A stretch of DNA of 53,639 nucleotides from Octopus bimaculoides (taxonomy: Eukaryota), in assembly GCF_001194135.2 (NCBI RefSeq), contig NC_068982.1:51272544-51326182 (forward strand), given 5' to 3'. The notes under the pieces are model-generated. The model ran no database searches, was not told the origin of the DNA, and saw nothing but the letters and a program-made list of their open reading frames with translations. Positions 1-53,639 of the stretch are shown here, one piece after another (the first letter of the stretch is position 1; each line of letters begins with the position of its first letter). The position numbers and the translations under genes were made by a program.

Positions 1-200
1 GTGGCTTTCAACAGGTTGTCCCGCAGAAATCTCCAATTGTCTTCCACGTTGTATGATGCTATATCCCCTTCTATTTCGTTAAATGCTTCAAGTAACTTGT
101 CTCTAAGTCTCTGTCCGTTTGCAGGGTCTTTAAGCTTCCACACCCTTCTCCTTCAAGCCTGTCTAATTCTGGGCACCCATTTTGCCTTGATCCCAAATAT
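1..200 (-). mobile_element. Degenerate RTE-clade LINE ORF fragment (EN-RT linker region)
   Basis: Minus-strand translation gives KAKWVPRIRQA*RRRVWKLKDPANGQRLRDKLLEAFNEIEGDIASYNVEDNWRFLRDNLLKA. The WKLK...W pattern resembles the RTE linker as I recall it. It has an internal stop and runs off the window edge. Confidence 0.6.
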
Positions 201-1712
201 ATTTATATCAGTGGCAACTCTGGCACTTGGGCTGCTTGGGCTTAGCCCAAGTATAAATTTTGTAAAGTGATCTTGTATTTGCAAGCTGATTTAATTTCTG
301 CCAACACTGACTTCAAGTATGTAATTATAGTCAATAACTCGGGCTCCTTTTATTGAGCTTCGTCACAGTATATTTTATTTTTTTGTTCAGCATTTGGCAG
401 TCGTCTTAAAGGTGCCCCGTGTCAAAAAATATCATTCATAGCTGACGTTCTCTCGACTTCGTTCACACATGCCTGACTCAAGCTCTGAAGTTACAGCCTG
501 AGTTGTTATCAATAATCATAAAAATTAAAAGTAATTCAAATTTAATGTTTTCTTGAAACAATAAATTTCTATAGAGATTAGGATTTAAATTCCCAATTTA
601 TGAAAAGTTTCCGTTCTACAATATTCTTAAAGGAATGTAAAAATTATCCAGCAACTCAGACTAATACGAACAAGCCTGGTAGGTGTAAAAGACTAACTGG
701 CATCTCTTGTCAAGAATACAGGTGACAGTCAGATCACTGCTGTTTGTTGTGCACCCTGCTATTGTTATTTGATTGCTGTTATTCTGTGCATCTGTGTGTA
801 AAGATCAGTTGTGTTTTGCAGGGTTGCTTTATTTTTACCCTTAACTTAGAAATGGAGAAAGACATAGTCCTAGATATACAAAAACTAGCCATTTGGGGCT
901 AGAAATATTGCAGAAAAACCTGAAATTCTTCAAGCAGGCACGTGTCTTATGCAAAATCTGTTATGAGCCCAAGTGACGATGATGATATTAATATCATTGT
1001 CATCAACTTTGTGTGCATTTTCTATGTTCACATGGGTATGACAATTCAACAGGATTCATTGTCTCATTTTTAGTATAGCTTCTGCGGCTGGATGCACTTC
1101 CTAATGTCAACCACTTCACACAAGGTTTTGGGTGCATTTTTTCATGGCACCAATATACATTTATATATCAGATACAAATTACAAACTATTATTAAGATCT
1201 TCTTTTTTTACCTTCTACCCTTGAATGTTTCTATTTCTTAACATTAGAAAATCTGGTATCATAAATCAATGAAAGAGCATTCAATCAAATTTCATATTAA
1301 AGATCTGATATTAACATATATTACATACGTTAGCAGCACTTACAAGCATGCTACTATATGAAATCTTGATTCTGTTTTGTAAATATAGTTATTTACATTT
1401 TAGCTTATGTTTAAAATGTAAATAGCAATATCTGCACTTATATATCATCCTACTAATTTTCAGTTGATTCATTTATTTTCATTATAAATTTTCTGTACAA
1501 AATGTTTAGTTGAATTATTATATTTAAATATTTTTCATATTCCTAAGTGTTGAACATTAATACTTTTATATATTTCTATATTTCACCTCTTTTCATATTA
1601 AATTGCAACTCATTTACAGTTAATGTTATGAAGATTTTAGACATTTGGTAACCCAAAATGAATCTTATTTTTCCGTTTATTAAATATGATTATAATTTCA
1701 TCTCTTAATCAG

Positions 1713-1748
1713 GGTCCCATGGGAATGAAAGGTGCATCAGGTACTAAG
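1713..1748 (+). CDS. MACIT-type collagen, Gly-X-Y exon (GPMGMKGASGTK)
   Basis: Acceptor tcttaatcag, donor gtaaac, 36 nt, phase 0, four perfect Gly-X-Y triplets. Upstream exons lie outside the window or were not found. Confidence 0.88.
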
Positions 1749-2074
1749 GTAAACTATTTTCTATAATTTTCTTTTCATGGCATTTAAGATATAATTATAC
1801 CAATGAATTATGATTGTGTCTCTTTCATGTATATATTTTTGAAGATTTTTATTAATTATATTTCTGATATTCTTCATATTGTATTCTTTCTCAGCATATT
1901 TTAATAATAAATTAAGAAACAGAACCGTAAAACAAAAGTCCTGTTTATTTTTAGCTGAGAGATACAAAAATTTACATTCTAAAAAAATCACACTGTAAAT
2001 ATTGATTTTGCACATTCAGATTTTCTAACCTTTCAATTGCATGTTTATCGTTTATTTGCCATATATATTATCAG

Positions 2075-2119
2075 GGAGAAAAAGGAGAGAAAGGTGACTA
2101 TGGACCAATGGGATTACCA
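2075..2119 (+). CDS. MACIT-type collagen, Gly-X-Y exon (GEKGEKGDYGPMGLP)
   Basis: Acceptor attatcag, donor gtaagt, 45 nt, phase 0, five Gly-X-Y triplets. Confidence 0.92.
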
Positions 2120-2367
2120 GTAAGTTCTGAAGATGCATGCACTGTCAACTGGATGTATTCAATGGAATCTAATAAAATAATTTTCTTTCTCTTTGTGATT
2201 ATTTGTAAAATCTATTCTATAATCCTTCTTATATTCTGTTATATGAGTATTGTTTTTGCTTGTTTATTGTAGCTTCTGTTATTCTATGTACTTGTCACTT
2301 TATGTAAACTTTCTATTTCTATCAAACTCCATTTTATTCTCTGTTCACACATATAGCCTCTCTTCCA

Positions 2368-2430
2368 TTCTCTTTCCCTCACTCTCTCTCTCTCTCTTTC
2401 TTTCCATCTCTCTCTTTCTCTCTCTCTCCA

Positions 2431-2477
<47 letters not shown>

Positions 2478-2489
2478 GTGTGTGTGTAT

Positions 2490-2542
<53 letters not shown>

Positions 2543-2548
2543 TATATA
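2368..2548. repeat. Compound (CT)n-(TA)n-(TG)n microsatellite
   Basis: Directly visible. It explains the ORFs at 2250 and 2345. Confidence 0.95.
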
Positions 2549-3794
2549 ATGTTTATTTTGGAGCATGTTAATATATGTGTGTGTACATTTCTTATTCATT
2601 TGTGTTTAAGACCTCTGGTAAAGTAACACAGGCAGACAGAATAAAATTATTGTCCTATTTCTGATTTAATACTAAGCCTTATAAGTAGTTTCCTCTATAT
2701 ATAATACACCAAATGCATCTGTATTTGCATAAGATCCTAAGTAACTTTGCTCGACTCTTAAAACTGGTCATGTGATATCTCATGCAAACTAAATGTATAA
2801 AATGAATTTTAGGACTTGAAGGATTTTGAACAAATATAGTTATTAGAATTGGGAAGCTAACATGGTTCTGTTCTAGCATAAATTGTTTAGAAAATACTTA
2901 ATACCAAAGTGATTTCGCAACAATGTAGAATCTGATACCAGTATAAGTGATACTTGCCTTGAGCTCTTTCAATCTGCAGTGTATTAGACAAGTTATTGTA
3001 AATACGTTTTGATATCATAATTAAATAACTCCCCCAAACACTATGTATTTTATATTATTTCACAAATAATTTTCCTCTTAATTTTTTGCATCTTTCTATA
3101 TATAACATAATTATTCATCTTCAAGTGTTATGTCCAATTACTTAACATTTGATTTAACTTCATCTCTATTTTTAGAATCTAGTATTCTTATGTAAATTTG
3201 CTTAAGATATTTTTTGTAGCCTAAAATATTCAATCTGACTTTCATCCAATATTTCAACAGTTCAAATGTTATGAATACTTGAGTTTCAGTTTATAATTTT
3301 CAGTTCCTTGAATTTGAATTTATTGCCTTCAGATATTAGCATTTATTCAGATAAAATGCATCTAGATTAAGAGAAATATACAGCATAAATTTAACTATAT
3401 GAACTTAAAAAATATATATATGGAGTCGATTAACAATTTATCTAAGAAGTTATTTTAAAATATACAAAAACAGTACATTTCTTTACCTAGTTCTATACAA
3501 TTTTCTTATAATCATGCATGCAAATATTATTCCATATCTAGCTAAGGAAAATAACTTTCTTCTGGTTATATTTTCTCTAAATGCGAGACAGTTGATTCAG
3601 TTTTAAAATCTCTTTTTGATAAAAGTAGATGATTTCAGTCTTGGAAATGAACAAATACAATTCATTTTTACTAGTTTATTCATTTCATACAACAATTTAT
3701 ATAAATTTTTATCTTAATAAATTCATTGGCATGCTATTATTTATATATAGTTACACTTTTGGATACATTCAATGTTGCATGTAATTTCTTATTA

Positions 3795-3800
3795 ATGATG

Positions 3801-3863
<63 letters not shown>
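3795..3863. repeat. (AAT)n microsatellite
   Basis: About 20 perfect ATA/AAT units. It explains the poly-Ile ORF at 3726. Confidence 0.95.
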
Positions 3864-3865
<2 letters not shown>

Positions 3866-6479
3866 CAACTTTCATGGAATGAATAAACATTTTGTAAAAA
3901 TGTCAGCATGGAAGACAATCTGAAGATTGTCTTGCTTACTATCAGCACTGTTATGTCACTGAATATTGACTCTTTGGATGCACTTATGACTTAAACCTGG
4001 AAATAAAGTTCATTAAATCACTTCTAGGCCTTTCTTAAGTTGCAAATAACACCAGATTGTAAAGAAGACTGCAATTGAGAGGTGTGTATTGTCTAGCTTG
4101 TTACTGCAATTTCCTACTATATTCATGTACAGAGAAATTTAGTAGAGTGGGAGAAACTTCAGATTCTACTTACAAGTTTCATTTTTGAGCCGCTGATTTT
4201 CTCATATTTTCAACTTAAATGTTAAATATAAATCTTATTTCAATTTAATGACCATACAGCTATAGAATTGTATATTATCGATTCTCTAAAATTGTGTCTG
4301 ATTTAGAAATCCTTCGTGATTTTTAATAAAGATAATGGCAAAGGATCAGGTTTGACCTTTCCCTTATATCCGCAATGGCTACAGTAATTCCTCAATTATC
4401 GCGGGTGTTATGTTCCATCCCCACCCCTGAGATAGATGAAAATCCACGAAGTAAAAACAGTATGTTTTTGCGGGGGTTTTTTTTTTTGTAATTTGTGTAT
4501 ATATTTTTTTATTATAAAGGCAAAACAACACCACAGAGGAATTGATGTAAGCTTAAATAATAGACTACGATAGGTGAACCGTGATATGGCGAGAGATTAC
4601 TATATTTTATTTTTCTTTCTGCAAGTGTTACAGATGCTCGCAAGTAATTATAATCCTCTAATGAAGAGAGCTCCAAAAGTTTATTGTAGAAAAATCCGAT
4701 ACAAGCATCAGCATGGTTCAGTAATTTTTTTCTACTGCAGGTTTTCTCACTTGTTCTAAATGCCTATTTTTGTCTGCAGTTTACTTTTATTTTTTTCTGA
4801 CCTTTACTTACTGGGTCTTCACAGCTGTTAATTTTCTTAATTCACATAATTCTTTGTGTCTCCCTCAGTGCTAAAGAATGATAAATGTTCAGTTTGAAGC
4901 AAATGAAATATGTATTTTATCTATTATTTTCTTTTTGTAAAAGAATGGGAAATTTCAAGGAACATAACTCTAATTCGCCTTGAGAAGAGTTGTGTTTCTT
5001 GATTATAACTACAAGCTAATTTTTATGAAACTCCCAGGAAAATATTTTTATTGATTCAAGCGTTTGTTTTATGGTTATAAGAACAACTCTTATTGATTCT
5101 TTAATTATTAGCTTCATATTCTACTGTCACCAAATAAATAGATCATTTCTTTTTATGCAATTCTAGCTATAAGTGGTTCATTTATGATAAAAGCCAACAA
5201 TGACAATTTATATACTTCTGATAAAATTTCCAAATTTTATTATAAAGATTTAAAGACTGATTGCCTTCATTGATAAAATCAATATTTCATATTTAAACGT
5301 TAAAATTTTATAGATTTCTGTGTTTTCTGTTTGTATTTTTTATTACAATATTTTTTTTTATGTTCATTTAAAATAATATACATTTGCAACATTTGTTTAT
5401 CAAGTAATATTTAATTTTTGTTAAGGTAAACACCTGAAAAATTAATTTTGTTACACTTAAGAATATCCATCATTAATAGTAGAATAGGACTTAGTATTAT
5501 AAAATTTTATATTTGAGTTAATGTTGTGTATGTGTGTGTGTGTGTGTAATCTTCCATCCTTTATGAGCTGGACAGTCATGCTCTAGTGTCTGCTTTGGTA
5601 TGGTTTCTATTGCTGGATGCCCTTCTTAATGCTTACCACTTCACAGAGTATGCCAGGTGCTTTTCATAGCACCAGCACTAATGAGGTTGCCTTTCAATTC
5701 ACAAGGTGAAGATATATATCACACAAAGACACACATGTACATATACACATGTACTCATGTGTGTATGTGTATAAATATATATTTATATATGTATATGTGT
5801 GGTGTGTTTATATATGTATATTTCACTATGACCATCATATCAACATCTCATTAGACACTCTTCCATGCTTGTATGCAAAAAGTTTTCTGTGACCAGATGT
5901 TCTTCATATTTTCAACTTTTTTCACCTGTTTGCAAGCAAGGTAATATTTCCCCTAGTTAGTTTGATACAACATTGAAATGGTTGAGCATGTTTTCACAGC
6001 AGATTGCAAATTGACACTATTTGTATAACACAATAAGCAGTGTCAAGACGAGGTTGAACGAACACACGTGCATACATATATATGGGTTTCTATCTATTTC
6101 CAATTACCATATCAATTTATAAGGCTTTGGTCAACCCAAACTATAGAAAATGACACTTGCCCAAAGTACCATGCAGTGGGACTCTTGGCTAGGAACTTCT
6201 CTTGCAGTTGTCTCAATATGATGAGAGAATCAAAGAAATGCATCTTGTCTAAGTGGGTTGTGTTCCTAACCAAGTGTGCTAAGACTTACTTTCATAACTT
6301 AGTCCATCAGTTTCATACCTTCTGAGATGCTTCTTTCTAGAGCACCTCATTTACTCCTATAACAGTTGATGATTATAATACTGCTGTGCTAGTTATTAGG
6401 TATAACATTTCCCTGTATAATTTGGTTATCTGAGGAATTTCAACCATGTTTCGTGGTCTGCTACCACAACAGCTCCTTT

Positions 6480-7700
6480 ATAGGATCCAGTTAGCTCAAG
6501 ACATCATCAGGAGGAACCACGTCCGGTTTCGGCCCCTACTCCTCTATCGTTTTGATGTGGCGGGGCCCCCCCTTTCGGAATTGTCTTCAGCTCTGGTGTT
6601 GGGTGCATGTCTCCTTTCTTCCATTCCCTGGCCTCTTCGATGCAGCATCAACGAGTGTCAGCGTCCAACTGACTGTCTTGTCAAATTCCCCTTTTTATAC
6701 CTGCAGCTAGGCTCCAGCAGGCTGCCCCAGCAAGTTGTCACGTGACACTGTCTAAATTTNNNNNNNNNNCTGTCTTGTCAAATTCCCCTTTTTATACCTG
6801 CAGCTAGGCTCCAGCAGGCTGCCCCAGCAAGTTGTCACGTGACACTGTCTAAATTTCCCGCTGCTAGGGTCCAGTAGGCAGCCCCAGCAAGTTGTCACAT
6901 GACACTGTCTAAACTACCCGCTGCTAGGCTCCAGCAAGTAGCCCCATCAAGTTGTCACATGACACTGTCTAAACTTTAACTGACAATGGAGGGCGCATAA
7001 TCTTAGCCCACACATGCTCTAACTAAGACTGTCACCTGTCAATCAGCGAAGCCACTTCAGTGTCAGCCTGTCTCACCTAGNNNNNNNNNNNNNNNNNNNN
7101 NNNNNNNNNNNNNNNNNNNNNNNNNNNNNNNNNNNNNNNNNNNNNNNNNNNNNNNNNNNNNNNNNNNNNNNNNNNNNNNNNNNNNNNNNNNNNNNNNNNN
7201 NNNNNNNNNNNNNNNNNNNNNNNNNNNNNNNNNNNNNNNNNNNNNNNNNNNNNNNNNNNNNNNNNNNNNNNNNNNNNNNNNNNNNNNNNNNNNNNNNNNN
7301 NNNNNNNNNNNNNNNNNNNNNNNNNNNNNNNNNNNTTCTCTGCACTCTTCGATTAGTTTCTCGTATCTCTTCTCCTTTCGTTTCTCTGCATTTTCGATGT
7401 TTTCTTCCCATGGTACTGTCAGTTCTAGCAAGATTCCTATTCTCTGTTCTGTGTTCCATATGACTAAGTCTGGTCTTTTTGTTGTTTTTATTAGTGGAAA
7501 AATTGCTAGACTTCCCAAATCCGTGGCCAGCTCCCAGTATCCCTTCCATCTTTCGTCTATCTCGTATATTTTATTTGGAGGCCTGACCTTATGTCCTTTT
7601 CCCTCCTTCTGGAAGTATATTTTCCTGCGTTTTTCCACTTTGGGGTACTCTCCCCTATTGTATCCCTCGATCTTATCAGTCTTTCCCTCCCCTCACCTCC
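6480..7700 (-). mobile_element. 5'-truncated non-LTR retrotransposon with restriction-like endonuclease (HERO/NeSL/R2-type), C-terminus plus 3' UTR
   Basis: The ORF 7063-7638 contains RPDLVIW...ILLELTVPWEENIENAEKRKEKRYEKL, a PD-(D/E)xK REL endonuclease motif. ELTVPWEE is typical of HERO-clade elements from memory. Stop at 7063 is followed by a GC-richer 3' UTR. It is interrupted by an N gap and the boundaries are approximate. Confidence 0.8.
6797..6975. repeat. Three 60-bp tandem repeats in the LINE 3' UTR
   Basis: The period is exactly 60 (lines 6781, 6841 and 6901 align). Each unit contains tgtcac(g/a)tgaca. Confidence 0.9.
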
Positions 7701-8329
7701 TTACTACATGATCTGTCCATTACTTCATATCTACATATCCCTGTCTCATACATTCTTCATTCCACCTCTTCATCCCTCTCTTTAGTCTTCTTCCAGACCC
7801 TTCCAATCCATCAAGGATAGCTCTAAGCAGAATCACTATAAACCCTGGATACTTTAGTCCTGAAGACAACCTCTGTAGCACTGGTAACACAAAAAAGTGC
7901 ATCTAGTCCATATCGTAGAGTGGTTGATGATAGAAAAAGCATCTAGCTAAATTCATGAACACTCCAATGCAATGATGTGTGTGTGTGTGTACATATATGT
8001 TTAAACTGAGGAATAGATATAATCAATTTCATCATTTAATTTTGCATTAGTGAATGGTTGTATTTTACTAATTATGTGTCTGATTTTTGTTTTATTTGTT
8101 TTATGTAAGTATTTACCATTTAAAGACTATAATGAAGTAGCCCAACTAATCTTTCTTATTAACACACACAAAAAAAAACACTGATTCTAACCTGCATTTT
8201 ATTTTTTCCAATACTAATTTTAATCATTATTGAAATTTCATACATTGATTTTAGAATTTGTTTTCATTGTTTAGTATTACTCAATTTTGGCTTTGTATAT
8301 ATATCTCTCTCTCTCCTCTCTCTCTCTCA

Positions 8330-8380
<51 letters not shown>

Positions 8381-8660
8381 GAAATTAAACTCAGAATTTT
8401 TTTTTGCATATTAAGTTTGATAACTTTTTTAATGGTTACGTATATCTCAGATTTACTTACATCCATTTTGTTATTTTATTAAACTTACTTTTTATCATAA
8501 ATAGTTTAAACTGTAACTTTACAATTTTATTAACAAAGAAAATATTGATTTAAATATGTAATGCTGTGAACAAAATATATAACAAAATATTAAATCTAAT
8601 ATGTAACAATAAAAAAGAAAAATCATTCAAATGACTAAATTACTATTTCTATCCTTACAG

Positions 8661-8756
8661 GGTCCTCCTGGTCCAGCAGGTATCCCTGGATTTGCTAAAG
8701 ATGGAGCTCCTATATGTGCTTGCACTAAAGGAGAAAAAGGAGACCAGGGCAAGCCT
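8661..8756 (+). CDS. MACIT-type collagen exon with non-collagenous CxC interruption (GPPGPAGIPGFAKDGAPICACTKGEKGDQGKP)
   Basis: Acceptor atccttacag, donor gtatgt, 96 nt, phase 0. Confidence 0.93.
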
Positions 8757-9229
8757 GTATGTAGATTTCCACCCAATTTATAATTTTGTGTAATTGCTTG
8801 TTTTTATGTGCTAATTAACTGTTATTGGTGTAAGAGTCAATTTTGATTTTGTTCATCAATTATACATTAATTTAAATGTGAGTTGTACAGAAACTAATGC
8901 TAAAATAAACAGCTTTTTTTTATTTAGTGGAATACATCATCTAAATTACACTCGTTGGTAGAGTACCTCTTCCTCTATAGTAAGTCTTCTTCCTGTTCTT
9001 CATTGCTGGCAAATAATGAATTCTAAGCAGAAGCAACCTGTTATCATTAGTTGTTGATAAGGGAGGGGTGCAGGCTCTCCAACCTCCACAGAAGGTTACA
9101 GATTGTATACAGAGATGGTGCTGTTGACAAAAAACAAAGTACATAGATGGACAAAGTTGAAAGAAAAGGAATATGCAGTGTGAGAACATCAGCTGCAGTC
9201 ACTGACATGAATTGCTGGTGAGTGGAAAT

Positions 9230-9910
9230 ATTGATTTGAGCTAAAAGACAAGTCACAATCTGTGAACTTGAGGCACAACCCTGGGTTCAGTCTACAATGC
9301 ATTATAGAAGATGATGGAAGACTTTGGATATTGGAAAGTGTGTGTGAAGTGGGCATCTTGGCTGTTGACAGTTTGAAGGAGAGAACAATGAAAAGTCTAC
9401 TTTGATCTGCTGGAAGTGTTGGAATCCAATGAAGCTATTTTTTTTTCTGATCTTATGACAGGGGATGAAACATGGGCAGATCTTTATAATCTGGAATCAA
9501 AGGCTCATTCCATAGTATGGTATCAAATCTTTTCTCCAAGGCCTAAGAAGTTAAAAGAGCCAGTGACCAAAGCAGAAAGTCATAGTGGTTGTATTTTGGA
9601 ATGACACAATCATCCTCCTTGATTTTTTGAAATGTCAAAGTACCAAGAACAATGCATTAAGATAGTCAAAATGCTTAGAGCAACCATTAAAAAGAAGAGA
9701 CCAAATATGAATCTGAAAATGATCCTAGTTCACCATGGCAATGCATCACCACACACATCTTTAACAATAAATCAGGCAGTCAGCAAATTAATCCCCCATG
9801 TAGACCTGATCTGGTAGTCTCCAACTTCTACTTCTTTGGTCTAATGAAGGATAATCTTCAGGGACAGTGTTTTGACAACACAGATATGGTGAAAATGATG
9901 GTGAAGAAGT
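9230..9910 (+). mobile_element. Mariner (DD34D-type) transposase relic
   Basis: Frameshifted fragments LMTGDETWADLY (DETW motif), ILVHHGNASPHT (HDNAxPH-like) and a degenerate PDL...FYFFGLMK region (YSPDLAPSD-like). Boundaries are approximate. Confidence 0.8.
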
Positions 9911-11142
9911 GAAGACTATGTCAATTAAGTAACACCTGTATGGAGGAAGAATTACCCTACTAACATGCACAATTTGAATGACTTATATCAGTTGTTACAA
10001 AAGTTATTCCCAATTTTGCATTATTTTTTATCCAACTCTTGTGTAAATGTATAGTACCTTGATATCCTTATTTTCAAATATGTTAACTATTTGTTATTCC
10101 TAATCAATATACCATTCTTCTTAAATGCATTTCTACTACTTATCGAAATCATTTTGTTGGAATTCAATATCCATCAAGTAATTTCTTTCCAGTGTTCCCT
10201 CATTTGTCCTCATTTTCATCTGATGTGCGTGTCTAATAATCTGAATTAAGCTGTCATCACAATTGTCTTTCATATTCTCAAGAAATAATTTCATTACACT
10301 CTAGTAATTTAGAGAACTGCCTATCTCAGAGTAATATTTAATCTTTGTGAACATGAAAGAAATTATTAAAAATCAAAAATAAATTTCTTATACAACACCT
10401 TGTCATAAAATTTGATTTTAGTGATGCTATGCCAAACTTAGTCACTGCCTATGAATTGACAGAAACTTTGTTGGAATCTAACCTAATTTTAGAGATATGC
10501 TGAAACATTAAACACAGTTTAGTAGTAAAAGTATATTTACTACTGTTAAATGTATCCATTATTTTTTAAAACAATTCTTACTAGTTCCTTGTTTTATTAT
10601 TTCTACATCATTAGCACTTATACAGGATTAATCTACAATTAATCCTAATATTCTACTTGTAATGAGATCAATATTAATAGTATAAATTTGGAAATGATAG
10701 TAATTGAAGTATTTAAATATAATTCCATTTGATTTACTGTCCTTTTTCTTTGCCACTAAAGAACATTTAAATATGATTTAATAAAATAATAATTGTTCAA
10801 CTGTAGGTTCCTTGCTACATACAACAATATTAAAAAAATACATTATATTCATTTAATTAAGGCAGTGGATAGCAAAATTCTTAGAGCAGTATTTAGTTAC
10901 ATCACTTTACTACATTTTCAATTCAAAATTCCATCAAGGTCAACTTCATTTTTCATTCTTCTTGGATTCATAAAATAACGGCCATTCAGGCACTAGAATT
11001 GATTTAATCAACTGCATTCATACCCACCAAGTTTGTGGCCTTGTATTATACTAGAAATTAAAATTCATTTAATTAAAAGGAAGACATTTTATAACATTTG
11101 TAATATGGCTTGTAAGATTTTCTTTTCCATTCTTTATTGCAG

Positions 11143-11178
11143 GGAATAAATGGACTCAATGGCCCTCTGGGATTACGA
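11143..11178 (+). CDS. MACIT-type collagen, Gly-X-Y exon (GINGLNGPLGLR)
   Basis: Acceptor ctttattgcag, donor gtaaga, 36 nt, phase 0. Confidence 0.9.
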
Positions 11179-11939
11179 GTAAGAAAATTTCATGTTATAA
11201 TTAATTGTTTTCTATTATGCAATTAAGTGACCAGATTGGTCTTCATATAACCTCTACAACTGAGACTAAATATTGTGAAATTGTTACCTCATTTCTATAC
11301 TCAAATTAGTTGCATTTTACATTTTGTTTTATTTGTGAAACTCAACAAAATACAAACTCCACTGACTGACAATTTGACTACTTAGCAATAAGAAAGACGT
11401 CCGACTCTAAAATCCATCCAACAATAAAATTACTGTTGATAAATATAAATCACTAAAAAATACTGAGTTCTCACATTTTCATTCCTTTTTGTTTGCTTTC
11501 TTCACACAAACACACACTCACATCTGTGTGTGTCATAAACACACACATCTCTGTTAGTGTGTGTGTGTGTGTGTCTCTGTTTCTATTGATAAATAGACAA
11601 CCATACAGATATGAAAGAAACTCTGTTCAAAATTGTAAACATATTTTCCAGTCATTTTTTTTTTTTTTCCTATTCATCTTTTATTACAATAAGTATGACA
11701 ATTATTTTCTGAAATAAAGCAAAATAGGTAGTAAAGTATCCAAGAAATTCATATATCTTTATTTAATGATAATGAAGAATTTCTTTTGTTGCAAAAGATG
11801 TACATTTCAATTCTAGATCATTGTATACTTTTGAAATTCTTGCATTACATGTACTTACAGGTTTTCCTGTTAATCACATAAGTGTTAATGCTAGCAATAT
11901 AACAAGACTTCATTATCATGTGTCATACTCTGTTAGAGC

Positions 11940-12200
11940 CATGGTGATCACTTTCTTCCAATGATCTATTGACAGTCAAATTTCTTCATTTCTGATGATG
12001 AGGCTGGTCCACTTCTTGATGTTATTGTTTAGGTTATCTTCTGCTAATCTCAGGAGAGAATTCCTACCACATTACCTCCTCATACATTATTCCAGCATAT
12101 CATCAAGTTCTTGAGATATGTTCAAAATAGCAAAGTTATCCTTTGGATAAGTGTTCACAGAAGTATTGCTTTCATGGCAATCTTTTCTAGTATGAAATTT
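11940..12200 (-). mobile_element. Highly degenerate RTE-like LINE 3' end
   Basis: Minus strand gives NNIKKWTSL...DHWKKVI, resembling the end of RTE ORFs (DNIKEWTGL...W). Many stops. Confidence 0.4.
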
Positions 12201-12599
12201 TTGGATCTCCTTTAAATGTACACCATCAGGATTTGCCTGCATGTTCACATCTCAAATACTATCAACTAGTTTTCATCAGTTGTTTCTAGGGTTCATATGG
12301 ACGTGTGTGTGTGCATAAGAGAGAGAATGAGTGAGTGAAGGTGTGTGTTGTCATGTATGTGCAAGTGGCACTCACTCAGCCTCTTTCCCTCTCTCACACA
12401 CAAGCACACATCTTACAGATACACATAAATAAATACATATGCATACATCTTTTTTTTGTATATATGTGTGCATGTGCATGTGAGAGAAAGAGTAGGTGAC
12501 TGTATTTCATCATAACATATAGAGAAATGGATGTCATTTAAGATACACACTCATATAGAAAATGTGACGTCATCATCATGGTATAAAATGTTTACGTTA

Positions 12600-12852
12600 G
12601 TTGACTTATAGAAAAGATTATAATGTAAAATTTGCATAATGCAACACTTTTACACCCCTCTCATTTTATCATGTAATAGCCCAACCCCCATAGTTGGCCC
12701 ATTATCAAATTTTATTGAAGTCCAATTGGCCTATAATTGAACTGGGTGTTAGTTCAACATGTATACAAAGTTTGGTGAAGATTGGTTTCCTGGTTTGGGC
12801 AGCAAGATTGTAACAGACAGACAGAAATTACCATTTATATATAAGATTAGAA
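12600..12852 (+). mobile_element. Probable non-autonomous Helentron/HINE-like element end
   Basis: Ends in aagtttggtgaagattgg...acagacagacagaaattaccatttatatataagatt, a terminal layout typical of HINE/DINE-like elements as I recall it. Confidence 0.45.
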
Positions 12853-13215
12853 TTAGTTTGGTTTACTTATTTGTTGTAAATGCTGCTTTTAGTCTGTCTT
12901 TTGCTTACATGTTCTGTATTGTTCTCTCTTTCATGATTCAACAAAGGTAACCAAAAATATTTTGCTTTTTGACATATATTTTGTATTAATTTATGAATGA
13001 TATTTCAGTCACTCATTTTCAATTGGTTAGAAGTATACAATAAACATTTCACAGTGGAATTGAACCAGTGAGTGTGTTAGATATTGAGACAGTATGACTC
13101 TCCCCAGACACAATAAAATTTCACAATTTATATCTATTTAAAGAAAAAAATAGACTTTCTATATTCATATTCAATATTACCCTTTATCAAAAATAATCTA
13201 CAATATTCCATTTAT

Positions 13216-13605
13216 AGGCGCAGGAGTGGCTGTGTGGTAAGTAGCTTGCTTACCAACCACATGGTTCCGGGTTCAGTCCCACTGCGTGACACTTTGGGCA
13301 AGTGTCTTCTACTATAGCCTCGGGCTGACCAATGCCTTGTGAGTGGATTTAGTAGACGGAAACTGAAAGAAGCCTGTCGTATATATGTATATATATATGT
13401 GTGTGTGTCTATGTTTGTCCCCCCAACATCGCTTGACAACCGATGCTGGTGTGTTTACGTCCCCGTAACTTAGCGGTTCGGCAAAAGAGACCGATAGAAT
13501 AAGTACTAGGCTTACAAAGAATAAGTCCTGGGGTCGATTTGCTCGACTAAAGGCGGTGCTCCAGCATGGCCGCAGTCAAATGACTGAAACAAGTAAAAAA
13601 GAGAG
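13216..13605 (+). mobile_element. tRNA-derived SINE, family A, with internal (TA)n/(TG)n
   Basis: Head aggcgcaggagtggctgtgtggtaag...gggttcagtccc (A/B-box-like) and A-rich tail. A second copy lies at 52283-52704 and a partial one near 6085-6190. Confidence 0.85.
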
Positions 13606-13720
13606 TAAGTGAGCATAGTAGAGCAATAATATGTGGTGTCCTTTAATTAAGAAATTGTGTTGGAAAAAATCAATATCTTTTCACTGAAATTTACAAAAAA
13701 TTGTAAATTTGTACTCTCAG

Positions 13721-13774
13721 GGACCCGCTGGACCTAAAGGAGTTAAAGGTGATGTAGGTGCAACAGGACCACGT
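13721..13774 (+). CDS. MACIT-type collagen, 54-nt Gly-X-Y exon (GPAGPKGVKGDVGATGPR)
   Basis: Acceptor actctcag, donor gtaagt, canonical 54-nt collagen exon, phase 0. Confidence 0.94.
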
Positions 13775-14753
13775 GTAAGTAACTTTTTTTATGCTCAACC
13801 AACTAATATTTATTGTGAATACTTTAAATTATTGTTTGGTTACTTACAGCATATATTATAACAATTTTGTATGCTCTTTCTTTATTACCTTTGTTTTAAC
13901 TCATGCTTGATTTACTTTAAATTATGGTGATCTTAGTTTAAATGAGAAAAGTGTATACTTTGTTGTATGCAGAGGATTCCATGCTGGTAGAATCAGTAAT
14001 AGAATGTCGGCAGCAATTTCAACAATAAAGATGTATTACTGAAGAGAAAAAAAAACCTCTTGTTCTATTTTGAAAGTCATTGAAGAGTAACTGGATGGGA
14101 TATTTCATGGGAATAACCAGCCTCATTATTAGCATTGGCAATTTTGTGGTCAATCTTTTCTCCAATTTAAAACATAAATATTAAGTAAAAAAAAATGTTG
14201 TTAGCTAACAAATCTCTACAATTATACTGAATCTTTGTTGAACTTTACCTAAAGTTATTGTGGTTGTAGGATTGAAATGCTAAACTATTGATCAAAATCT
14301 TGCTACAGCCAGTATGTTGAATTCCTTTCTAGACAAGATATGAAATTTTTGCTTGCTTGAACAACAAAAGGATATTTCAGTCTTCATGTTTGATGGTAAC
14401 AAGTGCATACAGCTATTAAATAATTGCTCTTATTCCAAGCAAACTAGTACTTAAACATGATGGAAAATTGTATTAAAAGTGAATAATGTTGAAACTAGCT
14501 TTGCACTAATAAATACCAATTGAGTAATTTAAAAAATTATGAAGAATAAAACTAAAATACAAAGAAAAAAACTTTATCAAATAATTATCTTCTTATTTCA
14601 TTTAAATTTGAAACATGAATTTTAAATTGTTCAATTGATATTGATAATGAAATAAAGAAAAGATTGATAATATGGAGAACTGTATTAATATCAAAACCTT
14701 TATGCATTAACCATTTCAAATAGTTTAACAATTTGGTGGAACTCTTGTTTCAG

Positions 14754-14807
14754 GGACCAAAAGGTAAAAGAGGCAGGCGTGGTGGAAAAGGAGAAAAAGG
14801 AGACCAG
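14754..14807 (+). CDS. MACIT-type collagen, 54-nt basic Gly-X-Y exon (GPKGKRGRRGGKGEKGDQ)
   Basis: Acceptor cttgtttcag, donor gttagt, phase 0. The basic run followed by GEKGDQ matches the end of the last collagenous domain of MACITs. Confidence 0.93.
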
Positions 14808-15359
14808 GTTAGTAGGTTCTATTTTATTAAATATTAATACTAGTAGGTTTATCTTGAAGCATAAATTACACTCAATGCATTCATTTAAACATATCATGCA
14901 CTTATGCACTTTTAAAGCTAACTTAAATTTTTTTCCCCTAAAATTTACAATATTGTACTAAAAACCTATTAGGCTTTGAGATTTATAATGTTTGTGTGTG
15001 GTACAAACGTTTTATTTTTGTTTTTATTTTCATCCCTTTTACCCACTTCATTCTAACTCTTTTATATTCTAAAATTTACCATAACTTGGTTGCTGGTACT
15101 ATATACTTAGTTTGATATAATAAATATAACAACTAAAAAGATTAAATATATATAAATAAAATATGTTCAGTGAATTTAAGCCATATGGTTTCATGGAATT
15201 TAACTCGCTAGTTTAGGATAAACTTATCTAATGTTTCAAGAATTAGCAATTAGTTTATTTAGAGTTTTATAGAAATAAGGGTTCCAACCAGGCTATGGTA
15301 TAAGGAGTATCTAAGTGATGGCTGCTTATTATACTGCCTACCAATAATCAATCCTACAG

Positions 15360-15443
15360 GGGATTCCTGGCTTAGATGCTCCATGTCCTGTTGGACCAGA
15401 TGGCTTACCTTTACCAGGTTGTGGGTCACATCATCCAGCACAG
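15360..15443 (+). CDS. MACIT collagen (XIII/XXIII/XXV, COL-99-like) C-terminal NC domain exon ([28 protein letters not shown])
   Basis: Acceptor atcctacag, donor gtaaac, 84 nt, phase 0. GLDAPCPxGxDGLPxxGC is the conserved MACIT C-terminus (from memory, human COL13A1 [21 protein letters not shown] and COL23A1 [21 protein letters not shown]). Confidence 0.93.
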
Positions 15444-15512
15444 GTAAACTGTTTTTGCATGTTTCTTGCATGGATGGTAGCAGCATGTGCATGTTTGTTG
15501 ATAGTCTTCCAG

Positions 15513-15558
15513 CATAGACATACTTGTCTATTTGGTCCTACTGGTCTGCCACGCCCTG
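15513..15558 (+). CDS. Candidate cassette exon with a second copy of the MACIT C-terminal motif ([16 protein letters not shown])
   Basis: Acceptor gtcttccag and donor ctg/gtaatg. It is in frame with the previous exon across a 69-nt intron, and C-x-x-G-P-x-G-L-P-x-P-G matches the upstream motif. Confidence 0.55.
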
Positions 15559-18159
15559 GTAATGGAACCTTCAAGTTTCAACATTCAGCTTACCATCAGC
15601 ATTTTCTAAATAGAAAATATATACATCAAACTTATTTTGTTAGACTGAAAATTATTTACTTAAACATTTCATAAGTCGCATAATACTTTTTAATTATAAT
15701 CATTATAGATATATTTAAAGAAATATAAGAAAAGATTTATTTCTTTGTTCTTATAAAAAATTATATGATATTGGATTAATATCTCATAATCAAATAAATT
15801 AAATAACTGTTTTTATTTTTACTTTTGTAATATCAGTAATATAACTGTATTTACTGAGCCTAAAAAAATCTAGATGACAATAAATATATTTCAACATTTA
15901 ATTTGCTATTTTTTCAATTCATTTTAAATAAATTTTTATTAGCATATAAGCATCACAATAACCTTTTTAACATAACATCAGTTTAATGATAGACTATTCC
16001 ATCTGTAAATGTAATATTTAAAAGCTTATTGACTATTTCAATTATAATAAAAGAATTTGTGTGCCATTTGTGCACATGTGTATAAAACAAATCAGATGTA
16101 ATTATTTTAAAGTGTCTATCTAGTAGTTTAAATAGATGGAGTTTTTAAATATTTATAAATATTTAGATTTGTCTTTTTCAAGCTACTAAACTTGTGCCTT
16201 TTGAATTTAATACAACTAATTTCAACAAAAATTAATTGTTAACAGCTTGATGTTAAATGTAAAATAAATTACTGTTATAAAATCTAGTAAACTCCATAAG
16301 GTAAGTACTAGCATGACTGTCTTCTCATACATAATCAAAATGCTATTCTTGCTGTAATCACATTACAAACACCTGAATCATTTGCACATGCATACATCTT
16401 GCATTTAAACACAAGTTTTTCAACCTAAATTCCCAGCACACTAAGCACGTTACTCTAAAAATTAGTTTCAGTGATATATTTGTTTCATTTATTGCTGTCA
16501 TGACTGGCAAGATTTTTCAGCATAGAATCAATTTTTATCAAAGTTAAGAAGTCAAATGAAAATAAAAACTACTCATCTATTAAAGTATATTCATTTCCTT
16601 TGCTAATAATTTCATAAAATTGTCCATTTCATATGATTACATTGATTTCAGGAATTTCTGTTTGGGTTTTAGCTTCCTGACTTACTTTATATCTAACTAC
16701 ATACTCTCAGAATTTGAAACAGGAAGAAATGTGGTGGTCATTGGATCAATTCCTAGTGTTTCATATAATTTTTTTTTTAAATGTATAGTTCTGTGGCAAA
16801 AGTATCTACTGATACTTATGTATTATGTGAAATATTTATTTATTTTATAAGAGGAACTTCATAGTTTTTCTTCTTGAATATTTTTTATTAACTTCTTAAT
16901 ATTTATTGCTTGTATTATTGAAGAGCATGAATTTCACCCCTAAAAATCTGAGGATTCGTCCTTATATTAGAAACAGTATACCGATATTAAAAAATGGCAT
17001 GTAAATTTTACTTATGCAACTTTCAAACTATGCTTAATTTTTTTTTTTTTTTAATGGTTTGTCTATTTTTCATATTAACATAAATAACTCTGTAAATTTA
17101 TTTGAATAAAGTGTTGCAGTATGAGTTTTGCTGCAGCAATTTAATATTCAAGTAGACCTGTCATAGCTATTTTCAGCTCAAGTGTCCTCAAACCTAAAAG
17201 CAAAACTAATTATCTAGTTCTTATGACGAGCATCTTTATCATTAACTTTTATATAGATCTATTATTATACTTTTGTAAGTTTGAAGTAACATAAAACCAA
17301 AATTTCATTTAAAAAAATATAATTGCTTTTATTTGTAATTTCTTGGTACCTGCTTTTAAAGATAAGTGTACTTCATTTTATTATCTTGTGTAAGCATATT
17401 TCTTAATGGATATTTGAGATAATTTTTTATTAATAAATAAATGTTATACCAATCAATAAGAAATCAGGTTTATTATTACTATAACTGAAGATGAGCAAGT
17501 TCAATCCAATACTGATGAACAGACTTTTGGTGTAAAGACTATGATATGCTAATGAGATATTATAAAGAGTAAAATAGTTGAAATCTTAGTTTGTCAACTT
17601 TATTAATAACAATATATGAATATTAGTTTTACGTTCATGATAGCTGGTTTGGCATAATTTTTGCAGCCTGGAGCAAATATTTTTACAGCCTAATAATTTT
17701 TACATCAACTGCACAACTGAAAATAAATAGTATGAACAATACATGTCATTTCTCTTTATATATAACTGATGATAATAGCGATGATTTCTTTCTTCATCAA
17801 AAAAGGCTATTCTTCATAACTCAAATAGTTATTGGTAACTGAATCAATTCTAGTACATAGTAATGTATGATATATTGATTTCTAATGAAGGTTTGAAGCT
17901 TCACACTTTAGTGGAAAGGAATAGCTGATGAGATCAACCCCACTCAAACTTATTTTACTGATCCTAAAAGGCTGAAAGCCAGTCAGCCATGGCAAAATTT
18001 GAATTCCGGACATAAAGAGATATAACTAAATACCATATGGCACTTTCTCCATCACCCTGGTTGTGCTAATCTACTGCCCACAGGGTACAATGTTAATTTT
18101 CATTGTTTTAATCAAAGTCCAGAGTGCTGATCATAACACAAGTCTCGCTATAACCTAAA

Positions 18160-18227
18160 TAGTAGTAGTAGTAGTAGTAGAAGTAGCAGCAGCAGTAGCA
18201 GTAGCAGCAGAGGTAATAGTAGTGGTG

Positions 18228-18259
<32 letters not shown>

Positions 18260-18275
18260 GATGGTGATGATGATA
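18160..18275. repeat. Compound trinucleotide microsatellite (TAG/CAG/TGG/TGA)
   Basis: Directly visible. It explains the poly-Leu ORF at 18148. Confidence 0.9.
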
Positions 18276-19640
18276 ATGGTTTCAAATTTTGGCACAAAGC
18301 CTGCAATTTCAAGGGGCAATGGTTAGTCAATTACATTGACTAGCATTTTATTTTATCAACCCCAAAAGGATGAACAGCAAAGTTGACCAAGCCAGAAGAA
18401 ATGCTGCTTAGCATTTTTCTGTTGTGCCTACAATTCTTCTAGCTCAACACCTTGATGATAAATGAGCATGACATTTCCTATTTATAAGAGAAAAGAAATG
18501 AAAAGTTATGACAACTTAAGTTGAAATATAAACAAAAAAAAAAAAAAACTTCAATGAATGAAAAAATATCCATTTAAATTACAATACTTAGTTTCCTTCA
18601 TAGTCTTTTGTGTACATAAAAAATAAAGTTATTTTTATTATCAACTCTATTATCTTTTATGTGCATGGAAAAATATATGTCTGAAAAGGACAACTGCCAA
18701 TAAATTTTCTGTATTTCTTAGGTCAGAGAAAAGACACTATCAAGATAATTTAGTGTACTTACAATGGTATCTGCAAAAGTTTTATATTTTGTGAAAAATA
18801 AGTGACTAGAAGAAATTCTGAAGTGAAGAATGAATTGCTGCATGTTGTGGTAAACACTCAGAAACATAAAAACAGGATCTGTATAGACAGCATGCAGAAT
18901 TACTCAAAGCCCCATTAATTGGACTAGAATTCTCTATACTTTGAGTAATAAGGAAGTATTTCCACAATAAAAGCTTTTAAATCCACAGTATATTACAAAT
19001 GCTTGATGTATTTGTTACTATCATTTTTAGTTCTTGCATCATGTTAAATTTATTTTACAAACCTTTTCACAAATAATTAATATCAAAACCCTATGAATTA
19101 GTTATCAGAATCTACTAATAATGATAATAATAATAAAGAGCAGGAGACAAGTTATAAATATAATCAAGTTTCATTCTTGTTTGCATAAAATATGCAAACA
19201 AGAATGAAACTTGATTACATTTATTATATCATAAACATTACCTTATTTGTATATATGAATATACATATATTGTCTACTCATCCAGTAAATAAAAAACTTT
19301 ATATAGCCTACAGACAAAAAAAAATTCATCCAAAACTCTGTTGTCACTTTATACTTATCCTTAATAAAAATGTTTCCATAATAGTAAAGTTTCAAGACTC
19401 CAGGTTCTGAAAAACCAAAACAGAAACCATTACCTTATCCATCTATTAGCCAGTTATTAAAAAGACCTTCAGAAAACTGCAATAAACAATGATTGATATT
19501 ATCTACGTATTCTATATTTATATTTAATTATACTGTATTATGATTATAGACATGTGCTGGAGTTAATAGTAACAAAAGTTTAAACATTTTTTTTTACAGT
19601 TTTTCATATATATGCTTGTGCTTCTTTTCATTCACTGCAG

Positions 19641-19802
19641 GTTTTTACCAGCTTAAATCCATCAATGACTGCTGAACCAACTAAAATGACTTCTTCTAGT
19701 TCCATAAATGAGGAGAAACTTAGTAATGGCCCTGTTTGTGTGTATTTCTTTATTTGGTTCGATGTCTTATGCAATATTCAACTCATAATACTTCTATCTT
19801 AA
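19641..19802 (+). CDS. Candidate terminal exon of the collagen: Ser/Thr-rich stalk, SNG and hydrophobic tail
   Basis: Strong acceptor cttcttttcattcactgcag. Phase 0 reads VFTSLNPSMTAEPTKMTSSSSINEEKLSNGPVCVYFFIWFDVLCNIQLIILLS*. A possible internal donor cct/gtttgt follows 19733. No transcript evidence. Confidence 0.5.
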   Translation, partial: VFTSLNPSMTAEPTKMTSSSSINEEKLSNGPVCVYFFIWFDVLCNIQLIILLS

Positions 19803-21590
19803 GTATAATGTATTGCATTCTTTAAGCTGTCTGTCTGAGTTTCTTATTGTTGATTTTTCTTCATTTTGTTTTCTTCTGGGTTACTATCTCACTTTTTTGT
19901 CTTTGCATATTTGTTTGAATTTTTTGCATTAAGAATTTCTGGAAACTTCTCTTCTGCTACTATCTTGTTAAAAATTCAGAAAAATATAAAGTTATGATAC
20001 AGACCATATGAAATAAAAGTAATTTTTTAGTAGAGTAAAATAATTTGTGTTAGATAGAAGTCAAGAATAAAACCTAATTTTAGTAACAATAGGAGTAACA
20101 AACACAATTTTGTTAAGTTTGACACACCTCTGTTGTCCAGTAATTTTGTTTCTTAATATTTTCAAATATTAAATTTAAAACTTCTCTAATTTAAAAACAT
20201 GAAAAGAATTTATGGCATAAAAATTTCCCAAAAATTTTTTTTACATTGTCACAAAGAATGTTTTTATTTCATATTTAACCACCAAAATAGAATAATTTGG
20301 CATATCTTAACTGGATATCTTCAATATAACACTTCAGAAAGAATTTAAAATTATCATACCATAATTAGTAAAATTAAATTTAAAATTTTCAATTTTACTC
20401 AAATATTTGTAAGTAAAATACAACACTATTACTATAGAAATGGGTAAATAGTTTTAATTATGCTTCTGCTGAATGTAACCCGAATGAAATTATTCTATAG
20501 ATCAAGAAAACTGGAAATTAATTGATATAGTACAATTATGTTATCATAATTTCCAGTAGTAAATTTTGTCTTTCTCTCTATAACATGGTTCTAAGTTTTT
20601 CCCACTGAGTGGTACTTTGAGCAAGTGTCTTCAGCCATTGCTTCAAGTTGGCAATGGAATTTAATAGATGTAAGTTATATGGAAGCTCATTGTATATACA
20701 AGTGTGCATTGGTATGTGTTTGTATCTTTTACTAATATATATCAGTGAAAGATATAAATATCACTAAAAGTCAGCGCACTCATCACTTTTGCTGTCAGAA
20801 ATGCAGTGAACCAGTAATTGCTATTCTTCACAAATAGTGATATCAAATAAATAAAAGTTCTTTCAAACATTTTGGCTCTAGATTAGTATCTTAAAAAAAT
20901 TCTACATTCTTCAAACTAATTGTTTTAAAAATCATAATTTTGATATTATTTGCTGTATATAGCCTTTAATATTATTTATTTGCCATCTTAGTTTAAATTG
21001 TGTTGTTTACATTTAATAAGTGTATTTTTCTGTATTTTCTCTTGAAAATTCCTATAGATGTTAAGGCTTCTTTTCTGTGCATGCTTTATATTTTCTCAAT
21101 ATTTTCTTTAATTCCTCATTGCATGTCTCTTTATCAAATGTTTAATTAGTTTAATACATACTCAGAACTTTGGAAACAACCAGTTTAACTGTTTAGAAAA
21201 GAAATTTTGGAATCACAAATGGTGGTTTTAAAAGCAGAATCCCAAAAGTTACAGATGATTTGAAAATTATTATATGCAAAGTGCTGTAAAGCACGAGATA
21301 AGCTCCCAAAATATAGTCTGTTAATACTCAATTCGTTGAAGGATACAATTTCAAGAATTTTTTTCCATATATGGTTTGGATGGAATAGCAAAATAATTTT
21401 CCTGTTCTTTGTAAGTTCCTGATTCACTCTGATGTCTTTCAATTAAAATTCCACTCTCTCAGTTTTCATACAACTGCTTTTTTATTGTCACTGATAGATA
21501 TATAGCCCACCACCAAGTGCAAAATATTGTTTGACTTCTGCAATGCAACAATGATAGCTTTTTTCTGTGCCAAACTCTTAAAAACACATA

Positions 21591-21658
<68 letters not shown>

Positions 21659-21959
21659 CTATCTATTTATCTATCTATCTATCTCCCTCTCAGTTCATCA
21701 TCTTAATTTTCTTCCAGCTGCTTGCCACACAACTGGAAACTTATTGTAATGCATCATATTTCCAAAAAGAACAAACTCTTAAGTCTTTCAAATTACAGAC
21801 TTCTTTCTTTCAAATCAAACATCTCAAAGATGTTGGAAAGGATTAATAAAATTTTCCAAATCAAATGGTTTTAAAGTAATCTTAGCATAAACAAAAGTTT
21901 TAGTTATCAGGAAAGAAGACAAGCCTTTACTGCTATGAATGAAGTGGCCATGCTCAAAA

Positions 21960-22640
21960 GTCAGTAGTTTAGAATGCCATAACTATAGAGACACGAGATG
22001 TACTGGGATCACAGATAGGCTGACAGAGAAGAAGGATTTCATATGTAGAAGATGGACAGGATTAATTATCAGTAAGAGCACTCATGATGCATTTTTTTCT
22101 TTCAAATACTTGAAGGGCTCCATAGAAACAGTTGATAGCTTCTGTTACCTTGGTGATTAGATTAACAATGGAGGAGGCTGTTTTGGAAGCATAATGTCTT
22201 GAATAATGACTGTGTGGAAAAATTCAGGAACTATTATTTCAGTTGGCAATATAGGGCTTCTCCACTGATTGACAGGCAGTTTGTGTGATGTTGTATCCAA
22301 AGTATGGCATTTGATGGTTGTGAAACATGGACATTGAACATGGAGGATGTGTAAAGGCTAGAAGTGAGCAGGCTCCGTTTGATATGTAATGTTACCGTCA
22401 AATGGATTTGAGAGAAAACAAGTTATAAGAAGCAGCAGAGGTAATATGTTAAAGAGAAGACTGAGCTAATACAAACAGGTGATGTGTATGGAGGATGACA
22501 AATGAGTAAAGAAGTGCCAAGTGACCCAAATTTTAAGAAACCTGCAAGAAAGAAAGATCAAGGAGGGCATGGAAAGGAATGGTGAAAGCTGATCTCATTT
22601 CTTTAAAACTTAAGAAAGAGATGATGGGAGTCTACAACAA
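21960..22640 (+). mobile_element. Degenerate RTE-clade LINE, post-RT ORF region
   Basis: CTGITDRLTEKKDFICRR...IETVDSFCYLGD, followed by degenerate WKKFREL-like and GCETWTL segments typical of RTE ORF C-termini. Many stops and frameshifts. Confidence 0.75.
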
Positions 22641-24665
22641 ATGAAGATATGCTTTACTAGAGAACATCCATCCACCCATTTGTTTCTGTACCAACTCTGT
22701 TTCCAACACCAATTCACACAAAAGTTTCATGTGAAAAGCTGTGTAATATTTACAGTTTTGAACATTAGAGCAGCACTTTTTGAGACCTGCATCAAGGGTG
22801 TGCTCTTATATTGCGCAACTAATCAGTACTGTGTTTTGCTTGTATCAAGAGGAAACAAAAAGTATAAATAATGCTAAAAATAAAATTGGATATTTTTTTT
22901 ACATCTGAAGAACTGCAATTTTCCTTCAGACTAAAAACCTAAGTTGAGTGCTGCATTGGAAATACCCCATCTTTCTACTCTGCTTGTTTTGTTTGACTTC
23001 AGCATATATCGAAACACCTAGTTTAGAATAGAGGCAGCTGATGAAGGAAAAGTTCTATAAGTGGCTCGTCTGTTTTCCTATGTGTTCATTCTGTTGTCTG
23101 TAAAAAAAGTCCGTTTTTTGTGCTTTATGTTCCCGTTCCTTTTTGACGTCCTGTACCCGAATATGCATCTATATATACATGTAGATGTAGGTATGTACAT
23201 ATATGTATGTATACATGCATATGTATGTATACATGCATATGCTCATATATCATTTGTATTATATATATATATATATATATATATAGCATGGAAAGCGGAC
23301 GTTAAGTGATGATGATGATATGCCTAAGGTCCTGGAAGAGTGGAAAGAAACCTGATCTGTTCTGGCATCATCTTTCAGTCATTTACCTCTTATTTCCAAA
23401 ATAAAGCTACCTTCCTTTCTACTGTAGCTCACTCAGTCAAAGATCTTGCTCTTGCAAGTTGCATGGTGATCTCACTAATGCAGGTACAGCAAACAAAATA
23501 CTTTGTACACCCTGTAAAAGAGTTGGCATCAGGAAGGACACTCAACCAAAGCCATGCCAAAACAGACATTGGAGTACACTGCAGTTCCCAGACCATTTAG
23601 ATCTTGTCAGACTATCCAGCCTATACTTGCATGGAAGTTGGATGTTAAATGAGAATAATAATGTATACATATAAGCTGTTTTAGCTTGTTATGCTATATG
23701 GGCAGAGCCTGAGGATTGTGTGAAGGCATCAGATGTGTTATAAAATGCTGAGTTGTTTTTCATCACATGAAACTAGTAATGGCTCATAAAAATATATACT
23801 GTGTGTATATTAAGTAATATACATACATACATACATACACCTGCCATGTATGTACGTGTGTTGTGTTTGTAAGTTTGTAAATATGCAAAAGCTATATGTT
23901 GCAAATAAGTTCCCACATTCTTTGCTCCCATTCTACTTTTTGTTTTGAAAACATCACTGAAATCTAGTGCTCTTTAATTCCTGTGTTTTCCCCTATGAAA
24001 CAAAAGTCTACTTCCTTTCTTTTCTACTATTACTTGATGAGTGTAGCTCTTCCGTGCCTAATCAAAAGATTGTCACATGCATATGTTTACTTGGATGTTG
24101 TTGTCCTTTGTGTTCTTAGTCCTTGTCTTTGTACATCCATCACCAGAGAAATAGTACCATGGAATTTAACATCTTTAGGCTTTAAACATGCTGAAACCAT
24201 GTTGATTTTAGTCTTCATTGCTAATGAGAGGATTTCCATGTTATGTCTTGTTAGCTGTATATTCAACAATTTCCTAATAAATCTTTTACACCTCACTTGC
24301 TACAATTTAATATTTTCCTGCCTTTTTGCAATAATTCAAACTTTGCAAAACAGGTTATTCCTTAAAGCTTGACTTCAAATACATACATAGTGTATTGAAT
24401 CTTTTTGCATATTCATACTTAAAACTAACTTCTGTTTACTTCATTGTTAACCTGCACATTAGCTCTGTAATTTTATTGTCCTTCTCATAATCTTATTTAC
24501 CACTATCATTGTTTGATATACTTTTTTATCTTGTGGTATTAGCATCATTCCCAACAGGTACTAAGAGTGAAATTTGAAAATTTGAAAATTTTTTCTCTAA
24601 TATCAAATGTGAAATTCTGTCTATACTGTGTCACTATTTAAATTAAATCCCATGGATTTAAAACA

Positions 24666-24714
<49 letters not shown>

Positions 24715-27700
24715 TTCTCTCTCTCCCTTCTCTCTCTCTTTTTCTCATGTATGACTAAAATTTTAAACTTAATGTATTCCTAAAATCGTTATGAATATTC
24801 CTAAATAATCTACCTCCTTAAAGAGGTAAAATCTACTTTCCATCACCTACTCCATCTGCATGTTATTTATTCTGGTGTTACAATAACCAATTGCCAACTC
24901 CTGTCGACATTTATCATTAGGTAATGCAGCATGTGGTCAAAGCACCTACTCTCTTGCTACTTTTTCTGTTGTCTCATTTATTTATCTTGGTAATATGTTA
25001 TCTCTCTTGCTTCAATATAAACAACCCTTCTCCAAGATTAGTTTTTCCAAAACAGAATTGATATAAGATAGTGAGTGCCCATCATATTACAAAATTACTG
25101 ATGCTACAATAAATACATTCCAGTCTCTTCTTTTATTTCATGATGGTGTCTACTAATTCAGCTAAATGAAATATACTGTACTAGAAGCCTGCCCAAACTA
25201 TGATAGCATGAAAAAGATAACAGCTGTTAAAATGAAAATATTATTGGTGTCATTTATATCTTATTTTCCTAATTAAATATAGTTGTTTGTAATGTTTAGT
25301 AATCTTTATTTCTTACCCTTAACATGCTGATTTACCTTCCTTATTCAGTTTTATATTGAAGATAAAACTATTGGTACATATCTTATTTTTTTCTTTCCAA
25401 CCATTCTTTTTTTCCTATTAACTGCCCACAGCACTTCAATATCATAGAGCCAGGTCATGATATGGAGACAAAAAAAAACTTATGTTGTCCCTTACAAAGA
25501 CTTAACAATTTTGTCTTCATTTTTAAACATTACTAGCTGCCTTTTGATAACTTTTACATCAGCTTTCTTTAGTATGATTTTGTTTTTCAACTACCAGTGG
25601 TATATTGGTAATATCAATGTTTTACATTTTTTCAAAACAAGTTAGGTTTTAATGATAAAAACCATGCTTTAATAGTATGTAATATTTCTTATTAGATACA
25701 AATGATATTTTTGGCTGGAAATATCAAGTTTACATTTCATTCAACCCAAGAAATAAGTCTCATTTATTTTTCCATACCAATGAACATCTCAGATTCTCCT
25801 CACAAGGAAATATTGAAATTTGTTTCCCCTCGTGTTATTGTAAATATTACACTCAAAATACTTTTCTACTTCACTAAATAATATATTGCCTTATAAGTCC
25901 TTTTATAACATTACAATATAAGGCTCTGTCTGTGTGTGTGTGTGTGTGCGTGCGTGCATGCTTGTGTGTGTGTGTGTGTGTGCCCATGTATGTGTGTTTG
26001 TTTTCAATTTCCAAAAGCTACTTGCATGTTGTTTGTTTTTCAGTTTTCTTCCTTTCATATTATCCATTTTTTTTTTTGTTTTGTTTTGTTAAAAAATGAT
26101 AATCAAGAGCTTAATTATTGCATGAAGTGTTGCCATTCTTCAATTCTATATGTTCGTTGCCCTGCAGGTAACCAGTATATACTTTGGTCAGTTGAGTCTA
26201 ATTCAGCTGCTTTTTTTGTTTTTCCTTTTTTTATGAATTTTTTATTTGAAACATAAAATTTGCTATATTATAGGATGTTGTAACTACATTTGTAAATGCT
26301 ACATCAATATTTCTTCTTCCTAAATATTCTAAACCTTTAGTCAATAGATAAATTTATCAAATGGCCCAGATAAATGCTTTTATTAAAATACAGTTATTTA
26401 TAGTCATGCTTTTGGCCAACACACTCATATACTGTCCATATCATTAAGTGCTTTCATTCATGCAAATTAAAATAAATCATTTAGAAGTGTAAAACTTGCA
26501 ATTATATATGTAGAGAGAGAAGTGACACACACACAAGTATGTATACACACAGATGTTTGTGTTTGATACCCATATTTAACTCCTATGATAAATAACAGTA
26601 AATTTATTATTACTAATTATACATTTAAATCTAAATCTATATTCCTTAAACAGAATGTAAAGGTCTTAAGTATCAGATATTGTGTTAAGATTTAATGTTT
26701 TTAAAGTAATTATTGTCCTTTTCTTTTCCTTTTTCCAGTGATCCAGGAATAAGCTTATTTTAAATGGCCCAGCTGTATATAATGAAAGTAAAAGAAACAA
26801 AAAGACTGAGTAAATTACACTGTAAGCAGAAATGTCATTGTCCAAGTAATGACAGACCAGGATACAAGAATTTTCTGAACTTGCCCTATGCATAAAAGGC
26901 AAGCATCAAGTATGATCCCATCATTTTGACTGTGTGAATTGGAGAGAAACATAAAAAAACAACAAATAACTAAATATAAAAAAATCATGCATGAAAAAAA
27001 AGGAACATTTTCTAACTGTGTTCATCAATCAGTCATTTCAATAAGCATTTTACAGAAAATAATTATGAGCATCTTATTGTAAATAATTGTTCAAATACAA
27101 AGGATTGTTTAGTGATATATACATCACTAAAGACATAAGAATGGTGTAAATTTTTTTGTTACCTCGTAATGCAGGGATACTGTAGTATAAATAAATAATG
27201 GTTATACTGATGTAAGTTTTGGTTGGTTCTCAAGAATTGTAAGTTAGTCCATAAAACAAAAAAAAAGACTTTTCAGCCTTTACTTACAGAAAAAAAAAAA
27301 AAGCAAAGTTACATTTCCCTTTTTTTTTTTTTTTCATTTCCATTCTTTTACCTCTTTCCTTTAGATATATGTGTTAGATAGCAGGAAAATCATAAAAATG
27401 TTCTTTGTGTTCATTTCTATATAATGAAACAGCTCATTAATTCAAATGACAAGCCCTTACCTGCTGCCTTATGTCTTTATTCTAGTGCTACAGTGCTTCA
27501 CCATGTGCTTTACTTTGCATTTATATGGACAAAAGATCTTGTAATTGTGTGTCTATATATATNNNNNNNNNNNNNNNNNNNNNNNNNNNNNNNNNNNNNN
27601 NNNNNNNNNNNNNNNNNNNNNNNNNNNNNNNNNNNNNNNNNNNNNNNNNNNNNNNNNNNNNNNNNNNNNNNNNNNNNNNNNNNNNNNNNNNNNNNNNNNN

Positions 27701-28989
27701 NNNNNNNNNNNNNNNNNNNNNNTATATATATATAATGTGCATGTGTGTGTGTGTATCTGCATATAAATGTATTTACATATGTGTATATACATGCATTCTT
27801 ATTTGGAAGTGTATTTATATGTGTGCATATAAGATGCATGGGTGTATGTACATATGTAAATATATGTTTATATTGCATCTACATATTCACATATGTATTC
27901 ATGTAGATAGATAAATGTGGGTATATGTGTTTATACATTTAAATATTCAAGAAATTGTATCTTTAAAAAAAAAATATATTAATTTATATAACCAAGACAG
28001 AATCAGAAAATTTTTTCTGCTTATGTCTATTTGAACTGTTTTTGCAATTGAACTAGTGTTGGGTCGTTACTGGTATTTTCTTATTCACTGCTATTAATGT
28101 TCTAAGTATAATAAATTTGACTAAAATATTAATGATATTAGTTATTAAATTTTATTTATAAATAAAAATTATAGTTATAATGAGAACTTGATTATAATTT
28201 GAATTTCAGTATATGTTTAGCATTTCAACTAAATATGAATATCATTCATTATAAATCACAGCATCAGCAACATATTAATTCAGTGTCCCTACATATCTAG
28301 ATTTGAGTAACTGTCTAAAACTATTCCCACCACTCATCCATTTATTTTCTCAGAACATTTCATTAGAAATATGTTAGTAGCTTTGAAGCAGATATTCAGA
28401 ACATATAGATTTGATATTTTAGCACCAATTAATACACATGTTAGAAATATCTCCAGATTTTCAAGATTACAGAATACAAACTATATAAAAATTTAGTTTA
28501 GCAGATAAATTTTAGCTAATTTGTTTTAAGTAAGTTAAATCAGAGTTAGACAAGAACAATCAGTGAGGAAATGTCCATTAAGAACAGTATAATTTAACCA
28601 AAACTTAACATTGCAGAGTTTTTTTACTCTCACTACTAAACAATAAAGGATTTGTTTTGTGCATCATGCATTCTTCTCGATTCATTTGGAATGTGTGTAT
28701 GTGTGTGTGTGTGTGTGTGCGCGTGTGCGTGTGTGTGTGTGTGAATATATTTGTATGTATGTATACATACACACACACTGCTGTGGAGCTAACCATGGCT
28801 ACAACTGTTCTATACCTATCCAAAGTTGTCTCATGTTACATTACACACATTTAACAATAAGCAAACATAAATGTATATATATTTACTTGTCCACAAACTG
28901 ATGCAGAGATACAGACACATAAATCTATATACACACACATAGACATACTCACATATAGGTGAACATACACACACATTCATAAGCACCCG

Positions 28990-29027
<38 letters not shown>

Positions 29028-29086
29028 TTCAGTATTCATGTATGTGTGTATATACTGAGGAGAAATTGGATATACACATATTGCAA

Positions 29087-29134
<48 letters not shown>

Positions 29135-32100
29135 ATCAAATTCCAGTTACGTATATAAATACATACTTGTAAGTACTTTTCATCAAATACATAAATACAT
29201 CTATAGAAACTTAATGTTTAGTCTAATAATAAAAATGCATTCTGAAAAATTACTAATATCTTTAGTGCAACAAAACTTTATCCTTAAAAACTGAAATCAC
29301 TTTTTCACTTAATGGTATACTTAGAATTAATAGTAAATTGCAAAGGTTTTGGATTTCGGCATCATATTTGGTGCTGAATTAATCTTTATTTCTTATGAAT
29401 GCTGGAAAAAAAAATCAGTGTTTAACCAATATTTTCCCACTCTTTATATGTATATAGTTTTCTATGGATTACCGAACTGTATATATTACTGGATTTGATG
29501 TAACGGTATCAAAGTAAAAATTCTGAAAGTAATATGCAATTTTCTCCTACATCCAGCAACATAGTGTGCATATGGCAACTGACTTTGTTTAATGCTATAA
29601 ACCTTCTTTTTAGTTAATTTGCTTTTCTGTATTTTTAGAATATTTAGTTATATATTTCATGTTTAAACTTTTTGTAAACCACCCCCCACTCTTGGAAAAT
29701 GTAGAAGAGCTCTCTTAATTCAATTAGAATTTGGATAAAATTTGGACTTCTATATGTTTTTTTTTTTTATTTGTTTAAAATAGCAATACTGATATTAGAA
29801 ATATTTTATTATTTGCATAATAATTTATTTCCCAAGTAGCAGTTGCTATACAATTACAATTAACATACACATGAAATCTGATCTACTTAATCTCTTAGAT
29901 CAAAAGAGCAAATTATTTAAAATTTATTATTTTTGAATATTTCTTTGCTCCGAGTAATTAAACAGATTGTTTTTCTTTTCTGCTATTACTGTTGATGCTG
30001 CCTTTAATTTTAGTTCTGTTATTGTTATTATTGTTGTTACAAATATCACCTTCATCTTCAACATTATCATCATGATCATTGTTAATAAACATATTAGTTA
30101 GTTTGTTATTAAGAACTCCAAGTTTCTTAATTCGGAAGTATATCAGTATACATATATATGTATATATGTATGTATGTATATTATATATANNNNNNNNNNN
30201 NNNNNNNNNNNNNNNNNNNNNNNNNNNNNNNNNNNNNNNNNNNNNNNNNNNNNNNNNNNNNNNNNNNNNNNNNNNNNNNNNNNNNNNNNNNNNNNNNNNN
30301 NNNNNNNNNNNNNNNNNNNNNNNNNNNNNNNNNNNNNNNNNNNNNNNNNNNNNNNNNNNNNNNNNNNNNNNNNNNNNNNNNNNNNNNNNNNNNNNNNNNN
30401 NNNNNNNNNNNNNNNNNNNNNNNNNNNNNNNNNNNNNNNNNNNNNNNNNNNNNNNNNNNNNNNNNNNNNNNNNNNNNNNNNNNNNNNNNNNNNNNNNNNN
30501 NNNNNNNNNNNNNNNNNNNNNNNNNNNNNNNTTTTGCTTATCTGGTAAACATTTGGAATTTTGAAATCTTTTAAACATTTACAGATAGATAGCACTAAAA
30601 CTGCTATAGACTAATTTTTATGGAAAATCAGGTAATATATTCCTTCATTAGCAAATATTTAAATATATAATTAATAGCAAATAAGGAAAGGGGGAAATGT
30701 TTGCCAAAATTATCCTTAATTTCATCTTAAGGGTATTAGATTTATGAATAAATATGTAATGTAGGAAATTTTAATATTTATTTGTTCAATTAATGAGTAT
30801 TTTTAACATTGCTTCCCTCAAAATTAAATATTGAAATACTATTTTCCTTGGTAAAAAAAAAAATCATCCAAGCTTATTTTGTTAATTCTTTTTTTTAATT
30901 TTCCTTTGCAGGTTTTTGTCATCTAAATTATTTCATTTCATAAATTAAAGGAAACTTTTTTGTCAGCTTTTTCACTTAAAAGTTATTTAGCTAACTTTTT
31001 ATTTAATATTTTCTATGCTTTTATTGATTTATATAAGGAAAATAAATTTGATTTAGTATTTGAGAGAAGTTATCTCAGATAAAAATTTGTATCTCTGAAA
31101 TTTATTATATATGTATTCTGTTTACCATTGTAAAATGTTAGATAAATTAAGAAAATATTTTAAATCTATTTTTTAGTTACTTTGGAAAAATGAATTAACA
31201 TGAAATAACTACATTATTTAGATAATTTTTTACATCAGATTAATCTTTCTAGTTTATCTTAATTTTATTTGTAATATTTTAACATAGACTGTATAAGTAC
31301 AAAAATTTTATATTGTAAAATGCATTTAAAATGTGCTTTGAACATTTTAATTCAAATAAAATGTATACAGTATTTTTTATCTTTAATGGATTTTTATTGT
31401 TTTTGTCTTCATACACACACTATACACATTTATTTTACACTACACTTTAAATAAAACTATTAAAATAAATTTTAACTGTTTTAAAATTACCTTCATTATC
31501 AACAGAGTGACTTTTGTATTCCATAGAAAAGTTCCCATTAAAAGACTAAATTATTTTGTAAATATTATTCTCTTCTTTCTCTCTCAGATCATCTATTCAA
31601 ATAAATCTAAATATTTTCTTCAATTTTTGTGCGCTTTTAAAAATTTGCTAAATCTTAAAATGTAGTATTATGTTAAATTGTTTTCAGTTCTAACTTTAAT
31701 GCAAATATGTTATTATAGCAAAGTCTAAGTTTCTTTTAAGCACACTAAGGTTGTTAGACGTTTCTTGAAATCTTCTGTTTTCATAGATGACAATTGCTTG
31801 TACATTGTCATACAAATGAATTGTTGAAATAAACTAGTAAAGAAAGTAATCAAGGAAATTTTGTTATCTCTCAAAACTAATATTTGCTAGGCTTTGTTGA
31901 GGAAATTGAGCTCTTGGTTACAGTGGTAGCAATCTTTAGGTTATCAGAATATTGTCTTGTAATTGATTTCTGTCATGCACTCAATGATTGTGACATATGA
32001 AGTAGTCAGAGAACATTTGCTAATTTGTCATGAGATGGATTAGGAGATTGGACTATGTAGAGAAGAATCAAATTGAAAGGAATTTCAATATCAAAGAAGT

Positions 32101-33651
32101 ACTGCACGTATGTAGCAAAAAATTACTGTATTTACTTCAGATATGTTGTTTGTGTATTTACTCCCCCTTATGTATCTACATCTATAGCCAAAAGCTCAAA
32201 TTCTTCTATAGTTTGATTGCAATCTTCATTCTTGTTCAAACAACTCAATACATTACAGAATTGTTTGGAATCTTTGAAATTATTAATAATTAATCAGTGG
32301 AAAATTGGTTAATAGTCTTTGCACCAATGTATTTATTTTGATATATATTAAGGAAACCCTGATATGCAGAAATATTTTCCAGCATTTTCACAGCTCCTTT
32401 TATGAACAGACCTTTCAATTATAAATTTCAAAAAATGTTTTTCCAATTAGACTTTTGCTAATGTAGTCATACCAGAATATGTTTATTGTAGCTAAGTAAC
32501 TAATACAAATTGCACAATTGCACAACAAAGTCTTTGTTTACCTTTGTATACAAATACAAAATAGCATTTCTTTGTTCAAATGTGGACACTGTGAAAACTG
32601 AATAAACAGAGAGGAGAAAAAATGTTTTGTGCTCTGATCAATGAACCATAACACATGGCAGAATCTGCAGCTTATTCTTCAAACCAGATTGAAACATAAC
32701 ACTTGAAGTGGAAAACCCAAAATATTTAAATAGTATCTTTTTGGCCATAGGTTTGTTTCAACAAAACTAATAAACTGAGGTTATGCCAGGATAAGAAATT
32801 TCAAACCATTATGCTACTGTCTTTATTAGCACAAGTTATAAGTAAAACAAAAATTCACATAGAAGTTAACAAAATATTTCATTAGAATCCAAAGTTCAAT
32901 AAATGTCATTGGGAATTTTTTTAATCCTGTCCACTTTTCATTGCATCTTATATGTGTCCTATAGTCCAAAGATAACGTCAACAGATAGTATTAACTCATA
33001 TTTCCATTTGGAAAGTAACCCTGTTCACTGTATAAGAAAAACCTTAGTACTTTATATTCAATGTTGGTACTAGGTGCACAAGAAGTACAATTGGGTCTCT
33101 GGCAGAAAAACAAACAATGTATATAAGTGATTTGTTTTTTTTATTTTTTGAATGTGATCACAGTCAGAACACCTATGAAATGATATTGTTTAAGTGGCTT
33201 GCTAAAGTAACAGTACTGCTTAGGTGAACTTTAATTAGTGTTGGAACATTTTAGCAACAAAAGGTTTTTACCTCTTTGTGTAAGAAGTAGATGTATGAAG
33301 TACAAAGCTGCATAATAGCAATTCTTAGACATTAAATGAAAGTCTAAGCTTGTGGACACAAGCTGAGAAGACAAATTGGATATTATAGGCACCAGCCAAT
33401 GTGTGTAGCAGACAAGAAGTCGGTAAATTCAGAAATGTGGCATGAGTCACATGATCAAGAGGAATAACAATGTGTCAAACTGCAAAACCTATTTAACTAG
33501 TATGAAACTCTAAACATTATAGTGATGGTGATAATGATGGTGTTACTTGATCAAAGCTTATTTTTCAGTTAATTAGCTAATTATTTTGCAGTCTGCATAC
33601 ACACACACACACACACAAATACGTTTGTATGTGTATGCATATATATATATC

Positions 33652-33895
33652 ATCATCATCGTTTAACGTCCGCTTTCCATGCTAGCATGGGTTGGACGAT
33701 TTGACTGAGGACTGGTGAACCAGATGGCTACACCAGGCTCCAATCTGATTTGGCAGAGTTTCTACAGCTGGATGCCCTTCTTAACGCCAACCACTCCAAG
33801 AGTGTAATGGGTGCTTTTATGTGCCACCTGCATAGGAACCAGTCCAGCGGCACTGGCAACGATCTCGCTTGGATGTCTTTTCACGTGCCAGGAAG
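33652..33895 (-). mobile_element. RTE-type 3' end (short LINE remnant or non-autonomous element) with (ATG)n tail
   Basis: catcatcatcgtttaacgtccgctttccatgctagcatggg... recurs at 23284-23315, 45205-45350 and 53586-53639, and degenerately elsewhere. Confidence 0.75.
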
Positions 33896-34009
33896 GCGAC
33901 GAAGTGCCTAACCCCGAATGGGAAGATCTGCAAACAGATCTCTGGCTTGTTTTGGAGAATTTGTTGCAATTGCCTCCTCCAGAGTCAGATCCATATTCTT
34001 TGCTAAAAA

Positions 34010-34460
34010 TCATGTAAAAAAAATCATCAAAAACAATCACAGAAATGAAAGAAAGGAATCCAAAATTTCAGGATTGCAGGTCCGGATTCGGCCTGGAATG
34101 TTTTTAATTTACTTGCAGAGTTGACCTTTAAATTATAAAAATTGTTATCATACACAAAAATTTGTTACAAAAAGTCATGTAAAAAAAATCATCAAAAACA
34201 ATCACAGTAATGAAAGAAAGGAATCCAAAATTTCAGGATTGCAGGTCCGGATTCGGCCTGGAATGTTTTTAATTTACTTGCAGAGTTGACCTTTAAATTA
34301 TAAAAATTGTTATCATACACAAAAATTTGTTACAAAAAGTCATGTAAAAAAATCTCTGAAAACAATCACAGTAATGAAAACTTGGGAATCCAAAATTTCG
34401 GGATTGTGGGTCCAGATTTGGTCCGGAATATTTTTAATTTACTCACAGAGTCAGCCTGAT
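34010..34460. repeat. 165-bp tandem triplication (third unit partial and diverged)
   Basis: tcatgtaaaaaa starts at 34010, 34175 and 34340. Units 1 and 2 are nearly identical. Confidence 0.9.
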
Positions 34461-34564
34461 TCCAAAATGGTATGATATGTTGGGCTACAGCCTCTAAGAA
34501 TTAAGTTGAAAAGTGTGACACACTGACATTCACATTTATTATATTATATTATCATATTATTTTA

Positions 34565-34780
34565 AGGCAGTGAGCTGACAGAATCATTAGTACACTGGGC
34601 AAAATGCCTAGTAGTATTTTGTCTGCTGTTAGGTTTTGAGTTCGAATTCCACCAAGGTCGACATTGCCTTTCATCCTTTTGGGATTGATAGAATTAATAC
34701 CAGTTACGTACTGAGATCAATGTAATTGACTTAATCCCTTCCCCTAAAATTTGAGGCCTTGTGCTTCCAGTAAAAAGGAT
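34565..34780 (+). mobile_element. tRNA-derived SINE, family C
   Basis: Head ggcagtgagctgacagaatc...gagttcgaattcc (B-box-like) and body gcctttcatccttttggg. Degenerate copies occur near 17900-18030, 18280-18410 and 47340-47460. Confidence 0.65.
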
Positions 34781-34947
34781 TTAAAGTTGAAAAAAGTGTG
34801 ACATACTGACATTCATATTAATTATATTAGATACGTTTAATTTTGGGGAAACTTTATTTCAATTAAAGTGCATCTTATATATATGTGTGTGAAACTCAGA
34901 GTAACAGCCTTTTGTTATTTTTCTGCTGCTTTTAAATAAAGTATATA

Positions 34948-35000
<53 letters not shown>

Positions 35001-35211
35001 ATTAAAAAAAGCAAAAAATAAAACAAAAATGAGTGTTCACTATGTTGACGACAGGAATTTCTATCAAAGAGACATCGGTTAAACAAAGCTGTACATCATT
35101 TCCCTCTTTCTCTCTCTTTTATTATTACTCCCATTGCCTCCAACAACACTACTACTTTTAATAAAACATCATCAACGCTCCCTAAATATCTTTGTCTCTC
35201 TTCTTTTTCCT

Positions 35212-35242
<31 letters not shown>

Positions 35243-35339
35243 TCACCACCACCCTCATCGTCTCTATGCCTACTATTACTCTCTCCCCATCATGAGGAAT
35301 AGTGGGAGAGGGGGGTCTAAGTCTAGTGACGCAGTGAGC

Positions 35340-35650
35340 ATTCCCTAGACACTTTGCACTCAGTCGAAATGCATCTGTACCAGACCAGAAAACGATTTTG
35401 CTTTGAATTTCTAACCTTCATGCAACTGGATCCACATTGAAAATCTCCTGGCAGACCTAGGACCGTTAGAACTCCAGAAAATGTGACATCAGTAACAGCA
35501 TCTGTTCAGCAATTGCCAAAGTGTCCTGCTCATGAGCATGGCATAGCATTAGGAATATCTAGCCAAAGTTTGAGGAGGATGCTGCATGCTGATTTGAAAC
35601 TGCATCCTCACAAAATGATGTTAGTTCAAGAAATAACCGAGCATGATGTC
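35340..35650 (+). mobile_element. IS630-Tc1-mariner transposase N-terminal (HTH) relic
   Basis: RHFALSRNASVPDQKTI...GRPRTVRTPENV...LGISSQSLRRMLHADLKLHPHKMMLVQE across a frameshift. The GRPR and LxLHPYK-like motifs are diagnostic. Confidence 0.75.
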
Positions 35651-36130
35651 TGACCAGCTACCTAGTGGTTCAGTTTTGAATCCCCACTACAAGTAGCCCC
35701 CACCCAGTTCTTTCCATGAAATGTAAGAACAAAACAGTAAAGAGAATTTACATAAAAAGAAAAAAGACCAACACAAGTACAAAAAGAAAAAGAAAAGAAT
35801 AAGTGCTGAATACTGAAACTGTTGAAAAAATATCCATGCAACAATGAAAAGTTCATAGAAAGTACAAAGTTCTGCTGTTCTTTTTTTTTTATCTGGGAAT
35901 TATGAAAAGGAAACATTTTTTGTGTGTGTGTGTGTGTATACCTTTGTGTTAATAAAAATACATATGAGTGTATCTAGCTGGCCAATGTACTCTTCTTCCA
36001 CTCTTGGTTACTCTGTCAGTATGCAATGCACTATTGTCAAATAATGTGTTTTGTTTATGTGTTGTTGATTGTTGGGTACGGTAGAAGATAAAGAGGACTG
36101 TTGTGAAGCCTGCATAAGTTGATCAACACT

Positions 36131-36177
<47 letters not shown>

Positions 36178-36239
36178 TCAGTATTTCATGTATCCAAAAA
36201 AGAAGTACACTATAAAACATTCGAGCAGAAGTATCTAGT

Positions 36240-36336
36240 TTTAGAAGGTTGATTGTTAAGGCTGGTCAGAAAGTGACCATTTGTGGGTGCAAACCAATGG
36301 TCACTCTCTGATCAGCCATAAAATTAACCTTCTAAA
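36240..36336. repeat. 97-bp imperfect palindrome (42/41-bp arms, 14-nt loop)
   Basis: tttagaaggttgattgttaaggctggtcagaaagtgaccatt matches the reverse complement of 36296-36336 with 4 mismatches and 1 indel. Confidence 0.85.
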
Positions 36337-36600
36337 TAGAGAGAGATAGAGAGAGGAAGTGAGAGAGATAGGGCCGATCTATGGCATTACCCTAGGTTCA
36401 TAAAGTGCTTAGCATTACAGCATATCATCAGACTTTAGACCTGTTGGCTTATGACCTTGGCTACTCCACAAAAATTTAAAGGCTAGAGAGGCCATATGCC
36501 AACAGGTACGGGGTTTGATGATACACTGTAAAGTTAAGCTCTTTATGGATGTGAAACCCAGGGTAATTCCATAGACCGACCTTATCTAACTCTATCTATA

Positions 36601-37457
36601 TAGGGTAATCTTCCAGTTTCGGGAGGTAAAAAAAAGTAAATAAGAATACAAGGGAAATAACTTAACGTCTTACTAGTATTATCCGTACTCTCCTCACCCC
36701 ACCCGTTCGCGAGCGCGCATTCTTCATATTCGTTCACAGCAAGTTGTTTTACACCTATTACACTAATTTATTTTTTTTATTTTTGAGCTCGGGTCAAACG
36801 CTTTAGTTTGACTGTTATTTCCCTATACTGGAAGATTACCATAAGATGTTGTGCAGCCGGTACTATGATATTCAATCTCGTGTGTGATTTATATATAAAC
36901 AGTTAACTTCAATCACGTGTGTGATTTTATGGTAATCTTCCAGTTTCGAGGGGTTAAATAAATTACAAGGGAAATAACTGAACGTCTTACCAGTNNNNNN
37001 NNNNNNNNNNNNNNNNNNNNNNNNNNNNNNNNNNNNNNNNNNNNNNNNNNNNNNNNNNNNNNNNNNNNNNNNNNNNNNNNNNNNNNNNNNNNNNNNNNNN
37101 NNNNNNNNNNNNNNNNNNNNNNNNNNNNNNNNNNNNNNNNNNNNNNNNNNNNNNNNNNNNNNNNNNNNNNNNNNNNNNNNNNNNNNNNNNNNNNNNNNNN
37201 NNNNNNNNNNNNNNNNNNNNNNNNNNNNNNNNNNNNNNNNNNNNNNNNNNNNNNNNNNNNNNNNNNNNNNNNNNNNNNNNNNNNNNNNNNNNNNNNNNNN
37301 NNNNNNNNNNNNNNNNNNNNNNNNNNNNNNNNNNNNNNNNNNNNNNNNNNNNNNNNNNNCATTTCAGAATAGTAAGGATAATACTAGTAAGACGTTAAGT
37401 TATTTCCCTTGTATTTTATTTACTTTTTTTACCTCCCGAAACTGGAAGATTACCCTA
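36601..37457. mobile_element. Non-autonomous DNA element with about 83-bp TIRs and internal TIR copies
   Basis: TIRs at 36601-36684 and 37376-37457 (tagggtaatcttccagtttcgggagg...), TA-rich flanks, partial internal copies at 36815-36842 and 36929-36994, and an N gap inside. Confidence 0.8.
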
Positions 37458-37559
37458 TATATACTATACTGCTCTATAACTTAAGAGTGTGCTTCTTTTT
37501 GGGGATTTATGATTTATGCTCACCTTATAGTAGGTATGTATCTAAATTTTGTACGACTC

Positions 37560-38000
37560 TTACTCTATCTTTTAATCCTCCTCATACTTTCTTCCTCCCC
37601 CTCTCTCTCTCTCTGTCACATTTCTTGGCTCTCTCTTTCTTTAACTCCCACTTTTCCCCCTCGTATATCTCCCCTGTACCTTTCCCTTTATCTCTGATTT
37701 TTTTTCTAATCTGTCAATCCTGCTGCCCCCTACCCCTCTCTCTTCCTTCCACGTGACCAGAGTCCAGCCAGCCATGATCTTTCTTTCTTGGACTGACTGC
37801 CGACCGCCAACACCTCTTATGTCCATCTGTTATGTTCCTGCCTTTAGGCTTTCACTTCATACATGCCAGCTCAATTTGATTCATTCGCAGTCGAAAGACA
37901 CCTGTTGTTCTTTTCTTGTTTGTATTTGTAATTGTGTACCATGTCCTCTGTTCTTAGTTTTTGTTGCTGTACATATTCGCTAGCTTTCTTACAAAAAAAA
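37560..38000 (+). mobile_element. Probable LINE (Tx1-like) 3' UTR ending in poly(A)
   Basis: A CT-rich tract, then cagtcgaaagac...tgtaattgt and ttacaaaaaaaa. A related motif occurs at 42090-42165 next to a Tx1 RT fragment. Confidence 0.45.
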
Positions 38001-38278
38001 TTTAATGCACTTAGCTTAGACTTTTTGGGGGGCAACCAGATCGAGCTGTCTCAAGTGTGACTGCCCGAAACAGTAGGGACTTCTGGTAACTTGACTGAGG
38101 AAAGAAGGCCACGAATGGCCCGTCTTTTTTTTGCCTGTCTTTCTAATTGTTGTTTTTCCTGTCTGCCTTTGTATTGTCTCTCTGTCCGAATGTTTTACTG
38201 TCCTCTATTACGTTTTTGTTCTATTTTTTATATTTCTATACATATACACACACACAAACATACACACACACAAACATG

Positions 38279-38304
<26 letters not shown>

Positions 38305-38309
<5 letters not shown>

Positions 38310-38505
38310 TTGAAAAAACGAGTAAAGATGGCTTTTGGGGGGTATAATTTTTATTTTAATGATAATGTTTCCAGTTACACTAATGAGTAACTGGGAAAAT
38401 TATCATTAAAATGTTTCCAGTTACTTTAATGAGTAACTGGGAAAATTATCATTAAGATTAAAATTATCCCCTCAAAAGCCATCTCTACTCATTTTTCAAA
38501 TATAT
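38305..38505. mobile_element. MITE with about 45-bp TIRs and two internal tandem hairpins
   Basis: atatttgaaaaaacgagtaaagatggcttttgggggg matches the reverse complement of the right end, and TA flanks both sides. The internal tttccagttac...gagtaactgggaaa occurs twice. Confidence 0.8.
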
Positions 38506-38679
38506 CATACTGTGCCAAGAACCATTTTTTATTATTCTACTCTGTGTTTGTGTGTGTGTGTGTGTGTTTGTGTTGTGGCTTGCGAAAAAAAAAAAGAAGA
38601 AGAAAATGCCATAGGGCTCTGTGTACTGAATTACCCGGGGGCTGGAAATGCTATTAAGACGGCTCTACATGAAACCATT

Positions 38680-39031
38680 GTGGGGGCGCAATGGCTCAGT
38701 GGTTAGGGCAGCGGACTCGCGGTTTCGATTCCCAGACCGGGCGTTGTGAGTGTTTATTGAGCGAAAAGGTCTAAAAGCTCCACGAGGCTCCGGCAGGGGA
38801 TGGTGGTGAACCCTGCTGTACTCTTTCTCTCACTCTTGTTTCTGTTGTGCCTGTAATTCAAAGGGCCAGCCTTTTCACACTGTGCCACGCTGAATATACC
38901 CGAGGACTACGTTAAGGGTACACGTGTCTGTGGAGTGCTCAGCCACTTGCACGTTAATTTCACGAGCAGGCTGTTCCGTTGATCGGATCAACTGGAACCC
39001 TCGACGTCGTAAGCGACGGAGTGCCAACAAC
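38680..39031 (+). mobile_element. tRNA-derived SINE, family B, with 13-bp TSD
   Basis: Head gtgggggcgcaatggctcagtggttaggg, (CAA)n tail, and perfect TSD acatgaaaccatt at 38667-38679 and 39032-39044. Confidence 0.92.
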
Positions 39032-40099
39032 ACATGAAACCATTATCATTAAAAACAGAATTTTTATAGCAGGGATAATTCAGCCTCTCACTTTAAAATG
39101 TTATACAGAGCAACCAAAATCTGTCCAGCAAGTAACCAAAGTAATGTGTATGTTGTCTACATTCTCTGCAATGTACTCTCATAGGGTAATGAGACTTAAG
39201 CTACATATTGTCGAGTCAAACAACACCAGCATGGGGATTGCTTACAAAATGTAAACATCACGATACGAGTAAAAGAGAAACCAACTTTGAATATTCAAGG
39301 GAGACAATCTTTATATTTACCTCCCCTCAATTGATTTTCTTCAAAATTTTAGTGTAAGTAAACAGCTTTACATAGATAGGCAATTAGCGGTTTATAATTG
39401 TTTTGTTAAGATTTTTCTTATTAAAGTAACTGAGATTGAATTTTGAAATTTAACCGAGATGTAGAGAGCCAGAAAACCTCCATTTTCTTGAAAATGAATT
39501 AAAATTACAATTTTTAAAATTTTACTTTTAATTCCTGACAAAACAAAAACTTTGCCTGAAGCAAAAGTTAGATAGGTTTACAAATTTCTTTCTGGCATNN
39601 NNNNNNNNNNNNNNNNNNNNNNNNNNNNNNNNNNNNNNNNNNNNNNNNNNNNNNNNNNNNNNNNNNNNNNNNNNNNNNNNNNNNNNNNNNNNNNNNNNNN
39701 NNNNNNNNNNNNNNNNNNNNNNNNNNNNNNNNNNNNNNNNNNNNNNNNNNNNNNNNNNNNNNNNNNNNNNNNNNNNNNNNNNNNNNNNNNNNNNNNNNNN
39801 NNNNNNNNNNNNNNNNNNNNNNNNNNNNNNNNNNNNNNNNNNNNNNNNNNNNNNNNNNNNNNNNNNNNNNNNNNNNNNNNNNNNNNNNNNNNNNNNNNNN
39901 NNNNNNNNNNNNNNNNNNNNNNNNNNNNNNNNNNNNNNNNNNNNNNNNNNNNNNNNNNNNNNNNNNNNNNNNNNNNNNNNNNNNNNNNNNNNNNNNNNNN
40001 NNNNNNNNNNNNNNNNNNNNNNNNNNNNNNNNNNNNNNNNNNNNNNNNNNNNNNNNNNNNNNNNNNNNNNNNNNNNNNNNNNNNNNNNNNNNNNNNNNN

Positions 40100-40424
40100 G
40101 AGTTTGATTTGAAGAAGATTTGGCTGCTATTATGCTTGAATTACACTATTCTACTTGTTTCAGTTGATTGAGTAATAGCTAATAAGGGGAAAAAGACATC
40201 AAAATACTTGAATATTGCCTGCACTTGTTATTGGAGCTGGCAGAATTATTAATGCACCTCCACCAAGTGCTTCATTTCCTAGAAATAGCAGCCAAATCTT
40301 CTTCAAATCAAACTCAGAATTATTAATGCACCTCCACCAAGTGCATTAATAATTCTGCCAGCTCCAATAACAAGTGCAGGCAATATTCAAGTATTTTGAT
40401 GGCCTTTTTTTCCCTTATCAGCTA
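40100..40424. repeat. Interleaved inverted and direct duplications
   Basis: IR pair 40100-40131 / 40284-40315, IR pair 40176-40257 / 40341-40424, and direct pair 40241-40270 / 40315-40344. Confidence 0.85.
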
Positions 40425-41107
40425 CAAAATTTTTTATCTGTTCTATATCACAATACATACAAGTATACGAAGTTTGAAAGTGTTTCAGTACCAAAAACAC
40501 TACATAAAACATAAATGAAAAATGTTGCCTGTCAAACCAAAAAGATCCGAGAGGAGCAAGAGAGAGAGAAGAGCGAGAGAGAGAGAGGAGCGAAAGAGAG
40601 AGAGGAACGAGAGAGAGAGAGAGAGAGGAGCAAGAGAGAGAAAGGTGGACGACGGCATGGGCTNNNNNNNNNNNNNNNNNNNNNNNNNNNNNNNNNNNNN
40701 NNNNNNNNNNNNNNNNNNNNNNNNNNNNNNNNNNNNNNNNNNNNNNNNNNNNNNNNNNNNNNNNNNNNNNNNNNNNNNNNNNNNNNNNNNNNNNNNNNNN
40801 NNNNNNNNNNNNNNNNNNNNNNNNNNNNNNNNNNNNNNNNNNNNNNNNNNNNNNNNNNNNNNNNNNNNNNNNNNNNNNNNNNNNNNNNNNNNNNNNNNNN
40901 NNNNNNNNNNNNNNNNNNNNNNNNNNNNNNNNNNNNNNNNNNNNNNNNNNNNNNNNNNNNNNNNNNNNNNNNNNNNNNNNNNNNNNNNNNNNNNNNNNNN
41001 NNNNNNNNNNNNNNNNNNNNNNNNNNNNNNNNNNNNNNNNNNNNNNNNNNNNNNNNNNNNNNNNNNNNNNNNNNNNNNNNNNNNNNNNNNNNNNNNNNNN
41101 NNNNNNA

Positions 41108-41645
41108 AATTGATTAACGCCCCACCCATGCCGGGTTCCTTAACTACCCTGTCCATGATGTAGCGTATTAGGTGGAGGTTGTCATGGATGCTTCTGCCCA
41201 GCACGCCGCACGTCTGCGCCGTGTCGACCAGTTTGCCGATGACAAGCGCCAACCTCTCAGCTAGCACCTTGGCCAAAATTTTCAAATCTGCGTTAAGCAG
41301 AGTGATGGGCCTGAAGTTATCTAAGACATCCCCCTTGTTTGGGTCCTTCTTTAGCAGTGTTACCGCACCTCGGCTCACAAAACTGGGTATGCTCCCGTTT
41401 TGCTGCCAGTTGTAGTACACACTTGCCAAGACGTCCCCAAACAAGTCCGGCATATGACAATAAAATTCGTAGGGAAGACCATCCAAGCCAGGCGACTTGT
41501 CTCTTGCACAGCCCGCCATCGCGTCCCGTACGTCCGCAGCTGTGATGGGTCTTTCGCAACACTGTGCCTCGCCCGTCGACAGCCGTAGCAGGGCGTGCAG
41601 GTAGGCACTGAAGTCCACCTGACGTTCGTCCCCACCATCGGCCAC
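41108..41645 (-). mobile_element. Tx1/L1-clade LINE reverse transcriptase fragment
   Basis: KSPGLDGLPYEFY, NFRPITLLNADLKILAKVLAERL and GRSIHDNLHLIR are N-terminal RT motifs of L1/Tx1 ORF2. The frame is open until the N gap. Confidence 0.92.
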
Positions 41646-41649
41646 TCTT

Positions 41650-42190
41650 GTTTTTCTCTATCTTTCTCTCTCCCGCTCTTTCTATCTCCCCCTCTCTCTC
41701 TCTCTCTCGCTTTATCTCTCTCTCTCTTGCTCTATTCCTGTATCTCTGTCTCTCTCATTCTCTCTCTCGCTCTATCTCTGTCTCTCTCTCCCTGTCTCTC
41801 TCTCTCTCTCTGTCTCCCTCTCTCTCTCTTTCTCGCTCTCTCTCTGTCTCTCTTTCCCTCTCTCTCTCTCTCCCCTCTCTGCCCCCTCCCTCTCTCACTC
41901 GCTCTATCTCTTTCTCTCTCTCTCTGTCTCCCTCTCTCTCTCTTTCGCTCTATGTAGGTATGTATGTACGTACGTAACTCTTTTTGTATGTATATACGTA
42001 CGTAACTATGCCTTTCATGCCGTTCGCATCTGTTCTGTCCTGCCACCCGGTCTGTTATGACTTTTCCATTTTCCTTTTCCTTGTGCTAACTTACTGCACT
42101 CGTCTGATAGTCGAAAGACCTTGTTTGTTTTCTTTTATTGTTGTTGTAATTGTATAATAATTCTCCTTTTGTTGTATAGCTTAAAGGCGT
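41650..42190 (+). mobile_element. CT-rich tract plus LINE 3' UTR-like sequence
   Basis: About 300 bp of (CT)n-like sequence, then tagtcgaaagaccttgtttgttttc...tgtaattgt, related to 37890-37940. Confidence 0.4.
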
Positions 42191-42480
42191 TTGTCCATTA
42201 TATAATTCTATTTTGTATGTTAAATTTGTTCCGATAGGCGAAAGATCCTGTAGTGACACCTTAATAGCAGACATTCCGGAAAGCTTATCCATGCATGAGC
42301 AGGGACTTGTTCCGGAAGGAATACAGGAAGAGTCTCGTGCGCATGCGTGGTCATTCGACATCCAAGTTTCGCGCCCTTATTCATTCTCTTTCTCGCCGGC
42401 CGACGAAGAGCCCAGACGTACAAGCAGTCTCTCTCCAAGATTCCAACTCTAGAGACAGTCTTTCCAACATTCCAACTCTG

Positions 42481-44768
42481 GAGCTAGACAAATAACCACC
42501 AACATCATTGACGGCGTCTCAGCAACCAAAAGGTGAAGTGCTGCCTATTTCCTTTGTAAATAAATATTGTTGTGTTGATATTTCAGAATTTGCGTTCCGT
42601 TGTTTCTTCTAGAAATTTAATGTACGGAAGCGGTGTACACCTAATGGTGTATAACCACTTTCCTACAATTGATGACCCCGACGCAAGAACAAACGCAGCC
42701 CGGAGAATCCCTACAATTGGTGGCCCCGACTCAAGAACAACCACGGCCGAGGATTCTGATCTACCGACCAATAATACCACCAGAGAATGCACACACTCAC
42801 TCGCATCAGCTTATTCCACAGCTGCAGGACTTTCTCTTGGTCATCACACGGCACTTCCTTACAATTGATGACCCCGAATAAAGAACAACTGCAGCCGAAA
42901 ATCTGAACTGCGACCAATAATACTACAATTGGTACCCCGAGCTAAAAGATCTACAGACCTCGTTTCAACAGCCATTGAATTCGTATGTTTCGCGATGTTC
43001 AACTTCAGGATTGCCTCTACATCCTCATCCATCACAAGTGAAANNNNNNNNNNNNNNNNNNNNNNNNNNNNNNNNNNNNNNNNNNNNNNNNNNNNNNNNN
43101 NNNNNNNNNNNNNNNNNNNNNNNNNNNNNNNNNNNNNNNNNNNNNNNNNNNNNNNNNNNNNNNNNNNNNNNNNNNNNNNNNNNNNNNNNNNNNNNNNNNN
43201 NNNNNNNNNNNNNNNNNNNNNNNNNNNNNNNNNNNNNNNNNNNNNNNNNNNNNNNNNNNNNNNNNNNNNNNNNNNNNNNNNNNNNNNNNNNNNNNNNNNN
43301 NNNNNNNNNNNNNNNNNNNNNNNNNNNNNNNNNNNNNNNNNNNNNNNNNNNNNNNNNNNNNNNNNNNNNNNNNNNNNNNNNNNNNNNNNNNNNNNNNNNN
43401 NNNNNNNNNNNNNNNNNNNNNNNNNNNNNNNNNNNNNNNNNNNNNNNNNNNNNNNNNNNNNNNNNNAACTTTTTGAGCAATTTCCTACATGTTTCACGAG
43501 ACGTCAATTCATTCTTACACAGCGTCCTCTACTTGCTGAAAATAGCAGTAAAATGCACAGTTACATTTCAGTGGGTACATAACATTTGTTGATGCTTACT
43601 TGTTCCCAGTTCAGCTTATTTCGTCACCTCTCCGTTTCTCTCGGCCGGAGAATGGAAGAGTTACTGGCTTATCTTCATTTGCACGGGATCTTTTAGTCAT
43701 TTTCGCTCGCAGCTCCGAATTCATGACAGCATTTTCCAGCAATGCCACCAACGGTACCTCTCAAATAGATGCCCTGTCAAATTTGTCTCTCCTGATACGC
43801 ACCAACAGCCACCATCCCGCTTCTAATGGGATGGTTGAGCGTTTTCATAGGCAATTTAAGGCTGCCTTACACGCCTCGCCCAACCCGCAGTCTTGGGTTG
43901 AATTTCTTCAAGGTCGACGCTAATGGTTGTACAGAGATTGTGTCTGCCGACCATCTGAAGAAGCGTACCTTGGCAAACCCTCAACTTTCGTGTACGACAT
44001 GCCCGTTTTTCAAACACCACACACCACTGTCAACATCATTACCACCACACACATACAGAACACAGCTACAGCCAGTTTACAGCGACGACATCAACAACCA
44101 CTACGAACTACAAGCATCGCCCCCGACGTCGCCAGCAGCAATACGACTCTACGTACTACCAACGTCATCAACATGACTTCTACACATACACAAGCAACCA
44201 ACATCAACAAGCGCGGTTTTATCTCGACCCTGTTAGAGTGGATGTTTCCACTCACGATCAACAGACCAGAACTAACCAGCCAGAATATTCAGTACCAGGT
44301 AACACAGGTCCCAGCATCGACGCTCAACTACAGCTCTGCTCCTTGACCGCAACTTCCTGCATATGAACATTCTAAANNNNNNNNNNNNNNNNNNNNNNNN
44401 NNNNNNNNNNNNNNNNNNNNNNNNNNNNNNNNNNNNNNNNNNNNNNNNNNNNNNNNNNNNNNNNNNNNNNNNNNNNNNNNNNNNNNNNNNNNNNNNNNNN
44501 NNNNNNNNNNNNNNNNNNNNNNNNNNNNNNNNNNNNNNNNNNNNNNNNNNNNNNNNNNNNNNNNNNNNNNNNNNNNNNNNNNNNNNNNNNNNNNNNNNNN
44601 NNNNNNNNNNNNNNNNNNNNNNNNNNNNNNNNNNNNNNNNNNNNNNNNNNNNNNNNNNNNNNNNNNNNNNNNNNNNNNNNNNNNNNNNNNNGAGCTAGAC
44701 AAATAACCACCAACATCATTGATGGCGTCTCAGCAACCAAATGGGCGAAGTGCTGCCTATTTCCTCTG
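42481..44768 (+). mobile_element. Internally deleted Ty3/Gypsy LTR retrotransposon relic
   Basis: A direct repeat of about 76 bp (42481-42556 / 44692-44768) is a likely LTR segment. There are tRNA-Trp-type PBS motifs from 42670, an RNase H-like RQFILTQRPL at about 43500 and the integrase motif HHPASNGMVERFHRQFKAAL at 43800-43875. Confidence 0.8.
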
Positions 44769-44810
44769 AAAAATGTTGACCATCAAACCAAAAAGATTCA
44801 AAAGGATTAT

Positions 44811-45039
44811 ACATAGATAGGCAATTATCGGTTTATAATTATTTTGTTAAGATTTTTCTTATTAAAGTAACTGAGATTGAATTTTGAAATTTAACCGAGA
44901 TATAGAGAGCCAGAAAACCTCCATTTTCTTGAAAATGAATTAAAATTAGAATTTTAAAAATTTTACTTTTAATTCCTGACAAAACAAAAACTTTGCCTGA
45001 AGCAAAAGTTAGATAGGTTTACAAATTTCTTTCTGGCAT
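44811..45039 (+). repeat. 229-bp direct duplicate of 39370-39598
   Basis: acatagataggcaatta...tttctttctggcat is present twice with a handful of substitutions. The left copy runs into an N gap. Confidence 0.9.
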
Positions 45040-48000
45040 TTTTCACCTTTTGGTAGGTAGGTAGGTATGTACGTACGCATGCACGCACACACATCTACGC
45101 ACACACGCATCCATGCATGTTAATGTTTCTTTTTCTGTCAAGCAAATCAAATCCTTAAAGTCAGTTACTGTCAACCTTTTTCTTGTAAAAGTTTAACAAA
45201 TACACGTGGCGTTAGGAAGGGCATCCAGCTATAGAAACATTGCCAGATCAGATTGGAGCCTGGTGCAGCCATCTGGCTTGCCAGACCTCAGTGAAACCGT
45301 CCAACCCATGCCAGCATGGAAAACGGATATTAAATGATGGTGATGATGATTTACACATGCATTCTCACTGACACACACACTATTCTGTCTTCTCTTAACT
45401 CAAGCTGACAGGAGAGCAGGCCTATTGTCACACTTTGGTGCCTGGGGGTGCTTCGGAATACTCTGAGTGGGCCCTAATTTATATCAATGCTAAAGCAGAA
45501 TTTGAAAATAAGTGTATCACTGTAAATCTGAGGGTACATCATTGAATAGTGAGTGAGAGGGCAGTGCCATCCAGTGCATCTCCTTAGTGACGGGCATGTG
45601 GGAGAGCCCCTATAGGGCCCTTGATTAGAAATAAAAATCCCATCTCCATCAAATCACACTTTAATCTCATAAAAACTAACACAATGAATAGTGTTGTTCT
45701 AGATGCACTATTTTTGAAAAGAAGGCATGAATGTCATGGCTAGAAAGCCTTTGATTATAAGTCTGCTTATCAGAGCTAACTGAGGCAAAACAATATTGTG
45801 GTACAGCATGGGTTTTGGCTGCCCTCTTCCTTAAATATAACATATCTTCAACTACAGCAAACACCTCTATAAAGTGGTCACCCTGTGCAGTCTACACACA
45901 CCACATACCCCAAACTAAATCACTGAAACCACAACAAATAACTGAATATTTGGTGATCGAGTACCTATATACAATTGTCATATTTTCTGACATACAAGTC
46001 AAATTTTTCAGACCAAAATTTATGTCCGAAAAAAGGTACGTCAACTTATACTCAAAAGCAACTTTAGAGGAGCAAAAATTCCATGTGAAATGCAGCAGGG
46101 TTTGGAAAGATAGTGACAATTTTTGAATCACTGACTAATATTATGTCTATTAGTTTCCTCACAAATTACAAGTATTAACTCCGGACAGGTTTTTATCTTA
46201 TTCTGGCTTCAACAGTAACAAAGTATAGTCTCACAACTTTTGTTCAGTAGTTTGCAAGCATAATTTTTTTATTATTTATCCTTTTATTTTTTCATAGCAA
46301 TATGAGGCAACCCTTCCCATTACTTGTGCATGTGCACAAACTCACACATACATATATGATATGTGTAGAAGGAGAGAGAAATATGTAAGTTTCAAGTAAG
46401 CTGAAACCAAATTTGGTTTTGAATCCATTTCATTTTTTCACATTTAATTCCATTGGGAAGGACAAATGTCAGTTTCTTTCACCCAACTCCTTCAAAATAT
46501 TTGACCTTGTGCCAATGTAGCCTTCTGCCAATTCTAAAGAAACCAAAATAAAATTTAGAATATTTTGTTTTTCATCTTTATTCATAAGTTTGCAGAAAAA
46601 TAGCAGTGCCTGTAGTCTTATAAGAATCTCTAAATCTTGTTGCATAATGTATCTAGTGTATATATATGTGCAATGTATATAAGGGAGGTTTGAATGTAAC
46701 GTAGTTAATATTTAATTTACATAGTTGCAAGTTAATTGTAGAAAGGAATATCTTTGAATTGCAAAGGGTTTTGGTTTTGAGAAAAAAAATGCTACCAAAA
46801 TGTTCAGAAAGATGCACGTGTGGTGAGCACAGTAGAGGTGACGGAGAAAAAGTTGTTTAGTCCCAGGTCAGCTCTTAATGAGCATAATTATACAGAAAAA
46901 TGTTCCTGTCATGACATTGATGATTTTATTCTGATATAGTATGTTTTCTCTTTGTTTTAAGATGGTAAGATCTGATTCAACCGATATTTCTTGTAAGTTG
47001 GGCAACCATGTAAATAAATGTTTGATGACTTGAGGTAAAGTGATAGATATAGTGAAGAGAGATAGAGGGAGATAAGTAATGGGACGTGAAATAAAGAAAT
47101 GAACTGGTGTTATAAGATAATGGTTAGAAGGTTCACATGGTCACCAAAGCTCTCTGAGGCTAGTCAACAACTAACTTAATATTTGGTAAGACAAATATTA
47201 AGTTAGTTGATATTTATTAATAACTACAGCCATGATTAATCAAAATGGAAACAAATATAGATAATTGAGCTGAGCCTATTCATACTTATTTTGAAGAGCC
47301 TAACTTGTATAGGGAGCAAAATTGAGGAGTCGTGAGAACGTCCATATCTCAACACTCTAAGGTCAAACCCCATATTTCATCCTTTAGGGGACAGTAAAAT
47401 AAAATAAAGCACCAACCAAGAGTGGTAGATTGGTAGAACTCAGAGTGCCAAACAGTAAACAATCATCATCGTTTTAATGTCCATTTTTCCATGCTTGTAT
47501 GGGTTGCATAGAATTAGCTGAAGCTGATTTTACTATGGCCAAATGCCTTTCTTGTCACTAATCTTTACCTGATTCCAAACAAGGTAATATTTCCTTATGG
47601 CCAGACATGTTTTCACAGAATACTGGAAATGAATGACATTCATTTACAATACAATCACATGATATGAAAACAAGGAGACATAAACATACACATGCTCACA
47701 CACATACATACATTTACATAAAGGCATACCTTTATTTCAAGTTATGTCTTTCTCACTTTTTTTTTCTTTTTAAGAAATCAATGAAAAAAATAAACTTCAA
47801 CTTCAGTTGATTTATCTGAATTGACAACAATCTCAGCAAACATTTAAAAACATAAAAATCTTTTACAAAAATCTGAAAACCAACACTGAACATCTTTAAC
47901 ATTATTCCAAGGCAGAATCTACATAACACTTTTTAACACAGCCAGTCCTTTCAACTATACATATAGTACAGTTTTCACCAGTCTAATTTTGCTCACAAGG

Positions 48001-48881
48001 TATGGTATGGGATGGTTCAAGGTTATACTCAAGGACATTTGCCCAAGTTGCCACAAAGTAGAATTGAACCTGAGATCTCATCATTGCAAAGTAAACTTTT
48101 TAACCACTTGGCAATGCTTGCATCCATATATATACAGGGCATGAGAAGTATTTGAATAAATATTTTGTAATTTAAGTAAACAACTTCAATCTAGCAAAAA
48201 ACCAAATGTATTTTGATATAAATTTGTGCACATGTTCTTAATAAGCTTGCATACATAAGATTTATAAGATAGGTCTACACTGTAATGTGGTCGACACTTA
48301 GAAGGGCATCCAGCTGTAAAAACCTTGTCAAAACTGACCACGCCTGTGCTTGTGCCACATAAAAAGCACTAGGTACACTCTGCTGAGTGCTTGGTGTTAT
48401 TCAGGCATAATCTGGATAATGGAAGCCTTCAGTAAAGCTATGATAGTGAGGATGTCAATTAGTCTCCCTTTCAACAACACTACAGAATTATGGAGGCTAC
48501 AAGTTTGGTGTTACATCATCAAGATTATCTGACATCCATTCTTGGGTTATGTGGGTTGAGAAGGTGCTGAGTCTTATTGACATCCTAATAGTCTTCCATT
48601 GTGTACTTTATCCATTCAGAGCTTAACTGTCTCCAGCATCTCAGTATATCCAGTGACATTAATTCTAAGATGTTGTGGAAAGATGTGAGTTTGCATGTCA
48701 AGACTTTCATTACTCACCATTCCTAAAACCAATCACAGTTGTTAGAAACTTAATGTGCATCACTCTAGGTGACAACAGAATGATCTGCATATAACCATCT
48801 ATCATTTCTCCTATTAGATTTTTGGTTTTGGTTAAAGTTTGGGTGGAATTCTGCTTTAAGCACCCCATATAAACCCTCATA

Positions 48882-49261
48882 GTGGAGGCGCAATGGCCCA
48901 GTGGTTAGGACAGTGGACTCGCGGTCAAAGGATCACGGTTTCGATTCCCAGACCAGGTGTTGTGAGTGTTTATTGAGCGAAAACACCTAAAGCTCCATGA
49001 GGCTCTGGCAGGGGATGATGGCGAACCCTGCTGTACTCTTTTACCACAACTTTCTCTTACTTCCTGTTTCTGTTGTGCCTGTAATTCAAAGGGTCAGCCT
49101 TGTCACGCTGAATATCCCCGAGAGCTACGTTAAGGGTACACGTGTCTGTGGAGTGCTCAGCCACTTGCACGTTAATTTCACGAGCAGGCTGTTCCGTTGA
49201 TCGGATCAACTGGAACCCTCGACGTCATAGGCGACGGGAGTGCCAAAAACAACAACAAAAC
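48882..49261 (+). mobile_element. tRNA-derived SINE, family B, with 11-bp TSD
   Basis: TSD aaaccctcata at 48871-48881 and 49262-49272. Same family as 38680-39031. Confidence 0.92.
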
Positions 49262-49492
49262 AAACCCTCATAACTTTTTTTTTATGTTTTGGAATTTTTC
49301 AGAAAATTTTTGCAAATCTGTGTTCTACACACAGGAATTTGTGTGATTAAGCAAAACGCAGAAAAAAGTTTTGGTGCATGATCTAAGGCTATTTAGCTGT
49401 TATTTTTAGCACATGTCACAACCATCTCATACCCTTCTCACTACTAATTTTCTGAAAATTCCAAAAAAGAAAAAGGGCTATGAGGGGTTATT

Positions 49493-49879
49493 GTTGTTGT
49501 TGGCACTCCGTCGCTTACGACGTCGAGGGTTCCAGTTGATCCGATCAACGGAACAACCTGCTTGTGAAATTAATGTGCAAGTGGCTGAGCACTCCACAGA
49601 CACTAGTACCCTTAATGTAGTTCTCGGGGATATACAGCGTGACACAGTGTGACAAGGCTGGCCCTTTGAAATACAGGCACAACAGAAACAGGAAGTAAGA
49701 GTGAGAGAAAGTTGTGGTGAAAGAGTACAACAGGGTTCGCCACCATCCCCTGCCGGAGCCTCGTGGAGCCTTAGGTGTTTTCGCTCAATAAACACTCACA
49801 ACGCCCGGTCTGGGAATCGAAACCGTGATCCTATGACCGCGAGTCCGTTGCCCTAACCACTGGGCCATTGCGCCTCCAC
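49493..49879 (-). mobile_element. tRNA-derived SINE, family B, with 13-bp TSD (1 mismatch)
   Basis: TSD atgagggg(t/c)tatt at 49480-49492 and 49880-49892. Full head and (CAA)n tail on the minus strand. Confidence 0.92.
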
Positions 49880-49959
49880 ATGAGGGGCTATTTGACATAC
49901 TTAAACAAGTATTCAGCCAAGTTTTTTCACCAGAGAAGAACCAAAGTATACCATGTTTG

Positions 49960-50410
49960 TAAGGTTTTTAACCATGCTAAGTAACTGGTTGGCAGAGAGC
50001 AAGCAGCTTTCCTGTGTCTTTGCAGATATAAATTAGTCTCTCCTCAGTAAATAAAACTTGTATGACATATCTTTGTGCATCACATTTCTGATAATCAGCT
50101 CCAACACCTGAAGTTCTTTGACAATGACTGTTATTGACTTTCTAGGGATCATCATCAATAATGTTTTGAAGCAGTTGGATGAATTCAAGTGTCCTTGTAG
50201 TGTCTAAACATTTAGAATGTTCTTGTTCTCTTTCATACAGTTGAAACATTCACACCAGAGGCTTCCAGTTTCATATGAACTTTGTGTACTAAAGATCTTA
50301 CTACATTTAGAAAGTTGGCCATTTCTAACTTGTTCTGTTCTGCACATATGGCAAAAATGATTTCATGTCTTATCATTTCTTGTGTTACCATTTCATCTGC
50401 TATGGAGGAT
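49960..50410 (-). mobile_element. maT/DD37D-like Tc1-mariner transposase N-terminal relic
   Basis: Minus strand gives MVTQEMIRHEIIFAICAEQNKLEMANFLNVVRSLVHKV and TRTLEFIQLLQNIIDDDP*KSITVIVKELQV...DMSYKFYLL, an HTH-type transposase N-terminus with stops. Subfamily assignment is from memory. Confidence 0.6.
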
Positions 50411-50513
50411 CTAAAAGAAATAAAAATCTTTTGATGGGTTTTAAGAAAATAAGGTACTAATAATTAAGTATCCTCAAATATTCTTCATACCTGTTTATAT
50501 AAATATATGTGTG

Positions 50514-50655
50514 TGTACATTATTTATATTCGACGGATATTTGTCCTCATCTTGTTTGTTGTTAACACATTTCGACTGATATACCCTCCAGCCTTCTTCA
50601 GGTGTCTTGAGGAAATTTCAAACCTGGATTCTCATTCCTAAGATATTTTTTGATA

Positions 50656-50698
<43 letters not shown>

Positions 50699-50866
50699 TA
50701 TTATTATTATTATTGTTATTGTTATTATTCAGGTCACTGCTTGGAATCAAACTCGGAATCTTGGGGTTAGTAGCCCATGCTCTCAGCCACTACGCTGTAT
50801 GCCCATGGGCATATGATGTAGTGGTTAAGATGAGGACAAATATCCGTCGAATGTAAATAATGTACA
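50514..50866 (-). mobile_element. Composite short element: tRNA-like head, (AAT)n and Penelope-type hammerhead-like tail, with inverted partial second copy
   Basis: On the minus strand: head 50804-50730 with A/B-box-like motifs, (AAT)n 50729-50657, then gacac-CTGAAGA-a-ggctg...cagtc-GAAA-t-gtgtt at 50607-50564. A 40-bp inverted repeat lies at 50514-50553 / 50827-50866. Confidence 0.65.
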
Positions 50867-51026
50867 TAATTCCTCATCTCTTAAATATAGAATTATATGT
50901 GTGTGTGTGTATATCTGTCATTATTCAGTTTTATTCAAAGATTTCTTGCCAATAGAGAAAGGGCCATTTTCTAACCTAGATCCAAGGCTCCTTCATTGTA
51001 ATTTCAACAACTTGTATGTATGTATG

Positions 51027-51065
<39 letters not shown>

Positions 51066-51780
51066 GCATCTATGTATGTATGTATGCATGTCTATGCATG
51101 TAGGCATGCATGCATGCATATATGTATGCATGTGTATGTATACACACAGATGCACATGCAAAAACTCTAGACCAGGTTAGCAAAGACTCACCAACACACT
51201 AGCTCAGAATCTCTGCCTTATTAATCACTACTACAAAAAAGAACTCCTATTCTCTGAACTAATTGCATATCTCATAGATCTAGATCAACCTAGCACACAC
51301 AGTTCTCCTCCTTTCTTCTACTTTGTCTTGTCCTCCTTAACTTTATACTTTTAACTCAAATCCTTCCTTGCCAGGATCGGAAATCTCTTCCTACCCACAT
51401 TTTTTTTTCCTGGCAAGCAGTCACACAGAACATCAAGTGTATCAGTCTCACAAGTCTTAGAAGATCTACAAGGTCATGGACCACTACTCCTCCATTCTGA
51501 GTAAACCATTGAAATAATATATTCAATGTCTAGACTTATTATTTCCCTTGTGAATGGCCTTCACATCACAGGTTTTATAAGCATTTAAGCAATGGGTAAT
51601 TTCTCAAGAATATTACAAACTGTTCTAAATTTAATACCTTCAATAGTCAGATAATTTACAAAACTGTTTTTCTAAATCTCTAAAATAAGGATTAAGCAGC
51701 TGAACCAGAACCCTTATAAAAATATAATAAATTTAAACTGAATAAGTACAACAAATACATACAAACACATGCACATATCT

Positions 51781-51811
<31 letters not shown>

Positions 51812-52282
51812 TATATATATAGATATATATATATATATATGTGTGTGTGTGTACATGTAATATGCATATATCTATATGCATACATTCATACATATATATA
51901 TATATGCATACACACACACACACACACAACATGCATGTATACATATGTGCTATAATTTATATTTGCAGCAAGCAACTCTAAATGTTCGCAAATGATAAGT
52001 AGAAAACATGTAAGTATACATGTCAAGTTCAACATCTAAATTTGTATCAATTTACAAATACATTTCATAATTAGCATTTGAAATGGGAGCAACAAAGAAT
52101 ACATGTAATATCAATGATTGCTGGTTACAACGTCCATTTTTAATGATTACTAAATATGAATTGTAATTATAAATTTTCTATCTAAAATGAGAACTATTTT
52201 AAGTGCAAAATAATAAATTTTAAGCTACAGCAAATTTTTGCAGAAGTTATTAGTGGGAAAAATAAGATAGAATTATCATCTA

Positions 52283-52436
52283 TAGGAGCAGGAGTGGTAA
52301 AAAACTTGCTTCTCAACCACATAGTTCTGGGTTCAGTCCCACTGCATGGCACCTTGGGCAAGTGTCTTCTACTATAGCCTCAGCCAACCAAAGCCTTGTG
52401 AGTGGATTTGGTAGACAGAAACTGAAAGAAGCCCAT

Positions 52437-52493
<57 letters not shown>

Positions 52494-52704
52494 TTGTGTG
52501 TCTGTGGTTGTCCCCCCACCATTGCTTGACAACTGATGTTAGTGTGTTTATGTCCTCGTAATGTAACAGTTTGGCATAAGAGACCAATAGAATAAGTACT
52601 AGGCTTACAAAGAATAAGTCCTTGGGTCAATTCATTCGATTAAAGGCAGTGCTCCAGCATGGCCACAGTCAAATGACTGAAACAAGTAAAAGAATAAAAG
52701 AATA
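52283..52704 (+). mobile_element. tRNA-derived SINE, family A
   Basis: Colinear with 13216-13605, including the central (TA)n. Has a small deletion in the head. Confidence 0.85.
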
Positions 52705-53094
52705 TCAAGGTATAAAATTAACAAATGCAGATTTTCTAAACATCTGGAAAATGTTCAAATTATTCATTTTTATACTTGTAGAAAAAGCTTTCATTAAAAT
52801 TATTAAATATGTAGAGAGTGTTGTCAAGTTGAACAAAATTTACATCGGAAACAGCTGCTGCTGATCACAAATCTAGAAAGAAGAAGAGAACAGAGTTATA
52901 TAGAAGTATTTATATCTTTATCTTCTCTGGCTCCCTTTGCCATTGGTCTTCAAGCTTCAGCTGTGCCACCACCTTGCAGTCACCAAAGAAGCACGAAGGT
53001 AAATGATTGTCTCCCTTCAGTCTTGGCTCTAGCGTTGCCTTGCAGAATCCAAAAAGCCAGCAGGAATTTTCTAAAATCCAAGTATGGCTCAAAA

Positions 53095-53300
53095 ATCTGT
53101 CCTGGAGTTCAGGATGTTCTCTGACATGATCAAGTCTTTTAGGATTCTCGTGCATTTGGTAATGCATAACTTGCAATGTTTCGTTCCATTGATGTTAGGG
53201 GCCTGGGTTCTCGGGTATTTTCTATGCGATCAAGTATGGTATCCCTTCGTCCCTTAATTGCCAGATATGTCTGGCCAGCGATTGGAAAGATGCTGTTTGA
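53095..53300 (-). mobile_element. Penelope-like GIY-YIG endonuclease C-terminal relic
   Basis: SLARHIWQLRDEGIPYLIA*KI, a frameshift, then PNINGTKHCKLCITK...ENILNSR. This matches the HIWxLK...CxLC...LNxR pattern of PLE endonucleases as I recall it. Confidence 0.65.
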
Positions 53301-53339
53301 GAGAATTCTCAGTGCATCCCATGTATTTCTGTGGGCGTG

Positions 53340-53545
53340 TGATGTCAGTGCACTTGCTGTCGTTGTAGGTACTGCTGGCACTGCTGCTGGTGTTGTTGTT
53401 GTTGATGAGGTTGAGGCTGCTGGTGTTGCTGGAGGTGGGGTCGCTGGTGCTGGTGATGGTGAAGGAGGTGGTGGTGGCAACAGTAGTGCTATTGTCACTG
53501 CCGGTTATGGAGAATCACTGTTGGTGTTAATAATGCTGCTGCTGC

Positions 53546-53547
<2 letters not shown>
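53340..53547. repeat. Degenerate (GYT/GGT)n trinucleotide low-complexity tract
   Basis: Directly visible. It produces the Pro/Ala/Thr-rich ORF 53139 and the Gly/Ala/Val-rich ORF 53176. Confidence 0.8.
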
Positions 53548-53581
<34 letters not shown>

Positions 53582-53639
53582 TATATCATCATCATCATCA
53601 TCATCATCGTTTAACGTCCGCCTTCCATGCTAGCATGGG

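What the first reader, a model, noticed from the sequence alone, without database searches (positions are those of the whole stretch)
1713..15443. A MACIT transmembrane-collagen gene in what looks like a mollusc (octopus) genome
Seen: seven phase-0 exons splice into a continuous Gly-X-Y frame ending [28 protein letters not shown]. Established: this C-terminus defines collagens XIII/XXIII/XXV and C. elegans COL-99, which act in axon guidance and at neuromuscular junctions. From memory, the survey that named the MACIT family reported them in ecdysozoans and some deuterostomes but not in Lophotrochozoa; this recollection should be verified. Inference: the repeat landscape is octopus-like, so this could fill that phylogenetic gap. 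The exons are too small for the ORF track to show.
Basis: partly seen in the sequence, partly recalled or inferred. Interest (0 to 1): 0.75.

Follow-up and report, generated by a model that had tools for sequence, protein, structure and literature searches.

The report
Mollusc membrane-collagen (MACIT) gene, 3' half
The window holds the expressed, heavily alternatively spliced 3' half of a collagen XIII/XXIII/XXV/COL-99-type (MACIT) gene from what is most likely an octopus. This contradicts a 2015 claim that molluscs lost the family, but clam and scallop copies are already annotated in public databases, so it is a useful correction rather than a discovery.

Summary
Seven + strand exons (1713-15443), all AG|..|GT and phase 0, give a 135-aa Gly-X-Y peptide ending [22 protein letters not shown]. 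Shuffles predict 0.035 such runs per window; six are seen. RNA contigs support every junction. E2 joins E3 directly, so the two N gaps, both in intron 2, do no harm.

The gene continues beyond the finding: cassette exon E8 (19641-19737) and terminal exon E9 (from 26739, beginning with TGA). E1, E2, E7 and E8 are optional. The most abundant transcripts in two runs are E3-E6 joined to E9. These lack the hallmark C-terminus and end ...GEKGDQ*.

The C-terminal 44 residues are 57-75% identical to named MACITs of arthropods, a nematode, fishes and bivalves, with the same C-x11-C spacing. Tu et al. 2015 did report no MACIT in Mollusca, Annelida or Lophotrochozoa.

RefSeq already holds bivalve "collagen alpha-1(XIII) chain-like" proteins with a transmembrane helix, interrupted collagen domains and this C-terminus.

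The N-terminus (transmembrane helix, furin site) lies outside the window and could not be tested. The species could not be named because run labels are coded. Verdict: a new member of a known kind, of moderate to low interest.

The parts
1713..1748 (+). E1, 36 nt, GPMGMKGASGTK; cassette exon
   Evidence: AG/GT flanks, phase 0. E1>E2 joint in X46 and X48. Absent from the dominant transcripts of X13 and X25. Two different upstream exon ends join it, neither found in the window.
2075..2119 (+). E2, 45 nt, GEKGEKGDYGPMGLP; cassette exon
   Evidence: The loose end behind 2120 equals the start of E3 in X46 and X48.
6760..7335 (.). Two assembly gaps (6760-6769, 7081-7335) with a 60-bp tandem repeat (6795-6975) between them, all inside intron 2
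   Evidence: RNA joins E2 to E3 across them. Two other upstream exon ends that join E3 are not in the window, so an exon hidden in a gap is not formally excluded.
8661..8756 (+). E3, 96 nt, GPPGPAGIPGFA-KDGAPICACTK-GEKGDQGKP; holds an 11-residue break of the triple helix with a C-x-C motif; constitutive
   Evidence: E3>E4 joint at depth 3779 (X13) and 325 (X25). The C-x-C + KGEKGD motif before the last collagen domain is shared with 3 of the 4 bivalve proteins; the fourth, Mya, has CKCEKGDKGD. It is absent from the arthropod and vertebrate MACITs examined.
11143..11178 (+). E4, 36 nt, GINGLNGPLGLR
   Evidence: E4>E5 follows from contig length bookkeeping (X25 843-nt contig, X48 432-nt contig).
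13721..13774 (+). E5, 54 nt, GPAGPKGVKGDVGATGPR
   Evidence: E5>E6 joint in X13, X25, X34, X42, X46, X48 and X49.
14754..14807 (+). E6, 54 nt, GPKGKRGRRGGKGEKGDQ; basic KRGRR stretch conserved in MACITs; branch point for three alternative 3' splices
   Evidence: Joined to E7, to E8 and to E9. Alignment.
15360..15443 (+). E7, 84 nt, [28 protein letters not shown]; the MACIT C-terminal signature with two Cys (C-x11-C); cassette exon
   Evidence: E6>E7 joint in X46-X49. E7>E8 in X46 and X48. E7>E9 in X47. Its 31-mers are held at 100% by RNA or likely-RNA runs under nine organism codes plus an 'invertebrate metagenome'. No spliced coverage in X13, X25 or X34.
19641..19737 (+). E8, 97 nt cassette exon, VFTSLNPSMTAEPTKMTSSSSINEEKLSNGPV + 1 nt; gives a non-collagenous C-terminal tail ending ...LIQE* when read into E9
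   Evidence: AG/GT flanks. Joints E6>E8 and E7>E8. E8>E9 loose end in X48.
26739..27553 (+). E9, terminal exon; begins TGA (an immediate stop after E6 or E7); 3' UTR reaching at least the gap at 27563
   Evidence: Polypyrimidine tract + AG at 26737-26738. The loose ends before 26739 are the ends of E6 (X25, X13), E7 (X47) and E8 (X48), and coverage runs to 27553.

Best explanation
Window 1713-27553 (+) is the 3' part (nine exons) of the MACIT gene of a mollusc, most likely an octopus. [quoted passage not shown]

Shown here:
- The gene is transcribed and spliced as predicted.
- It encodes Gly-X-Y collagen interrupted by a C-x-C-containing break.
- One isoform class ends in the family-defining motif GLDAPCPxGxDGLPxPGC.
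- Four C-termini arise by including or skipping E7 and E8.
- E1 and E2 are also optional.

Inferred by homology with the bivalve proteins and with published MACIT biology:
- The unseen 5' exons encode a short cytoplasmic tail, a type II transmembrane helix, a trimerising coiled coil and a juxtamembrane basic cleavage site.
- The protein forms a membrane-anchored homotrimer whose ectodomain can be shed by furin-type convertases.
- It acts in nerve-muscle contact and axon guidance.
- Optional use of E7 would switch the conserved two-cysteine C-terminal knot on or off.
For: - Exon anatomy and chance test.
- RNA joints for all exons.
- Pfam Collagen hit, E = 5e-16.
- C-terminal motif hits at E = 1e-16 to 1e-8 in a 5.8-billion-protein database. 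They are dominated by MACIT-type proteins: XXV of fish and bat, CG42342 of insects and Limulus, and spider, tick, mite and nematode proteins.
- 25-33 of 41-44 identical positions and the same C-x11-C spacing.
- Family criteria and conservation statements in Tu et al. 2015.
- Bivalve homologues carry an N-terminal hydrophobic helix (19-residue Kyte-Doolittle mean 2.5-2.7), C-x-C at the NC1/COL1 border, 4 collagen runs, a second C-x-C before the last collagen run as in E3, and the same C-terminus.
- A contig from another species (L001) has the same exon layout: a 54-nt basic exon followed by the C-terminal exon in phase 0.
Against: - The N-terminus is outside the window, so transmembrane topology and the furin site are untested for this gene.
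- One upstream end joined to E1 reads ...K-M-E-P-K-S-E-N-S-L. It could be an alternative start giving a non-membrane isoform.
- The conserved Trp after GC(G) is missing (GCGS instead of GCGW). The bivalves Mercenaria and Mya, Heterodera and Seison also lack it.
- In the highest-depth runs the transcripts lack the signature exon.
- No protein named for a cephalopod was returned by any search, and the species label is coded.
Confidence: 0.85

Rival explanations
1. A secreted, or otherwise non-membrane, collagen that only shares the C-terminal module with MACITs. The gene would then work as an ordinary matrix collagen rather than a type II membrane protein.
For: The N-terminus was not seen. Four different upstream exon ends feed into E1 or E3, and one contains an in-frame ATG nine codons before E1. 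The dominant transcripts lack the MACIT motif altogether.
Against: Every near-full-length named protein carrying this motif that was examined and is not visibly truncated at its N-terminus has an N-terminal hydrophobic helix. These are 4 bivalves, 2 copepods, Limulus, Glossina and Seison. E3's C-x-C + KGEKGD break matches the membrane-anchored bivalve proteins. Vertebrate MACITs and COL-99 are also extensively alternatively spliced (section list).
Confidence: 0.08
2. The window is not from a lophotrochozoan, for example it comes from an arthropod or is a contaminant scaffold. The gene would then be one more ecdysozoan MACIT with no bearing on the phylogenetic gap.
For: The organism name is hidden. 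Over the 44 C-terminal residues the window is slightly closer to tick and moth (32-33/44) than to bivalves (29-30/44).
Against: - The second C-x-C immediately before the last collagen domain occurs in the four bivalves and in the window, but in none of the arthropod or vertebrate sequences.
- The 13216-13600 repeat is, from my memory only, the abundant octopus SINE.
- Runs of 'organism A' begin in 2015 with a genome plus a multi-sample RNA study, and several sister 'organisms' share 36-48% of intronic 31-mers. This fits the Octopus genus but does not prove it.
- The exon is also held by a run labelled 'invertebrate metagenome'.
Confidence: 0.06
3. A decayed or unexpressed gene fragment, or an assembly chimera across the N gaps.
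For: Nine N gaps in the window, many transposon fragments, and small exons.
Against: RNA contigs of at least nine runs carry the exact junctions, including across the gaps, at depths up to 3779.
Confidence: 0.01

Closest known systems
Bivalve RefSeq models 'collagen alpha-1(XIII) chain-like' (Mercenaria mercenaria P0272, Pecten maximus P0274, Argopecten irradians P0276; Mya arenaria P0275, named 'alpha-4(IV)-like')
   Same: C-terminal KRG(K/R)(K/R)G...G.[19 protein letters not shown] at 29-30/44 identity. A second C-x-C before the last collagen domain, followed by KGEKGD as in E3 in three of the four (Mya has CKCEKGDKGD). Many predicted isoforms (X15-X25).
   Different: In the bivalves only about 30 residues separate the C-x-C from LDAPCP; the window has 70 (E3 tail, E4, E5, E6). 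The bivalve tails after GC are GWNKPP... or YYE...; here the tail is GSHHPAQ with or without the E8 tail. The bivalve N-termini are known; here the N-terminus is unseen.
C. elegans COL-99 and arthropod MACITs (Drosophila CG42342/CG43342)
   Same: Single invertebrate-type MACIT. The C-terminal motif is conserved. A non-collagenous extension of about 30 residues beyond the motif is typical of invertebrates, and E8 provides a 36-residue one. Extensive alternative splicing. Extra R-x-K/R-R sites inside the ectodomain, such as RGRR in E6.
   Different: The Trp after GC(G) (WKP/WCS/WRP) is replaced by Ser. The signature exon is optional here. No functional data exist for any mollusc.
Vertebrate collagens XIII, XXIII and XXV
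   Same: The last 34 residues, with two characteristically spaced Cys, are the most conserved part of the family. The window matches fish XIII-type and XXV-type sequences at 25-28 of 41-44 positions. Small phase-0 exons of 27-54 nt are typical of this gene family (from my own knowledge).
   Different: Vertebrate proteins end W(H/N/Q)K directly after GC. They have three paralogues, whereas one locus was seen here.

Membership tests
MACIT (criteria of Tu et al. 2015) | c) Conserved C-terminal motif including two characteristically spaced cysteines | tested here: met
   E7 = [23 protein letters not shown]-x11-C as in all named MACITs compared, with 25-33 of 41-44 identical positions. Database hits at E = 1e-16 to 1e-8.
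MACIT (criteria of Tu et al. 2015) | [quoted passage not shown] | tested here: met
   Pfam Collagen, E = 5e-16. The Gly-X-Y run is broken by the 11 residues KDGAPICACTK in E3. Non-collagenous upstream exon ends (KMEPKSENSL, RKTRSHAPNSQ) join E1 and E3 in RNA. Only the C-terminal 135-171 residues were seen.
MACIT (criteria of Tu et al. 2015) | [quoted passage not shown] | not testable with these tools
   The 5' exons lie upstream of window position 1. RNA contigs reach 853 nt further 5' (X46 1174-nt contig) but only 30 letters of them can be read. Six ORFs of the window were not on record. The feature is met in the bivalve, copepod, Limulus and Seison homologues.
MACIT | Juxtamembrane furin-type cleavage site and coiled-coil trimerisation region | not testable with these tools
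   Outside the window. E6 holds an intra-helical RGRR that fits R-x-K/R-R. Tu et al. note such extra predicted sites in invertebrate MACITs. The bivalve homologues have basic clusters (RRRKDPKR, KHKR) just before the first C-x-C.
MACIT | Trp directly after the second Cys region (W(H/N/Q)K in vertebrates, WKP/WCS/WRP in invertebrates) | tested here: not met
   The window reads GCGSHHPAQ. This is not a strict family criterion: Mercenaria and Mya (GCYYE), Heterodera (YCGDP) and Seison (GCGLP) also lack it.
Lophotrochozoan (mollusc) origin of the window | The source organism is a mollusc | tested here: inconclusive
   Organism labels are coded. Indirect support comes from the bivalve-type second C-x-C, an 'invertebrate metagenome' run holding E7, and the SINE at 13216-13600, recognised from memory as the octopus SINE. 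No hit named for a cephalopod was returned.

The most novel reading that the evidence does not exclude
MACITs were never lost in Spiralia. A cephalopod, four bivalves and the syndermatan Seison all keep one, so the 2015 model (origin in the bilaterian ancestor, loss in Lophotrochozoa) needs correcting. In the cephalopod, the family-defining two-cysteine C-terminal domain sits on a regulated cassette exon that the most abundant transcripts omit. The conserved C-terminus, whose function is still unknown, would therefore be an isoform-specific module rather than an obligatory part of the protein.
Probability: 0.6. Interest if true: 0.45.

Novelty: new member of a known kind. Interest (0 to 1): 0.35.

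Why it matters
The only published survey of MACIT evolution infers loss of the gene in Lophotrochozoa, and a 2021 review still describes conservation only in Ecdysozoa. An expressed cephalopod orthologue, together with the bivalve and Seison proteins found here, shows the gene was retained. That simplifies the evolutionary model and opens the octopus, an animal with an elaborate neuromuscular system, to study of a protein known for neuromuscular-junction formation and axon guidance. The optional use of the conserved C-terminal exon offers a natural experiment on a domain whose function is unknown. The weight is limited, because automated annotation had already found the bivalve genes and absence claims from 2015-era genomes are often overturned.

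Tried and rejected
- The search of protein representatives with the 135-aa peptide. The best 150 were all long generic collagens and none carries DAPCP.
- The search for homologous proteins returns only proteins of about 0.6-1.75 times the query length. This is my inference from lengths of 81-237 aa for a 135-aa query. Padding the last 46 residues with X to 458 aa brought out the full-length bivalve and arthropod proteins. Padding the whole 135 aa to 559 aa was swamped by generic collagens and gave no cephalopod protein.
Sub-stretches worked.
- Six ORFs of the window and Pecten P0274 were looked up with the look-up of encoding contigs, to reach upstream DNA or a named record. None is on record.
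- P0101's contig is an unnamed ENA metagenome assembly.
- Four upstream exon ends were searched in the window, with no match.
- Rfam and tRNA scans found nothing, so the SINE head is not recognised as a tRNA.
- Pfam did not confirm the mariner-like remnant at about 9400-9900. It supported the reverse-transcriptase fragment only weakly, below the curated cut-off.
- Literature: 'MACIT' with Lophotrochozoa, mollus* or protostom* finds only Tu et al. 2015 as relevant. A search for the SINE sequence and one for the RefSeq product name found nothing. Broad searches were uninformative.
- A second C-terminal exon copy in the window was sought and not found.


Full report
**1. The observation**

Reading 1500-17000 and a six-frame scan for runs of four or more Gly-X-Y triplets gave six hits in the 53.6-kb window. 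All are on the + strand and all lie between 1713 and 14807.

With the C-terminal exon they define seven exons:
- E1 1713-1748
- E2 2075-2119
- E3 8661-8756
- E4 11143-11178
- E5 13721-13774
- E6 14754-14807
- E7 15360-15443

Each is preceded by AG and followed by GT, and each is a multiple of three. Joined, they give 405 nt = 135 aa without a stop, ending ...[36 protein letters not shown].

Block shuffles of the window give 0.035 such Gly-X-Y runs on average, and never one with AG/GT flanks. Pfam calls the peptide Collagen at E = 5e-16.

**2. The gaps**

The N runs at 6760-6769 and 7081-7335 lie in intron 2, within a 60-bp tandem repeat and transposon-like sequence.

RNA contigs of runs X46 and X48 pass from the last base of E2 directly into GGTCCTCCTGGTCCAGCAGG..., the start of E3. 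A 432-nt contig of X48 holds E1-E2-E3-E4-E5-E6-E7 and the start of E8 with exactly the predicted lengths. The two sides of the gaps are therefore one gene, in frame.

**3. RNA evidence and the real gene model**

*Joints seen:*
- E1>E2
- E3>E4 at depth 3779 and 325
- E5>E6 in seven runs
- E6>E7 in X46-X49

*Exons beyond the finding:*
- E7 is spliced to a further cassette exon E8 (19641-19737, 97 nt), or directly to a terminal exon E9 that begins at 26739 with TGA.
- E6 can also skip E7 and join E8 or E9.

*The four resulting C-termini:*
- ...GCGSHHPAQ*
- ...GCGSHHPAQ + VFTSLNPSMTAEPTKMTSSSSINEEKLSNGPVLIQE*
- ...GEKGDQ*
- ...GEKGDQ + the same E8 tail

*Isoform abundance:*
- In runs X13 and X25 the contigs with by far the highest depth (about 2600-3800 and 325) are E3-E4-E5-E6-E9.
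- E1, E2, E7 and E8 are absent from them or present only at the level of unspliced background.
- Contig depth is a poor measure of expression, so this is qualitative.

*Upstream exons:*
- Four different upstream exon ends are joined to E1 (...KMEPKSENSL...PGPTGPPGPS) or to E3 (...DGLPGRPKRA...RKTRSHAPNSQ).
- None is in the window.
- The gene therefore continues 5' of the window, and E1 and E2 are cassette exons.
- An exon hidden in a gap cannot be formally excluded for the two ends that join E3.

**4. What it is**

The first protein search returned short gene calls and fragments that share the non-collagen motif. They come from a spider, a bee, mites, Heterodera, Seison, and fish and bat collagen XXV.

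That tool seems to return only proteins of roughly 0.6-1.75 times the query length; this is my inference. I therefore padded the last 46 residues with X. This returned longer proteins: full-length Mercenaria, Pecten and Argopecten 'collagen alpha-1(XIII) chain-like', Mya 'alpha-4(IV)-like' and two copepod proteins, plus partial models lacking an N-terminal helix from Ixodes, an ant and a Papilio 'CG42342' entry.

Over the 44 residues around the motif the window shares 25-33 identical positions with all of them. The spacing is the same, C-x11-C.

Tu et al. 2015 state that the last 34 residues, with two characteristically spaced cysteines, are the most conserved part of the family. They use this motif as one of three criteria for membership.

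The four bivalve proteins satisfy all three criteria:
- an N-terminal hydrophobic helix at about residues 20-48
- four collagen runs separated by breaks
- the C-terminal motif

The bivalve proteins also have a second C-x-C immediately before the last collagen run (DGSCQCSKGEKGD, AEACTCKGEKGD). E3 has the same feature (GAPICACTKGEKGD). None of the arthropod or vertebrate sequences has it. This is the best sequence-based sign that the window is molluscan.

**5. The species**

Run labels are coded.
- 'Organism A' holds the window at 100% in DNA runs from 2015 onward.
- Three other 'organisms' hold 36-48% of the 31-mers of a mostly intronic 2-kb stretch. That corresponds to roughly 2-3% divergence, i.e. 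congeners.
- E7's words are held at 100% by RNA or likely-RNA runs under nine organism codes and an 'invertebrate metagenome'.
- From memory only, the repeat at 13216-13600 is the abundant octopus SINE.
- No protein named for a cephalopod was returned.

I rate a cephalopod origin at about 0.85. It is not shown.

**6. Literature**

Tu et al. 2015 say MACITs 'were not identified in ... Lophotrochozoa' and not in 'Annelida, Mollusca', and they infer loss.

In the searchable library no later paper links MACITs with molluscs, Lophotrochozoa or protostomes. A 2021 review repeats conservation 'as a single gene in Ecdysozoa'.

The correction therefore seems unpublished in that library, but the bivalve genes are already annotated in RefSeq under a collagen XIII-like name.

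**7. Mechanism**

*Shown:* an expressed collagen with an interrupted helix and, in part of its transcripts, the MACIT C-terminal knot; and regulated alternative 3' and internal exons.

*Inferred from the bivalve homologues and from published work on XIII/XXV/COL-99:*
- a type II membrane anchor
- coiled-coil-driven trimerisation
- shedding by furin-type convertases
- roles in motor innervation, neuromuscular junctions and axon guidance; for COL-99 this may act through discoidin-domain receptors

*Speculative:* inclusion of E7 would add the two cysteines. E8 would add the roughly 30-residue invertebrate-type tail described by Tu et al.. What the C-terminus does is unknown even in mammals.

**8. 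Another species**

Contig L001 (an ENA metagenome assembly; E7 is 82% identical at DNA level and the introns are unrelated) has the same 3' layout. It carries a 54-nt basic exon GRRGKRGKKGIKGYKGEQ and then the C-terminal exon in phase 0. It also carries a second, divergent C-terminal exon 1.3 kb downstream, [24 protein letters not shown]...*. The window has only one such exon.

**9. Verdict**

- It is unproven as to species and membrane topology.
- It is overstated as to novelty.
- This is a new member of a known kind. Interest 0.35.

Noticed in passing
L001:4193-11650 (ENA metagenome contig ERZ21939214:ctg7709l): An unnamed other species carries a MACIT 3' end with the same exon layout and two alternative C-terminal exons 1.3 kb apart: [29 protein letters not shown], and [37 protein letters not shown]. 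This suggests mutually exclusive C-termini there.
   Followed up: partly
window 13216-13600: A roughly 385-bp GC-richer repeat (GGCGCAGGAGTGGCTGTGTGGTAAGTAGC...GGTTCCGGGTTCAGTCCCACTG...) in intron 4. I recognise it from memory as the abundant octopus SINE. ARAGORN and Rfam do not call a tRNA in it.
   Followed up: partly
window 1-197: The first 200 bases have very high RNA contig depth (660-3000), and the contigs continue into sequence not in the window. This is probably an expressed repeat or transposon fragment, not part of the collagen gene.
   Followed up: no
window 9400-9900 (+): A decayed mariner/Tc1-like transposase remnant in intron 3 (frames broken...LVHHGNASPHTS......PDLVVSNFYFFGLMKDNLQG...). 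Pfam gave no hit to the stitched fragments.
   Followed up: partly
window 40500-41645 (-), interrupted by gap 40664-41106: A LINE-type reverse-transcriptase fragment (weak RVT_1 hit, 23.6 bits, below the cut-off), flanked by long (TC)n/(AG)n arrays at 40549-40645 and 41655-41951.
   Followed up: partly
window 18160-18420 and 18950-19160: A (TAG)n microsatellite and neighbouring repeats in the intron between E7 and E8 attract enormous RNA depth (up to 44,000) and many chimeric joints. These are repeat-driven mapping artefacts, not exons.
   Followed up: no
window 34005-34451: A 165-bp tandem repeat, 2.7 copies, 92% matching, downstream of the gene. Nature unknown.
   Followed up: no
window 8727-8747 and 14787-14808: E3 and E6 share a 21-22-nt identical stretch, AAAGGAGAAAAAGGAGACCAGG (KGEKGDQG). 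It makes short-read assemblers join E3 directly to E9 or to E6 in some contigs (loose ends). This is a source of false isoforms.
   Followed up: yes
P0008 (Seison nebaliae, 226 aa): A miniature MACIT-like protein with a transmembrane helix, RVRR, C-x-C, two short collagen runs and GLDAPCPTDADGLPIPGCG. It shows the family in Syndermata, another spiralian lineage outside the ranges listed by Tu et al. 2015.
   Followed up: partly

Follow-up and report, generated by a model that had tools for sequence, protein, structure and literature searches.

Two full-length SINEs at mirror positions in the arms of an apparently older inverted repeat of Octopus bimaculoides

The 53,639-bp stretch of Octopus bimaculoides DNA analysed here (contig NC_068982.1, referred to as the window) contains two SINEs of one family arranged tail to tail within a single inverted-repeat element, one in each arm, and the whole composite forms a palindrome of 1049 bp. 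This structure is probably the outcome of two independent, LINE-mediated SINE insertions into an older inverted repeat, both using the same preferred nick site.

The arrangement is evident from direct reading of the sequence, the repeat finder, blastn and alignment, which together bear out the description in the initial annotation of two full SINEs whose heads lie 22 nt (left) and 21 nt (right) inside flanking TTAA sites, immediately past CCCTCAT(A). The spacer of ~210 bp between the SINEs was likewise correctly described as having inverted ends that continue the arm, these being recovered by the repeat finder as I4 and I6. The features of the locus, together with a third SINE copy in the window, are as follows.

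48834-48855, unstranded: left flank beyond the TTAA, weakly pairing with the inverse of 49905-49925 (15/22)
48856-48859, unstranded: left TTAA (direct reading)
48860-48881, plus strand: outer left arm, GCACCCCATATAAACCCTCATA, the final 11 nt of which are the 5' TSD copy of the left SINE; 14/22 identical to the right arm
48871-48881 and 49262-49272, plus strand: left TSD, AAACCCTCATA, 11 bp, copies 11/11 identical
48882-49261, plus strand: left SINE, full length, 380 bp (direct reading, blastn, alignment), with ends set by the third copy
49273-49479, unstranded: interior of the host element (direct reading, repeat finder, alignment, folding)
49273-49308 and 49446-49479: inner arm segments, mutually inverted (repeat finder I4, I6)
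49480-49487, minus strand: tail-side copy of the right TSD, ATGAGGGG on the plus strand and CCCCTCAT in SINE orientation
49488-49879, minus strand: right SINE, full length, 392 bp (direct reading, blastn, alignment)
49880-49900, minus strand: outer right arm, the opening 8 nt of which (49880-49887) are the head-side TSD copy
49901-49904, unstranded: right TTAA (direct reading)
49905-49925, unstranded: right flank beyond the TTAA, partner of 48834-48855
38668-39044, plus strand: third SINE with its TSDs (blastn, alignment), serving as outgroup and end reference

The boundaries of the SINE were defined independently by the third copy (38680-39032), which does not lie within any related inverted repeat and is flanked by a 12-bp TSD, CATGAAACCATT (38668-38679 and 39033-39044), unrelated to the other two. 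Three copies with three different TSDs (AAACCCTCATA, CCCCTCAT and CATGAAACCATT) identify the family as a retroposon with a (CAA)n-type tail; all three tails are of the (CAA)n/(AAC)n type and 7-17 nt long, the A-rich (CAA)n tail of the left SINE occupying 49245-49261. The TSDs had initially been given as 11 and 13 bp, of which the left length holds, whereas the right TSD is 8 bp when perfect (10 bp with one mismatch), the earlier 13-mer being a blend of two GGGCTATGAGGGGCTAT registers. CCCTCAT was considered as part of the SINE itself and excluded, as it is absent from the third copy.

The consensus sequences of Pol III promoters are TRGCNNAGTGG for box A and GGTTCGANNCC for box B. The head of the left SINE carries a box A-like TGGCCCAGTGG at 48894-48904, which agrees with the former, and a box B-like GGTTTCGATTCC at 48937-48948, which is near the latter. 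ARAGORN and Rfam found no tRNA in the SINE head, even at E<=1, and a tRNA identity for the head was dropped on these grounds. A blastn search with the SINE across the window returned the three SINE copies only and no partner LINE sharing the 3' end. Further copies were found inside Octopus bimaculoides proteins through a representative-protein search, and in proteins P0125, P0128, P0139 and P0002 the SINE tail runs on into unrelated sequence; P0127 was discarded from this set as a bacterial false positive. A 105-aa ORF across the right SINE gave two weak protein matches, one of which led to a 3.2-kb Logan contig with two distant SINE cores. There was no confirmed match to the SINE in an alignment-based scan of metagenome_contigs, no match to its DNA patterns in viral_contigs or genome_contigs, and no match in the literature to the sequences as text strings. 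The reverse-transcriptase ORF matched only environmental assemblies from other organisms, and a second transposon ORF matched 1-kb Logan contigs.

Removal of the two SINEs in silico leaves an AT-rich empty element of 258 bp whose ends are inverted over 58/55 nt. Its inward inverted-end score (27) was equalled by 2/2000 random pairs, its DNA hairpin fold has a z of -5.4, and stop codons interrupt all six reading frames. The initial annotation had called the host a MITE, and as a short, non-coding element with inverted ends it fits that term, but no further copy is present in the window and the TTAAs are perhaps interior; a sensitive blastn search of the empty element against the window gave low-complexity noise only. 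A 27-base pattern common to both arms had 0 matches in metagenome_contigs and genome_contigs, collections that do not hold the host genome, and a 19-base arm pattern had five matches in viral_contigs, all unrelated, with shorter patterns proving useless.

The inverted similarity runs past the TTAAs to 48846/49914 in blastn, and anchored extension adds ~22 nt beyond them at 68–71% identity with a score of 7, a level that 2.6% of random window pairs reach. As TTAA is palindromic and the repeat seems to continue outward, the flanking TTAAs may be interior to the inverted repeat rather than TSDs of the host element. The arm ends read TTAA/GCACCCC... on the left and, in reverse complement, TTAA/GTATGTC... 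on the right, giving TTAA/G...C/TTAA overall; both arms thus have G as their first base, and just 4 of their opening 10 nt match. The ends of piggyBac elements are inverted over 12-19 bp, start with C[C/A/T][C/A/T] and finish with G (PMC5381638). The host element, with arms that start with G, not C, lacks piggyBac-type ends, and the suggestion of a piggyBac-type TTAA element is not supported. TSDs of the PIF/Harbinger or hAT type were also rejected, with no matching direct repeats found at the ends. The host element is inferred to be the relic of a DNA transposon.

The two SINE bodies differ by substitution at 24/359 aligned positions (93.3% identity) and by indels of 6, 10 and 1 bp, the indel differences having been recognized in the initial annotation. 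The arms, by comparison, differ at 12/63 positions (81% identity), and their outer 22 nt at 7/21 (67%), so that the arms are more diverged than the SINEs they contain (Fisher p = 0.003 with both flanks counted and 0.0006 with the outer 22 nt alone). This divergence shows the arms to be older than the SINEs. Compared with the third copy, the left and right SINEs have 84–86% identity and are mutual closest relatives among the three. In the three-way comparison there are 11 private changes in the left SINE and 11 in the right, many of them CpG to TpG or CpA, and none of the CpGs kept in the third copy has been lost in both. The head junctions lie 1 nt apart (CTCATA/GTGG left, CTCAT/GTGG right), and the left TSD has AAACCC in both copies while the right TSD has CCCC in both, so each TSD matches its own arm. 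The divergence gap between arms and SINEs, the lack of common CpG loss and the arm-specific junctions together favor two independent LINE-mediated insertions, and the earlier argument for two separate events is upheld on the grounds of own TSDs, junction offset, arm divergence and the lack of common CpG decay. The equal private divergence and close kinship of the two SINEs would also fit a coupled origin. Twin priming was rejected, as both units are full length and carry separate TSDs, with ~210 bp of non-SINE DNA between them.

By a rough estimate from one other copy of the SINE in 50.8 kb of non-N sequence, a second insertion in mirror orientation, and no more than a few nt from the mirror position, has a chance expectation of ~1e-4 or less per first insertion. 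This shows that the mirror placement did not come about by chance, and points to non-random targeting, with the evidence for targeting consisting of two events at one locus only. If the right TSD is read as 10 nt, the first nick falls at a homologous AT^A in both arms and the second nicks are 1 nt apart (n=2); the nick context common to the third copy as well is at most T^A ... CAT(N)^A. The initial annotation had offered the arm as a strong, sequence-specific target for the SINE, which is contradicted by the flanks elsewhere, those of the third copy and of the copies within O. bimaculoides proteins being unrelated to the arm target, and by CCCTCAT at 10197 and 35252, where no SINE is inserted. 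With these two sites empty, a simple motif preference looks too weak to account for the double hit, and the SINE, the majority of its copies not lying in the target, is not strictly site-specific.

Under the favored explanation, the starting point would have been a small, non-coding, MITE-like and hairpin-forming inverted repeat, ~258 bp long if bounded by the TTAAs, with arms that had already diverged. Two RNAs of one octopus SINE family would then have inserted separately, one per arm, by LINE-driven target-primed reverse transcription. Both arms carry one local motif, ...AT^A(A/G)(A/C)CCCTCAT(A)^A... with a T-run after it, facing opposite ways, and hence would offer one preferred nick-and-anneal site that could be used twice; its double use in opposed arms would leave the SINEs tail to tail and mirrored, each with a TSD. 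We infer that both events were attracted by the arm through its sequence or structure at this point, and were carried out by a partner LINE. Recent activity of L1-Tx1 LINEs has been recorded in Octopus vulgaris (PMC13282606). The 1049-bp palindrome is most simply seen as a dead nested insertion and not as a mobile unit.

It is possible, though unlikely, that the two insertions were coupled at the level of RNA, a read-through RNA of the first SINE guiding a daughter copy to the mirror site in the opposite arm. The Pol III transcript would pass the SINE tail and end at a T-run 13 nt downstream, so the SINE RNA would end in ~13 nt of arm sequence; this tag would anneal at a nick in the complementary opposite arm and prime reverse transcription at the mirror position, and the second SINE would be a daughter of the first, yet with its own TSD. 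A T9 run (49275-49283) starts 13 nt past the left SINE tail, and the same distance past the right one starts an A5 run (49470-49474), which reads as T5 (49474-49470) on the minus strand; going by their sequence, both would act as Pol III terminators. The read-through AAACCCUCAUAAC would pair with the opposite arm ...CTATGAGGGG, whose 3' end falls exactly at the start of the right-SINE tail. Such coupling agrees with the equal private divergence and with the two SINEs being 93% identical to each other against 84–86% to the third copy, and it would account for a double hit by a SINE without general site specificity. It also has support from the observation that non-LTR elements such as R2 can integrate more strongly at their specific target when target sequence is transcribed along with them (PMC4494074). 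The tails are unlike, however (AAAAACAACAACAAAAC left, AACAACAACAACAATAA right), and a large family of host elements would draw the RNA to other copies and not to its own partner arm. The process would leave no direct trace, as target sequence takes the place of the segment that annealed. Copying of one SINE at the level of DNA, whether by gene conversion or hairpin loop repair or by the inverted duplication of an arm that already bore a SINE, is more doubtful still. Here the mirror geometry would come automatically, the SINEs would again be expected to be closer to each other than to the third copy with equal private divergence, and in the inverted-duplication variant the duplication itself would have made the "inverted ends" and would allow for the inverted similarity that perhaps extends past the TTAAs. 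Inverted duplication predicts uniform divergence, however, whereas divergence is significantly higher in the arms than in the SINEs, and there is no common CpG decay. Copying further predicts donor-type junctions, and would need both a 1-nt indel at the head junction and an A/C change in the tail-side TSD, each restoring the match to the recipient arm.

The remaining alternatives are considerably less probable. That the palindrome is one copy of a mobile family with long, SINE-derived inverted ends, moved by a TTAA-specific transposase, is very improbable, and there is currently nothing to support the composite moving as a DNA transposon. There is a TTAA on either side, a SINE-carrying MITE is known in MER6 (PMC6887750), and piggyBac elements are reported to be active in Octopus vulgaris (PMC13282606), but no second copy is present in the window, and the terminal 22 nt, with an identity of only 64–67% from arm to arm, start with G in place of the C of piggyBac (PMC5381638). 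The internal TSDs imply that the SINEs arrived at this locus or its direct ancestor, and with arms 7% diverged any movement would be old. Coincidental mirroring of unrelated insertions, or a false join in a short-read scaffold, is hardly credible. Octopus genomes are very SINE-rich (PMC8967140, PMC13282606) and nine N runs interrupt the gapped draft sequence of the window, yet coincidence has the very low expectation estimated above, and SINEs that are 7% diverged and differ by indels are not a collapsed or duplicated read path. The TSD pairs and arm pairs agree over four junctions, no N run occurs after 44691 and no gap lies within 4 kb of the composite, which argues against misassembly.

If the mirror double hit recurs genome-wide, an abundant and supposedly non-specific SINE would follow a strong local targeting rule, which might lie in an endonuclease motif, in DNA structure or in pairing between read-through RNA and target. 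To our knowledge, such targeting is known in a few LINEs and hardly at all in SINEs. Recurrence would also provide a route for small inverted repeats to become ~1-kb palindromes that fold into ~370 bp of double-stranded RNA, and RNA-editing enzymes act on long double-stranded RNA of this kind. Were the RNA-guided alternative true, a copy lodged in one arm just ahead of a T-run terminator would give a read-through RNA with a short tag able to pair with the other arm, and with related arms elsewhere, and the tag would direct the next reverse transcription to the mirror nucleotide, amounting to RNA-guided target choice for an otherwise non-specific SINE. Step by step, inverted repeats would grow into long SINE palindromes, which would systematically supply long double-stranded RNA hairpins to a genome known for its heavy RNA editing. 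If the locus is a one-off, it is a neat yet ordinary nested insertion.

SINEs are the main repeat component in both Octopus bimaculoides and O. vulgaris (PMC8967140); in the latter they account for 11.6% of the genome (PMC13282606). The copies described here resemble ordinary nested octopus SINEs in being full length, with an A/B-box-like head, a simple-repeat tail and TSDs of 8-13 bp, and in lying inside another repeat. They differ in that two insertions occupy homologous mirror nucleotides of one small element, which random nesting does not predict. In the account given in PMC4494074, citing Christensen et al. 2000, the target of a Tx1-clade non-LTR retrotransposon of Xenopus laevis is Tx1D, a piggyBac DNA transposon that is non-autonomous. 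This is a precedent, in line with the favored explanation, for a non-LTR element entering such a transposon in a site-directed manner. As far as that account describes Tx1L/Tx1D, the two systems are alike in that a retroelement moved by target-primed reverse transcription has entered a defined sequence in a non-autonomous, inverted-repeat DNA element repeatedly, producing composites. The octopus guest, however, is a SINE and not a LINE, and it is represented by two events at one locus, with most SINE copies elsewhere; the octopus host lacks piggyBac-type ends and has no second copy in the window, and both of its arms were hit symmetrically.

MER6/MER6A, a Tc1/mariner-derived MITE carrying the body and tail of a V-SINE (PMC6887750), likewise has SINE-derived sequence inside an element with inverted ends, and is a precedent for the spread of a SINE by DNA transposition. 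MER6 is a proven multi-copy family with a single, headless SINE fragment between its inverted ends, whereas at the octopus locus both SINEs are complete, each arm holds one of them, flanked by a separate TSD, and there is no sign of amplification. The octopus SINE pair is predicted by folding to form an RNA hairpin with ~370 bp paired and a free energy of -773 kcal/mol. In this it resembles the inverted Alu pairs of primates, in which opposed SINEs separated by a few hundred bp can pair as RNA into a long double-stranded hairpin. The Alu pairs come from unrelated insertions at arbitrary positions, and not, as in the octopus, from insertions at mirror sites of what appears to be an older inverted repeat.

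A near-palindrome of 1049 bp lies in the region 48500–50300, in which two copies of one SINE point tail to tail, 22 and 21 nt inside flanking TTAA tetranucleotides. This arrangement, found by direct reading, a repeat finder and blastn, is largely what the initial annotation had described, with two corrections: the right target-site duplication (TSD) is shorter than claimed, and the TTAAs are uncertain as ends of the host element. The features of this composite, and a third copy of the SINE, are as follows:

48856–48859: left TTAA, followed by 22 nt up to the left SINE
48882–49261, + strand: left SINE unit, 380 bp
Between the two SINEs: ~226 nt of AT-rich DNA
49488–49879, − strand: right SINE, another copy of the left unit, 392 bp, followed by 21 nt
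49901–49904: right TTAA
38680–39032: third SINE copy, with a perfect 12-bp direct repeat, CATGAAACCATT, at 38668–38679 and 39033–39044

Misassembly of the composite is unlikely, since the two copies have diverged, all four junctions agree with one another, and the closest run of Ns ends at 44691.

The perfect direct repeat around the third copy fixes the ends of the SINE unit independently: it starts with GTGGRGGCGC and ends in GGAGTGCC, to which a tail of (AAC)n type is attached. The head contains box A-like (TGGCCCAGTGG) and box B-like (GGTTTCGATTCC) sequences, and no tRNA was called there by ARAGORN or Rfam, even at E ≤ 1. With its dispersed copies, variable TSDs and simple-repeat tail, the unit behaves as a SINE, of putative tRNA origin. 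A 3.2-kb Logan contig of a relative (L001, from SRR11869394) carries two inverted copies of the SINE central domain 2.1 kb apart (459–616, + strand; 2757–2916, − strand), with 72–78% identity to the window SINE over ~160 nt, which suggests that the SINE core is a conserved domain common to more than one species.

The left SINE has the 11-bp TSD proposed previously, AAACCCTCATA, with copies at 48871–48881 and 49262–49272 that are 11/11 identical. The 13 bp proposed for the right SINE could not be upheld, as the duplication there (ATGAGGGG on the plus strand, at 49480–49487 and 49880–49887) is 8 bp if perfect, or 10 bp with one mismatch. In SINE orientation, the left junctions read ...CATAT/AAACCCTCATA/GTGG...tail/AAACCCTCATA/ACTTTTTTTTT, and the right junctions ...CAAAT/AGCCCCTCAT/GTGG...tail/(AA)CCCCTCAT/AGCCCTTTTTC. 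Taking the 10-nt right TSD, the first-strand nick is a homologous AT^A in both arms, i.e., the inverted ends of the host element that hold one SINE each, and the second nick differs by 1 nt between them.

Removal of each SINE with one TSD copy leaves an empty element of 258 bp, the ends of which are inverted repeats of 58/55 nt (anchored extension score 27, equalled by 2/2000 random window pairs). Given these inverted ends, a predicted DNA hairpin (z = −5.4) and stop codons in 6/6 reading frames, the host element looks like a MITE. The inverted repeat appears to continue outside the TTAAs, with blastn similarity running to 48846/49914 and anchored extension adding ~22 nt at 68–71% identity, a score that 2.6% of random pairs also attain. 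Because TTAA is palindromic, the flanking TTAAs are indistinguishable from a tetranucleotide conserved within the inverted repeat. The element ends, TTAA/GCA... and TTAA/GTA..., also lack a defining feature of piggyBac elements, the ends of which start with C[C/A/T][C/A/T] and need a terminal G for excision (PMC5381638). No second copy of the host element was found within the window, and a 27-base pattern common to both arms had zero matches in metagenome and prokaryote genome contigs, a result of little weight, as the host genome lies outside those collections. The similarity beyond the TTAAs, the ends and the lack of a second copy are caveats to the MITE reading, and the TTAA/piggyBac type suggested earlier is unsupported.

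The bodies of the left and right SINEs differ at 24/359 aligned positions (93.3% identity), while the arms differ at 12/63 (81%) and their outer 22 nt at 7/21 (67%; Fisher p = 0.003 and 0.0006, respectively, against the SINEs). As the arms are more diverged than the SINE bodies, the inverted repeat is older than the SINEs, which rules out that an arm already bearing a SINE was simply duplicated in inverted form. Copying of the SINE at the DNA level from one arm into the other would require a 1-nt indel precisely at the head junction, where the two copies are one base apart, and a particular A/C change in the TSD copy next to the tail, both of which must happen to restore the match with the recipient arm; the TSD pairs each match their own arm, the two left copies carrying AAACCC and the two right copies CCCC. 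Relative to the third copy, used as outgroup, the left and right SINEs have 11 private changes each, many of them CpG decay, and this three-copy comparison revealed no site where CpG was lost in both yet kept in the third, thus giving no sign of a joint history after insertion. Divergence, arm-matched TSDs, junction offset and the absence of common CpG loss are four lines of evidence that favour two separate SINE insertions, as was argued initially.

Chance is not a credible cause of the mirror placement: the 50.8 kb of non-N window sequence contain one other copy of the SINE, so by our estimate a second insertion lying no more than a few nt from the mirror site, in mirror orientation, has an expectation of ~1e-4 or less. 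The target preference suggested previously thus holds insofar as the site is non-random, but not as strict specificity, which is rejected by the unrelated target of the third copy, by proteins (P0125, P0128, P0139 and P0002) in which the SINE reads through into unrelated sequence past its tail, and by SINE-free CCCTCAT motifs at 10197 and 35252. The preferred reading is a favoured site used twice, whereby both arms would offer an identical nick-and-anneal site and two separate reverse-transcription events would have placed one SINE in each, the mirror geometry arising because the arms are inverted relative to each other. An extended endonuclease motif is one option for what favours the site, although the context that the three events share does not go beyond T^A (first nick) and CAT(N)^A (second nick). 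DNA structure is another, as CCCTCATA is predicted to form an 8-bp helix flanked by internal loops in the hairpin, with both nicks at the helix edges.

The third option, considered unlikely, is RNA homing, in which read-through RNA of the first copy would have paired with the opposite arm and started reverse transcription at the mirror nucleotide. Runs of T start 13 nt past both tails (T9 on the left, T5 on the right), so that Pol III read-through of an earlier copy would give a transcript whose last ~13 nt could base-pair with the opposite arm. Such homing would account for the left and right SINEs being mutual closest relatives, seemingly equal in age, and target sequence transcribed along with a non-LTR element can enhance its target-specific integration (PMC4494074).

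Overall, the earlier interpretation is supported as regards independent insertions at a non-random site, and unsupported as regards a TTAA/piggyBac-type MITE and movement of the composite as a unit.

Another SINE set within an inverted repeat occurs 600 bp further downstream (50514–50866), where an inverted repeat of 40–46 nt with 1 mismatch (TGTACATTATTTAyATTCGACGGATATTTGTCCTCATCTT) encloses a minus-strand unit, in which a tRNA-like head is combined with an (AAT)n microsatellite and an (AAC)n-like end; this repeat, too, has CCTCAT immediately beside the unit. A different, more abundant SINE family occurs at 13189–13598, 52258–52691 and 6072–6183, with head GGCGCAGGAGTGGCTGTGTGGTAAG..., a (TA)n/(TG)n microsatellite in the interior and 78% identity between the two long copies. 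The window looks like part of a draft assembly, with ~35% G+C among non-N bases, numerous microsatellites and nine gaps of Ns, and in combination with the protein matches given below this points to Octopus bimaculoides or a close relative. Self-comparison revealed further perfect or near-perfect palindromes (19154–19224, 38304–38505, 40176–40424, 27740–27895; 72–93% identity), some of them probably microsatellite-based, and tandem duplications at 34005–34451 (unit ~165 bp, 92% identity) and 6673–6976 (a ~100-bp repeat adjoining a gap). Direct repeats of 230 bp at 39369–39598 and 44810–45039 (97.8% identical, 5.4 kb apart) flank a gapped region with a reverse-transcriptase ORF (40500–41645, −) and an integrase-like ORF (43600–43923, +), and could be retrotransposon LTRs or a scaffolding duplication around N runs.

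SINEs dominate octopus genomes (PMC8967140), making up 11.6% in O. vulgaris, where L1-Tx1 LINEs and piggyBac are among the recently active families (PMC13282606). A 105-aa ORF crossing the right SINE, used as a probe of representative proteins, matched SINE-derived segments at 78–92% identity, including two Octopus bimaculoides UniRef entries (A0A0L8HYS4, A0A0L8FM37). Translated SINE pieces occur in four protein models of this species (P0124, P0126, P0128 and P0139); a LIM-homeobox (Lmx1-like) model has a SINE-derived C-terminus, a CHGN-like glycosyltransferase model a SINE-derived N-terminus, and a laminin-N-domain model includes a piece. They represent exonised SINEs or else errors in the gene models. 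A transcript spanning the SINE pair (48882–49879), if made, is predicted to fold into a nearly continuous dsRNA hairpin of ~370 bp (−773 kcal/mol, vs −292 in shuffles), which in a cephalopod would be a plausible substrate of A-to-I editing enzymes.

The nearest analogue is Tx1 of Xenopus, a non-LTR element that inserts into the non-autonomous piggyBac transposon Tx1D (PMC4494074). MER6, a mariner-derived MITE bearing a V-SINE body and tail (PMC6887750), is a precedent for the suggestion in the initial annotation that a SINE could spread through DNA transposition. Unlike both, the octopus composite holds two complete SINEs that have separate TSDs and are placed symmetrically, one per arm, and it is a single locus with a host element of no assigned family or superfamily. 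The composite is best regarded as an uncommon form of nested insertion with a hint of SINE targeting, rather than as a new kind of element.
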